Source of the DNA: a virus
Strand: one strand, 5' to 3'
Virus record (IMG/VR): IMGVR_UViG_3300029946_000007
DNA length: 35,941 nucleotides
Of this stretch, positions 1 through 35,941 are shown piece after piece; position 1 is the first letter of the stretch, and each line of letters begins with the position of its first letter. Both the position numbers and the translations under genes were made by a program. The notes beneath the pieces are model-generated. The model searched no databases. It had not been told where the DNA came from and worked only from the letters and a program-made list of their open reading frames with translations.

Positions 1-99
1 ATCCGACACGGTTACTTTTTCAACAGTATTAAGCGCAAGCGTGATATCCACAAGAGCGACATTCGTCGGAATGACTTGGAACGAGCTTTGCGACGAACT
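1..99. repeat. 99-bp exact terminal direct repeat, copy 1 (identical to 35843-35941); circular-assembly overlap
   Basis: Bases 1-99 (atccgacacggttac...cgacgaact) read identically at 35843-35941. The tail-fibre reading frame continues through the junction. Confidence 0.95.
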
Positions 100-316
100 C
101 GGATTAAGCGCGTCGGGGCAAGATGATTATATCCCCGCAAAAGGCACTCGAAGAAGCACAGGCAATAACCAATACGACATTGCGATTACAGGATTTAACA
201 GGAATTATCTATTTAACGCAAGATATACAAGCGCGACAGATTTTACGAGCATAGGAGCTGATTCAATTTATATAATGAGCGGGTTAACCATTACCGACAG
301 CGTAAAGGAGATATAA
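1..316 (+). CDS. Tail fibre protein, 3' part (continuation of 34200-35941 across the circular junction); stop at 314-316
   Basis: Frame continuity with 34200. The track ORF 41-316 is the internal tail of this gene. Confidence 0.8.
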   Translation, partial: SDTVTFSTVLSASVISTRATFVGMTWNELCDELGLSASGQDDYIPAKGTRRSTGNNQYDIAITGFNRNYLFNARYTSATDFTSIGADSIYIMSGLTITDSVKEI

Positions 317-317
317 C

Positions 318-1985
318 ATGTCAATTTTAAAATACAAAGACCCGAAAACGGGCGAATTTAAACGCATAAATCCTTACGGGAATATCGGCGAGGCGGTCGA
401 AATTGCCGAAATAAGCGGCGAAACAGCTTTATCCGACGATATTATTACAGAGCTTCAGAACGACCTGAACTGGATATCCTACGGCGGCGGAGCTTATCGC
501 TTCGTTTCTGCCGAGGACGACAAAAGGCTTTACTCGTACACAACCGAAGATAAGATAAGTAAGATTCTTGTCAACACGTTAACAAAGACATGCGCGCTTC
601 GCGAAACGCAGATAACATCCGCTTCGGTGGCGGATTCAATTGTTAAACGCGACAGTTACGGCGAAATTCCCGTTTCAACGCCCTCACGCGATTCAAGCGC
701 GGCAAATAAGGCTTACGTTGATGAAGCTGACAAACTTTTGCGTTTAAAGCTCTCAAACCTCGAGCAAGCCCTCAACGGTTATATTCTTGACACTACCAAA
801 GAAGCCTATGCCGACCTTGACAGCGCGGTATTAAAAGACAGCGTAACGGTAGGCGATAACGTATACCCGATAGCCGATAAAACGCGCGCGTTAGTCACCA
901 AAATTGAGGGGAAAACGGCTAAAATGGTGCAGTTGCTTAACAAAAGCACATACTACGGCACGAAGACAAATTTTGGAATTACAGCAACAAATAACGGTGA
1001 CGGAAGTTGGACGATAAACGGCACGGCAACTGCAGAGGCGTTTATAAACTTTTCATCAGCGTTATCACTTGATGACGGGCATAAAGTTCTTCTGGCAGGG
1101 AATAAAACTAACAGTGGATTCTCACTCGGATTACTTAACCAACATATTGAAGACACTGGCAACGGTGCTATAGGTAATATAAAAGCGGATTTTGCAAGAA
1201 CATGGGGAATCTCATGGAGAAGTGGAGCGGTAATAAATAACGTAACTATTTATCCTCAACTCTTCGACCTTACCGCAATGAATCGCGAAGACATAACCAC
1301 CGTCGAGCAGTTTAAAGCGGAATTCCCCGACCTTTATCCGTATGAAAACGGGAATATCTATCCTGCGAAAATTAGCGGTGTGAAGTTTTACGAGAAGCAA
1401 GACAAAAGCGGCGAACAGGTTTCCGTCACGCTTCCCGAAACTTACGACTTGCACGGCATAGGCAATTACAAGGATTACCTTGAGATTACGAAAAACGAGG
1501 ATAACGAGCTTTACACGCTTAAAAAAATACAAAATATCGGAAGTGTAGATTTAGGAACGTTAGAATGGAAATACGCTAACAATCAATTTTATACGACAAA
1601 ATTACGATCTATCCATGCATATTTATCTCAGGAAGTCGCAGAAATTCTTTGTTCAAAATACACAACAAGTACAAAGAACGCAATATCAAACGGCTGTATA
1701 TCTGCTCATGAATCGGATCAGAAATATATAACTATAATGGACGAAGACTATACCGATACGACAGCGTTTAAAGAGGCATTAAGCGGGATTGTGCTTTATT
1801 ACGCTCTTGCGACGCCTGTCGAGACAGTTATCGCAACAAACCTCACTTACGAGCAAGTGACGGCTATCAGGCATAACGGCGGTCTTATCGAGGTTGAGGA
1901 CAACACAAACAAGGGATATTCAAGACCGATGATAAAAAATACGATTGTTTACAGATTAACGGCTACAAACACGGCGGAGGGCTAA
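318..1985 (+). CDS. Second tail fibre / receptor-binding protein (555 aa)
   Basis: AAGGAG SD. It directly follows the first fibre gene. It carries a fibre-type motif (SSAANKAYVDEA) and a coiled-coil segment followed by a beta-rich C-terminus. Confidence 0.6.
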   Translation: MSILKYKDPKTGEFKRINPYGNIGEAVEIAEISGETALSDDIITELQNDLNWISYGGGAYRFVSAEDDKRLYSYTTEDKISKILVNTLTKTCALRETQITSASVADSIVKRDSYGEIPVSTPSRDSSAANKAYVDEADKLLRLKLSNLEQALNGYILDTTKEAYADLDSAVLKDSVTVGDNVYPIADKTRALVTKIEGKTAKMVQLLNKSTYYGTKTNFGITATNNGDGSWTINGTATAEAFINFSSALSLDDGHKVLLAGNKTNSGFSLGLLNQHIEDTGNGAIGNIKADFARTWGISWRSGAVINNVTIYPQLFDLTAMNREDITTVEQFKAEFPDLYPYENGNIYPAKISGVKFYEKQDKSGEQVSVTLPETYDLHGIGNYKDYLEITKNEDNELYTLKKIQNIGSVDLGTLEWKYANNQFYTTKLRSIHAYLSQEVAEILCSKYTTSTKNAISNGCISAHESDQKYITIMDEDYTDTTAFKEALSGIVLYYALATPVETVIATNLTYEQVTAIRHNGGLIEVEDNTNKGYSRPMIKNTIVYRLTATNTAEG

Positions 1986-1986
1986 T

Positions 1987-2238
1987 ATGGATAGGATTTT
2001 AAACGATTTAATTAAAGATAACGAAAACGTTAAAGAAGACATGTATAACGCACGAGTAAACGCGCTTATACGGCAAAAGTATTCGCAAGATAAAGTTGAA
2101 GCGATTATCGCAAACTATTTAAGCTATTTATCGGGAGAATCGGCAAATCAAAATTACAAAACGGAATACTTCGAATTCCAGGAATACAGGCAGAAGTGCA
2201 AGGAGACGGCAAAAAATGAAACAAACGATAACGCTTGA
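1987..2238 (+). CDS. Small fibre-associated protein (83 aa), possible fibre assembly helper
   Basis: GGAGGG SD. It lies immediately after the fibre genes. The pattern KYSQDKVEAII...EYRQKCKETAK recalls small proteins that follow fibre genes in Firmicutes phages (from memory). Confidence 0.4.
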   Translation: MDRILNDLIKDNENVKEDMYNARVNALIRQKYSQDKVEAIIANYLSYLSGESANQNYKTEYFEFQEYRQKCKETAKNETNDNA

Positions 2239-2641
2239 TTCCATGACGTTCGTCGGCGTGGATAACATGCCTTTTGACGTTAATCAAAACGAGCCGTTAG
2301 AGCTTGAAGTTAAAAGCTCATACGATTTTGAAAGAATGTACTTTTATTTCAAAAATAACGGCGTAGAATCGGTTGTACGCGGTAAAAAAGGCGCGGACGG
2401 CTCACAGATTATAGAAGTGCCGAAAGAGCTTTTAAAGGCGGGAAAAATCGACCTTACCGTGTGCCTGCGCGACGGTATGAAGCTTTTGAAAAAGTGGGTC
2501 ATTTCGCCGCTTTTAATATCCGAGTACGACGAGGATTTAATCGTTTCGGATTACTTAAAAACAATCGAAGACAAAATAACAAAACTTGAAGCAAGAGTTA
2601 AAGCTCTTGAAGAGAAAAACGATAATTTATTAAAACTTTAA
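2216..2641 (+). CDS. Hypothetical structural or accessory protein (141 aa) with a C-terminal coiled coil
   Basis: AAGGAGA SD 9 nt before the ATG. Overlaps the upstream gene by 23 nt. Confidence 0.5.
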   Translation: MKQTITLDSMTFVGVDNMPFDVNQNEPLELEVKSSYDFERMYFYFKNNGVESVVRGKKGADGSQIIEVPKELLKAGKIDLTVCLRDGMKLLKKWVISPLLISEYDEDLIVSDYLKTIEDKITKLEARVKALEEKNDNLLKL

Positions 2642-2653
2642 AGGAGACAAATC

Positions 2654-3427
2654 ATGAAAAGAATTATGTTAATTTTGCTTGCAATCGCCCTCGTTTTCGC
2701 TGTGCCGTTCGGCATGGCGACTGCCCACGCCGAAGAAAGCGGGGGCGGAACAGAGGCACAGTCGGAACAGGAAAGCGTTATCGAATCGGAATCGGCGGAA
2801 GAATCCGAACAAGGTTCTGAAACGATAACACTAACAAAAGACGAGCTTAAACAGCTTATCGATGAAGCGTTAACGGAAAATCAGAAAAATATTATCTCGA
2901 TGTTATCCGAAAAAATATCGGGCTTAACGGGGCTTGATTTTACGTCGATATATTTAATAATAGCCGCTTGCGCCGTTGTTTTGCTTGGAATTATAATATT
3001 TATCGTTAAATACGTGCGTACAAAGACGCGTTTAAAAGCTACACAAGGAGCTTATGACCTTGAAAAGAAGGTAGCTGATAGCAATTCAAAACTTTTAGAA
3101 ACACTTTCCAACGACGGTATTGCAAAGATTGTGCTTGAAGCTATGAAAGAGGGCGGAGACGACCTCGTTATAAAGCTTGCAACGGCTTTAAAGCTTGACG
3201 AAACGACTATATCAAAACTTATAACGGCGCAGGAAATGGCGGAAGAGCGTGAAAAGAAAATCATGCTTGCGCTTAAAGCTATCGCAAAAGACGCGGGAAG
3301 AACGGAAGTTGTCAACACTCTTTCGGAAGTCCCCGAAAAGTCCTTTGTTGAGAAAATGACGCTTGAAAACGAAAAGCTTAAGCTTGCGCTCGGCGAGAAA
3401 AAAGTCGATGAGATTCTTTCTAAATGA
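2654..3427 (+). CDS. Secreted, membrane-anchored protein (257 aa): signal peptide, acidic Ser/Glu-rich segment, one TM helix, helical C-terminal domain
   Basis: AAGGAGA SD. N-terminal MKRIMLILLAIALVFAVPFGMATAHA is signal-peptide-like. Internal TM segment IYLIIAACAVVLLGIIIFIV. Confidence 0.6.
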   Translation: MKRIMLILLAIALVFAVPFGMATAHAEESGGGTEAQSEQESVIESESAEESEQGSETITLTKDELKQLIDEALTENQKNIISMLSEKISGLTGLDFTSIYLIIAACAVVLLGIIIFIVKYVRTKTRLKATQGAYDLEKKVADSNSKLLETLSNDGIAKIVLEAMKEGGDDLVIKLATALKLDETTISKLITAQEMAEEREKKIMLALKAIAKDAGRTEVVNTLSEVPEKSFVEKMTLENEKLKLALGEKKVDEILSK

Positions 3428-3435
3428 GGTGAAAG

Positions 3436-3900
3436 ATGAAAAGAAAATTAACTAATCAAGGTAAGGCGGCAGTATATGCCGCCGTTGCTTTGCTTTTATA
3501 TATCGTGCCGTTTATCATCGTCATGATTTATCATCGCGAAAAGATATTTAAAAGCCCAAAAGCGGCTTTATCGCTCTTTTCGATAACGGCGTTGTGCTTC
3601 GTCCTTTTCTTCCTTAAAAACCTTGTAAAAACGCTTTGCAAAATTTTAACGCCGATAGGATTCGGAAGCATGATAGCCTTGCTTGTCTCACTCGCTTTAA
3701 CGTCGTATTTGACCGATTTAACGCTTATTGCGACGGCAAGCGTTATCGGAAGCGTGCTTGCCTGGTATCCGTATCAGCTCGCCGCGACGTATTCACGCCA
3801 CAGCAAAGACGAGAACGGCGACGTTATCAAGGCGGCGGGAATGGACTTTAAAACGGCAAACGATAAGCTCTTCCAGATAAGCATAAGCGTAAAGGAGTAA
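3436..3900 (+). CDS. Polytopic membrane protein (154 aa, about 4 TM); holin-like by position only
   Basis: GAGGTGA SD. Four hydrophobic segments. Located at the distal end of the late operon. Confidence 0.45.
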   Translation: MKRKLTNQGKAAVYAAVALLLYIVPFIIVMIYHREKIFKSPKAALSLFSITALCFVLFFLKNLVKTLCKILTPIGFGSMIALLVSLALTSYLTDLTLIATASVIGSVLAWYPYQLAATYSRHSKDENGDVIKAAGMDFKTANDKLFQISISVKE

Positions 3901-3903
3901 TTT

Positions 3904-4812
3904 ATGACAGATTTTTTTTCGGCAAACGAAACCGCAAAGGACGTTAAAGAATCTAAAATCATGACGGCGGAAACGGCAAAAAAGAAAGCCGCAACCACGG
4001 CGGCGGGTTGGTTCGTCCGAAACTCAAACAACATCTTTACCGTTCTGCTTCTTCTTTCCGCAACGGTTATCGTTTTCGTCGCTTCCGTCGCGTTTGACAA
4101 TCCGTTTACGCGGCGAGAAATTACGGCGGCGATAGTCATGCTTGCCGCTTGCTCGTATCTGCTGTTTTTAAACGGCTACCGTTCAGGCGAAACGGAATAC
4201 CTTAAAACGAAAGACTTTATCGAGACGGAAGCAATGCAGAACGCCTTAATATCCGAAGTAAAAGATAAAAAGCTTTTATATCTGCTTACGGACTTTTGCG
4301 AGGACTATATCCGCGAAGAGTTAAAAGCAAAACGAAACGAGATTCTTTTGCCTGAAAACGTAAGCGATGAAGACTTTAACAAGTACATTGCAGGAGAGGA
4401 GACGAAACTTAACGAAAGTCAATTAAAAGCCTGTGAGACGGCACGAAAAATAAAGCCGATACGTTTAACGCGCGAGATGATATTGAAGTGTTCGGAGACG
4501 AACAGCCGCTCGCCGCTTAATTCTGAAACGAAAATAAAAGTGATGATAGGCACGCGCTTTTTATCAAAGCTTATATCGGTTTGCATTGCGTCCGTTTTCG
4601 CCTTTTCTTTGAGCTATCGAATAATAACTCAATTCTCGCTCGCAACAGTCTTGCAAGGCGTTGTGTGCGTCCTCTTTATGCTGTTCGGACTTGTAAGCGG
4701 AATATCTTTCGGATTCAAAATACAAGGCAAATATACGGCAATTAAAGCCGAAAAAAACACGCTCTTGAAACAGTTTTTAGAATGGAGCGAAAAGAAAACA
4801 ACAATTGAATAA
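3904..4812 (+). CDS. Membrane protein (302 aa) with N- and C-terminal TM hairpins flanking a soluble domain
   Basis: AAAGGAG SD. Hydrophobic segments near residues 40-100 and 215-275. Confidence 0.5.
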   Translation: MTDFFSANETAKDVKESKIMTAETAKKKAATTAAGWFVRNSNNIFTVLLLLSATVIVFVASVAFDNPFTRREITAAIVMLAACSYLLFLNGYRSGETEYLKTKDFIETEAMQNALISEVKDKKLLYLLTDFCEDYIREELKAKRNEILLPENVSDEDFNKYIAGEETKLNESQLKACETARKIKPIRLTREMILKCSETNSRSPLNSETKIKVMIGTRFLSKLISVCIASVFAFSLSYRIITQFSLATVLQGVVCVLFMLFGLVSGISFGFKIQGKYTAIKAEKNTLLKQFLEWSEKKTTIE

Positions 4813-4821
4813 AGGTGAATC

Positions 4822-5028
4822 ATGGAAAATTTTGACGTCGATACTTGTACGACGGAAGAACTGTTCAAACGCTGTCAGACGTTGCGTTTTTCTGCCCAAA
4901 ACGTCAGTTTAGCCGTCAATTTTTTTATACTGAAGACACCGCATAAAAGCCTTGCGGATAAATTCTGCATTGACGAAAAATCCGTCACTATGAGAAAGTG
5001 GCGGATGAAAAAAATATTAAATACATAA
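4822..5028 (+). CDS. Small sigma-70 region-4-like HTH protein (68 aa)
   Basis: AAAGGTGA SD. The C-terminal SLADKFCIDEKSVTMRKWRMKKIL resembles a region-4/LuxR-type HTH. Confidence 0.4.
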   Translation: MENFDVDTCTTEELFKRCQTLRFSAQNVSLAVNFFILKTPHKSLADKFCIDEKSVTMRKWRMKKILNT

Positions 5029-5030
5029 AA

Positions 5031-5072
5031 AGAGCCTGTGCGAGTAGCTACTTCGCGCAGGCTCTTTTTTTT
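5031..5072 (+). terminator. Rho-independent terminator ending the late/tail operon
   Basis: 13-bp stem agagcctgtgcga/tcgcgcaggctct (one G-U pair), 9-nt loop, followed by a T8 run. Confidence 0.85.
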
Positions 5073-5204
5073 ATCCTAACTTAATCAGGAATGAAAGACA
5101 AATATATTATTTCACATATTTCAAAAAAAATCAAACGATTTTATCAATTTTTTAAAAATTTTTTTTGTAGAGCTTTTGTATACCTTTCGTATATGCTTTG
5201 TAGG

Positions 5205-5233
5205 TTCAAATCAGAGCCGTAAAGCCGTATAAT
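5205..5233 (+). promoter_or_regulatory. Sigma-A-type promoter of the accessory cassette (TTCAAA-17 nt-TATAAT)
   Basis: -35 TTCAAA at 5205-5210, 17-nt spacer, -10 TATAAT at 5228-5233, about 30 nt upstream of the SD and ATG at 5262. Confidence 0.5.
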
Positions 5234-5261
5234 TCCCTCAGAAAGAAAAGAGGTGATAAAT

Positions 5262-5603
5262 ATGTACGAAAACCCTTATTTCAACCCTTACGGCGGCATG
5301 CCGAGGCAATATCCACCCCAACAGCCTGCACAGCCGCAGACAAACATTATCTTCGTAAACGGCTTGGAAGACGTTAAAAGCCGTCTGCAACCTTGCCGTT
5401 CGCAAATGCTTTATAGCGACAACGACAAGAATCTTGTCTATTTAAAAGCGGTGGACGACACAGGGCATTTTACTGTCCAGGTCTTTGACCTTGTGGAGCA
5501 TAAAGAGGAGCAAGCCCCCGAGGTAAGCTACCTTACCCGAGCAGAGTTCGAAGAGTTTAAAAAGAGCTTAACGGCAAAAACGGAAGAGGGGGCGAACGTA
5601 TGA
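5262..5603 (+). CDS. Hypothetical protein (113 aa from the ATG at 5262) with a Pro/Gln/Tyr-rich N-terminus
   Basis: AAGAGGTGA SD 5 nt before the ATG at 5262. The track start at 5253 is a GTG lying inside the SD. The stop overlaps the next start (ATGA). Confidence 0.55.
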   Translation: MYENPYFNPYGGMPRQYPPQQPAQPQTNIIFVNGLEDVKSRLQPCRSQMLYSDNDKNLVYLKAVDDTGHFTVQVFDLVEHKEEQAPEVSYLTRAEFEEFKKSLTAKTEEGANV

Positions 5604-5872
5604 ATTTTTTAAAGCAAAGCATGGGCGGGGCAGTCAGACAAGGCGGAGCATTGCCGCCTCAGCTTATGGGCGCGATACAAGATATAAAGCGCATGCAAGC
5701 CGTGTGCGGCGGAAACATGCAAGCCATGATAAATCAAGTCGCGGCTCAACGCCCCGAAATCGGGCAAGCCTTAAAGGCGGCTCAGAACGGCAATGCTCGG
5801 CAAATAGTCGAGCAGTTATGCCAAAAGCAGGGCATAGACGTAAACGCCTTTATGCAGGCGTTACAAGCTTAA
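5600..5872 (+). CDS. Hypothetical small Gln/Ala-rich protein (90 aa)
   Basis: GAGGGGG SD. Translationally coupled to the upstream gene. Confidence 0.5.
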   Translation: MNFLKQSMGGAVRQGGALPPQLMGAIQDIKRMQAVCGGNMQAMINQVAAQRPEIGQALKAAQNGNARQIVEQLCQKQGIDVNAFMQALQA

Positions 5873-5932
5873 TATTAACGTTCGACGCGCGGCGAGCGAT
5901 AATATAAATTAAATTTTCAAGGAGAAACAATT

Positions 5933-6535
5933 ATGGAAGGAACAGGCATTACTCCGGTAATGGATATGAATCGCGGCTACGGCTACGGTGACGGTTGTGG
6001 ATTCGGCGGAAGCGGCTTATGGCTTTTCGCTATTCTCGCGCTCATGTGGGGCGGCGGCGGGCTTTTCGGAAACCGCTACGCACAGGACGGCAGAGCGGCT
6101 ACGGTTGAGGACTTAAATAACTCGGCGAACTTCACAAGACTTGAAAGCCAGGTTATGAATAACGGAAACAGAATCGAGCAGAAAGCGGACGCTGTTTACG
6201 GCGGAATCAGCAATCTCGGCTACGAGATGGCTCAGCAGTTCAGCGGTACGAGGGCGCAAATGGCGACATGTTGTTGCGAAACTCAAAGAGCGATTGACGG
6301 CGTAAATTATGCAAGCGCAATCAACACGGCGGCTTTAAAAGAAGCAGGCACGGCGAATACGCAGAAAATCCTCGACGCTATTTCGCAAAACAAAATTGAA
6401 GCTTTGCAGGCAAAAATTAGCCAGCTCGAACTTCAGCAGGCTGTCGCGGGCGTTGTAAGATATCCTACTCAGTACGCTTATAACGCCGGGCAGTCCCCGT
6501 TTTGCGGCGGCGCGTGCGGTTGCGGCGTAGCTTAA
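5933..6535 (+). CDS. Gly/Cys-rich membrane protein (200 aa): G-rich N-terminal TM segment, coiled coil, CCC and C-terminal CGGACGCG motifs
   Basis: AAGGAGA SD. The N-terminus GYGYGDGCGFGGSGLWLFAILALMWGGGGLFGN resembles YjcZ-type small sporulation proteins (from memory). Confidence 0.5.
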   Translation: MEGTGITPVMDMNRGYGYGDGCGFGGSGLWLFAILALMWGGGGLFGNRYAQDGRAATVEDLNNSANFTRLESQVMNNGNRIEQKADAVYGGISNLGYEMAQQFSGTRAQMATCCCETQRAIDGVNYASAINTAALKEAGTANTQKILDAISQNKIEALQAKISQLELQQAVAGVVRYPTQYAYNAGQSPFCGGACGCGVA

Positions 6536-6562
6536 AATCAAATTTCGCTTTAACAGCGCATT

Positions 6563-6602
6563 CCCCCTTGTCGAACAAGCTTTGCGCGGCAAGGGGGTTT
6601 TT
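6563..6602 (+). terminator. Internal (probably partial) intrinsic terminator or attenuator inside the cassette
   Basis: CCCCCTTG (6563-6570) pairs with CAAGGGGG (6590-6597), followed by T5. A competing inner hairpin CTTGT/ACAAG shares bases with the 5' arm. Confidence 0.5.
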
Positions 6603-6627
6603 AAATAAAAATCAAGGAGAAAATATT

Positions 6628-7065
6628 ATGACTTGCTTAAAAAATGCACATTATAAATCGTCCGCTCAGACGTATAACGGCACAGCGCAGGCATTAACGG
6701 CGGTTGCTTCGCCGCTTATTCTCGGCGCGGTTATTACCGATACGGGCATATCTTTAACGCCAAGCGCGACGGGTATAACCGTTAATAAAAGCGGCTTATA
6801 CCGTATTTCGGCAGACATAACGGTAACGTCTACGGCGGCGGGAATTATCAATCTTCAAGCGTATATCAACGGCACGGCACGCCCCGAAACACTTAGAGCG
6901 GTTACTGTTCCCGCGGCGGGAAATACCGTCGTACACCTTGAGACGGTAGCGTACATCTCCGCTTGTTGCGCGATGAATCCGATAATAACGATCGTCGGCA
7001 ATGCAGAAGGCGCGGCGGCTGGTAGCGTTTCGCTCATCGCTGTAAACGTCATAAAAGAGGCGTAA
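6628..7065 (+). CDS. BclA C-terminal-domain / C1q-TNF-like protein (145 aa), with no collagen repeats
   Basis: AAGGAGA SD and ATG at 6628; the track start at 6502 runs through the terminator. The pattern SGLYRISADITVTS...INLQAYINGT...SVSLIAVNVIKEA parallels the Bacillus BclA C-terminal domain (from memory). Confidence 0.55.
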   Translation: MTCLKNAHYKSSAQTYNGTAQALTAVASPLILGAVITDTGISLTPSATGITVNKSGLYRISADITVTSTAAGIINLQAYINGTARPETLRAVTVPAAGNTVVHLETVAYISACCAMNPIITIVGNAEGAAAGSVSLIAVNVIKEA

Positions 7066-7078
7066 AGGAGCGTGACGA

Positions 7079-7525
7079 ATGCACCACGAACTTATACACG
7101 ATATCATCAAACACGGCTCTGAAAGTCAAATGGAAGATCTTAAAGACGTTTTAATCGATTTAATCGACGACGTTAAAAAAGACGATAAACAGGAGTATAA
7201 AGCTATCGAGATAAGGCTTTATCATATCCTTTACGGCGATAAGCTTTGCGAGAAGTATGCGGAGGAGTGGGTTAAGAAGCTTGAGCGCAACGACGGCGGC
7301 ATAGGCGAGAAGTGGAATGTCGAACAAACGGAATCCGTTCGGCAGAACTACGCTCCGCAAGCCGACAAGTGGGAGTGGTACGCGGTTTTAAATTCGATTT
7401 ATTCCGATTATTACCACGAAAAATTCGATAATACAATATATTATCAGCTTGCGAAAGACTTCATCACCGACAAGGACGCTGTGCGCGATAAAGTACTCGC
7501 GTATTATATGTATATCGTCGGATAA
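7079..7525 (+). CDS. Hypothetical protein (148 aa), last gene of the cassette
   Basis: AAAGGAG SD, followed directly by a strong terminator. Confidence 0.5.
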   Translation: MHHELIHDIIKHGSESQMEDLKDVLIDLIDDVKKDDKQEYKAIEIRLYHILYGDKLCEKYAEEWVKKLERNDGGIGEKWNVEQTESVRQNYAPQADKWEWYAVLNSIYSDYYHEKFDNTIYYQLAKDFITDKDAVRDKVLAYYMYIVG

Positions 7526-7565
7526 AGAAAAAGCTACCGAGGTTTTCTCGGTAGCTGTCTTTTTT
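7526..7565. terminator. Bidirectional rho-independent terminator between convergent genes
   Basis: 10-bp perfect stem agctaccgag/ctcggtagct with a 5-nt loop. T-run downstream, A-run upstream. Confidence 0.85.
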
Positions 7566-7998
7566 AGTCGCGATAAGGTCTTTCTAACTTATCAACAACC
7601 GCGTAGGCGGTTATGTCGTTCGGCAGAATTTTCCCCGAAAGCCAATTTTCTAAAGTCCTTTGCGGAACTTTAAGATATTTTGCAAATTTAGGAACGGTTA
7701 AATTGTACTTGTTACGATAAGCGTTTAACATATCGTCAAAATCGAAATAAATCGGATCGTAACCGAAATGAAAATCGTTCGCCGCTTCTTCGTTATAATC
7801 GTCGCTGTCGTAATCGTCAAACGTCTTATAATTAACGTCGTTTGGAATCTCGTTTGAGCGAAGCTCATAATGAAAACGCGAATCTTTGCAGCTGTCTTTG
7901 GCATTTCGAGCGTACTCGATTGCTTCTTTTTTATCAAGGGTTCTAAGCTCTTCCCATTCATCATCGCCGCTTACAGAATATACGGTATATAATTTCAT
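7564..7998 (-). CDS. Two-domain protein (144 aa): N-terminal domain, acidic linker, C-terminal XRE/MqsA-like HTH
   Basis: AAAGGAGA SD. The C-terminal VPKFAKYLKVPQRTLENWLSGKILPNDITAYAVVDKL is HTH-like. Confidence 0.5.
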   Translation of the reverse strand: MKLYTVYSVSGDDEWEELRTLDKKEAIEYARNAKDSCKDSRFHYELRSNEIPNDVNYKTFDDYDSDDYNEEAANDFHFGYDPIYFDFDDMLNAYRNKYNLTVPKFAKYLKVPQRTLENWLSGKILPNDITAYAVVDKLERPYRD

Positions 7999-8044
7999 AA
8001 TAAATCTCCTTTGCGGGGATTAGCCGCCCCGCTCGGCTTATTTT

Positions 8045-8371
8045 TTAAGCGACAAATAAATTTCTGTCGCAGCTCTTTTTCATTTTTGCGCCGAAGCTTT
8101 CGTACCACTTGTTTTCTTTTTCGTTTATAAGCTCTTGAGCTTCATCGATTTTGTTTGAAAAAACATTATCAAGGATTTTCAAAACTTCAGATTCTCTTTC
8201 TTCAACAAGACGATTTGAATCTGTGCCGTAATAATCGGCAAGGTCATACAAAAAGCTCATAAACCACTTTTCAACCTTTAATTCGCCGCTTTTTGCTTTA
8301 TAATAAATAACGCCGATTTGTTTTTTTGTAAATTCTGTAGCTTTATTAAACCCGTATTCTTTCATTTTCAT
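8045..8371 (-). CDS. Hypothetical protein (106-108 aa), first gene of the att-adjacent module
   Basis: AAGGAGAA SD. The second ATG (8365) has better SD spacing than the first (8371). Sits downstream of a consensus promoter. Confidence 0.5.
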   Translation of the reverse strand: MKMKEYGFNKATEFTKKQIGVIYYKAKSGELKVEKWFMSFLYDLADYYGTDSNRLVEERESEVLKILDNVFSNKIDEAQELINEKENKWYESFGAKMKKSCDRNLFVA

Positions 8372-8411
8372 TTCTCCTTTGGGGTTTCCCCCTCGCTCAT
8401 CTTGTACCTAT

Positions 8412-8440
8412 ATTATACCACCACCGTGGCGGTATGTCAA
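8412..8440 (-). promoter_or_regulatory. Consensus sigma-A promoter (TTGACA-17-TATAAT) with a 17-bp near-palindromic operator filling the spacer
   Basis: On the minus strand: TTGACA (8440-8435), 17-nt spacer, TATAAT (8417-8412). The span 8417-8433 (accaccaccgtggcggt), which shares one base with the -10 hexamer, is palindromic in 7 of 8 arm positions. Confidence 0.7.
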
Positions 8441-8477
8441 CTAAAATAACGGGGTATTTCAAAAAAAATTAAAAATT

Positions 8478-8498
8478 TTTTAGCCACATTTTAGCCAC
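8478..8498 (+). repeat. Arm-type repeat block 1: tandem TTTTAGCCAC(A) 11-mers
   Basis: ttttagccacattttagccac. The same 21-mer recurs at 8719-8739. Confidence 0.8.
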
Positions 8499-8598
8499 AA
8501 AATTTTGAAAGCATATTTTTGCAAACACAAAGATAACGGCAAAAAAGACGGTAAAAAAAGGGTAAAAAAAGAGAAACACGGGAAAATGCGGCATTATA

Positions 8599-8621
8599 TT
8601 CGACCCCTGTTACCCGCACCA
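8599..8621 (+). other. Candidate attP core: 23-nt mimic of a tRNA 3' end (T-loop through CCA)
   Basis: TTCGACC CCTGT TACCCGC A CCA. The distance from the TTCGA T-loop to the CCA is exactly right (7+5+7+1+3 nt). There is no matching 5' half upstream, so this is a fragment and not a gene. Confidence 0.6.
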
Positions 8622-8628
8622 AAAAAAC

Positions 8629-8657
8629 GGACTATCGTGTTTAGATAGTCCTTTTTT
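8629..8657 (+). terminator. Intrinsic terminator directly after the tRNA-like fragment
   Basis: GGACTATC/GATAGTCC 8-bp stem, 7-nt loop, T6 run. Confidence 0.7.
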
Positions 8658-8718
8658 CTTAGGTTTTATCTATGATTTTGCGTTTTGTATTTTTATTTTT
8701 TAAAACCGCAAAAATAGA

Positions 8719-8739
8719 TTTTAGCCACATTTTAGCCAC
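8719..8739 (+). repeat. Arm-type repeat block 2 (identical 21-mer), just upstream of the integrase stop
   Basis: ttttagccacattttagccac, 241 bp from block 1. The two blocks flank the tRNA-like core. Confidence 0.8.
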
Positions 8740-8744
8740 GTTTT

Positions 8745-9977
8745 TTAAAATTTAAAGGTTTTTAAGAATTCTTGCTCGCGTTCTTTATATATATCGCCAT
8801 AAGTATCAAGAGTGTATTTTACCGAATGCCCGAGGCGGTGAGCAACGATATAAGCGTCCTCGGCTTTGCTTGCTCCGGACGAAAAGATAATCGTTGCATG
8901 TGTGTGCCGGAATTGGTGAGGAGTTATTTTTTTTACCCCCGCAAGATTGATATATTTAGCCATGTCGCGGCGCAACGTTTCGAACGGTATCGGTCGCGTT
9001 TTAAAAAACATAAAATCGTTCGACTTTAAATTAAACGTTTCGATATACTCCTTTAAAAGCGGCTCGAGGGCTTCGGGGATTGATTCGGTTAATGCCGAAT
9101 GTGTTTTCCGATCGGTAACGGCATAGGTCTTTCCTTTGCCTCGTTCTTCGGGCGTTACCTTATTTGTAACGCTTTCGTCGATAAGCACGGTATGGTTTTC
9201 AAAGTCGATTTTCTTTACCTTTAAAGCCGTCGCCTCGCCTTTTCTGTTTGCCATATAGAAAAGATAGTTGAAGAAGACGTAATATATATAATGCTTGCGA
9301 ACGGCGAAATTCTCGCGCCAATCTCCGACGGCGGCGGATTTTGCCGATTCGTAACACTCTTTCACGGTGGCGTTAAATTTCTGCCAATCTTCAATCGTCC
9401 ACGCTTCCTTTTTTACAGTTGAGCGCGGAAATTTTTTTATCCGTTGATAGTCTTTGTAAGGTTGGTCAAAGTTATGTTCAAGTGAGCCGTATTTTAAGAC
9501 ACGACCTAAATTCGCCCACGTTTTAAACGTGGTTGACATTGCAAAATTTTGAGCAGATAGATAATCGCGAAACTTTAGTAAGTCGTTTTTTGATAATTCC
9601 GTCATTCTGATTTTGCGCAAACTTTGAAAACGGTTGTTAAAAATATTGACCGCCTCAAGATATGAAGACGTTTTGCATTCCGATTTGATTTGACGAAGTA
9701 AATCGTCGCATACTTCGCCGAATGTAATTCCGATAGGATTCTCTCGCCGCTTTATGCCGCTCTCGTATTCGAGATAGGCGCGTTCGGCTTCCTTTTTAGA
9801 GTTATAAGCTCCGAGCTTTTTTTGCTTGTATTCACTGTATTCAAGAGCGCGAAAGCGAACGTACCACTTGTTAACGTTTTTAAGCTCTGTGCGGCATTTA
9901 GGGCATAATACGCGCTTTTCGGTTAAGTATTTTGCGCATTTCGGGCAATATCTTTCGTAGTGTAAATAACTTGCCAA
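8745..9977 (-). CDS. int: Tyrosine recombinase / phage integrase (410 aa) with an N-terminal Cys4 zinc-ribbon-like motif
   Basis: C-terminal HQFRHTHAT...VAHRLGHSVKYTLDTYGDIY (R, HxxR, Y catalytic pattern). N-terminal CPKC...CPKC. TTG start 9 nt after a GGAGA SD. Confidence 0.9.
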   Translation of the reverse strand: MASYLHYERYCPKCAKYLTEKRVLCPKCRTELKNVNKWYVRFRALEYSEYKQKKLGAYNSKKEAERAYLEYESGIKRRENPIGITFGEVCDDLLRQIKSECKTSSYLEAVNIFNNRFQSLRKIRMTELSKNDLLKFRDYLSAQNFAMSTTFKTWANLGRVLKYGSLEHNFDQPYKDYQRIKKFPRSTVKKEAWTIEDWQKFNATVKECYESAKSAAVGDWRENFAVRKHYIYYVFFNYLFYMANRKGEATALKVKKIDFENHTVLIDESVTNKVTPEERGKGKTYAVTDRKTHSALTESIPEALEPLLKEYIETFNLKSNDFMFFKTRPIPFETLRRDMAKYINLAGVKKITPHQFRHTHATIIFSSGASKAEDAYIVAHRLGHSVKYTLDTYGDIYKEREQEFLKTFKF

Positions 9978-9983
9978 CGTCTT

Positions 9984-10373
9984 TCATCTCCTTATAAAGC
10001 CTATGTTCGGATTACATAAATCCCAAATCAGAAAAAAAAGTAATACGGCTATCATCGCAACGATAGTAATAAATTGCGCTTTGATGAGCCTGTTTTTATC
10101 TCTTAAACTCCGTTCGTAAACGGCGCAAAGTTGTTCTATGGACTTCGGTGAGATATAATTGCCGTCATTCGAATCGGACGGATCGCCTTTAATATCGTCC
10201 GCTGTTCCGCCCATTGCTTCAACAATCGCGATTACGGTCGTTACGCCCGGGTCGGGCGTTCTTCCCGAAAAAATTCTTTTCACCGTAGAAATCGGCACGC
10301 CGCTTTTATCGGCTATATCTTGATAAGTCATTTTTGTTTCGTCTTTTAAGGCTTGCATTTTGGTTAAAATCAT
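9984..10373 (-). CDS. Membrane-anchored XRE-family HTH regulator (129 aa)
   Basis: N-terminal MTYQDIADKSGVPISTVKRIFSG is an HTH. C-terminal TM segment FITIVAMIAVLLFFLIWDL. Its stop lies 6 nt before the integrase start. Confidence 0.7.
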   Translation of the reverse strand: MILTKMQALKDETKMTYQDIADKSGVPISTVKRIFSGRTPDPGVTTVIAIVEAMGGTADDIKGDPSDSNDGNYISPKSIEQLCAVYERSLRDKNRLIKAQFITIVAMIAVLLFFLIWDLCNPNIGFIRR

Positions 10374-10599
10374 TGTCTTTCGCTCCCTTTAAATTATAAA
10401 TTTGAAATTTATTTGCAAATTTGAGCCTTTCGCTCAAAAATGAAACCGTCTTAAAGTTTAAAATCGAGTATAAAAGTTGTAAAATTGGATATTGATTTTC
10501 CCGCAAAACGGGTTTATCATATAACCGAACAAAAGGAAATCTTTCATTTAACACAGATTATAAACCTTTTATTTATAAAAGTCAAGGGAGAATGAGAAA

Positions 10600-10746
10600 A
10601 TGCGACAATTCGACGAAAAAACCCGAAATTCGACAAAAGCCTTTATCGATATGTTAAACGAAGAGCTTGGCAAATTGCCAAAAGATGATTCCGATAAAAT
10701 TCTTATCATTATCCGCGACGCTTTTTATTTGGGCAGGGAAAAGTAA
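10600..10746 (+). CDS. Small protein (48 aa) divergent from the XRE-TM gene
   Basis: GGGAG SD 8-9 nt before the ATG at 10600. Hand translation MRQFDEKTRNSTKAFIDMLNEELGKLPKDDSDKILIIIRDAFYLGREK. Followed by a terminator. Below the ORF-track size cut-off. Confidence 0.5.
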   Translation: MRQFDEKTRNSTKAFIDMLNEELGKLPKDDSDKILIIIRDAFYLGREK

Positions 10747-10769
10747 AACGGTAATCGATAAGTATTTTT

Positions 10770-10798
10770 AAGCCGAGGCGTTTAACCTCGGCTTTTTT
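10770..10798 (+). terminator. Intrinsic terminator
   Basis: AAGCCGAGG/CCTCGGCTT stem followed by a T6 run. Confidence 0.75.
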
Positions 10799-10799
10799 G

Positions 10800-11192
10800 T
10801 TACGCTTTTAATATTGTTCTGAGCGATTCTTGAAGAACGGCGGAAAAGTTTATTTTTCTCTCTTCCGCTTCTTTATTCATCCAATAAGGAATAGTGCAGT
10901 TTTTGCGAACCATTTTAGAGTTTTCCTTATCTCTATACGCGTCAAAGTCCACATCGACAAGAGCAGTCAATTCATCGCCTTTACATTCAAGTTTAAGATT
11001 TTTTGCTTTTGGTATTTTTTGTCCGTCGTCTTGCATAGAAATACCGACAAGCCCGATTGCGTCTTTTGCCATAAAAAGCGCGTCTTCAATGCTTTTCCCC
11101 TCGGTATTTATATCAAAATCGGGGACATATACAACATAGTATTTGCTTTTCCCTTTCGGTGGATAAATAATAATAGGATAAACGTCTTTCAT
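10800..11192 (-). CDS. hicB: HicB-family antitoxin (130 aa)
   Basis: AAAGGAGA SD. It immediately follows hicA. N-terminal HicB-like fold pattern and a C-terminal RHH-like tail (KINFSAVLQESL). Confidence 0.7.
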   Translation of the reverse strand: MKDVYPIIIYPPKGKSKYYVVYVPDFDINTEGKSIEDALFMAKDAIGLVGISMQDDGQKIPKAKNLKLECKGDELTALVDVDFDAYRDKENSKMVRKNCTIPYWMNKEAEERKINFSAVLQESLRTILKA

Positions 11193-11195
11193 ATT

Positions 11196-11375
11196 TTAAT
11201 CTCCTTTTAAATTATTTCTTTTTATAATCGCTTTTGCAAGCATTTCGTCAATCTCGCCGTGACGTGGAATCGGTTCTTTTTTGCCGCCTTTTTTATAAAT
11301 GGAATGATTCCCGCCTTCGCGGTAAAGTTCCCAACCGTTTTTCTCAAATAGTTTTATTAAATCACGTCTTTTCAT
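11196..11375 (-). CDS. hicA: HicA-family mRNA interferase toxin (59 aa)
   Basis: MKRRDLIKLFEKNGWELYREGGNHSIYKKGGKKEPIPRHGEIDEMLAKAIIK is a typical HicA/YcfA pattern. AGAGG SD. The longer track ORF (to 11450) would begin upstream of the promoter. Confidence 0.8.
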   Translation of the reverse strand: MKRRDLIKLFEKNGWELYREGGNHSIYKKGGKKEPIPRHGEIDEMLAKAIIKRNNLKGD

Positions 11376-11397
11376 CTGCAACCTCTTTACACTATAT

Positions 11398-11426
11398 ATT
11401 ATACGCATTAGTGCGTATTTTGTCAA
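11398..11426 (-). promoter_or_regulatory. Consensus promoter of hicAB (TTGACA-17-TATAAT) with an 18-bp palindromic operator
   Basis: On the minus strand: TTGACA (11426-11421) and TATAAT (11403-11398). The palindrome ATACGCA-N4-TGCGTAT at 11401-11418 overlaps the spacer. Confidence 0.75.
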
Positions 11427-11451
11427 GTATTTTGCGGCAATATTTTGCATT

Positions 11452-11778
11452 TTATTTTTTCTTTCTGTCTTTCAGTTCGCTTACAAGCGTTTTAAGCGTT
11501 GAGCGGATAAGCTGTAAATCTTCTTCGGAAAGCGAGCCGATTGCTTCCATATCGAAGCCGAGAGCCTGTAAACGCTCTTCGGTAATCTCGTTATTTTGCG
11601 GCTCGGAAGATATACCGAGAGCCTTTTCTATGGCTTGCACGGTATCTATGCGGGGGTGTGGAGTAATTTCTAAAAGGACTTTTTCAATTGTGCTTTTAGG
11701 AATCCCTGACAATTCGGAGAGTTTTTCAAACGAAATTTTCTTTTCTTTTCTTAAATTGTTTAATTCTTTGCCTGTCAT
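11452..11778 (-). CDS. XRE-family repressor (108 aa from the ATG at 11778)
   Basis: AAGGTGA SD 5 nt before the ATG at 11778; the track GTG at 11787 lies inside the SD. HTH segment ISFEKLSELSGIPKSTIEKV. Divergent from an operator-rich promoter region. Confidence 0.75.
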   Translation of the reverse strand: MTGKELNNLRKEKKISFEKLSELSGIPKSTIEKVLLEITPHPRIDTVQAIEKALGISSEPQNNEITEERLQALGFDMEAIGSLSEEDLQLIRSTLKTLVSELKDRKKK

Positions 11779-11809
11779 TTTTATCACCTTTTTTTATTTT
11801 TCTAATTCT

Positions 11810-11837
11810 ATTATAAAAAAAACTCCAAAAAAGGCAA
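11810..11837 (-). promoter_or_regulatory. Probable promoter of the XRE repressor gene (TTGCCT-16-TATAAT)
   Basis: On the minus strand: -10 TATAAT (11815-11810) and -35 TTGCCT (11837-11832). An AACTCCA half-site lies in the spacer. Confidence 0.5.
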
Positions 11838-11912
11838 CATTTTGCCGTGAAATACTTGACAAACTTAAAAAATGGAGTTATAATCATATCGTAAAGCTCC
11901 AAAAATGGAGTT
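11821..11912. promoter_or_regulatory. Operator set: four (A)ACTCCA / TGGAGT(T) half-sites plus a GGCAA-N4-TTGCC palindrome
   Basis: CTCCA at 11823-11827 and 11897-11901. TGGAG at 11873-11877 (inside the P(+) spacer) and 11906-11910. GGCAAcattTTGCC at 11833-11846. Confidence 0.6.
11856..11884 (+). promoter_or_regulatory. Perfect consensus early promoter (TTGACA-17-TATAAT), PR-like
   Basis: TTGACA at 11856-11861, 17-nt spacer, TATAAT at 11879-11884. Confidence 0.8.
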
Positions 11913-11926
11913 TACAAACGTGAGGT

Positions 11927-12020
11927 GTAAAATAAAACGCCGATTTAATTTCCAAAATCAGCCGACGATTTATCGAAAAAATAAAACGCCGACTTGATTT
12001 CCTTAAAGGTGGTCGACGTT
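11927..12020 (-). terminator. Tandem (duplicated) intrinsic terminators for minus-strand transcription
   Basis: T1: 9-bp stem 12020-12012 / 11993-11985, then UUUUAUUUUUU. T2: 8-bp stem 11962-11955 / 11946-11939, then UUUUAUUUU. Each stem has one G-U pair on the minus strand that becomes a C/A mismatch on the plus strand. Confidence 0.7.
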
Positions 12021-12266
12021 CTATTCCTGAATTTGTTTACCTTAGCGATTTGCAGTTTGCGAAAAGCCCGTTTACGGCAATAGTTTAAACCTGGCACACA
12101 CAGGCGTAAACGCGCCATTCATCGTCGCCTCGTCGGCGGTGTTTTTAAGGAGTTTTCATCTCCTACGGTAGAAATTAATCGCAAACACGGCGGAAATTAT
12201 TTCCTTTGCATAAAGCAGAGAAAAATACCTTTACCGCTTCTATGTATTGTTGCGCAACTTTCGCGG

Positions 12267-12353
12267 TTACAGTTCCGCGAACCCCGATGACGCAAGCGCA
12301 CGTCGCCCTAAGGAACAGCGGGGTAACAGGAGAAGTTTCTTAATGAGCTTCAT
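12267..12353 (-). CDS. 28-codon micro-ORF near the 5' end of the candidate RNA (MKLIKKLLLLPRCSLGRRALASSGFAEL)
   Basis: GAGGTGA SD (12365-12359) 5 nt before the ATG at 12353. In frame with the 69-aa track ORF, whose upstream part lies before the predicted transcription start. Confidence 0.3.
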   Translation of the reverse strand: MKLIKKLLLLPRCSLGRRALASSGFAEL

Positions 12354-12423
12354 AGTAATCACCTCACTTCGGAGTGTATTTCGGGGAGTCTTTCCAAAAG
12401 GGAAGAACTTCCCCGAGAAGTAT

Positions 12424-12452
12424 ATTATACGGCAAATTATTGCCGTTGTCAA
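12424..12452 (-). promoter_or_regulatory. Perfect consensus promoter on the minus strand (TTGACA-17-TATAAT) with CGGCAA-N4-TTGCCG in the spacer
   Basis: On the minus strand: TTGACA (12452-12447), 17-nt spacer, TATAAT (12429-12424). The palindrome at 12430-12445 fills the spacer. Confidence 0.75.
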
Positions 12453-12556
12453 ATAAATTAGCTTACCCATTTTCATTCCCCCTTATCATTACCAGGAGCG
12501 GACTTCTTGCGAGGGGTTCGCTCTCGGGGTGGGGAAATAAAACAAGGAGATATTCA

Positions 12557-12808
12557 ATGAATACAGCGGAAAGGATAAAAGAACTTGCAAACAAGCTTAG
12601 CGAAGAAGCGGATTATTACGGCGCGTATATCGACGAACTCAGAAAGGCGGCGGAAAAGCCCGAAGACGAGTTTATTAAGGAATGCGAAATCATTGATTTG
12701 AAATATCCGAGCATCGATAAAAAAGTGGCTCAAGCCGTCCTTGTCTTTCTTTTAAAAACATGCGAAGAAATGGACGAAGCCGAATCCGCTTCAAAATCTT
12801 TAAACTGA
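12557..12808 (+). CDS. Hypothetical early protein (83 aa)
   Basis: AAGGAGA SD 6 nt before the ATG at 12557. The track start at 12374 lies inside the structured leader and has no SD. Confidence 0.55.
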   Translation: MNTAERIKELANKLSEEADYYGAYIDELRKAAEKPEDEFIKECEIIDLKYPSIDKKVAQAVLVFLLKTCEEMDEAESASKSLN

Positions 12809-12852
12809 CCGCACTTGTTGCAAAAAACGCAACAACCACAAATAACGAGTAT

Positions 12853-13074
12853 ATGGCAAGACCTTATAAATTAACTAAATATAAAAATCTTCAAAAGCTC
12901 TTAATGGAAAGGAATCTGAGGTATTGGCAGGTTGCCGCAAAGGTGTTTATGCCCGAACGAACTTTCAGATATAAAATGTCGGATAAATCACCGGGGTTTT
13001 ACTCGGCGGAGATGTTCCGCATTCAACGCAACGTTTTCCCCGACAAGACGATTGAAGAGATTTTCGGCGAATAA
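12853..13074 (+). CDS. Small Cro/DUF739-like HTH protein (73 aa)
   Basis: ATG at 12853 (weak SD). The sequence LMERNLRYWQVAAKVFMPERTFRYKMSDKSPGFYSAEMFRIQ fits a phage Cro-like HTH pattern (from memory). Confidence 0.4.
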   Translation: MARPYKLTKYKNLQKLLMERNLRYWQVAAKVFMPERTFRYKMSDKSPGFYSAEMFRIQRNVFPDKTIEEIFGE

Positions 13075-13085
13075 GGAGAGGAACG

Positions 13086-13502
13086 ATGATAAAAGTGACT
13101 GAAAAGGATATACAGGACTTTGTAGCGTATGGCGAAGAGCGCGGAAAGGAAAAGACCGTGCAGACGGTTTTTAAAATACTTTCCCCGCTTTTAACGAAAG
13201 AACAGGTTAATGACCTTGCTCAATTTATGGTGAACGCTTTTTGTTGCAAGCACCTTGATAAAGCTTTATACGGCGATATGACGGTTGAAATGGCGAATTT
13301 TATCGCTAACGCGGGCAACGATTATACTTCGAAAGCTTGCTTATTAACCGAGCTTTTAAAGCTTAACGAATCATATGGAAATCGTATCAATTTTCAAGTA
13401 AGAAAAATAGACAAAACACCTGCAAACGTTGTTAAATTCCTTAAAAGAAACGAAATAAAATCGACGATACAAGAGCTAAAACAGAAATTGAAATCGTTAT
13501 AA
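13086..13502 (+). CDS. Hypothetical early protein (138 aa)
   Basis: AAGGAGAGG SD. Confidence 0.5.
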   Translation: MIKVTEKDIQDFVAYGEERGKEKTVQTVFKILSPLLTKEQVNDLAQFMVNAFCCKHLDKALYGDMTVEMANFIANAGNDYTSKACLLTELLKLNESYGNRINFQVRKIDKTPANVVKFLKRNEIKSTIQELKQKLKSL

Positions 13503-13836
13503 TTTCGAAAGCTGAATGTTTCTTTTTTTCTTCGGACTGTTCCGCTTTTGACAAGGCTTCTGCTTCGCGGCATTCCTTTTCCACATAGTACGCCGCAAGC
13601 CCTGCGGGAGTGATGAAATAATGCGTCGGGAACGTTAGCATAGTTATATTTGTTTTGCCTACCTCGAAGTCCTTATCTTCAAGGGCGTGGCTCCAAATAT
13701 AACCTTTAAAAAGCAAATAGTTAAGTATTTCGTTGTAATGTTCGATGCCGTGTGTTATAAAGATTGTTTCCACAGCTCCCTCTTCACGGCTGAGCTGTTC
13801 TAAGATTTCAAATTCGATGTTACAAAGTTTATCCAT
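13441..13836 (-). CDS. Tail-anchored membrane protein (131 aa) with a winged-helix-like N-terminal domain
   Basis: GAGGT SD. C-terminal TM segment FEIITISISVLALVSSILFRFF. Its 3' end overlaps the convergent gene 13086-13502 by 62 nt. Confidence 0.5.
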   Translation of the reverse strand: MDKLCNIEFEILEQLSREEGAVETIFITHGIEHYNEILNYLLFKGYIWSHALEDKDFEVGKTNITMLTFPTHYFITPAGLAAYYVEKECREAEALSKAEQSEEKKKHSAFEIITISISVLALVSSILFRFF

Positions 13837-13860
13837 AAATTACCTCAAGGAGAATGAAAG

Positions 13861-14052
13861 ATGAGTAAGTTAAAAGAGCGGCGAGAGGAATTGCGTTTAA
13901 CGCAAAAAGAAGTCGCCGAAAAAATAGGCATTGCTGAAAGTGCCTATCAGAGATATGAGCATACAAAAAGAGAGCCATGTGTTAGCACGGCTTTAAAGAT
14001 TGCTAAGGCGTTAAATACAACGGTAGAGGAGCTTTATTCTTCATCGATATAA
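13861..14052 (+). CDS. XRE-family HTH protein A (63 aa)
   Basis: AAGGAGA SD. Sequence LTQKEVAEKIGIAESAYQRYEHTKREP...IAKALNTTVEELY. Confidence 0.75.
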   Translation: MSKLKERREELRLTQKEVAEKIGIAESAYQRYEHTKREPCVSTALKIAKALNTTVEELYSSSI

Positions 14053-14237
14053 AGTTCTTCAACGGTTGTTTCTAAGGCTTTGGCAATGCGGACAGCCATA
14101 AAAGCAAGTGGAATTGTGTCGCCGCGTTCATATCTTTGATAGGCACTTTCTGCTATATTAGCGCGGTTGGCAACTTGTTTTTGAGTGAGTTTTAACTCTT
14201 GTCGGCGTTCTTTAAGCTTGTTATTCGGTTGGTTCAT
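14034..14237 (-). CDS. XRE-family HTH protein B (67 aa), a paralogue of A
   Basis: Sequence LTQKQVANRANIAESAYQRYERGDTIP...IAKALETTVEELY. Converges on A, with a 19-nt 3' overlap. Confidence 0.7.
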   Translation of the reverse strand: MNQPNNKLKERRQELKLTQKQVANRANIAESAYQRYERGDTIPLAFMAVRIAKALETTVEELYIDEE

Positions 14238-14430
14238 CTTCTAAAGGGAATACCTCTTCCACGGTGGCGTTTAACGCTTTAGCAATACGCAAAGCAATAT
14301 AAACGCTTGGAATTCTTGTTCCTTTTTCGTAACGATAAACAAGAGTATAAGTAGTTAAATTTGCCATTTCGGCAAGCTGTGGCTGTGTTATATTGAGTTT
14401 TTTTCGATATTCTGAAATTTTATTTGACAT
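14221..14430 (-). CDS. XRE-family HTH protein C (69 aa), a paralogue of A and B
   Basis: GAGGG SD. Sequence ITQPQLAEMANLTTYTLVYRYEKGTRIP...IAKALNATVEEVF. Overlaps B by 17 nt in the same operon. Confidence 0.75.
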   Translation of the reverse strand: MSNKISEYRKKLNITQPQLAEMANLTTYTLVYRYEKGTRIPSVYIALRIAKALNATVEEVFPLEDEPTE

Positions 14431-14445
14431 ATGCCCTCAAAACGC

Positions 14446-14474
14446 TTGACTATACCTATTGGTTATGTTAAAAT
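14446..14474 (+). promoter_or_regulatory. Strong promoter (TTGACT-17-TAAAAT) overlapping the divergent promoter of gene C
   Basis: TTGACT at 14446-14451 and TAAAAT at 14469-14474. A CTATACCT...AGGTATAG inverted repeat spans the promoter (5' arm 14450-14457 overlapping the -35, 3' arm 14494-14501 downstream of the -10), and the palindrome GTCAAATTTGAC lies just before the SD. Confidence 0.65.
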
Positions 14475-14580
14475 ACAATCGAACATGACCAAAAGGTATA
14501 GAAGCATAAATAAAAATTTAGTAAATCCGATTATACAACAAATCGGTTGCGATTGTCAAATTTGACAAAAGGAGCGAAGT

Positions 14581-14808
14581 ATGGTTGCAAAAACCCCGAA
14601 AGAGGTCTTAGAAAAGGAGTTTATCAGAACCGCGGATATTCGCGTGCTTATAGGTTGTAGCGAAGAAAATGCCTGCAAGGTCATGAAATCGGTTAAAGCC
14701 TTCCAGGACAGCACAGGCGGCTTACTTCGCGGGGTCTGCCATATAAACGACCTTAAAGCATGGATGAAGCATAATAGAGAAAAAGGCAAGGTGCGCGGTA
14801 ATGTCTGA
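14581..14808 (+). CDS. Small DNA-binding protein (75 aa), Tn916-Xis/MerR-like HTH; possible excisionase
   Basis: AAAGGAG SD. The pattern FIRTADIRVLIGCSEENACKVMKSVKA...GVCHINDLKAWM resembles excisionase-type HTH proteins (from memory). Confidence 0.35.
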   Translation: MVAKTPKEVLEKEFIRTADIRVLIGCSEENACKVMKSVKAFQDSTGGLLRGVCHINDLKAWMKHNREKGKVRGNV

Positions 14809-15022
14809 GAGCTTACGAGATTTACGCAAGGCAAGCGAAAAAACGCTTGCAGAGGTTGCAAAGGCTTTACATGTGACTATTCAAACGGTTTGCCGCTACG
14901 AGAACGGAAAGAGACGTTTAAATATTGACCAAGTTATACCGCTTGCTCGCCTTTACCATGTTTCCGCCGAAGATATTATCGCGGCGCAAGCTATCTCAGA
15001 GGCTGTTGGTAAGTCCGAGTAA
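14801..15022 (+). CDS. XRE-family HTH protein D (73 aa)
   Basis: Sequence TLAEVAKALHVTIQTVCRYENGKRRL. Overlaps the upstream gene by 8 nt. Confidence 0.7.
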   Translation: MSESLRDLRKASEKTLAEVAKALHVTIQTVCRYENGKRRLNIDQVIPLARLYHVSAEDIIAAQAISEAVGKSE

Positions 15023-15202
15023 ATAATCGGCTGAAACATCATAAAGCTTACAAAAGGTTACAAGAGTTTCAAGCGACGGCTCACGCGATCCGTTTTCATA
15101 ACGAAGCACGGTCTGAATTGTAATATTGAGTTTTTCGGCAACGTCTTTAAGCTTTAAACCTGCTTGTACGCGGCTTTCTTTTAGTCTTTGTGCTATAACC
15201 AT
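14996..15202 (-). CDS. XRE-family repressor E (68 aa from the ATG at 15202), CI-like by position
   Basis: GAGGT SD 8 nt before the ATG at 15202. Sequence LKDVAEKLNITIQTVLRYENGSREP. Divergent from a three-operator promoter. Its 3' end overlaps D by 27 nt. Confidence 0.75.
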   Translation of the reverse strand: MVIAQRLKESRVQAGLKLKDVAEKLNITIQTVLRYENGSREPSLETLVTFCKLYDVSADYLLGLTNSL

Positions 15203-15252
15203 AAATTTGACCTCAAAAAGTATATAAACCAAAACGGTAAAAAAAATTATAC

Positions 15253-15321
15253 ACCAAATTGGTTATAAATGCTTGACATATAACCAAATTGGTTATATAA
15301 TACATATATCCAAATTGGTTA
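15253..15321. promoter_or_regulatory. Three copies of a (T)AACCAAATTGGTTA-type palindromic operator
   Basis: ACCAAATTGGT at 15253-15263. TAACCAAATTGGTTA at 15281-15295, inside the promoter spacer. TCCAAATTGGTTA at 15309-15321. Confidence 0.8.
15273..15301 (+). promoter_or_regulatory. Perfect consensus promoter (TTGACA-17-TATAAT) of the replication/early operon
   Basis: TTGACA at 15273-15278, a 17-nt spacer that consists largely of the central operator, TATAAT at 15296-15301. Confidence 0.8.
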
Positions 15322-15460
15322 CATAAACGACCACAAATCAATTTTTAAATGAACAGATTCCTTAAAATGTTAAACGAGGAAACGAAGAACTTAACCAAAA
15401 CAGAGCAAAAAGAAGTTTTAAAGCGACTTTTTGAAATATATCCGAATTTAAAAAGGAACG

Positions 15461-15688
15461 ATGACAATGAACATGCCCTATCTTATAAGAACAGACCCCA
15501 AAGACCCACGCGGAGATAGAATTCAAATCGTAACATTCGGCGAGCCTATGCCGATAGCCGAAGATAATTCTTGTTTATGCGATAGGTGCAAAAAATCGGA
15601 AGGGTGTAAAATGAAACCTTTAACAGCACCTTATACGAGTTGTGTTTCATATAAATACAACCGCACTCGTTCGGATAAAAGCGAGTAA
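15461..15688 (+). CDS. Hypothetical Cys-containing protein (75 aa)
   Basis: AAAGGAA SD-like sequence before the ATG at 15461. Confidence 0.45.
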   Translation: MTMNMPYLIRTDPKDPRGDRIQIVTFGEPMPIAEDNSCLCDRCKKSEGCKMKPLTAPYTSCVSYKYNRTRSDKSE

Positions 15689-15701
15689 AGGAGAAAAGGA
15701 A

Positions 15702-15842
15702 ATGAAAGACGATTTTTTAGAGTACGGAAACAACCAACCACGTCCGACGTTTAAAGGCTTGTTAAAGCAATTATGCGTTTGGGGAATCCTGGCGGCGATA
15801 TTCGTCGTCGGCATGATATTAAACGGGAGCGTGAAGTTATGA
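15702..15842 (+). CDS. Small membrane protein (46 aa)
   Basis: AAGGAGA SD before the ATG at 15702. TM segment LCVWGILAAIFVVGMIL. Confidence 0.45.
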   Translation: MKDDFLEYGNNQPRPTFKGLLKQLCVWGILAAIFVVGMILNGSVKL

Positions 15843-16441
15843 ATGTGCTGATAGATTATCACGACGGAAGTTTTGCCGAGAAGCTCTCGGACACACATGA
15901 AGAGGATATTGACCGTCTTAACGATATGTTTGAAGACCCCGATTACGTGCCGATTGACTCCGAAAACCTTGTATTTGAATACGTAGGCGATGAAGACGTT
16001 TATATAAAGGCGTATGCCCGGTACATAATGTCACCGTTTGCGAATTGCGGAAAAGACTGCATAACGTTTACGGACGACGCGGTTAAGCACATAGCGGAAA
16101 ATTTAGACGTTATCGACGATGAGATGTTGCGCATGTACGTTGCAATGGCGTGTGCGGACAGGCTCGGCGATGAAGAGCTTAAAGCACGGTCTAAGGCGCG
16201 GCTTAACGAGATAATGACGGCTTATGCAAAAGAGCTTGAAGCAAAGCGCAAGCACACTGTAAGAGTTCCGCAAGCCTGCATAGACGGCGAGGACTGTTAC
16301 AAACGTTTTAAGGAGCATACTTGCCCCGAAAGCGCAAAATACGCAAGCTTGACGGACTACTTAAAAGAGAGGTGTCCGCTCGAGGTTGCCGAAAAAAGAG
16401 CCAACGAGACGGGAATACCGCTCGAGGTAATAAGACTTTAA
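15839..16441 (+). CDS. Hypothetical acidic protein (200 aa)
   Basis: ATG at 15839 overlaps the upstream stop (ATGA). GGGAG lies 10 nt upstream. Confidence 0.5.
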   Translation: MNVLIDYHDGSFAEKLSDTHEEDIDRLNDMFEDPDYVPIDSENLVFEYVGDEDVYIKAYARYIMSPFANCGKDCITFTDDAVKHIAENLDVIDDEMLRMYVAMACADRLGDEELKARSKARLNEIMTAYAKELEAKRKHTVRVPQACIDGEDCYKRFKEHTCPESAKYASLTDYLKERCPLEVAEKRANETGIPLEVIRL

Positions 16442-16457
16442 AAAAGGAGTGAAAGAC

Positions 16458-17135
16458 ATGAATTTATTTGAGAAGATTCAAAACGTTCGAAACGACTTGC
16501 GGCATGTAAAAATCAAAATGACCGGCAAAAATCTGTATGCGAAATACGATTATTTTGAACTCGATGATTTTTTGCCGCCGTTAACGGAGCTAATGCTTAA
16601 ATACAAAATAACGGCAATGCCGTCGTTTACGAATGAGATCGCCTCGCTTACGGTTATAAACAGCGAGACCCCCGAAGAGCGTTACACGATAACGTCTCCA
16701 TTCGGAACGGCAGACCTTAAAGGTTGTCACGAAGTTCAATGCATAGGCGCGGTTGAGACGTACCAAAGACGTTATTTATATCAAGCGATGTTCGATATTT
16801 CCGAAAGCGACGGCTTGAATAAAATGCAAGGCACGGATAAAGCGGAGCAGAAGGGTGCAACAAAGGCTAAAACAGCCACAGAAGCCCCGAAAGCTGACAA
16901 ACCGAAGGATAAAGCGGAAGTGCCTTTCCCCGACGCTAAGAACCCAGCCGAAGAGCTTAAACAAAAGCGCATGGCGGAAATAAAAGAGCTTATGAGTACA
17001 TATTCAGCCGATACAAAAAAGACATCGGCAAATATGAAAGCGTTTTGCGAAAAATACGGCTTTCCGACTGTAACGTCGCTTCCCGACGTGCTTTACGAAG
17101 AGCTTTGCAAAAAGATAGCGGCAAAAGAGTTGTAA
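16458..17135 (+). CDS. ERF-family single-strand annealing protein (recombinase)
   Basis: AAGGAG SD 8 nt before the ATG at 16458. The pattern NLYAKYDYFELDDFLPPL...CIGAVETYQRRYLYQAMFDISE fits ERF (from memory). It lies in the recombination module upstream of ssb. Confidence 0.6.
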   Translation: MNLFEKIQNVRNDLRHVKIKMTGKNLYAKYDYFELDDFLPPLTELMLKYKITAMPSFTNEIASLTVINSETPEERYTITSPFGTADLKGCHEVQCIGAVETYQRRYLYQAMFDISESDGLNKMQGTDKAEQKGATKAKTATEAPKADKPKDKAEVPFPDAKNPAEELKQKRMAEIKELMSTYSADTKKTSANMKAFCEKYGFPTVTSLPDVLYEELCKKIAAKEL

Positions 17136-17242
17136 TCAGATACAAACACGAGCGGCGGCGTGGTTGTAAATATTAAAAGGTAATATATTTGTGGTCGGTT
17201 GCTCCGCCGCAAAAGACCGCAGAGAACCTCAAAGGAGCGAAT

Positions 17243-17584
17243 ATGAAGAAAGCGGAAAAGCCCGAATTTACGGACGAAATGAGAGCCAAGCTTAATTCAA
17301 TGGTGCGGCTTTTGTACAAACGTTTTTACACAAAGCAGGAGCTTATGGAGATTTACAACGTCGGCGAACGTCAGATAAGAATGATGATAACGGCGATATC
17401 TCACAGGCTTCCCGTCATGTCAACAAGCGGCACAAATAACGGCTATAAGATAGCCACAAGCCCCGAAGAACTCGAGCTTGTGGAAAACTCATGGGCGGAG
17501 CTTTCAAGCCGTATAGAAGAGCTTCAGAAGCGCATATCGCCCCTTATAAAATTTCGAGACAAAATAAAATACGGAGTAAATTAA
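17243..17584 (+). CDS. Hypothetical protein (113 aa), possibly HTH
   Basis: AAAGGAG SD before the ATG at 17243. Confidence 0.45.
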   Translation: MKKAEKPEFTDEMRAKLNSMVRLLYKRFYTKQELMEIYNVGERQIRMMITAISHRLPVMSTSGTNNGYKIATSPEELELVENSWAELSSRIEELQKRISPLIKFRDKIKYGVN

Positions 17585-17585
17585 A

Positions 17586-17906
17586 ATGAAACTTGAAAAG
17601 AGCAAAGAAAAGAAAAAAGGCTTCCACATCACAATTAAAGACCTTACGACAGGCGACACGATAATCGATTCGGATTCAAAAGCGATACTCGGAAGCGTTG
17701 CTTGCGACGACGGCGTACACGGTATAGGCGTTACGGCATGTAACACGCTGACGCTTATAAACACGGTTAACGTCGCCGAAAAGCTTGTTAAATCGACAAA
17801 AAAAGAAGTGGTTAAGAAAGTCCCGCCCGAAATCATCTCAGACTTGTTATTCGGCGATGATGACGATGACGAGGATGAGGACGAAGAGGAAGACGACGAT
17901 GAATAA
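17586..17906 (+). CDS. Small protein (106 aa) with an uninterrupted 17-residue Asp/Glu C-terminal tail
   Basis: The C-terminus reads ...DLLFGDDDDDEDEDEEEDDDE. GGAG SD. Confidence 0.55.
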   Translation: MKLEKSKEKKKGFHITIKDLTTGDTIIDSDSKAILGSVACDDGVHGIGVTACNTLTLINTVNVAEKLVKSTKKEVVKKVPPEIISDLLFGDDDDDEDEDEEEDDDE

Positions 17907-18471
17907 AGTGGAAATTTCGAAGCGTTTGCTCGAAGATATGTACATTTCAAAACAAATGCCTATGTGGGAAATTGCAGAACTATGTGGTGTGGCGGTAGGG
18001 ACAGTTTACAATAGAATACATAGCTACAATATTGAGACTCGTCCCGCCCATAAAGGAATGCTGGGGAAAACGTTACCACGGTCGGCAAGAGAGCGGATAT
18101 CAAAAGCAACGAAAGGGAAAAAAGTATCAGCGGAAACACGATCGAAGATTAGTATGGCAATGAAAGGACGATTGTTAAAGCCTACTTTATATGGCGGACA
18201 TAAAAAGATACATCAAAAAGGGTATATCTTAGTTTATCAGCCTAAACACCCCTTTGCGTCAACAGACGGATATGTTTTTGAACATATCCTTGCATACGAA
18301 AAGGCAAACAACTGTTACGTTGACAGATCAAGATTTGTTATTCACCATATTAACGGTATAAAAACCGATAATAGAGTAGAAAATTTGGCTTTAATGACAA
18401 AACAGGAACACGCTTCAATGCACTCGAAAAAAAGGCATCAAGAAAGGAGAATGTTAAAAGATGCTCAATAA
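17899..18471 (+). CDS. HNH homing endonuclease (190 aa) with NUMOD3-like repeats
   Basis: ATG at 17899 overlaps the upstream gene end. Motifs SARERISKATKGKK and SAETRSKISMAMKG (NUMOD3-like) and HHINGIKTDNRVENL (HNH). GC looks lower than in the neighbouring genes. Confidence 0.8.
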   Translation: MNKVEISKRLLEDMYISKQMPMWEIAELCGVAVGTVYNRIHSYNIETRPAHKGMLGKTLPRSARERISKATKGKKVSAETRSKISMAMKGRLLKPTLYGGHKKIHQKGYILVYQPKHPFASTDGYVFEHILAYEKANNCYVDRSRFVIHHINGIKTDNRVENLALMTKQEHASMHSKKRHQERRMLKDAQ

Positions 18472-18874
18472 AGTAATCCTCATCGGAAATTTAACCAAAG
18501 ACCCCGAACTTTCGGAAACATCGAGCGGGATCTCCTACACGAATTTAAGCGTTGCCGTTTCCCGTCCGTTCGTAAACGAAGACGGGGAGCGCGCGACGGA
18601 TTTCTTCAACGTTACCGTGTGGAGAACCCAGGCGGAAAATTGCGCGAAGTATCTTACGAAAGGCAAGAAGGTGTCAATCATCGCGAGGCTTCAGAACAGG
18701 ACCTACGAGGATAAGAACGGAAACAAGCGGTATGTAAACGATATAATCGCCGAAGAAGTGGAATTTTTATCGCCGTCCGATAAATCCTCGGAAGAATATC
18801 AAAGACCGTCTGACCGCGTTTCTAAGGCTTCAAAACCTCAACTTGAGGAAGTACAGGAAGAACTGCCGTTCTGA
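18461..18874 (+). CDS. ssb: Single-stranded DNA-binding protein
   Basis: The OB-fold N-terminus MLNKVILIGNLTKDPEL...DFFNVTVWRTQAENCAKYLTKGKKV and the acidic tip ending EELPF are canonical SSB features. Confidence 0.9.
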   Translation: MLNKVILIGNLTKDPELSETSSGISYTNLSVAVSRPFVNEDGERATDFFNVTVWRTQAENCAKYLTKGKKVSIIARLQNRTYEDKNGNKRYVNDIIAEEVEFLSPSDKSSEEYQRPSDRVSKASKPQLEEVQEELPF

Positions 18875-19281
18875 TGAAATGCTTAATTTGCGGCGCGACC
18901 GTTAAAGGCGGGGCGGTATGTCCGAAATGTTGGAACAGCGTTTTTTCGACAATACCGACGAGCAAATACAACGCTCGGAAAGTTGTGACGGAAGACGGTG
19001 AATTTGACAGCAAATTAGAATGCCACCGTTGGAACGAGTTAAAGCTCCTCGAAAAAGCGGGAGCGATAAAGGAATTGAAAAGGCAGGTAAGATTGCCGCT
19101 TATAAGCAAAAGCCGCTACGGCAAAGAGATAGCTTATATCGCCGATTTTACCTACCTTGAAGGCGAAAAACTCGTCGTGGAAGACACTAAGTCGGAAGCG
19201 ACGAAAACACCGCTTTACAGGCTTAAAAAACGGCTTGTAGCGGAAAAATACGGAATAGTAATCAAAGAGATTACAAAATAA
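18874..19281 (+). CDS. DUF1064-type (PD-(D/E)XK-like) nuclease with an N-terminal Cys4 motif
   Basis: The pattern KYNARKVVTEDGEFDSKLECHRWNELKLLEKAGAIKEL...YIADFTY...VEDTK matches the DUF1064 pattern (from memory). Confidence 0.55.
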   Translation: MKCLICGATVKGGAVCPKCWNSVFSTIPTSKYNARKVVTEDGEFDSKLECHRWNELKLLEKAGAIKELKRQVRLPLISKSRYGKEIAYIADFTYLEGEKLVVEDTKSEATKTPLYRLKKRLVAEKYGIVIKEITK

Positions 19282-19294
19282 GGAGTTTATCGGG

Positions 19295-20089
19295 ATGAAG
19301 TGCGGATTAAAGACATTTCCGCTTCCGATAGATTTGAGCGACGAAGTTAAACTCGTGGAAGCCGAATTCGGTGTAAACGGATTCGCGGTATATATAAAGC
19401 TTATGCAAGCTATATACGCACGAGGTTATTACATGAAATGGGATATAGACACCTCACTCTTGTTTATTCGAGATTATTGCTTATCTGCGGTAGGTCGGAA
19501 TTTGGTGTCCGAAATTGTAGCGTGTTGCGTTAGGCGTGGAGTATTTGATATCCAGCTGTATCAGAAGTACAGCATATTAACAAGCAAGCGGATTCAAGAA
19601 ACGTTCCTTGTAGCAATGCAGCGAAGTAAAGAGATAGTTTTTGAAAAAAACTATGCTCTTCCTATCGTTTACGAATTTATCGGAAATGCTAACAAAAACG
19701 GGAAAAATGTTAACATTTTTCTAAAAAATGTAGACATTTTTCAACAAAAGAAAGGAAAGGAAAGGAAAAGAAATATATCTCTCTCTTCCCCCCCTACCCC
19801 CCCAACGGGGGAGAGTGAGGAAAACACAGGTTTAAAAGCATTCCTCGAAAGTCATCCGAATATCGAAGTTGACGGATATAACGGAAAGATTGCGGATATG
19901 GATTTTGACCGCTTAACGGCGGCGATAGCCGAAAGCGATTACTTGAAAGAAGTGACGTCGTTTTTATGGTTATGCAACCAATACGAGAAGATTGTCTCGG
20001 GGTATTACAAAACAATCAAAACGACCGTAAAAGAAAAAGGCGGAGTAAAGCCCGCCGAGAATTGGACGGACGTTTTAGCGAGGTTATAA
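19295..20089 (+). CDS. Replisome organiser / replication initiator (Lin1244-DUF4373-like N-terminal domain)
   Basis: AAGGAG SD. The N-terminus FPLPIDLSDEVKLVEAEFGVNGFAVYIKLMQAIY fits the DUF4373 pattern (from memory). Contains internal iteron-like repeats. Confidence 0.55.
   Translation: MKCGLKTFPLPIDLSDEVKLVEAEFGVNGFAVYIKLMQAIYARGYYMKWDIDTSLLFIRDYCLSAVGRNLVSEIVACCVRRGVFDIQLYQKYSILTSKRIQETFLVAMQRSKEIVFEKNYALPIVYEFIGNANKNGKNVNIFLKNVDIFQQKKGKERKRNISLSSPPTPPTGESEENTGLKAFLESHPNIEVDGYNGKIADMDFDRLTAAIAESDYLKEVTSFLWLCNQYEKIVSGYYKTIKTTVKEKGGVKPAENWTDVLARL
19702..19803. other. Candidate origin of replication inside the organiser gene
   Basis: A 20-bp perfect palindrome GAAAAATGTTAACATTTTTC (19702-19721). 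A second palindrome AAAAATGT-AG-ACATTTTT (19724-19741), 21 bp out of step. Then a polypurine tract (19746-19773) and a polypyrimidine tract (19779-19803). Confidence 0.45.
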
Positions 20090-20090
20090 C

Positions 20091-20528
20091 ATGAACGATT
20101 TGATAACGAAAGTATGCGACGATATCGCTCTGAGCGAAAGGAAAGACACGGCAAAAGAGCTTTATCGGTTTTTCAGAACGGTAAAACCTCAGTTTTACAA
20201 GAACCAGACCGAACAAGAGATGATACAGGAGATAGCGAGCATTCAGATGTTAACGGCAAGCATACCGTTAGACAGGCTCGCGGAGATGTGTCGGCTTGCG
20301 GTTGAAGAATATCCGAGAAGAAAGGCGGAAAACCCGAAAGAGGTATTTAATCTCGATTATCTGCTATCGTTTAAACAGTGCGCGAAAGACAAATTACACC
20401 CGCAAGGTTTTTGTATAATTATCGATTACGACGCTGAAAGTAAAATGACGACTTACGGCGATATTGACTATTTAACGGATAATTTCGATTATCCTGACAA
20501 CGCGCCGCGGTTTTATGAAAAAGATTAG
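20091..20528 (+). CDS. Hypothetical replication-module protein (145 aa)
   Basis: GAGG SD. Tightly follows the organiser gene. Confidence 0.5.
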   Translation: MNDLITKVCDDIALSERKDTAKELYRFFRTVKPQFYKNQTEQEMIQEIASIQMLTASIPLDRLAEMCRLAVEEYPRRKAENPKEVFNLDYLLSFKQCAKDKLHPQGFCIIIDYDAESKMTTYGDIDYLTDNFDYPDNAPRFYEKD

Positions 20529-20561
20529 GAAATTTAAAATGAAAGACATTGAAAGGAATTT

Positions 20562-20993
20562 ATGTTTCATTTCTTTAAATGGCTTAAAAACAAGCTTGTA
20601 GCAACGTTTAAGTGGACTTGGAAACAGCTCAAAGACAAAACGAACTTGATAATTTACATAATCGTGAACATCGTCGTTTCGTCCGAGGTATGGGTGCCGT
20701 ACTTGCTTGCGGTTATTACCGGAAATAAATGGTGGTGGGGAATAGGCTCGGCGTGCTGGGCGTTCTGGATAGGACCGTTTACACCGTTTACGGCAATTTG
20801 TATCGGTATAACCGTTGGAGTTCGTAAAGTTTACGACAAGCTTAAAGAACGAAGAAAAAAGAAAAAGGAGTTGAAAGACGATGATAAGTTGTCATCAGGC
20901 GATAACACGTCGCCCGCCGATTCGGGGCGAAAATCCGTACAAGGAACACAAGGCGAAGATCCAGGAAAGAGTGCGCCGCGCTCGTCAGATTGA
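20562..20993 (+). CDS. Membrane protein (143 aa) with a Lys-rich, low-complexity C-terminus
   Basis: Two or three TM segments (IIYIIVNIVVSSEVWVPYLLAVI, CWAFWIGPFTPFTAICIGITVGV). Confidence 0.5.
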   Translation: MFHFFKWLKNKLVATFKWTWKQLKDKTNLIIYIIVNIVVSSEVWVPYLLAVITGNKWWWGIGSACWAFWIGPFTPFTAICIGITVGVRKVYDKLKERRKKKKELKDDDKLSSGDNTSPADSGRKSVQGTQGEDPGKSAPRSSD

Positions 20994-21096
20994 ATACTGT
21001 TTAACTCAATGCCCGCACGGCGAGAAGCCATGCAACGGCACATGCGAAGAATTAAAGGCTTTTATAAGCATAAAACGAGGTGAGAGCAATGGTTGA
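20881..21096 (+). CDS. Small Cys-rich protein (71 aa), overlapping the upstream gene out of frame
   Basis: AAGGAG SD 10 nt before the ATG. Contains CLTQCPHGEKPCNGTC. Confidence 0.45.
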   Translation: MISCHQAITRRPPIRGENPYKEHKAKIQERVRRARQIEYCLTQCPHGEKPCNGTCEELKAFISIKRGESNG

Positions 21097-21313
21097 TTTA
21101 GCAATCGGAATTATATCGCTTTTAACGCTTATAGCCGTAAACATTGTTTTCTTTATGAAGCCACGAGTCAACCGAAAGGATATTATCCGAACGGTGGCGG
21201 TATGTATCTTTATCTGGGGAAGCGTACTCATTTCGATTATATGCGTTGCAAGAACGCTCGCAGGCTTATTAAACGGCGATTTATTGATGAGGTGCGTATT
21301 ATGGAACAGATGA
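21089..21313 (+). CDS. Small membrane protein (74 aa)
   Basis: GAGGTGA SD 4 nt before the ATG at 21089. Two TM segments. Confidence 0.5.
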   Translation: MVDLAIGIISLLTLIAVNIVFFMKPRVNRKDIIRTVAVCIFIWGSVLISIICVARTLAGLLNGDLLMRCVLWNR

Positions 21314-21489
21314 ACGAGCGTGAATACCTCATCAGACGGGCAGATTGCCTTTCTAAGGCGTTTTTACAGTCTGATGAGTATAAGTGCCTACCCGATGAGA
21401 AAAGACAAGATTTAGCCGTGTTTGCGGTCTTTGTAAAAAACTATTTAAAAAAGGAGACGCAGGAAGATGAGTGTGGGGGCGACGATTAA
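21301..21489 (+). CDS. Hypothetical small protein (62 aa)
   Basis: GAGGTG SD 7 nt before the ATG at 21301. Confidence 0.45.
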   Translation: MEQMNEREYLIRRADCLSKAFLQSDEYKCLPDEKRQDLAVFAVFVKNYLKKETQEDECGGDD

Positions 21490-21752
21490 AGACGACGGCA
21501 TGAATCAATGTTCGGTTTTCGACGGTCGCAGAAATGAGAGAGTATGCAAATGGCAAGCCCCTTTACGGTTGGCATATCTCCGACTTGAAGATTTACGACA
21601 AGCCGAAAGAATTGAGTGAGTTTATAAACTCGTGTTCTCGCGTGAAATGTATAAGCGGCTGCAAAGATATGAAGATAGAACACGCCGAGTGATTGAATAA
21701 AAACAAAAGACATATAACTCGCCCGCCGCAAAGTTGGCAATACCTATATTGA
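21467..21752 (+). pseudogene. Decayed remnant of a conserved Firmicutes-prophage gene (...YGWHISDLKIYDKPKELSEF...RPPQSW... family)
   Basis: The start (ATG 21467, after GGAG) is in a different frame from the conserved body (21504-21689). An in-frame TGA at 21690 separates the body from the conserved C-terminal RPPQSWQYLY (21720-21749). Confidence 0.5.
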
Positions 21753-21807
21753 GAATTACACAGTCCTGGGAATTGAAAGACAAAAAACAATTAACCGAGG
21801 TGAAACG

Positions 21808-22275
21808 ATGAACAGAATAGAAGTCAAGGAGTATTTACGAAGATATAAGAGAGCATGCTCGGATTACGAAAGAGTTAAATATAACCTTTACGCGGTCAAT
21901 AACGACCTTTACGGCTTACAAGTCACGAAGTACGATAAAATACCCGTACAAGGCGGAAACGGCGTTAAAGACCGTTTAGAGGGGCTTATGGATAAGTCCG
22001 AAAAGCTTTCGAAACAGCTTAACGAACTCGGGGAGAAGAAAGACGCAATAAAAGAAGAAATCGAGCAGTTTATCCGCGTGCTTAATAATCCCGACTGGGA
22101 AAATATACTGTTTGACTTTTACATAAAGGACATGAGTTACACCGAAATTGAGAAAAAAGGCGGCTACGCTTGGGGAGTACCGAAGAATATAACTTCGCTT
22201 GCATGTGTCCGCCTGGCTCAGATATGGACGGCGAAAAAGCTAATCGCCGAGGTTAAGGAAGAAGCTCGTGTGTGA
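21808..22275 (+). CDS. Late-gene transcriptional regulator (sigma-70 region-4-like HTH; DUF1492/ArpU/RinA-type)
   Basis: GAGGTGA SD. N-terminal KEYLRRYKRA, a coiled coil, and ILFDFYIKDMSYTEIEKK. Its position directly upstream of terS is typical. Confidence 0.5.
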   Translation: MNRIEVKEYLRRYKRACSDYERVKYNLYAVNNDLYGLQVTKYDKIPVQGGNGVKDRLEGLMDKSEKLSKQLNELGEKKDAIKEEIEQFIRVLNNPDWENILFDFYIKDMSYTEIEKKGGYAWGVPKNITSLACVRLAQIWTAKKLIAEVKEEARV

Positions 22276-22294
22276 AAGAAATTTTCATAAATTA

Positions 22295-22336
22295 GTTACC
22301 GAAAATTACCTAAAGTTACTTTTCAAGTGCTATAAT
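22295..22336 (+). promoter_or_regulatory. Candidate late promoter: three 10-bp-phased TTAC(C/T) repeats plus an extended -10 (TGcTATAAT), with no good -35
   Basis: TTAC at 22296, 22306 and 22316. TGCTATAAT at 22328-22336. Confidence 0.5.
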
Positions 22337-22354
22337 GGTAGCATAAAAATTTAT

Positions 22355-22384
22355 AAACGTCGTCCGAGAGGTCGGCGTTTTTTT
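22355..22384 (+). terminator. Intrinsic terminator between the late promoter and terS
   Basis: Stem acgtcgtcc/ggtcggcgt (one mismatch, one G-U pair) closing a GAGA tetraloop, followed by a T7 run. It lies about 15 nt downstream of the predicted start site. Confidence 0.6.
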
Positions 22385-22400
22385 GTTGTAAGGAGTAACC

Positions 22401-22892
22401 GTGAGAGGCAAGAAGAACGATAGCAGGGCAAGGGAACTCGCTTATCAGCTTCTTGCGGAAGGAAGAACACCCTCAGAAGTTGAAAGAGAGGTTAAGGCTC
22501 ATGGATATCAGTTTTCGCGGGGCAGTGTATACAACCTCAAAAATGAAATTGAGAAGAATCCCGAAGCCAAAAAAGCTTTCAACGAACTAAGACAATTAAA
22601 AAAAGAGGAAATAAGCAGGCTTAACGATGAGATCCTTAACCGTTCGGCAAACGAACTGATAAGACGGCTTAAGGCTCACCCCGAAGCTTTTCCGACAAAA
22701 GAGCTTATAACAACCTATGGCATAGCAATGGATAAGCGTAAGCTTTTAACAGACGGAGAGACGTCGGAGACAAAGCAAGGACAGTGTAACAGTGTTATAG
22801 CTCTCACCGATAAACTCAAAGCCCGCACGATTGAGGGCGTAGAAGAGCCTACAACCGACGATATGACGGAAAGCGAGGCAGACGGTGAGTAA
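22401..22892 (+). CDS. terS: Terminase small subunit (163 aa)
   Basis: AGGAG SD 5 nt before the GTG at 22401. N-terminal HTH-like segment. Overlaps terL by 8 nt. Confidence 0.5.
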   Translation: MRGKKNDSRARELAYQLLAEGRTPSEVEREVKAHGYQFSRGSVYNLKNEIEKNPEAKKAFNELRQLKKEEISRLNDEILNRSANELIRRLKAHPEAFPTKELITTYGIAMDKRKLLTDGETSETKQGQCNSVIALTDKLKARTIEGVEEPTTDDMTESEADGE

Positions 22893-24222
22893 TATAAAAT
22901 TTACAAATAAAATGCTTGACGCCGTTTCTGTGGCGTTAAAACCGCAAGTTAATTTATTGACGTTTGAAGGGACAGTAAGGTCGTCGAAGACCGTTACAGC
23001 CGTTCAAGCGTTTTTTTATAGAGTAATACAATCGGACGGCTTTCTGCACCTTATCGCGGGGCGTGACTTTGACACAATAAAAAACAACGTGCTTGAAGCT
23101 GACGGATTGGGGCTTTTGCCGCAGTTTGAGCCATATTGCAAGCTCGATAAAGACAAAATCGGCAGTTATTACGTTAAGGTCACTGTCGGACGGATAAACA
23201 AGAAGATTATGCTCGTCAATTACTCGAATATATCGCAATGGAAGAAAGTCCTCGGATCGTCTATCGAATGCGTTTTTGTGGACGAAGTCAATATCGCGGA
23301 TAAGCAGTTCGTTGACGAGTGCTTTTCTCGTCAAGTATCGTTCGACCACCCTTTTACGATATTTACGCTTAATGGTGATATACCTACGCATTGGTGTTAT
23401 ACGGATTATATCAACACATCAACGATTATAGGTAATGCCCCTGCTTCGATTATAGCGGATATGGCAAAGGTCGAAAAGGTCAAAGGGCGATATTATGTGC
23501 ATTGGACGTTTGAGGACAATCCCGTAATGACCCCCGAGAAAATAGAGAGAGCGAAAGCACTCTATCCGATAGGATCGTATTATTACACGATAAAGATACT
23601 CGGCGAGCGTGGCGCGCCCGGGGAACTCATCTTTCTTGACTATCTGACCGATGATATTGTACAGCATTTCGAGTATACCGATTTTGACATATACACCGTC
23701 GGCATAGATATAGGCGCAACGAGAGCAAAAAACTCTGTGTCGTTAATAGGCTTTAAAAGGGACTTTTCGGCGGCGGCTATAATGGACTGCCAGGCGTTTG
23801 ACCTATGCGGCTACAAGGAAAAAACAGAGCGCATAAAGAGCATTGTGGACGGTTGGAAAGAACACGGGATATATATTGAGGGCGTTTTTATCGACAGCGC
23901 AGAGCAGAACTACATAGCAGACATGAAGACGGCTTTCAATGCCGAACATCTTCCGCCTGTTGCAGGCTCGTACAAGGCTACAATCAAGGCGAGAATCGAT
24001 TTGCTTATAATCTTGTTCTCGCTTAAGCGTTTGAAGTTTAACGACAATGCGGGCGGAAAGAGAGCGTTACAAGCGTATAAAATCGCGAAGTGGGCGGAAG
24101 ACAAGAAAGGCGAAGAGAGAGAAGATAATAACGAGCCGCAAAACGATATCATGGACAGCGTAGAGTACGCTATAACAAGACACATGAACGCCCTTTTAAA
24201 AGCGGCAACGGAGCGTAAATAA
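22885..24222 (+). CDS. terL: Terminase large subunit (445 aa)
   Basis: Deviant Walker A (GTVRSSKT) and Walker B (CVFVDEV), with a nuclease-like C-terminal half. The size and its position before the portal gene fit. GTG start. Confidence 0.8.
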   Translation: MSNIKFTNKMLDAVSVALKPQVNLLTFEGTVRSSKTVTAVQAFFYRVIQSDGFLHLIAGRDFDTIKNNVLEADGLGLLPQFEPYCKLDKDKIGSYYVKVTVGRINKKIMLVNYSNISQWKKVLGSSIECVFVDEVNIADKQFVDECFSRQVSFDHPFTIFTLNGDIPTHWCYTDYINTSTIIGNAPASIIADMAKVEKVKGRYYVHWTFEDNPVMTPEKIERAKALYPIGSYYYTIKILGERGAPGELIFLDYLTDDIVQHFEYTDFDIYTVGIDIGATRAKNSVSLIGFKRDFSAAAIMDCQAFDLCGYKEKTERIKSIVDGWKEHGIYIEGVFIDSAEQNYIADMKTAFNAEHLPPVAGSYKATIKARIDLLIILFSLKRLKFNDNAGGKRALQAYKIAKWAEDKKGEEREDNNEPQNDIMDSVEYAITRHMNALLKAATERK

Positions 24223-24223
24223 A

Positions 24224-25972
24224 ATGGGTTTAAGAGATTTTTTTACAAGGCGGCGGTTAAACCGCTTGCAAAGGGATTTAGACATGTTAAGGAATACTAT
24301 AAAATTTAATCCGTATGCGGTGACTATAACCGATAACGAGACGGATAAAGCCTTTTCGGAAAAAATAACGGAATACCGCGTTTGGAGCATGGGAAACGCC
24401 TACATTTTGCGTCGATTCTTCCTCGGTGCGGTGCAGGAGTGCGGGACGTGCAATTACTTTTGGACGCGTGCGCCGCTTTACTATCGTATGCTTCACAGCG
24501 GCTTGCCCGGGCTTATCTGCTCGAAAATGCCGAGAGTGCTATTCGGTAACGGCATATCTCCTACGGTGTCCGTTTACAAGGATAACGGCGATGTGGATAA
24601 GACAAAAACAAAGACGGCTACCGATTACGCGTTACAGCTTATTGATAAGGTTAATCTACGAGACGTATTGACCGAATGCTCTACGAACGAAAGTTGGGGC
24701 GGTCACTCGTTTATAAAGTTTTCTTACGATACCGAGCTTTCAAACTATCCTATTATCGAAGCTTCGGATATCATGTCAACGGAGATAGTCAAAGAGCGCG
24801 GCATTACCGTGGCGATTATCTTCAAAACATGGTATGAGAAAGAGAAAGGACAAAACACGGGCTTAGGAAGCCGCAAATACCGCTTAGACGAGATTTACAC
24901 GACCAACGACAGCGGGGACGCGGTTATTCGTTATGAGCTTTACGAGACATCCACGGGCGAAGATAAGCGTGTGCCGCTTAACTCTATACCCGAAACGGCT
25001 AAGGTCGTTGAAACGGTAGGCGAGAACGACGAGATAGTATTTAAAGGCTTGCAAGGCATGTTAGCCTTTGAAAAACCTAACCGCTTGCCGTCGTTGATGT
25101 TCCCGCATTCGAATTACGGTGCTTCCGACTTCGAGGGCGCGACCGATTCGTTCGACGCGGTAGACGAAGCGTATTCGACGATTATCAACGAAATACGAGA
25201 CAACAGAACGTTAAGATATTTCAAGAGCACGGCGTTCAGAAGAGACAAGGACGGTAACGTTATAACACCCGACGACGGATTTACGAAAAACTACGTATAT
25301 ACCGAAAGCGACGTAGACCAGGAGCAAGGCGGCGAAAAAAACCGCATGATAGACCAGGTAAACGATAAGACCGAAGAGCATAAACAGAAGTATTTAACGG
25401 CTGTTACGGTGGCTTTAAACAAGGCGGGCTTGTCTCCTTATTCGATAGGTATAACGGGGCTTGAGAGTATCAACCAAAGTGCTGAGAGCCAACAGGAACG
25501 TAACAAGGTAACACTTGAAACGCGCAAGGCAAAGCTTGAGCTGTGGAAGCCGTACCTTGCGGCAGTATTAACAAAGCTCTTAGCATTCAACACATACCTT
25601 TTAAAGACTGTAGGCGTAAAGCAAGACGATTTACCGCTTGAAGACATGGATATAACGCTTTCGACTGTAACGGTCGATTTCGGCGAGTATTTACAGGACA
25701 CCGACAAAGACCTTGTGGATATTTGGGGTCTTGCTAAATCGCAAGGTATATCGTCCACGCAAAACGCCGTCCGCGAGCTTCATAAGGATTGGACGGAAAA
25801 GCAGATCCTTGACGAGGCAAACACGATTGCATTCGAGCAAGGCATGGCAACGGACACCCCGAACGGACTTCCCGAGCTTACGGGCGTTGACATGGGCGAT
25901 GATGAAGACGACGAGGACGACGAGGACGAAAAAGACAAGAAAGAGAAAGAGAAGGGCGGTGATTCCGCTTGA
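24224..25972 (+). CDS. Portal protein (582 aa) with an acidic C-terminal tail
   Basis: Size and position immediately after terL. The C-terminus reads DDEDDEDDEDEKDKKEKEK. Confidence 0.75.
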   Translation: MGLRDFFTRRRLNRLQRDLDMLRNTIKFNPYAVTITDNETDKAFSEKITEYRVWSMGNAYILRRFFLGAVQECGTCNYFWTRAPLYYRMLHSGLPGLICSKMPRVLFGNGISPTVSVYKDNGDVDKTKTKTATDYALQLIDKVNLRDVLTECSTNESWGGHSFIKFSYDTELSNYPIIEASDIMSTEIVKERGITVAIIFKTWYEKEKGQNTGLGSRKYRLDEIYTTNDSGDAVIRYELYETSTGEDKRVPLNSIPETAKVVETVGENDEIVFKGLQGMLAFEKPNRLPSLMFPHSNYGASDFEGATDSFDAVDEAYSTIINEIRDNRTLRYFKSTAFRRDKDGNVITPDDGFTKNYVYTESDVDQEQGGEKNRMIDQVNDKTEEHKQKYLTAVTVALNKAGLSPYSIGITGLESINQSAESQQERNKVTLETRKAKLELWKPYLAAVLTKLLAFNTYLLKTVGVKQDDLPLEDMDITLSTVTVDFGEYLQDTDKDLVDIWGLAKSQGISSTQNAVRELHKDWTEKQILDEANTIAFEQGMATDTPNGLPELTGVDMGDDEDDEDDEDEKDKKEKEKGGDSA

Positions 25973-27018
25973 GCGATTTAAGGTCGTTTACGCCCGTTGA
26001 ACCTAACACGGCAGGAAAGGCGTTAATAGCCGTTCAGACGGTCGTTACAAGGATAAAAGAACTGATAGTCGGGAGCATTGCGAAAGGTGTCAATAAGGAC
26101 GAAATAACGCGGCAACTCAATAAGCTTATATCCGATTTCTGCAAGACGATAGAAAACGAAGCGTTACGAGAACAGAATCGCAAGGCGTTGGTTACGGCGG
26201 CGAAAAAGTGGTATTACACTACGACGACGACGTTTGAGATAGTAAACAGAAATTTACTATCGATGAGCGGTAATATCTACCGAATCGGCGCGAATGATTC
26301 TACAAGCCATATAACCGAGCTGAGACCCCGACAAGACCGAGGAATAAACCTCGGCACTCCGCTCATCGCCGACTACAAAAGAAGCGTGAGATTGGCTATA
26401 AAAGCCTTAGCGGCAGACCCGCCGCTTGTGGTTACGAGACGAGACGGCAAGACTTATACAATGCCGATTCGAAATCGTGCGGAAATAGCGGTGAGGTACG
26501 ACGCGAACGTAAAGGACTTGCAAAAGTTTGCAAGTTCGGGCGTTGACCTTGTCTGGACTTCACAGCACCCGAACTGTTCGCCGCGCTGTAAGGACTATCA
26601 AGGCAAATTGTGGAGCATAAGCGGCAAAAGCGGTAAGATAAACGGCATTACATATCGCCCTTTGTCCGAAGCTATACAAGGCAAGTTAAAGGACGGCAAC
26701 GGCATTATAACGGGCTATAATTGCCGTCATAGACTTATAGAGTATACGGCAAACTCACACCCGCCGCAAGAGCTATCAGAGGCGGAGATTAAGAAACAAT
26801 ACGCTATCGATAAAAAGCAACGCGCTTACGAGAACAACATTCGGCATATGAAGACGAATGAGAGGCTTTTAAGGGCGACTGGCGATATCGAGGGCGCAAA
26901 GGCGTTACGTAAACGGTGGCGGCGTGCTACAAAGCTATATCAGGCGTACTCATTCGAGAACGGCAGACCGTTCTACCCCGACAGGTGCATAATCGATGAA
27001 GTAGAGCTAACTCAATAA
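25969..27018 (+). CDS. Head morphogenesis / minor capsid protein (SPP1 gp7 / Mu F-like)
   Basis: Lies after the portal gene. Motifs HPNCSPRCKDYQGK and GYNCRHRL. TTG start overlapping the portal stop. Confidence 0.6.
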   Translation: MSDLRSFTPVEPNTAGKALIAVQTVVTRIKELIVGSIAKGVNKDEITRQLNKLISDFCKTIENEALREQNRKALVTAAKKWYYTTTTTFEIVNRNLLSMSGNIYRIGANDSTSHITELRPRQDRGINLGTPLIADYKRSVRLAIKALAADPPLVVTRRDGKTYTMPIRNRAEIAVRYDANVKDLQKFASSGVDLVWTSQHPNCSPRCKDYQGKLWSISGKSGKINGITYRPLSEAIQGKLKDGNGIITGYNCRHRLIEYTANSHPPQELSEAEIKKQYAIDKKQRAYENNIRHMKTNERLLRATGDIEGAKALRKRWRRATKLYQAYSFENGRPFYPDRCIIDEVELTQ

Positions 27019-27022
27019 TTCA

Positions 27023-27050
27023 AGACGAGGTAATAACCCCGTCTTTTTTT
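27023..27050 (+). terminator. Intrinsic terminator (probably partial) before the scaffold and capsid genes
   Basis: Stem agacgagg/ccccgtct (one mismatch) followed by a T7 run. Confidence 0.55.
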
Positions 27051-27158
27051 ATAACGGCTCGGCGGAGCTTTAAACGCAAATAGGTCTGGCAAGACGTTTA
27101 AACATGCACTTGTCGGCGGAAGACACCGCTTAAAACGAAGACAAGATAGGAGAACAAC

Positions 27159-27761
27159 ATGACACTTAAAGAATTACTCGGAACCAGCTATCGCGACGGT
27201 ATGACCGTTGAAGAGGCGGACAAGGCATTCGGAGAAGCAGGCGCAAAGCTTTTTGACCTTTCAAAAGGCGAGTATGTCGGGAAAGGGAGATATCAGACCC
27301 TCGAAGCAGACGTAAAAGCGAAAATGGAAGAAAACGCCGCGCTTGTAAAACAGCTTGAAGAGCTTAGAAAAAACAGCCCCGAAATCGTCAAAGCCGAAAT
27401 CGCTAAACTTCAGGAACAGCTCAAAGCAAAAGATGAGGAATACACGCAGAAGTACAATGCGCGCGAAAAAGAATACCTCATCGACGGCATTTTGAGAGAC
27501 GCAAAGCCGAAGAACCTCGGCGCGCTTAAAGGCGCGTTAAACGGCAAATTTGACTTTACGAAGGCAGAAGTCAAGGACGGCAAAGTGGCAGGACTTTCCG
27601 AGATTCTCACTCAGCTCAAAGAATCCGACGGGTATTTATTCGAGGATTCCGTAGCTGCACCAAAAGTCGCGGGCTTACCCCCCGCAGGCAAGAACGCAGG
27701 CGCAAAGACCGATGAATTCAATTTCGGTTTTACGGGCGTCAGAGCCAAACCACAGGGTTAA
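27159..27761 (+). CDS. Scaffolding protein (GP20-like)
   Basis: Strongly helical and charged (EELRKNSPEIVKAEIAKLQEQLKAKDEEY). Lies immediately upstream of the capsid gene. Confidence 0.6.
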   Translation: MTLKELLGTSYRDGMTVEEADKAFGEAGAKLFDLSKGEYVGKGRYQTLEADVKAKMEENAALVKQLEELRKNSPEIVKAEIAKLQEQLKAKDEEYTQKYNAREKEYLIDGILRDAKPKNLGALKGALNGKFDFTKAEVKDGKVAGLSEILTQLKESDGYLFEDSVAAPKVAGLPPAGKNAGAKTDEFNFGFTGVRAKPQG

Positions 27762-27800
27762 AAATTAACAAAAAATAAAAAACAGGAGATTTAAATTATC

Positions 27801-28697
27801 ATGGCATTCGCAAAAGCAGCACTTAATTACGCGGTAGCGTATTCGCAGGCACTCGCGCAGGCTTACCCCTATGCGCTTTATTTCGGCAAACTTTACAACG
27901 TTGAGAACGATTCGAGATATCGCTGGGTAAACGCTGATACTATCAAGATTCCCGTTCTCTCCGTCAAAGGACGTGTAAACGGTGATAGAGATTCTATCGG
28001 TACGGCGGCAAGAAACTACAACAATACGTGGGAAACAAAGCAGCTCACCAACTTTAGGAAGTGGAGTACGCTCGTTCACCCACTTGACATCGACGAGACG
28101 AACGCTGTAGCTTCAATTCAGAACATCACCAAAGTTTTCAACGAAGAGCAGAAGTTCAGAGAAAAGGACTGCTACCTTATCAGCAAGCTCTACGGAGATT
28201 GGACGGGGCAGAGCAAGACGGCTAACACTACGGCAATCACCGCGGCGAACATTCTTACCGTTATCGATAAGATGATGGAAGATATGACCGAGAAGAGAAT
28301 TCCCACGCAGGGCAGAATCCTTTACCTTACCCCCGCGATGAATACATATCTCAAATCGGCTTTACAGCGTAGACTTACGGCTACGGACGACGTCGTTCGC
28401 AGACAGATTGAAATGCTCGACGACGTTGAGATCGTCGAAGTACCTTCCGACTGCATGAAGACGTCTTATACGTTCACCGAAGGTTGCGAAGTGGCGGCTA
28501 AGGCAGGACAGATTAACCTCTTTCTCGTCCACCCCTCGGCGGTCATTACGCCCGAAAGGTACAACTTTGTAAACCTTGCAGAACCTACGGCACTCACCGA
28601 AGGAAAGTATTACTACTATGAGGAGGCTTATGAGGATGTATTCATTCTCAACAAGAAAGCGGACGGTCTTGCATTCAACATAACCGCGAGCGCGTAA
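27801..28697 (+). CDS. Major capsid protein (298 aa)
   Basis: Lies after the scaffold gene. The size and sequence style fit, and stem-loops follow the gene. Confidence 0.7.
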   Translation: MAFAKAALNYAVAYSQALAQAYPYALYFGKLYNVENDSRYRWVNADTIKIPVLSVKGRVNGDRDSIGTAARNYNNTWETKQLTNFRKWSTLVHPLDIDETNAVASIQNITKVFNEEQKFREKDCYLISKLYGDWTGQSKTANTTAITAANILTVIDKMMEDMTEKRIPTQGRILYLTPAMNTYLKSALQRRLTATDDVVRRQIEMLDDVEIVEVPSDCMKTSYTFTEGCEVAAKAGQINLFLVHPSAVITPERYNFVNLAEPTALTEGKYYYYEEAYEDVFILNKKADGLAFNITASA

Positions 28698-28754
28698 AAT
28701 CAAATTTAAGGGGCTGTAAAAAGCCCCTTCCCCTTTGGGGGATAGGAGAAGAAA

Positions 28755-29192
28755 ATGACTTTCCAGGAAGCAAGCAAATTTATAGACGAATACGCAAGCT
28801 ACACAGGCAAGGACTTAAACGAGATTGTAAATCTTCACCCTCAACTTTCCTTGTTGTTCGGAAACGGCGCGGCGTTCGTTCAGCGTGTTGAAAGAATAAT
28901 AACGGAAGAGATTAAATATCGCGCTCCGCTTGTTAATCTCGATGATATGTCTGAGATTCAGAAAGCGGCTCTCAGAAACGCAATAACGGAGCAGATAACT
29001 TACACCGTTGCAAGCGGTGATTTTAGCCTTATATCTGGCTACAATGACGTAGATAACACGTCTTTAAGCACGAAAGAAATACGGCAGAAAATGTTCTCGC
29101 CGTTAGCTATAAAAATATTAACCAACGCGGGGCTTTTATATTCGGGTCTTGACAGAGCCGTTGTGCCGTGTTGGCTCAGAGGTTTAAGATGA
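28755..29192 (+). CDS. Head-tail connector / adaptor protein (145 aa)
   Basis: Gene order after the capsid gene. AGGAGA SD. Confidence 0.45.
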   Translation: MTFQEASKFIDEYASYTGKDLNEIVNLHPQLSLLFGNGAAFVQRVERIITEEIKYRAPLVNLDDMSEIQKAALRNAITEQITYTVASGDFSLISGYNDVDNTSLSTKEIRQKMFSPLAIKILTNAGLLYSGLDRAVVPCWLRGLR

Positions 29193-29524
29193 TAAAAATC
29201 GGCATGGACCTGGCGATACTCAACAGGCACGTTGTAAGCGAAGGCGGGGAGTATTTAGGCGCAAAGCTCAAAGGCGATAATTTTCTCGCGTATGAAACGG
29301 AGTTACCGCTTGCAAGCGAAAAAAACGTTATAGCCGGTACAACCTCAACGGTGAGCGACGTAACGCTTGCGCTTGCTACGTCCGATAATATCGCCGCTAC
29401 GATAGTAAGCGACGACACGGTAGCGTGGAAAGGTCGGACGTATTCCGTCTCGAATGTAACCGCACGCAGAAAGAAAGGCGGCATGCTCTTTTCAAAAGAG
29501 TACGTTGTTTACTTAAAAGGTTAA
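29189..29524 (+). CDS. Head closure / head-tail joining protein (111 aa)
   Basis: ATG at 29189 overlaps the upstream stop (ATGA). Called from gene order. Confidence 0.4.
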   Translation: MIKIGMDLAILNRHVVSEGGEYLGAKLKGDNFLAYETELPLASEKNVIAGTTSTVSDVTLALATSDNIAATIVSDDTVAWKGRTYSVSNVTARRKKGGMLFSKEYVVYLKG

Positions 29525-29525
29525 T

Positions 29526-29894
29526 ATGTGGAAAAAGCTATATTTGGCGCAGGATATTATATTGGCGCATTTGCGGGTTTACTGCCCCGTTCGCACGGGC
29601 AACCTTGCCGCCACGATAACGCCCGATAATAACAGCCTTGTTATTACTATCGGAAACGAAAATATACAGTACGCGCCGTATACCAACGAAGCGTATAAAG
29701 ACGGACGCGTAAACAAAAACGAAGGTTGGATAGATAGAGCAATCGAAGCGGCGCTTCCGATTGTTGAAAGATTCCTTGCAGGAGCTGTCTCAGAAGAAGA
29801 GGTAACAGAGCTTGTAAAGGCTTATAACACGATTTGGCAGGATAGGTTAGACGCGGCGGCGGAAAAATTTAAAGAAGAGGCTATAAGGATATGA
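29526..29894 (+). CDS. HK97 gp10-like neck / tail-completion protein (122 aa)
   Basis: The motif CPVRTGNLAATI is typical of the HK97 gp10 family (from memory). Confidence 0.5.
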   Translation: MWKKLYLAQDIILAHLRVYCPVRTGNLAATITPDNNSLVITIGNENIQYAPYTNEAYKDGRVNKNEGWIDRAIEAALPIVERFLAGAVSEEEVTELVKAYNTIWQDRLDAAAEKFKEEAIRI

Positions 29895-30793
29895 GATTCG
29901 AAGAAGTTTTTAAAGATATATTGAAAGAAAAAATTATAACGGCGGCGGGGAAAAATACGACGTTATCGATTCACGCCGTGAGCGATTTGTTTTTCAAAGC
30001 CGAAAACTTCATAAAAGGCGATAACGACGTTATTATGGTCGTTCAGGGCGGAAACGTAACGAAGAGCAATATCCCCGATTACGATTTAAACACTATGCCG
30101 TTAATCGTCAATTTTATTGTGCCGCTTATCCGTAAAAATGCCTTTATGGGCGTTCTCGGCAATGTAGCCGAAAAATATAACGGCAAGCTTGAAGAAACGG
30201 CGCAGGGAAGCGATGACGGCTCCGTAACGCAGTTCAGAGCTATATATAACACGCCGTTCGTTATAGGCGAATCGCAAGAGATACGTTGCGGAACGGGTAC
30301 GATTAAAATATGCACTGTTCAATGGATTATATCGCTTAATTACGGAAAAAACGCGTACATAAAAACGCCGTCGGTAAGCTTATCGATTAACGGCGTTATT
30401 ATCCCGATTACGCATATCATGCGTTACGAACATGCCTACGCCCCCGCTTACGACGATTATCAGAAATTCGGCGACAAAATCCGCACTTCAAAAAAACTTT
30501 CGGCAATTCGCACATGGGTTTTTCAGATCGCGAAAATAACGCTTTCGGAAAATACAAAATCGAAAATTAAAAGCTTGATAGATTCCCCGAAGTTGTTTGA
30601 TAGCTTTATTAAAGGAATTACAAACGATGATGAGAAATTACAATTTCTTTTTGAAGCGTTTGAGTGGGGTTTAGAACTAAACTACGCGATAAAATTGCAA
30701 AGCGATTATGGCACAATAACGGTTAATCATTTGTCTGTTTCGTCGGGAATCGAAAACAACTCGGGGTCTTATCTTTTAACGTTAGAGGTGTAA
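29891..30793 (+). CDS. Tail structural protein (300 aa), possibly the tube or major tail protein
   Basis: Position only. ATGA coupling to the upstream gene. Confidence 0.35.
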   Translation: MRFEEVFKDILKEKIITAAGKNTTLSIHAVSDLFFKAENFIKGDNDVIMVVQGGNVTKSNIPDYDLNTMPLIVNFIVPLIRKNAFMGVLGNVAEKYNGKLEETAQGSDDGSVTQFRAIYNTPFVIGESQEIRCGTGTIKICTVQWIISLNYGKNAYIKTPSVSLSINGVIIPITHIMRYEHAYAPAYDDYQKFGDKIRTSKKLSAIRTWVFQIAKITLSENTKSKIKSLIDSPKLFDSFIKGITNDDEKLQFLFEAFEWGLELNYAIKLQSDYGTITVNHLSVSSGIENNSGSYLLTLEV

Positions 30794-30794
30794 C

Positions 30795-31274
30795 ATGGCA
30801 TACAGCAAGGTAGAAGACGGCGTTTATAAGATAAAGCTCGATTTAAACGTAAAAGGCGACGGCGGCGACAGTGCAGGCGACACGCCGCAGGATAAACAAG
30901 ATAACGAGAACGGACAGATAGCCGCGGGTGCAGGGCAAACAAAGTCTAAAAACGTTTCAAAAGGGGCGTGGGCTTTAAACCTTGCAAAACAGCAAGGCAC
31001 TAAGTTGGCTTCCGATTTAATCGGTAATATCGGCGATATAACGGGCGATTACATAGCGCAAGCGAATATACAGGAGACGCTCGGAATTTTGTCAACGTTC
31101 GGCGGTATTGCCGCGGCAACGGCGGCGGGCGGAGTAGCCGGGTTTGCCGTTTCTGTAATCGGCGCGGGAGTTTCCGCGGGAATAGGCGCAGTGAATTATC
31201 AGCGGCAAATTTATATGCAAAATAAAAATGCCAAGTGGCTTGCTCAAAGAGTAGGCTACTCAGCATTTAAATAA
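30795..31274 (+). CDS. Gly/Ala-zipper hydrophobic protein (159 aa), resembling a miniature tape-measure or ejection protein
   Basis: GAGGTG SD. Contains FGGIAAATAAGGVAGFAVSVIGAGVSAGIGAV. Confidence 0.35.
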   Translation: MAYSKVEDGVYKIKLDLNVKGDGGDSAGDTPQDKQDNENGQIAAGAGQTKSKNVSKGAWALNLAKQQGTKLASDLIGNIGDITGDYIAQANIQETLGILSTFGGIAAATAAGGVAGFAVSVIGAGVSAGIGAVNYQRQIYMQNKNAKWLAQRVGYSAFK

Positions 31275-31517
31275 TTATTTGTTTTTGTCTTTTGGTTTAT
31301 TGCTAACGTGGACGTTTTTATCATTTACATGATCTTCAACGTCGCAAATAAAAGTAAATAAAGTTAGCGATAAAATTATTTGTAATGCAAAAAAAACGGC
31401 AAATAATAAAAAATACAACTCATGGTTTAGTTTATATTGTGCAATAAAAAGAGCGCAAGGAAAAAGTCCAAATAATCCATTTAATGCAATTATAATTTTT
31501 AAAAATAAATTATTCAT
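31275..31517 (-). CDS. Two-TM small membrane protein (80 aa): a reverse-strand moron in the tail operon
   Basis: It has its own promoter and a GAGGTGA SD. TM segments IIIALNGLFGLFPCALFIAQY and LYFLLFAVFFALQIILSLTLFTFI. Very low GC: 15/60 in a hand count of 31321-31380. Confidence 0.65.
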   Translation of the reverse strand: MNNLFLKIIIALNGLFGLFPCALFIAQYKLNHELYFLLFAVFFALQIILSLTLFTFICDVEDHVNDKNVHVSNKPKDKNK

Positions 31518-31534
31518 ATATTCACCTCATGCAC

Positions 31535-31564
31535 ATAATACCACATAAGGAGCTTTTATGTCAA
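31535..31564 (-). promoter_or_regulatory. Strong promoter of the moron (TTGACA-18-TGgTATTAT)
   Basis: On the minus strand: TTGACA (31564-31559), which overlaps the ATG of the plus-strand 876-aa gene. Extended -10 TGGTATTAT (31543-31535). Confidence 0.7.
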
Positions 31565-34188
31565 ATAAATTTAAGATAATTCACACATCAAAAATTACGG
31601 GCGTAGAAACCGTAATATTCGACAACACTTCTGATAATATCGTTGAAAACGTCGGTGACCTTTTAACCGGCGTACCGATAACCGAGAGCGTTGACGACGG
31701 CATGAATACAGTCGTGCTTCATTTAAAGAGCTGTAAAGGCGATGTAGCCGTTCCCGCGCTTTTCGAACCTTATGATAAGGTTGAGATCCAAAAAAGCGTA
31801 AACGGCTTTATGCAAAGCGAGCTTTATATTGTTGCAATAGATAATAGAAAGGTCGATAATGAAAATTTAAAGACTTACGAAAAAACGATTTCGCTTGTTG
31901 AAGGCACGAAAATTCTCGATAGCATATTTATCTATAATTGCAATTTAACGAATAGCGAAGAAACGCTTGCAAATCAAATTGACAAGTTATTACAAAATGC
32001 CGAAATTATAGTTAATTCTAAAACAAATCGGTTTTCGATTTCAAATGAATTATGGAATATACTCAGTGAATTTTCAAGCGAAGATTTTTTCTTTGACAAT
32101 GTAACATTACGAGAAGCTGTTTATCGCATACTTGAGGTAGCTCATATTCGTCCTTATGTAAATGGTTTAACATATAATAATGGCGATATTTCACTAATAT
32201 TTATTGATTACAAAAGCAAAGTGGATTATGACGAAATAAAATCGCTTACAAATATTGGAACTTTTATCGGTGATGAAGCAGAGGTTTCAATTGATAATTA
32301 TTTCGGCACGGTAAAAGCTCGCGGTTATAATTCAATCTCAAAAAATATTATGAAAATAGGGATAAGTCCGTTTACAACGGCAGAAACTACATTAACAAGT
32401 AATAACGCAATTGCGGATTTAAAATTTGCTATAGAAAGCGTTCAAAGCTTTCAAGTCGGAAAAAACAAGTTAGAAATTACGTTCAAGTGTTTAAAACTTG
32501 GAGTTACAAGAACCGTAAAAGTCATTACAGATTATTGGTATGAAATTTCAAGTTACATAATACCAAACGAATTGTATCAGTGTTTAAGCGAAGAAGAAAA
32601 GAAGCTTAAAATTCCTTATACAAGAGGTTCGTCGGAAATAGGAATGTCAAAAACATATAGAACGGTATTGTTGACGCATTCAGCGTTTTTAGAAATATTA
32701 AATCTTGATTTAGAGAAAAAAGCAGATAGTGAAATATTTAAATTTTGCAAAAAAAATACAATTAAAGACACAACGGGATCTACAGCGTATCTTGATGAGG
32801 TTATTACAGAAATCTCAATAAACACATCCTTTTCAAATCTATATTTTAAAGCGGAGTTTATTCCGCGAATTGATACGGTTGTCGAAATTTCAAAGCCCGG
32901 GGTTTACGATAACGACCGTTTAAAAATAGCAATAGCCGACAACCAAAGCGCAAACAGTATAGATATAGCGCGGCACGGTAGGTCACTTGCAGGGCTTGCA
33001 AGAAGAACGGGAAATGAGGAGATAACGCTTAATTTTATTTGCAATGGTTTTAACAATCTTTTGCCTGTTATGGGTAAATTTACGGGCTTGACGGGGCGGG
33101 ATTCCTACCTTAATAACTACGTTATAACAAAGCGCGAATACGCTATTTATGACGATTATTTAAAAGTTAAATATTACTGTACGAAAGATTATCAAGCGAT
33201 AAACGAAAAAATCGGTGTAGACAGGGAAAAGCGTTTATACAACATTCCGCTTGAATCGTCAGATTGTCCGATTTATGTTAAATACTATGTAACTCTTAAT
33301 TTAAGCAGAAAAAGTAATGACACCGAATTTTCCGATACTATTTTGTTTGATGTTGTAAAAGATTTGATTTTAAATGATTATAACGATGAAAAACAATTTA
33401 ATTATTTATACTTATCTACTCCCGAAGCTCACATCAAACAAATTGTAAATGGTGAATTTGCAACGGCGCAACTTATTGATAACGCTTATTTTGCAATGCC
33501 TCTTTTGGTTTATGCTACTGATAAAAGTGTTATTTTTTCATCGCAACCATTAGATAATTATTCAGTCGGATATTCTCACGGTGGAAGGTATATAAATTTT
33601 TGGGGTGGTGGCGGAGTAAAAATGATTTATAATCCATACACCGATAGCAATGGAGAAAGCACGAGATTTGATATTCGACTTGCGTCGAAGCAAGGGATAG
33701 AAAATCTTCTTTATGCATTTCCTAAAGTTATAACAGGCAAAAGTGATTATACACCAGAAAAAGCGTTGTCAAACGAGATACAAATTGAATACTACAAAGA
33801 CAGGACGCAACGCCCAGTCTTTTTTATTGCGTTTGAATTTTTGCCGTCGAAAGAGCTATACGGTAAAATCGTGTTCGGAGAAGCGGCGGCAAGTCAAAGC
33901 TTTTTTGTGGTCAGCAAAGCTCCCGAAGCTCGTTATGTGTATTCATCGAGCGAGGTTTATCGTGAGGGCGAAACGCGCGTTAAAGGTACGAAATTAGGCA
34001 CGGCAGAAACATATTTCATCTGGAATACGGACAACGGAGTTTACATTACCGCGCGAAATGACATGCCATTATCAAGCTCTTTAAAATCCTACGCAATCGG
34101 CGACGAAAGCGGCAATCTGTTAATCGCTTTTAATATGGCGTTAACCAAAGATACAAAACTATATTTCAACATTTCAAAAAAATTATAA
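31558..34188 (+). CDS. Large tail / baseplate protein (876 aa), Dit/Tal-like by position
   Basis: AAGGAG SD. This is the largest gene and lies directly upstream of the fibres. GC composition inside the gene is mosaic. Confidence 0.5.
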   Translation: MSNKFKIIHTSKITGVETVIFDNTSDNIVENVGDLLTGVPITESVDDGMNTVVLHLKSCKGDVAVPALFEPYDKVEIQKSVNGFMQSELYIVAIDNRKVDNENLKTYEKTISLVEGTKILDSIFIYNCNLTNSEETLANQIDKLLQNAEIIVNSKTNRFSISNELWNILSEFSSEDFFFDNVTLREAVYRILEVAHIRPYVNGLTYNNGDISLIFIDYKSKVDYDEIKSLTNIGTFIGDEAEVSIDNYFGTVKARGYNSISKNIMKIGISPFTTAETTLTSNNAIADLKFAIESVQSFQVGKNKLEITFKCLKLGVTRTVKVITDYWYEISSYIIPNELYQCLSEEEKKLKIPYTRGSSEIGMSKTYRTVLLTHSAFLEILNLDLEKKADSEIFKFCKKNTIKDTTGSTAYLDEVITEISINTSFSNLYFKAEFIPRIDTVVEISKPGVYDNDRLKIAIADNQSANSIDIARHGRSLAGLARRTGNEEITLNFICNGFNNLLPVMGKFTGLTGRDSYLNNYVITKREYAIYDDYLKVKYYCTKDYQAINEKIGVDREKRLYNIPLESSDCPIYVKYYVTLNLSRKSNDTEFSDTILFDVVKDLILNDYNDEKQFNYLYLSTPEAHIKQIVNGEFATAQLIDNAYFAMPLLVYATDKSVIFSSQPLDNYSVGYSHGGRYINFWGGGGVKMIYNPYTDSNGESTRFDIRLASKQGIENLLYAFPKVITGKSDYTPEKALSNEIQIEYYKDRTQRPVFFIAFEFLPSKELYGKIVFGEAAASQSFFVVSKAPEARYVYSSSEVYREGETRVKGTKLGTAETYFIWNTDNGVYITARNDMPLSSSLKSYAIGDESGNLLIAFNMALTKDTKLYFNISKKL

Positions 34189-34199
34189 AGGAGCAAAAC

Positions 34200-35941
34200 A
34201 TGAGGATAACGGTTAACAAAAACGGTCAAGTCGTGGATATAGCCGATTCAACGCTTGTTGCAAATTCCACTTATGGCAACGCAAGCTTTATCGTCGCTTT
34301 TGACGAAAGCCTTACGCCAAGCGAAATATCGAATTTTGCGACGTGTACGTATTCGGTAATACGAGCGGACGGCGTGCAAATCGACAACATGTATATGGCG
34401 TTGAAAGGCGAGCAGTTCGAAGCCGAATTAAAACCCGATTACGGTATACTTGACGTAAACGGAAGTATTCAGATTTCTTTTCAAATAAAAACAAAAGATA
34501 ACGGCAAGGTATTTGCCACAATAGCCGTAGCAGCGTTCGTTCAGACTAATATCGGTAAGCTTACCAAAGAAGAGGCAGACGATGTTGAAACAAGGCTTAT
34601 ATCGCGTTATATCGAGCCAATGGCGGCAAATATCAACGAAAAAGTTGATAAAATCGACAGTGACAACGTAGGGGACAAGGCTTATATAAAAGGCGAGACG
34701 GGCAACACCGAATCGCCCGATTATGTCTATATCGAGCGAAACGGCGAAAAGAAAAGCAGAGCGATTCTCGGAGCAACACAAGACGGCGATTATATTATTC
34801 CCAACGCCGAAAAACCCGCAAATCCCGTCAATCTTGGGCAGTTGCTCGAGCAGTTAAAGCTTTATATACAAGCCATTGAAAAAGGCTCTGCGGGCGGCGT
34901 TGCGCCTTTAAATGAAAATACTCTTATCGACGAGAAGTATATTCCGTCTGATATCATAAACGCGGCTGGTAACGTTATAAACAAGGTCGATAAAATCCCG
35001 CAAGGACCTTACGACAGAGTATATATTGCTCAAGGCTTGTACGATAGCTCCCCCGATAAATTCAGGTCGGTCAACTCAAAAGGTAAACCATACGCATATT
35101 CATTGCTTGGAGCCGACGCGGCGGGCGTGTACCGTGTCCCCGAAGCTACGGACGAGTTAAGCCCCGTCAATCTTAAACAGCTTTTAGCTAAGCTCGAGAG
35201 TTATATTTTAGCAACGGAAAAAGGCACTGCGGGCGGTGTGGCTATACTTGACGGCTCGGGAAAAGTTCCCGCTTCGCAGTTGCCGGGCTTTGTTGACGAC
35301 GTTCTCGATTCTTACGTTCGCCCGGGTGCAACACTTTATTCCGCCGCATGGTTATCGCTTGAGAAAAACGGAGCGGCGTTAACGCCCGAAGAGGGTAAGC
35401 TTTACATCGTAAAAGAGGGCGAGTACGCAAATCATCAATACCGTTGGACAGGCTCTCAGTACGGCGAAATAGCAAGCTCTCTTGCGCTCGGGGAAGTCAC
35501 AGGCACGGCATACGACGGCGGCAAAGGTAAAGCCCTCAAAGACGAGTTAACAGCCGAATCAAAGCGCATAGACGATAACGAAGCGGATATCGCCGCACTG
35601 CGCACGGACGTAGATACGGGCGAAACGTATATCGGAGCCGTCGAACCTGATAATAAACGCTATAAAACGTGGATTGATACTACGGAAGAGCTGTTCTTTT
35701 CAAAATCGATATTAAAAAGCGGCGATTATATCGTCCTCACTGAAGAACAAGACGCAGACGGCACGCCGATTATAAAGATTTCCGTAAAGCCGCCTTATAA
35801 GCGGCATAATGTTAAGATATCGTTTGCAAGTAAAATAAACGAATCCGACACGGTTACTTTTTCAACAGTATTAAGCGCAAGCGTGATATCCACAAGAGCG
35901 ACATTCGTCGGAATGACTTGGAACGAGCTTTGCGACGAACT
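34200..35941 (+). CDS. Tail fibre protein, 5' part. The ORF is open to the window end and continues at 1-316 (about 652 aa in total).
   Basis: AAGGAG SD then ATG at 34200, with no stop before the window end. Same frame as the 41-316 ORF once the 99-bp overlap is removed. Hand translation shows two copies of a fibre motif: EKGSAGGVAPLNENTLIDEKYIP and EKGTAGGVAILDGSGKVPASQLPGFVDDV. Confidence 0.8.
   Translation, partial: MRITVNKNGQVVDIADSTLVANSTYGNASFIVAFDESLTPSEISNFATCTYSVIRADGVQIDNMYMALKGEQFEAELKPDYGILDVNGSIQISFQIKTKDNGKVFATIAVAAFVQTNIGKLTKEEADDVETRLISRYIEPMAANINEKVDKIDSDNVGDKAYIKGETGNTESPDYVYIERNGEKKSRAILGATQDGDYIIPNAEKPANPVNLGQLLEQLKLYIQAIEKGSAGGVAPLNENTLIDEKYIPSDIINAAGNVINKVDKIPQGPYDRVYIAQGLYDSSPDKFRSVNSKGKPYAYSLLGADAAGVYRVPEATDELSPVNLKQLLAKLESYILATEKGTAGGVAILDGSGKVPASQLPGFVDDVLDSYVRPGATLYSAAWLSLEKNGAALTPEEGKLYIVKEGEYANHQYRWTGSQYGEIASSLALGEVTGTAYDGGKGKALKDELTAESKRIDDNEADIAALRTDVDTGETYIGAVEPDNKRYKTWIDTTEELFFSKSILKSGDYIVLTEEQDADGTPIIKISVKPPYKRHNVKISFASKINESDTVTFSTVLSASVISTRATFVGMTWNELCDE
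35843..35941. repeat. 99-bp exact terminal direct repeat, copy 2
   Basis: Identical to bases 1-99. Confidence 0.95.

Follow-up and report, generated by a model that had tools for sequence, protein, structure and literature searches.

A widespread, optional five-gene module of gut phages encodes a C1q/TNF-like jelly-roll protein and a predicted single-pass membrane protein

The window, by which we mean the whole 35,941-nucleotide stretch of viral DNA that was analyzed (IMG/VR record IMGVR_UViG_3300029946_000007), carries a cassette of five genes, P1 to P5, in a unit that adjoins the integrase. All five open reading frames claimed in the original prediction were found on the plus strand, each with a Shine-Dalgarno-like sequence 5′ of it. 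P1 (positions 5262 to 5603) encodes a 113-amino-acid (aa) protein with the N-terminus MYENPYFNPYGGMPRQYPPQQPAQPQ; P2 (5600 to 5872), a protein of 90 aa; P3 (5933 to 6535), a 200-aa protein with a Gly-rich hydrophobic N-terminus, a CCC motif, and the C-terminal sequence CGGACGCGVA; P4 (6628 to 7065), a protein of 145 aa; and P5 (7079 to 7525), a DUF7841 protein of 148 aa. A small cassette-associated gene for a 68-aa HTH protein lies upstream on the plus strand (4822 to 5028), and a convergent HTH gene lies downstream on the minus strand (7564 to 7998).

An intrinsic terminator on the plus strand at 5027 to 5069, with an 18-pair stem followed by a T-run (dG of −28.4 kcal/mol, z of −7.3), closes the upstream late operon, and a bidirectional intrinsic terminator at 7532 to 7556 (z of −3.9 on the plus strand and −5.6 on the minus strand) is common to the cassette and the convergent HTH gene. 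Between P3 and P4 lies a plus-strand terminator-like hairpin with a U-run (6563 to 6602), in which the stem at 6563 to 6597 is followed by U5 (dG of −22.6 kcal/mol, z of −3.4). A sigma-70-like promoter, TTCAAA-17-TATAAT (5205 to 5233, plus strand), has 10 of 12 matches. However, the 4 kb around the cassette contained 7 promoter-like sites where chance alone predicts 6.6, and the match by itself is therefore not significant. Both promoter hexamers and all three hairpins are kept in five relatives at 92 to 99.6% identity. That the unit has its own promoter, as predicted, is plausible. The G+C content of P1 to P4 (48.5 to 53%) is 6 to 11 points higher than that of the genome (42.4%), while P5 is at 42.5%; the Gly/Ala-rich composition of the proteins may account for part of this shift. 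With strongly supported terminators, a plausible and conserved promoter, and deviating base composition in P1 to P4, the cassette is, as had been proposed, transcriptionally separate; it is insulated and has features of a moron. Of 44 representative loci, 22 also had a terminator-like hairpin 5′ of the cassette, in a permissive scan with no null.

The 68-aa HTH protein, which had no significant match in Pfam, aligns with the C-terminal HTH part of ~200-aa proteins from other phages. These longer relatives combine a multi-hydrophobic N-terminus with the HTH and are encoded 5′ of the cassette elsewhere. A local HMM family, HTHw, was found directly 5′ of P1 in 33 of the 98 sources described below, and matches to Sigma70_r4, GerE, and HTH_23 occurred among ORFs 5′ of the cassette at other loci. 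The 68-aa protein is a candidate regulator of the cassette. P1 has a Tyr/Asn/Pro/Gln-rich low-complexity N-terminus, a conserved domain of ~60 aa, and a C-terminal amphipathic helix; it matches phrog_21718 (E value of 5e-11), while a profile search returned no PDB relative and a hydropathy scan no hydrophobic segment. P2, which is small and rich in Gln, Ala, and Met, is probably helical and had no significant match in Pfam or PHROGs.

P3 matches phrog_16490 (E value of 7e-11) and belongs to a family of 2,519 clusters at 90% identity and 1,079 at 50% identity. It is made up of a Gly-rich N-terminus, a hydrophobic transmembrane-like helix (residues ~27 to 45), a long helix (~61 to 172), and a Cys-rich C-terminal tail. 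The secondary structure in the AF2 model, whose pLDDT was low (49.5), consisted of one short helix and one helix over residues 61 to 172, and alignments place the CCC motif, near-invariant across the family, inside the long helix. Using a Kyte-Doolittle threshold of 1.6 for a hydrophobic segment, we found the segment conserved in the family (median 19-mer score of 1.62), with a strongly hydrophobic segment kept in every P3, including the crAss-like and archaeal-virus versions. P3 is predicted from its sequence to be a single-pass membrane protein with a helix of ~110 residues; we infer its membrane insertion and topology, the charge bias around the hydrophobic helix being weak. The suggested likeness of its N-terminus to YjcZ-type sporulation peptides turned out to be one of composition only. 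Searches of Pfam and NCBIfam gave no YjcZ match at an E value of ≤1, and at 200 aa with a 110-residue helix, P3 is not a tiny Gly-rich membrane peptide of tens of residues. The best 150 P3 homologues from 1.84 billion representatives ranged from 73 to 387 aa, nearly all of them below 290 aa and one of 387 aa, and no large fusion proteins were among these 150.

For P4, the original prediction of a fold like that of the BclA C-terminal domain (CTD) and C1q was confirmed by an AF2 model with a pLDDT of 87.9, for which Foldseek returned BclA CTD and ExsFA as top matches. The highest-ranking PDB entries were 3tyj, 1wck, and 2z5w (E values of 1e-8 to 6e-8, TM scores of 0.72 to 0.77), and comparison with BclA/ExsFA/BxpB structures gave TM scores of 0.72 to 0.77 and E values of 1e-7 to 1e-8 at 16 to 19% identity. 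The sequence signal is weak: the match to Pfam BclA_C (PF18573; E value of 1.7e-4, 21.9 bits) is under the 38-bit gathering cutoff, and the P4 family profile searched against the PDB found cerebellin at 1e-5 and BclA chains at an E value of 0.0025. From the structural model, P4 can confidently be assigned as a stand-alone C1q/TNF jelly-roll of the BclA-CTD/ExsFA type. Its resemblance to ExsFA extends to a stand-alone domain of ~145 aa with a short N-terminal extension, and the family carries a conserved N-terminal peptide, LKNxHYKS. BclA has a collagen-like stalk and exosporium targeting, whereas the 145-aa P4 is jelly-roll from about residue 11 onward and contains no GXX repeats, neither a collagen nor a coiled-coil stalk, and no signal peptide. 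The same fold also matches 4-1BBL, EDA, and F-BclA, as well as knobs of phage fibers and spikes in the PDB and BFVD, namely, those of collagen-repeat tail fibers, PRD1 P5, the Sf6/HS1 needles, and the A-1(L) fiber.

Members of the P4 family are stand-alone proteins of 126 to 191 aa (longest ORFs), and P4 subtypes are swapped between loci. Their median hydropathy is 1.41, with 22% of members above 1.6 and a peak near residue 94, while none of the P1, P2, and P5 family members scanned reached 1.6. No hydrophobic N-terminal signal-like segment was found in the soluble cassette proteins by the Kyte-Doolittle scan, which leaves surface display unexplained. Furthermore, the Cys residues of the P3 tail and those of the P4 N-terminus showed no covariation, so a disulfide junction between the two proteins is unsupported.

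The last slot of the cassette is variable. P5, which had been called a protein of unknown type, matches Pfam DUF7841 (PF25223; E value of 3.7e-15) and is probably helical. Among 98 sources, which stand for 45 clusters of P3 at 75% identity, this form (P5a) was present in 50, while unrelated proteins took its place in 19 (P5b) and 8 (P5c). P1 was present in 96 of these sources, P2 in 93, and P4 in 90, counts that are conditioned on P3, by which the sources were picked. The gene order P1-P2-P3-P4(-P5) is invariant across them, with P2 always between P1 and P3 and the P4 family 3′ of P3. The original prediction, which had called for mapping the co-occurrence of the five genes, considered none of them a standard phage function; mapped in this way, they form an order-invariant phage module that is widespread and conserved.

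The hosts of these phages are diverse. Cultured phages of Clostridium perfringens, obtained on plates and equipped with an amidase and a holin of their own, carry the cassette, and P3 homologues occur in many crAss-like phages (recorded order Crassvirales). P3 was also found in predicted archaeal viruses (Methanomassiliicoccales) and, together with DUF7841, in a phage plaqued on Bacteroides uniformis, a nonsporulating host, and a prophage copy of the cassette lies on a contig of a MAG from Mogibacterium, a nonsporulating genus. Given this breadth across phages of Clostridia and Bacteroides and predicted Methanomassiliicoccales viruses, we regard P3 as not specific to one host envelope.

Genomic position varies similarly. 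Most commonly the cassette follows the tail genes and precedes an integrase or HTH gene, but it lies between minor capsid and scaffold genes at one locus (L001), directly 3′ of holin and lysozyme genes at another (L002), between terS and the scaffold/MCP genes in the crAss-like phage cr116_1, and after an antirepressor gene, ~4 kb past the amidase and holin, in the C. perfringens phages. It is always co-oriented with the late genes; this orientation and the occasional location among head genes also fit a virion-associated role, a point against confining the products to the membrane of the infected cell.

The C. perfringens lineage allows a comparison of near relatives with and without the cassette. 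Positions 5443 to 8347 of locus L098, from vB_CpeS-17DYC (17DYC), have no counterpart in the cultured phage phiCP39-O, although the flanks are 87 to 98% identical, and we conclude that the cassette is dispensable. Some 60% of the 17DYC region is shared by phiCP39-O at ~93% identity, and alignment confirmed that the cassette is missing; the last cassette gene does align over its 3′ part with phiCP39-O gp44, which may thus be a cassette remnant. Phages phiCP13O, phiCP26F, phiCP34O, and phiCP9O show the same partial coverage of the 17DYC region and were not among the P3 tblastn matches listed. Presence and absence among near relatives, combined with varied positions, are characteristic of morons; all five close relatives of the phage in the window have the cassette. 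The cassette is a widespread, optional gut-phage module and, by comparison with cassette-free cultured relatives, is probably not needed for virion building or lysis.

We considered several functions for this module. One, which we think unlikely, is that it encodes an optional virion fiber, with a coiled-coil shaft formed by P3 and a distal knob formed by P4 that would bind a host receptor or gut glycan. P5 would then be an exchangeable chaperone and P1 and P2 attachment or assembly factors, with the whole as dispensable as the head fibers of phi29 or the side tail fibers of lambda. The fold that P4 shares with fiber knobs is consistent with such a structure, as are the usual position of the cassette 3′ of tail-fiber genes (and among head genes in L001 and cr116_1), soluble components without signal-like segments, P4 subtype swapping, and a P5 slot that varies as fiber chaperones do. 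In GenBank, crAss-like and Bacteroides P3 homologues are labeled “viral fiber” or “spike,” and a virion function independent of the host envelope would accord with the broad range of hosts. However, in the known fibers and spikes the knob is fused to a shaft that has no membrane anchor, whereas here a separate 145-aa knob protein is encoded after a predicted membrane-anchored helical protein, the P4 family is stand-alone, and large fusions are missing from the best 150 P3 homologues. The transmembrane-like segment of every P3 is not a feature of known external fibers. The cassette also has its own promoter, terminators, and candidate regulator, and its location in the C. perfringens phages is past the lysis genes, with small nonstructural genes around it.

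A lysis module is quite improbable in our estimation. In this reading, P3 would act in the membrane like a holin or in the timing of lysis, with a topology resembling that of T4 holin T or PBSX XhlA, and its soluble partners would be regulators or accessory factors, as XepA and YomS are in Bacillus prophage lytic cassettes. In phages that have no recognizable endolysin, this one included, the cassette could be the main lesion-forming system: a Pfam search found no endolysin or holin domain anywhere in the complete 35.8-kb genome, the cassette sits where lysis genes are canonically placed, between tail genes and integrase, and the hydrophobic 19-mer of P3 would provide the transmembrane domain, at least one of which is expected of a holin. 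Endolysin-type domains are rare around the cassette in general. Among the families listed for the three ORFs on each side in 45 representatives were two Amidase_3, Phage_lysozyme, Phage_lysozyme2, and Peptidase_M15_4/VanY on the 5′ side and one Phage_lysozyme and two PG_binding_1 on the 3′ side; within 10 kb on each side of ~14 loci, there were one holin and one M15 peptidase among 25 families listed. These scans cover the top 25 families each, so some endolysins may be missed. Existing lysis genes often adjoin the cassette, an endolysin gene being next to it in L002 and cr116_1 and ~4 kb away in the C. perfringens phages, with none detected near most other loci. In many loci, a further protein (s62) consists of an N-terminal hydrophobic helix and a coiled coil and presumably resembles BhlA-type proteins. 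P3 also occurs alone in a virus of the wall-less Methanomassiliicoccales.

A precedent for such an arrangement is found in PBSX and SPbeta, where XepA/YomS, oligomeric beta-sandwich proteins with no signal peptide and an unclear role, are encoded beside the bitopic coiled-coil membrane protein XhlA, where the late operon of these Firmicutes phages ends (PMC6834076). XepA, however, is a C2-like rather than C1q-like pentamer, with no sequence or fold relation to the cassette proteins shown, and in PBSX the lytic-cassette genes are invariably found with a holin and an amidase. Against lysis stand the coexistence of the cassette with complete holin and endolysin pairs and its absence from close relatives that were cultured, isolated, and sequenced; these also count against the earlier suggestion of a missing, noncanonical lysis system as its general role. 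Judged solely by comparison with phiCP39-O, the cassette is not required for host lysis. Moreover, none of P1 to P5 matched a holin family or showed an enzymatic domain in Pfam, PHROGs, or NCBIfam, and lysis does not account for four to six coinherited proteins that include a jelly-roll head.

One hypothesis of the original prediction was lysogenic conversion, with products entering the spore coat, exosporium, or cell surface, which now appears very improbable. The best structural matches of P4 are indeed exosporium proteins (BclA CTD, ExsFA, and F-BclA). Signal peptides are likewise missing from proteins of the coat and exosporium, in which Cys, Tyr, Pro, and Gln are often abundant. One of the cultured hosts, C. 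perfringens, is a spore former, and in the window the unit adjoins the integrase and has its own promoter. However, the presence of P3 in crAss-like phages, in the B. uniformis phage (with DUF7841), and in predicted archaeal viruses means that spore decoration or lysogenic conversion cannot be the general role, and the Mogibacterium prophage copy and the location outside any lysogeny module in the C. perfringens phages point the same way. Unlike BclA and ExsFA, P4 is phage encoded, with partner genes in phages of nonsporulating hosts; it lacks a collagen stalk and falls under the BclA_C threshold, there is no YjcZ profile match, and its fold is common in phage fibers. The cassette is not spore specific. 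It is likewise highly improbable that P3 is an ejection or pilot protein, packaged and entering the recipient membrane at DNA delivery like a mini tape measure or needle with P4 resembling the Sf6 needle knob. A transmembrane-like segment plus long helix recalls membrane-inserting ejection proteins, the folds matched by P4 include the needle knobs of Sf6 and HS1, crAss-like phages are podoviruses, and the window has no obvious tape-measure gene. Against this reading, the promoter and terminators of the cassette are its own, C. perfringens siphoviruses, which encode a tape-measure protein themselves, can do without the cassette, and the cassette shows no sequence similarity to any ejection protein.

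We tentatively favor a mobile accessory module that makes a membrane-anchored stalk-and-knob complex in infected cells, with a role at the level of the envelope. In an infected cell or a lysogen, the products would gather at the cytoplasmic membrane, where a single N-terminal transmembrane helix would insert P3 and a helical stalk of ~110 residues with Cys clusters would project. P4 would be a C1q/TNF-like oligomer, a trimer being expected by fold analogy, and P1, P2, and the interchangeable P5 may be soluble partners or assembly factors. The unit's own promoter would drive expression, probably controlled by the adjacent small HTH protein, and the internal terminator may determine how much P4-P5 is made relative to P1-P3. 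We infer P3-P4 contact, the oligomeric states, the timing of expression, and the biological role. Eukaryotic TNF family ligands combine a type II membrane anchor, a stalk, and a trimeric TNF homology domain, and by analogy P3 and P4 together may give the same overall architecture, although here it would be spread over two genes and polypeptides and homology is seen for the fold only. Without a signal peptide, a C1q/TNF-like head has no way to the cell surface until the cell lyses, and a cytoplasmic role for this fold would be unusual; both points run against a membrane complex.

In this same tentatively favored reading, the cassette would be an autonomous, horizontally mobile module of the moron type, common in phages of gut anaerobes. 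Its insulated promoter-gene-terminator unit, deviant G+C content, membrane protein, variability among close relatives, and frequent position by an integrase resemble those of morons and of superinfection-exclusion membrane proteins, such as lactococcal Sie2009 and HK97 gp15. Such exclusion functions are usually single small genes, whereas the cassette is a set of four to six coinherited genes conserved over very different phage groups, including crAss-like phages. No PADLOC defense profile matched P1 to P5 or the HTH protein at an E value of ≤0.01, and no cassette protein matches known defense or exclusion families; superinfection exclusion is consistent with the predicted P3 membrane anchor and the autonomous promoter only. 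For the stalk-and-knob module that we tentatively favor, the most plausible role would be that of an envelope-level accessory, for example, in the exclusion of superinfecting phages or in some other change to the membrane of the infected cell.

All five plus-strand genes of the cassette described in the original prediction were recovered by ORF listing within 5205-7565, each with an upstream Shine-Dalgarno-like sequence: P1 (5262-5603), P2 (5600-5872), P3 (5933-6535), P4 (6628-7065), and P5 (7079-7525). The claim that terminators flank the cassette, with a further hairpin inside it, also held, since the upstream hairpin (5027-5069; dG of -28.4 kcal/mol, z of -7.3), the bidirectional hairpin (7532-7556), and the internal hairpin followed by U5 (6563-6597; dG of -22.6, z of -3.4) all scored better than shuffled controls. 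The proposal of an independent promoter is less secure; the sequence TTCAAA-17-TATAAT is present at 5205-5233, but promoter-like sites occur at chance frequency (7 found versus 6.6 expected). The three hairpins and both promoter hexamers are kept in five related contigs at 92 to 99.6% identity. The G+C content of P1 to P4 is 48.5 to 53%, compared to 42.4% for the genome. At the DNA level the cassette matched nothing among GenBank phages, and looking for relatives of the window phage that lack it yielded only the same four contigs, all cassette-bearing.

The window is a temperate phage genome. Its ends (1-99 and 35843-35941) overlap exactly over 99 nt, indicating a circular contig of 35,842 unique bases, and it encodes a phrog_422 major head protein, a scaffold protein, a Phage_min_cap2 protein, and an integrase (8745-9977, minus strand). 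A 652-aa tail fiber ORF (34200 to 316) is missing from the ORF listing because it runs over the contig junction, and no tape-measure-like protein was recognized in the window. The early/lysogeny region holds a full-length FuFi-1 RNA (11980-12300, minus strand; Rfam RF02986, 77.7 bits), and a HicB antitoxin and HicA toxin pair (10800-11192 and 11196-11450, minus strand) adjoins the repressor region. Minus-strand ORFs in the ~2.2 kb at 13500-15770 are all short (131, 101, and 83 aa) and match no family; this stretch may be noncoding or may carry small genes.

We asked how widely the cassette is conserved using locally made family HMMs on a sample of 80 IMG/VR loci, 11 genome loci, and several contigs, counting components among 98 P3-carrying sources (45 P3 clusters at 75% identity). 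P1 was found in 96 of the 98, P2 in 93, and a P4-family jelly-roll protein in 90. The last slot is more variable, being filled by P5a (DUF7841) in 50/98 sources and by one of two unrelated alternatives, P5b and P5c, in 19/98 and 8/98, respectively. Gene order is invariable: [HTH]-P1-P2-P3-P4-[62-aa protein]-P5. The cassette is thus a conserved phage module and is not peculiar to the window genome. It is always oriented with the late genes and usually sits at the end of the late block, with large tail proteins upstream and integrases, serine recombinases, or HTH_3 repressors downstream. In one comparison locus (L001) it lies between minor capsid and scaffold genes, and in another (L002) it lies right behind holin_4_1 and lysozyme.

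The signature protein of the module is P3 (200 aa), the slowest-evolving member, which belongs to phrog_16490. Its relatives form 2,519 clusters at 90% identity, nearly all on phage-sized contigs, and at 50% identity an exhaustive HMMER search returned 1,079 clusters, of which 465 have E ≤ 1e-10; the best 150 matches span 73 to 387 aa and are mostly ~180 to 240 aa long. P3 combines a Gly-rich N terminus, a single strongly hydrophobic segment, a near-invariant CCC motif (41/46 representatives), and a Cys-rich C-terminal tail (the final 15 residues contain a median of 3 Cys). The AlphaFold model (a short helix at residues 29 to 39 and a continuous helix at residues 61 to 172) was used for secondary structure only, since its pLDDT of 49.5 is too low for a fold search. 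Positive-inside bias was too weak for topology assignment. The likeness to YjcZ sporulation peptides that had been proposed for P3 was not borne out, as neither YjcZ nor any other sporulation family was matched in Pfam and NCBIfam scans. P3 likewise matched no holin family and no plasmid, and profiles of P1 and P3 searched against the PDB gave only coiled-coil noise. P3 tails often end in Cys-Gly-x-(Ile/Val/Ala), as in CGVA, CGNI, CGQI, and CGLV (e.g., window 6506-6535), which bears a superficial likeness to a CaaX box. Tails that are Cys free and Thr rich were seen in three of the eight loci without P4. We considered a disulfide junction between the Cys-rich tail of P3 and an N-terminal Cys of P4 and dropped it, since the two do not covary over 90 loci.

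For P4 (145 aa), the predicted BclA C-terminal domain/C1q-like fold was correct, as was the absence of a collagen stalk. Nine homologues yielded a confident AlphaFold model (pLDDT of 87.9, pTM of 0.80), whose best PDB structural matches are the BclA C-terminal domain (E of ~1e-8, TM of 0.72 to 0.77), ExsFA, and F-BclA, followed by TNF ligands and phage fiber/needle knobs. A profile of the wider P4 family supports the same assignment (BclA chains, E of 0.0025; cerebellin C1q, E of 1e-5). Among predicted viral structures, the closest are stand-alone gut siphovirus proteins of 135 to 150 aa, one of them named "BclA protein," and next come the C-terminal knobs of collagen-repeat tail fibers. On the model, then, P4 is alike in fold to both the BclA C-terminal domain/ExsFA and phage fiber knobs, and would work in a similar way. 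Membership in the BclA family itself was rejected, given that the match to Pfam BclA_C (E of 1.7e-4, 21.9 bits) falls under the 38-bit cutoff and the collagen stalk is absent. Searches by sequence returned nothing meaningful in the PDB, and tblastn of the window P4 against GenBank phages returned no match. The family comprises three sequence subtypes that are swapped among loci; its median hydropathy is 1.41, with 22% of members above 1.6 and a peak near residue 94, away from the N terminus.

No hydrophobic segment above the 1.6 threshold was found in P1, P2, or P5. P1 (phrog_21718) has a Tyr/Asn/Pro/Gln-rich N terminus, a conserved domain of ~60 residues, and a C-terminal helix, while P2 is small, rich in Gln, Met, and Ala, and matches no family. 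The 148-aa P5, earlier taken to be of unfamiliar type, instead matches DUF7841 (E of 3.7e-15); it shows no detectable relationship to the protein of equal length (148 aa) that fills this slot in L001. A small HTH protein often lies directly upstream of the cassette and in many loci has a multihydrophobic N-terminal domain; the 68-aa window protein (4822-5028) matches just the HTH portion of these longer proteins and is unrelated by BLASTP to the HTH protein of L002. Upstream ORFs of other loci include Sigma70_r4, GerE, and HTH_23 matches.

A tblastn search of GenBank phages placed P1-P2-P3 in the cultured Clostridium perfringens phages CPD1, vB_CpeS-17DYC (17DYC), XP41-N3, and HMD-PC1, with PMQ04 and CPQ4 likewise among the matches. 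In C. perfringens phages the cassette lies ~4 kb downstream of an amidase-holin pair, behind an antirepressor gene and among small genes toward the replication module; CPD1 alone has an extra 207-aa HNH-like ORF (L099 6212-6835) separating P2 from P3. Homologues of P3 that are full length and keep the hydrophobic segment, CCC motif, and Cys tail extend to many crAss-like phages, to a Bacteroides phage, and to predicted Methanomassiliicoccales viruses. The crAss-like phage cr116_1 has its P3 gene between terS and the scaffold/MCP genes, ~1.2 kb past a holin and an L,D-carboxypeptidase. Bacteroides phage C3_41T2LP, plaqued on B. uniformis, carries P3 and, three genes on, a DUF7841 protein. Predicted Methanomassiliicoccales viruses carry P3 alone. 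One of these, Caudoviricetes sp. vir215 (L103 3152-4186 and 4878-5759), has P3 without P1, P2, or P4, just behind a tail protein and a DGR-type reverse transcriptase; its P3 carries the CCC motif twice and lacks a Cys-rich tail. A Mogibacterium MAG harbors a prophage copy of the cassette on one 99.9-kb contig. No homology emerged when P1 and P4 family profiles were compared by hhalign with equivalent-slot proteins in crAss, Bacteroides, and C. perfringens phages; P3 is the one component seen to be common to the module and crAss-like phages, and P3 plus DUF7841 are common to it and the B. uniformis phage.

Several recurrent neighbors were also observed. Small HExxH-motif proteins, one annotated as a PolyVal metallopeptidase, flank P3 in cr116_1 (L101 4141-4488 and 6721-7116) and in the Bacteroides phage version (L102 7434-7898), and a cysteine-peptidase-like protein of ~130 aa with a GDC...H motif lies upstream of the cassette in 19/98 Firmicutes-phage loci. 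With such neighbors, the cassette proteins may undergo proteolytic processing. Two cassette-bearing phages encode an AgrB-like membrane protein (PF04647) with a 48-aa ORF directly upstream (L005 5041-5770 and L006 4446-5112), which may be a phage agrBD-type quorum-sensing pair; AgrB-like matches were found in 7 of the 115 upstream ORFs scanned.

The C. perfringens phages also bear on whether the cassette is required. A 9.7-kb segment of 17DYC aligned with phiCP39-O, phiCP13O, phiCP26F, phiCP34O, and phiCP9O at 93 to 95% identity with ~60% covered. In pairwise alignment, phiCP39-O has nothing that corresponds to 17DYC positions 5443-8347 (L098), a stretch running from the antirepressor through P1, P2, P3, the P4-slot protein, and the 62-aa protein into the beginning of the last gene. 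Homology resumes within the last cassette gene, where phiCP39-O gp44 (78 aa; L104 6069-6305) aligns with the 3′ part (L098 8347-8621), so that gp44 resembles a remnant of that gene. The pattern points to loss of the cassette from the phiCP39-O lineage by deletion or replacement. As phages without the cassette have been isolated and cultured, virion formation and lysis do not depend on the module in that lineage.

Given the combination of a P3 anchor, tight co-inheritance with soluble partners that include a C1q/TNF-like head, insulation by terminators with an apparent promoter and regulator of its own, atypical base composition, mobility among genomic settings, and dispensability, we tentatively favor a mobile accessory (moron-type) module. 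The transmembrane-like anchor of P3 is conserved universally. The cassette products would assemble into a stalk-and-knob complex anchored in the membrane of the infected or lysogenic cell, in effect a TNF-type ligand architecture divided over two genes, and might act at the envelope level, for example in superinfection exclusion. Here we infer membrane insertion, topology, P3-P4 contact, timing, and role. No cassette component matched a defense family in a PADLOC scan. The nearest conceptual precedents may be phage morons and Sie genes, together with XepA, YomS, and XhlA, unexplained accessory proteins in Bacillus prophage lytic cassettes (PMC6834076); no homology to any of them was seen. A bolder and rather doubtful extension is that P1-P2-P3-P4 represents a new class of phage machinery, a membrane-anchored, TNF-ligand-like stalk-and-head complex found across bacterial and archaeal gut viruses. 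Its P3 core would be common to viruses of Gram-positive Clostridia, Gram-negative Bacteroides (crAss-like phages included), and gut methanogenic archaea, and its function in the infected cell would be independent of the host envelope, for example excluding superinfecting phages in a new way, controlling lysis, or remodeling membranes.

Alternatively, the products could be an optional virion fiber or decoration, as the knob fold, the neighborhood, and the variable P4 and P5 slots might suggest. However, the conserved P3 anchor and autonomous regulation argue against this, and we consider it unlikely.

A lysis-associated module, which had been offered as a second possibility for the cassette, is quite improbable. 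Its position is compatible with such a role, and canonical lysis genes are scarce around it. Domain scans whose matches cover the top 25 families, so that counts are lower bounds, found among the families listed at least two Amidase_3 and at least two Phage_lysozyme domains in the three ORFs on each side of 45 representatives, as well as Phage_lysozyme2, Peptidase_M15_4/VanY, and PG_binding_1. Among ORFs of 100 to 480 aa within 10 kb on either side in ~14 loci, the families listed included at least one holin and at least one M15 peptidase. Endolysin-type domains near the cassette are scarce among the families listed, and no Pfam endolysin or holin domain was found in any window ORF of ≥80 aa. 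That part of the suggestion, a window without a recognizable lysis system, stands; the cassette as the missing system does not fit as well, because it is dispensable, co-occurs with complete lysis cassettes, and lacks a lytic domain. Three plus-strand membrane proteins at the end of the late operon, just upstream of the cassette, are candidates for holin-like or exclusion functions: a 257-aa protein (2654-3427) with a signal peptide, an acidic region, a transmembrane segment, and a coiled coil; a 154-aa protein (3436-3900) with multiple hydrophobic segments; and a 302-aa protein (3904-4812) with about four. Family searches gave nothing for the three beyond a weak PADLOC hit to "homing endonuclease" for the last.

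Conversion of the spore or cell surface, the function first proposed, is very improbable: spore decoration cannot be the general role because the module is common to phages of spore formers, non-spore-formers, Gram-negative bacteria, and probably archaea, nor can lysogenic conversion, because several carriers were isolated on plates and have the cassette outside any lysogeny module. A role as ejection proteins is just as remote.

The cassette is already catalogued, as two PHROGs and one DUF, and is widespread in gut phages yet uncharacterized; every member carries only an annotation as hypothetical, a DUF number, or a misleading label (such as "spike" or "BclA protein"). We found no functional or virion-proteome literature on its genes under DUF7841, phage-encoded BclA, or the named C. 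perfringens phages, nor for crAss "viral fiber" annotations or C3_41T2LP. The BclA-like fold within it is no sign of spore biology, and knowing so averts a tempting misannotation. The module is among the more widespread uncharacterized gene sets of gut phages and extends to crAss-like phages. Cultured C. perfringens phages that naturally carry it (17DYC, CPD1, XP41-N3, HMD-PC1, and PMQ04) or lack it (at least phiCP39-O and probably phiCP13O, phiCP26F, phiCP34O, and phiCP9O), with flanks at ~93 to 95% identity over ~60% of the region, provide a ready experimental system.

What the first reader, a model, noticed from the sequence alone, without database searches (positions are those of the whole stretch)
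11788..12556. 769-bp locus with no credible long ORF and face-to-face consensus promoters: candidate ~400-490-nt structured antisense RNA opposite a ~665-nt early leader
**The locus.** The rest of this genome is packed with coding sequence, but 11788-12556 contains no SD-preceded ORF longer than 28 codons.

**Two perfect promoters point at each other.**
- P(+): TTGACA-17-TATAAT at 11856-11884, divergent from the XRE repressor gene and covered by its operators.
- P(-): TTGACA-17-TATAAT at 12452-12424.

**The minus-strand transcript.** It would start near 12417 with a 5' stem-loop (12382-12415). It then passes a series of GC-rich hairpins:
- TTCGCGG/CCGCGAA at 12260-12281
- CCCCG/CGGGG at 12282-12323
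- the palindrome GTTGCGCAAC at 12249-12258
- GCAAA..GGAA/TTCC..TTTGC at 12181-12209
- AGGAG/CTCCT at 12148-12164
- CGCC/GGCG at 12126-12138
- CCTG/CAGG at 12090-12104

It would end at two tandem intrinsic terminators (11927-12020), which lie only about 40-130 nt downstream of the P(+) start.

**The plus-strand transcript.** It must read about 665 nt, fully antisense to this RNA, before reaching the first early gene at 12557.

**Interpretation.** The layout resembles RNA-based immunity or convergent-transcription switches such as P4 CI RNA, P1 c4 and pCF10 prgQ/prgX. Its size and prophage context would also fit large ornate prophage RNAs such as ROOL or GOLLD. I cannot assign it to any known class by eye.
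Basis: partly seen in the sequence, partly recalled or inferred. Interest (0 to 1): 0.85.

Follow-up and report, generated by a model that had tools for sequence, protein, structure and literature searches.

The report
FuFi-1 RNA gene facing lytic promoter
The "empty" 769-bp stretch is a self-contained gene for a roughly 440-490-nt structured RNA of the known but function-less FuFi-1 family, placed head-on against the prophage's early (cro-containing) promoter beside the repressor gene; this placement recurs in every related phage examined and gives the orphan RNA a testable role in the lysis-lysogeny switch.

Summary
Both 12/12 promoters, the tandem minus-strand terminators and the lack of a long ORF are at the stated coordinates.

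The minus-strand RNA is not unclassifiable. Window 12300..11980(-) matches Rfam FuFi-1 (RF02986) over the whole model (77.7 bits, gathering score 59.6, E 5e-15). FuFi-1 is an orphan prophage RNA described in 2017. ROOL, GOLLD and C4 do not match.

The window copy is an expanded variant, with a 41-nt insert in P3, a 115-nt insert in P4, and two terminators.

New here:
- In 17 of 18 sequence-distinct FuFi-1 loci, a near-consensus promoter next to a CI-like repressor gene fires into the RNA gene.
- A pseudoknot is supported by covariation.
- The transcription unit begins well upstream of the Rfam model, with a promoter, 5' hairpin, Shine-Dalgarno sequence and a conserved 10-39-codon ORF. In canonical members there is also a covarying 5' domain that Rfam does not model.
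- Heteroimmune relatives keep the RNA cassette at least 97% identical while repressor and operators change.

Best reading: a lysogeny-side countertranscript opposing early lytic transcription, probably with an added trans or translation-coupled role. The mechanism is inferred, not shown.

Verdict: new member of a known kind; interest about 0.6.

The parts
12424..12452 (-). P(-): promoter of the FuFi-1 unit. The -35 box TTGACA is at 12452..12447 and the -10 box TATAAT at 12429..12424, with a 17-nt spacer. The inferred transcription start is near 12417.
   Evidence: It is a 12/12 consensus match. Both hexamers are invariant in the relatives L027, L170, L171 and L174, and sequence similarity to those relatives begins right at the -35 box.
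12430..12446 (.). Perfect palindrome ACGGCAA-N4-TTGCCGT that fills the spacer of P(-). It is a candidate operator for an unknown dimeric regulator.
   Evidence: (D8, I1). The arms are invariant and the central 4 nt vary (TAAT, ACAT, GAAT, TAAA) across relatives with three different immunity types. A weaker second copy lies at 11833-11848.
12381..12416 (-). 5'-terminal stem-loop of the RNA (CGGGGA...UCCCCG).
   Evidence: It appears in both the MFE and the centroid fold. A 5' hairpin in the same position (GCC-UAYU-GGC) is present in canonical family members.
12267..12365 (-). Shine-Dalgarno sequence GAGGTG (12365..12360) and a 28-codon mini-ORF, from ATG at 12353 to the TAA stop at 12269..12267. 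The peptide is MKLIKKLLLLPRCSLGRRALASSGFAEL. The stop codon lies in the P1a loop.
   Evidence: Every FuFi-1 unit examined has an SD and an ATG, GTG or TTG start at the equivalent place, with a 10-39-codon ORF carrying the motif (T/K)-x-L-L-x-L-P. In relatives the ORF stays in frame through an 8-nt substitution patch and one synonymous TTA>TTG change.
11980..12300 (-). Match to Rfam FuFi-1 (RF02986), covering model positions 1-175.
   Evidence: 77.7 bits against a gathering score of 59.6, E 5e-15 for the whole window.
12250..12300 (-). P1 with the inner hairpin P1a (12281..12260). The P1a loop AACUGUAA lies at 12274..12267.
   Evidence: Rfam alignment.
12238..12244 (-). Conserved junction sequence CAUAGAA of the three-way junction.
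   Evidence: Rfam alignment.
12187..12237 (-). P3 hairpin, with a 41-nt insert where the consensus has 11 nt.
   Evidence: In relatives the changes fall in loops or improve pairing, for example C.A to C-G in L170 and L171.
12056..12186 (-). P4, with stem strands at 12186..12179 and 12063..12056. It carries a 115-nt insert (12178..12064) made of several hairpins.
   Evidence: There are only 2 substitutions against L027 across the whole RNA core.
12026..12055 (-). Junction sequence CUGCA (12055..12051) and the conserved linker GGUAAACAAAUUCAGG (12041..12026). Linker bases 12031..12027 (UUCAG) pair with the P1a loop bases 12272..12268 to form a pseudoknot.
   Evidence: The window has C-G, U-A, G-C, one U/U mismatch and A-U. 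Two of these are double (compensatory) changes relative to the consensus CCAAA/UUUGG.
11975..12020 (-). T1, the intrinsic terminator of the FuFi-1 model. The stem is AACGUCGAC/GUCGGCGUU and is followed by a U-tract.
11929..11962 (-). T2, a second tandem terminator. It is a 49-nt-spaced duplicate of T1.
   Evidence: D4. It is kept in all close relatives.
11856..11884 (+). P(+): the early (lytic-side) promoter, firing into the FuFi-1 gene. The inferred start is near 11891.
   Evidence: It is a 12/12 consensus match. An equivalent promoter (at least 10/12, with a perfect TTGACA) sits about 100 bp upstream of the CI-like gene in 17 of 18 representative loci.
11819..11912 (.). Three copies of the repressor operator motif (AACTCCA / TGGAGTT): 11819-11832, 11866-11879, and the palindrome 11894-11912.
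   Evidence: D5, D6. At the same three positions, heteroimmune relatives carry different repeats that change together with their repressor allele.
11452..11787 (-). XRE/CI-like repressor gene (111 aa). Its own promoter, TTGCCT-16-TATAAT, is at 11837..11810.
   Evidence: Pfam HTH_3 and HTH_26; promoter scan.
12853..13074 (+). Cro-like small HTH gene (73 aa) of the P(+) operon. The 83-aa gene at 12557-12808 that precedes it is absent from L027 and L169.
   Evidence: It shares 29% identity over 62 aa (pairwise E 3e-7) with the cro-like gene that flanks FuFi-1 in L109. The indel is shown.
12120..12151 (+). Plus-strand terminator-like hairpin (8 bp including G.U pairs, followed by UUUUU) inside the P4 insert, about 250 nt into the P(+) leader.
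   Evidence: It is not a family-wide feature and is roughly kept in L170 and L171. It is a possible leader attenuator, but this was not tested.

Best explanation
**Shown.**
- The locus is a self-contained gene for a FuFi-1-family RNA. It is transcribed on the minus strand from the consensus promoter P(-) (start near 12417). Transcription ends at T1 (about 443 nt) or T2 (about 489 nt).
- The RNA has, in order: a 5' hairpin, an SD with a 28-codon mini-ORF, the FuFi-1 core with large P3 and P4 inserts, and tandem terminators. The core comprises P1/P1a, a three-way junction, the GGUAAACAAAUU linker and a pseudoknot.
- The gene sits head-on to the early promoter P(+), beside the repressor gene. Every transcript of the cro-containing early operon must therefore be copied across it.
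- This layout recurs in 17 of 18 representative FuFi-1 loci.

**Inferred mechanism.**
- In a lysogen the repressor shuts P(+), so P(-) runs unopposed and the stable RNA accumulates. Its 5' hairpin and ribosome-binding site are classic Firmicute stabilisers.
- Transcripts that escape P(+) are damped in two ways: by polymerase collision between the two consensus promoters, and by pairing of the abundant RNA with the complementary 666-nt leader (duplex cleavage or premature termination). This lowers expression of Cro-like and early genes and stabilises lysogeny.
- After repressor loss, strong P(+) transcription in turn suppresses P(-).
- The invariant unpaired nucleotides and the pseudoknot are more than a plain antisense RNA needs. 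The RNA therefore probably also binds a conserved partner or couples its fold to translation of the mini-ORF.

**Confidence by step.**
- Identity as FuFi-1: about 0.95.
- A discrete expressed unit: about 0.8.
- The countertranscript mechanism: about 0.4.
For: **Identity.** The Rfam match exceeds the gathering score over the full model. The pseudoknot shows compensatory changes in independent lineages, the window included (92.9% of cells paired; 0 of 500 shuffles reach the observed value; 95.5% of cells in the tested structure paired in register, at most 46% when slid).

**Discrete unit under selection.**
- Both promoter hexamers and both terminators are conserved.
- Similarity to heteroimmune relatives starts at the -35 box and ends after T2.
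- There are 2 substitutions in 359 nt of RNA, against 24 in the 336-nt repressor gene, between the window and L027.

**Layout.**
- 17 of 18 sequence-distinct loci have a promoter (at least 10/12, with a perfect TTGACA) between the FuFi-1 terminator and the next same-strand gene, pointing into FuFi-1.
- That next gene is HTH_3, with or without Peptidase_S24, in 9 of 10 tested.
- The gene in between on the opposite strand, when present, is Cro-like (HTH_26 or DUF739).
- In 6 of 9 such loci its stop codon abuts the FuFi-1 U-tract within 4 nt.
- The window's P(+) operon contains a homologue of that Cro-like gene.
- The operators change together with the repressor allele in relatives, which marks P(+) as repressor-controlled.

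**Strand.** Many invariant G.U pairs mean that only this strand folds.
Against: - There are no expression data of any kind.
- A pure cis-antisense RNA has no need for conserved unpaired sequence, a three-way junction or a pseudoknot. The conservation argues that pairing with the leader is not the whole function.
- FuFi-1 lies before cro in some phages and after it in others, so it cannot act through one fixed target such as the cro ribosome-binding site.
- The RNA overlaps no ribosome-binding site of a lytic gene.
- No trans target for the conserved linker exists elsewhere in the window beyond chance.
- All comparison loci come from a viral-contig collection, so the prophage context is partly built in.
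- Weinberg et al. 2017 (PMC5737381) report no self-cleavage and propose no function.
Confidence: 0.5

Rival explanations
1. FuFi-1 is mainly a trans-acting structured RNA of the lysogenic state. It would be a decoy, scaffold or sensor that binds a conserved host or phage macromolecule or a small ligand. Its antisense position would serve only to make its synthesis mutually exclusive with lytic transcription.
For: - The RNA has invariant single-stranded blocks (CAUAGAA, CUGCA, GGUAAACAAAUU), a three-way junction and a covarying pseudoknot.
- Canonical members also have a covarying 5' domain of about 210 nt.
- The RNA cassette stays at least 97% identical across three immunity types.
- The 5' hairpin and SD suggest a stable, abundant RNA.
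- Weinberg et al. 2017 grouped it with motifs whose features suggest sophisticated biochemistry.
Against: - No protein family is consistently encoded nearby; the upstream genes are unrelated small proteins.
- No ligand or partner is known.
- The strict head-on placement in 17 of 18 loci is more specific than simple co-regulation requires.
Confidence: 0.3
2. FuFi-1 is a conditional-terminator leader, in the manner of lambda PRE. P(-) would be a lysogeny promoter whose transcripts normally stop at the FuFi-1 terminator. On a signal (a ligand, a protein, or ribosome position on the mini-ORF) they would read through, run antisense over P(+) or cro, and enter the repressor gene.
For: - In all 18 representative loci the next gene on the RNA's strand is the CI-like repressor.
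- In loci where a Cro-like gene lies between FuFi-1 and the repressor gene, read-through would immediately become anti-cro RNA.
- A conserved, Leu-rich mini-ORF sits at the 5' end.
- Nucleotides of that ORF (UGCCU) are predicted to pair with the linker (GGGUA) just before the terminator.
- In the window the ORF's stop codon lies in the pseudoknot loop.
Against: - No segment complementary to a terminator arm occupies a consistent position, so no conserved antiterminator was found.
- The window and its relatives carry two tandem terminators, which argues for tight stopping.
- The repressor gene has its own promoter.
- The UGCCU/GGGUA pairing never varies on both sides, so it is unproven.
Confidence: 0.1
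3. The unit is really a small-protein gene, or the toxin mRNA of a type I toxin-antitoxin pair, with a long structured 3' UTR. The peptide would be the effector.
For: - An SD at the correct spacing and an ATG, GTG or TTG start are present in all units.
- Where TTG became TTA, an in-frame ATG lies one codon upstream.
- The proline codon of the motif uses all four synonymous codons.
- The frame is kept in relatives.
Against: - The ORF is only 10-13 codons long in many members, and nothing is conserved beyond about 10 residues. This is too short and too variable for a membrane toxin.
- Nucleotide conservation continues past the stop codons, and there are frame-shifting indels within the conserved block (L109 against the others).
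- The most conserved and covarying parts lie outside the ORF.
Confidence: 0.06

Closest known systems
FuFi-1 RNA motif (Rfam RF02986; Weinberg et al. 2017, PMC5737381)
   Same: The window is a member. It gives a full-length match above the gathering score. It has P1/P1a, the three-way junction, CAUAGAA, CUGCA, GGUAAACAAAUU and a 3' intrinsic terminator. Its host is a Firmicute (Clostridia) and it lies in a prophage.
   Different: - The match spans 321 nt, against about 160 nt for canonical members.
- P3 carries a 41-nt insert and P4 a 115-nt insert.
- There is a second terminator.
- It lacks the roughly 210-nt covarying 5' domain that canonical members have upstream of the Rfam model.
- The family's function is unknown, so membership does not explain what the RNA does.
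Phage lambda OOP RNA (my own knowledge)
   Same: It is a short RNA with its own promoter, made antisense inside the early rightward operon next to the cro/cII regulators, and it ends at an intrinsic terminator. In FuFi-1 loci where a Cro-like gene lies between the RNA and the repressor gene, the RNA's 3' end abuts the end of that gene.
   Different: OOP is 77 nt and a simple hairpin RNA. It overlaps the 3' end of the cII coding sequence, acts through RNase III and favours lytic growth. FuFi-1 is 5-6 times longer and highly structured, overlaps no coding sequence, and its effect is unknown.
Face-to-face lytic and lysogenic promoters of coliphages 186 and P2 (pR/pL; transcriptional interference, cf. 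PMC5001618)
   Same: Convergent promoters sit at the lysis-lysogeny switch, one of them repressor-controlled, so polymerase traffic from one suppresses the other.
   Different: In 186 the promoters are 62 bp apart and pL drives the cI-int mRNA. Here they are about 570 bp apart, and the lysogeny-side promoter makes a terminated non-coding RNA.
Countertranscript-driven attenuation in Gram-positive plasmids pT181, pIP501 and pAMbeta1 (my own knowledge)
   Same: This is a Firmicute system in which an antisense RNA made from the leader region pairs with the nascent sense leader and causes premature termination. The window's P(+) leader contains a terminator-like hairpin at 12120-12141, within the region covered by the antisense RNA.
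   Different: Those countertranscripts are 85-150 nt and have simple stem-loops. The plus-strand terminator is not conserved across FuFi-1 loci.
P4 CI RNA and P1/P7 C4 RNA (Rfam C4 family)
   Same: These are RNA components of prophage immunity encoded in the leader of the operon they control.
   Different: There is no Rfam match to C4. Those RNAs are processed from the sense transcript and pair with separate upstream target sites; no such targets were found here.
ROOL and GOLLD large prophage RNAs
   Same: They are large, ornate, often prophage-borne RNAs of unknown function.
   Different: There is no match at gathering score or at E <= 10. They differ in size, in architecture and in their usual tRNA-adjacent context.

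Membership tests
FuFi-1 (RF02986) | Covariance-model score at or above Rfam's gathering score, over the full model | tested here: met
   77.7 bits against 59.6, model positions 1-175 of 175, E 5e-15. The relative L027 scores 77.5 bits and canonical loci score 121-144 bits.
FuFi-1 (RF02986) | A 5' hairpin P1 enclosing an inner hairpin whose loop begins AAC | tested here: met
   UUCGCGG-AACUGUAA-CCGCGAA at 12281..12260, inside P1.
FuFi-1 (RF02986) | Three-stem junction with the conserved junction sequences AUAGAA and CUGCA | tested here: met
   CAUAGAA at 12244..12238 and CUGCA at 12055..12051. P2 has three non-standard pairs flagged in the alignment.
FuFi-1 (RF02986) | Conserved linker GGUAAAcAAAUU between the junction and the terminator | tested here: met
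   GGUAAACAAAUU at 12041..12030.
FuFi-1 (RF02986) | Rho-independent terminator at the 3' end | tested here: met
   T1 at 12020..11975 is aligned to the model's terminator. A second terminator, T2, follows it.
FuFi-1 (RF02986) | Pseudoknot between the P1a loop and the linker. This was derived here; I could not check whether the original figure shows it. | tested here: met
   The window pairs CUG(U)A with U(U)CAG. Across 20 distinct sequences the helix is 92.9% paired, with CG/UA and AU/GC exchanges.
FuFi-1 (RF02986) | Host in Firmicutes or Fusobacteria, often in a prophage | tested here: met
   An integrase, a CI-like repressor and structural genes are in the window. A 94-96% identical element lies in an uncultured Clostridia MAG.
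ROOL / GOLLD | Match to the family covariance model | tested here: not met
   No match at gathering score over the whole window, nor at E <= 10 over 11700-12650.
C4 / P4 CI antisense RNAs | Match to the Rfam C4 model, with separate complementary target sites in the controlled operon | tested here: not met
   No Rfam match. The complement of the conserved linker occurs only at its own locus, and 2-mismatch matches are at chance level.
Transcriptional riboswitch or attenuator | A conserved alternative (antiterminator) pairing that competes with the terminator | tested here: not met
   The best complement to either terminator arm falls at inconsistent positions in 16 units. Ligand binding cannot be tested with these tools.
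Type I toxin-antitoxin | A conserved hydrophobic toxin ORF of roughly 20-60 residues, with an antisense RNA over its ribosome-binding site or 3' end | tested here: not met
   The ORF is 10-39 codons long and only about 10 residues are conserved; many members stop after 10-13 codons.
Cis-antisense regulator of the early operon (functional class, not a sequence family) | The RNA gene lies inside, and opposite to, a transcription unit driven by a repressor-controlled promoter | tested here: met
   This holds for the window and for 17 of 18 representative loci. Actual transcription and any effect on the sense RNA cannot be tested with these tools.

The most novel reading that the evidence does not exclude
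FuFi-1 is a third, RNA arm of the CI/Cro switch in a broad set of temperate phages of Firmicutes. It would be a roughly 400-nt RNA whose fold (pseudoknot, and long-range pairing of mini-ORF nucleotides with the linker next to the terminator) is remodelled by translation of its conserved Leu/Pro-rich mini-ORF. The RNA would thereby report the host's translational or nutritional state and set how strongly early lytic transcription is opposed, or how much read-through reaches the repressor gene. Because the cassette is nearly identical in heteroimmune relatives, it could also act in trans on incoming relatives, as a repressor-independent layer of immunity.
Probability: 0.12. Interest if true: 0.85.

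Novelty: new member of a known kind. Interest (0 to 1): 0.6.

Why it matters
FuFi-1 was singled out in 2017 as one of a few bacterial RNA motifs whose conservation suggests sophisticated biochemistry. In the library searched, no later paper addresses it.

Three results here turn it from a motif of unknown function into a concrete hypothesis for phage biology:
- It sits head-on to the repressor-controlled early promoter, next to CI- and Cro-like genes, in nearly all representative loci.
- Its real transcription unit is about twice the size of the Rfam model.
- That unit starts with a ribosome-binding site and a conserved mini-ORF.

The hypothesis can be tested with standard lysogen genetics. 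If it holds, many temperate phages of gut Clostridia and relatives use a large structured RNA alongside the protein switch. This would matter for understanding prophage stability and induction in the gut microbiome.

For genome annotation, the practical lesson is that this "gene desert" is ordinary once Rfam is run.

Tried and rejected
- **Cultured phages.** blastn of the locus and of a canonical full unit against 50,697 GenBank phage records gave no match. No cultured phage can be named as a model.
- **Supplementary text.** The supplement of Weinberg et al. 2017 is not held. I could not check what the authors wrote about context or a pseudoknot.
- **Trans targets.** Only the self site is complementary to the conserved linker in the window, and 2-mismatch hits are at chance level.
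- **Antiterminator.** No conserved antiterminator was found.
- **Lytic-strand terminators.** Terminators on the lytic strand inside the unit are absent from most loci, so the window's site at 12120-12141 cannot be generalised.
- **Shared operators.** Operator words shared between FuFi-1 promoters and switch regions in other loci showed nothing consistent.
- **Protein partner.** No conserved protein partner is encoded upstream.
- **Viral scan.** The scan with GGTAAACAAATTCAGG returned mostly chance hits. Only L123 was a useful new variant.
- **tRNA/tmRNA.** None in the window.
- **ROOL, GOLLD and C4.** No match.
- **Domain relocation.** I considered that the P4 insert of the window type is a relocated copy of the canonical 5' domain. 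It rests only on a short shared UUAAACU-like motif, so I left it as speculation.
- **SD pairing with the terminator.** Pairing of the terminator's 3' arm with the SD region looked recurrent, but it is explained by U-rich against purine-rich composition.
Full report
**1. The observation**

- P(+) (TTGACA-17-TATAAT, 11856-11884) and P(-) (12452-12424) are exact consensus promoters.
- Two minus-strand intrinsic terminators lie at 12020..11975 and 11962..11929. They are 49-nt-spaced duplicates.
- Between 11788 and 12556 the only SD-preceded ORF has 28 codons (12353..12267, minus strand).
- The predicted 488-nt minus-strand RNA folds better than all 100 shuffles (z = -3.8).
- GC content peaks inside the locus.

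**2. What it is**

- A scan of the whole window against Rfam 15 gives one match above a gathering score: FuFi-1 (RF02986), minus strand 12300..11980, 77.7 bits against 59.6, E 5e-15, covering model positions 1-175.
- A permissive scan (E <= 10) of 11700-12650 finds nothing else credible. There is no ROOL, GOLLD or C4 match.
- The alignment shows the family's conserved elements: P1 with the inner hairpin P1a, CAUAGAA, CUGCA, GGUAAACAAAUU and the terminator.
- The window copy has a 41-nt insert in P3 (consensus 11 nt) and about 115 nt inserted in P4.
- FuFi-1 was described by Weinberg et al. [quoted passage not shown] They judged it an improbable riboswitch, saw no self-cleavage and assigned no function.
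- I found no later paper on it in the library searched.

**3. Relatives**

- A pattern scan of viral contigs returned 120 loci, of which about 80 are FuFi-1.
- Thirteen sequence-distinct representatives were confirmed with Rfam. Eleven are canonical (about 160-190 nt, 121-144 bits). The window, L027 and L064 are expanded (225-321 nt, about 78 bits).
- L027 and the genome hit L169 are 94-96% identical to the window over most of the prophage arm. L169 is an uncultured Clostridia MAG, CALAFO010000005.1. Both lack the 83-aa gene at 12557-12808.
- A metagenome scan added L170, L171 and L174.
- Neither the locus nor a canonical unit has a blastn match in GenBank phages.

**4. A discrete cassette under selection**

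- Between the window and L027, the RNA from 12338 to 11980 has 2 substitutions in 359 nt. The adjacent repressor gene has 24 in 336 nt.
- L170, L171 and L174 carry different operator repeats and diverged repressors, making three immunity types. Even so, their sequence from the -35 box of P(-) to T2 is at least 97% identical to the window, and similarity drops on both sides of that block.
- The three operator positions (11819-11832, 11866-11879, 11894-11912 in the window) change together with the repressor allele. This supports the reading that P(+) is repressor-controlled.

**5. Structure beyond the Rfam model**

(a) *Pseudoknot.*
- The P1a loop (AAC-N4-A) pairs with the five bases that follow GGUAAACAAA.
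- Observed partner combinations are CCAAA/UUUGG, CUAAA/UUUAG, CUG(U)A/U(U)CAG (window), CCUGAA/UUCAGG (L123), CCGGAA/UUUCGG (L034) and CCGAA/UUCG-G (L023). There is one exception, L078.
- On 20 distinct sequences this helix is 92.9% paired, with CG13/UA5 at one pair and AU15/GC3/GU1 at another. No shuffle in 500 reaches the observed value. In the tested structure (P1a stem plus pseudoknot) 95.5% of cells pair in register, against at most 46% when slid.

(b) *5' extension.*
- In canonical loci, conservation starts about 210-220 nt upstream of the Rfam model.
- It comprises a promoter, a 5' hairpin (GCC-UAYU-GGC), an SD (AAAGGAG), an ATG, GTG or TTG start, a short ORF, and then a domain with two long-range helices.
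- In alignment A1 these helices are columns 82-89/256-263 (7 of 8 pairs with compensatory changes) and columns 145-154/239-249 (6 of 9).
- No shuffle in 500 reaches the observed value on any measure for the whole 80-pair structure.
- Rfam has no match to this 5' domain, even at E <= 10.

(c) *The window type.*
- The window type (also L034, L023, L064 and L123) keeps the promoter, 5' hairpin, SD and ORF but goes almost directly into P1. It carries its extra structure as inserts in P3 and P4 instead.

**6. The mini-ORF**

- All but one of the 25 units tabulated automatically have an SD-preceded ORF of 10-39 codons with the motif (T/K)-x-L-L-x-L-P. The exception, L064, has MGNLFSRPFPDLKIIKC, which I read by eye.
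- The start codon varies among ATG, GTG and TTG at one position. Where TTG became TTA, an in-frame ATG lies one codon upstream.
- The motif's proline uses all four synonymous codons.
- In the window's relatives the ORF stays in frame through an 8-nt patch (MKLIKK, MKKLLK or MKKLIK), and there is one synonymous TTA>TTG change.
- Against a peptide effector: only about 10 residues are conserved, many ORFs stop after 10-13 codons, and nucleotide conservation continues past the stop codons.
- Translation and the fold look mutually exclusive.
  - In canonical members, ORF nucleotides UGCCU are predicted to pair with GGGUA of the linker. Four of these five pairs never vary and the fifth varies on one side only, so the pairing is unproven.
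  - In canonical members the ORF also ends at the 5' strand of the first long-range helix.
  - In the window the ORF runs through P1 and P1a, and its stop codon lies in the pseudoknot loop.
- From my own knowledge, a 5' hairpin plus a strong ribosome-binding site is also a known mRNA stabiliser in Firmicutes.

**7. Genomic context across the family**

With the RNA oriented left to right, 18 representative loci show one layout.
- The next gene on the RNA's strand is a CI-like repressor. It was HTH_3, with or without Peptidase_S24, in 9 of 10 tested.
- About 100 bp upstream of that gene, a divergent promoter (at least 10/12, with a perfect TTGACA, in 17 of 18) points back into FuFi-1.
- In nine loci a Cro-like gene (HTH_26 or DUF739) lies between that promoter and the RNA, tail-to-tail with it. 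In six of the nine its stop codon is within 4 nt of the FuFi-1 U-tract.
- In the others, as in the window, the promoter fires straight into the RNA gene.
- The window's Cro-like gene (12853-13074) lies further along the same operon. It shares 29% identity with the L109 Cro-like protein, E 3e-7.
- The genes on the far side are unrelated small early proteins, so there is no conserved protein partner.

**8. How it most likely works**

Shown by the analyses above:
- the anatomy of the RNA gene;
- the conservation of the cassette;
- the convergent layout next to the repressor-controlled promoter.

Inferred:
- With P(+) repressed, P(-) makes an abundant, stable RNA.
- Escaping early transcripts are opposed by polymerase collision and by pairing with the fully complementary leader. 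This lowers Cro-like and early expression.
- Derepressed P(+) in turn suppresses P(-).

Two points argue that pairing is not the whole story:
- the conserved unpaired nucleotides, the junction and the pseudoknot;
- the variable position of the RNA relative to cro.

A trans role (binding a partner or ligand) or a translation-coupled role is the main rival or complement.

A PRE-like read-through model fits the gene order. It is weakened by three findings:
- the tandem terminators;
- the repressor's own promoter;
- the absence of a conserved antiterminator.

**9. Comparison with known systems and novelty**

- By every defining feature I could test, the window RNA is a member of FuFi-1.
- Its layout resembles three known systems, without being a member of any:
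  - lambda OOP;
  - the 186 pR/pL convergent promoters;
  - plasmid countertranscript attenuation.
- The locus itself is a new member, of an expanded architecture, of a known orphan family.
- As far as I could check, three things are new:
  - the systematic switch context;
  - the roughly 2-fold larger transcription unit with its mini-ORF and covarying 5' domain;
  - the pseudoknot evidence.
- I could not see the original figure or supplement, so the authors may already have noted some of this.

**10. Caveats**

- There are no expression data.
- All comparison loci come from a viral-contig collection, and the effective sample is about 20 sequence clusters.
- Promoter and terminator calls are consensus matches.
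- My ORF maps are heuristic.
- The mechanism is inference.

Noticed in passing
L081 7091-7300 (minus strand) and the equivalent stretch in L054, L069, L057, L072, L051, L102, L055, L079, L009 and L028: Canonical FuFi-1 RNAs have a conserved 5' domain of about 210 nt upstream of the Rfam model. It contains two long-range helices with many compensatory changes. Rfam 15 has no match to it at E <= 10.
   Followed up: yes
window 12430-12446 and 11833-11848: The palindrome ACGGCAA-N4-TTGCCGT fills the spacer of the FuFi-1 promoter. Its arms are invariant and its centre varies in relatives of three immunity types. A weaker copy overlaps the repressor promoter's -35 region in the window, but it is degenerate in L170. 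The binding protein is unknown.
   Followed up: partly
window 12120-12151 (+): A plus-strand-specific terminator-like hairpin (its G.U pairs would be C.A on the other strand) with a UUUUU tail lies about 250 nt into the early leader, inside the P4 insert. It could attenuate early transcription. It is not present in most other FuFi-1 loci.
   Followed up: partly
window 10800-11450: A HicB/HicA toxin-antitoxin pair lies between the repressor gene and the integrase module. This segment (10801-11406) has no blastn match in the otherwise 94-96% identical relatives L027 and L169, which carry other small genes there.
   Followed up: partly
window 12545-12803: The first gene after the leader (83 aa, no Pfam hit) is a clean indel. 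It is absent from L027, L169, L172 and L173, where the leader joins directly to the sequence upstream of the Cro-like gene.
   Followed up: partly
window 13861-14430, 14530-14559 (-) and 15273-15301 (+): A second regulatory cluster is present. It has three small HTH_3 genes on both strands and two further 12/12 consensus promoters. The prophage therefore has more than one switch-like node, and calling P(+) 'the' lytic promoter is an inference.
   Followed up: no
L170, L171 and L174, in the region after T2 (equivalent to window 11800-11915): The three operator positions carry different repeats in each relative (CTCCA/TGGAG; ACTCA/TGAGT; GTACC/GGAAC-like). These change together with diverged repressor genes. 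It is a neat natural set of heteroimmune phages that share one FuFi-1 cassette.
   Followed up: partly
L174, equivalents of window 12035 and 12183: This copy has substitutions at otherwise invariant positions: GGUAAAUAAAUU in the linker, and a U>C change that breaks a P4 pair. It may be a decaying copy or an assembly error.
   Followed up: no
L072 2776-2829 and L069 10560-10630: Other orphan Rfam RNAs occur on the same phage contigs as FuFi-1: RAGATH-31 (75.9 bits) and skipping-rope (58.8 bits).
   Followed up: no
Alignment A1, columns 401-413 (canonical terminators): The apical part of the FuFi-1 terminator hairpin is itself conserved (GGRA-AYRRCRC-UCC) rather than free to vary. The hairpin may therefore do more than terminate transcription. 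The window's terminators differ.
   Followed up: no
L055 and L069, about 0.5-1 kb upstream of FuFi-1, on the RNA's strand: Two loci carry a gene of about 160 aa, with a hydrophobic N-terminus, on the RNA's strand just upstream of the FuFi-1 promoter. These may be lysogeny-expressed morons.
   Followed up: no
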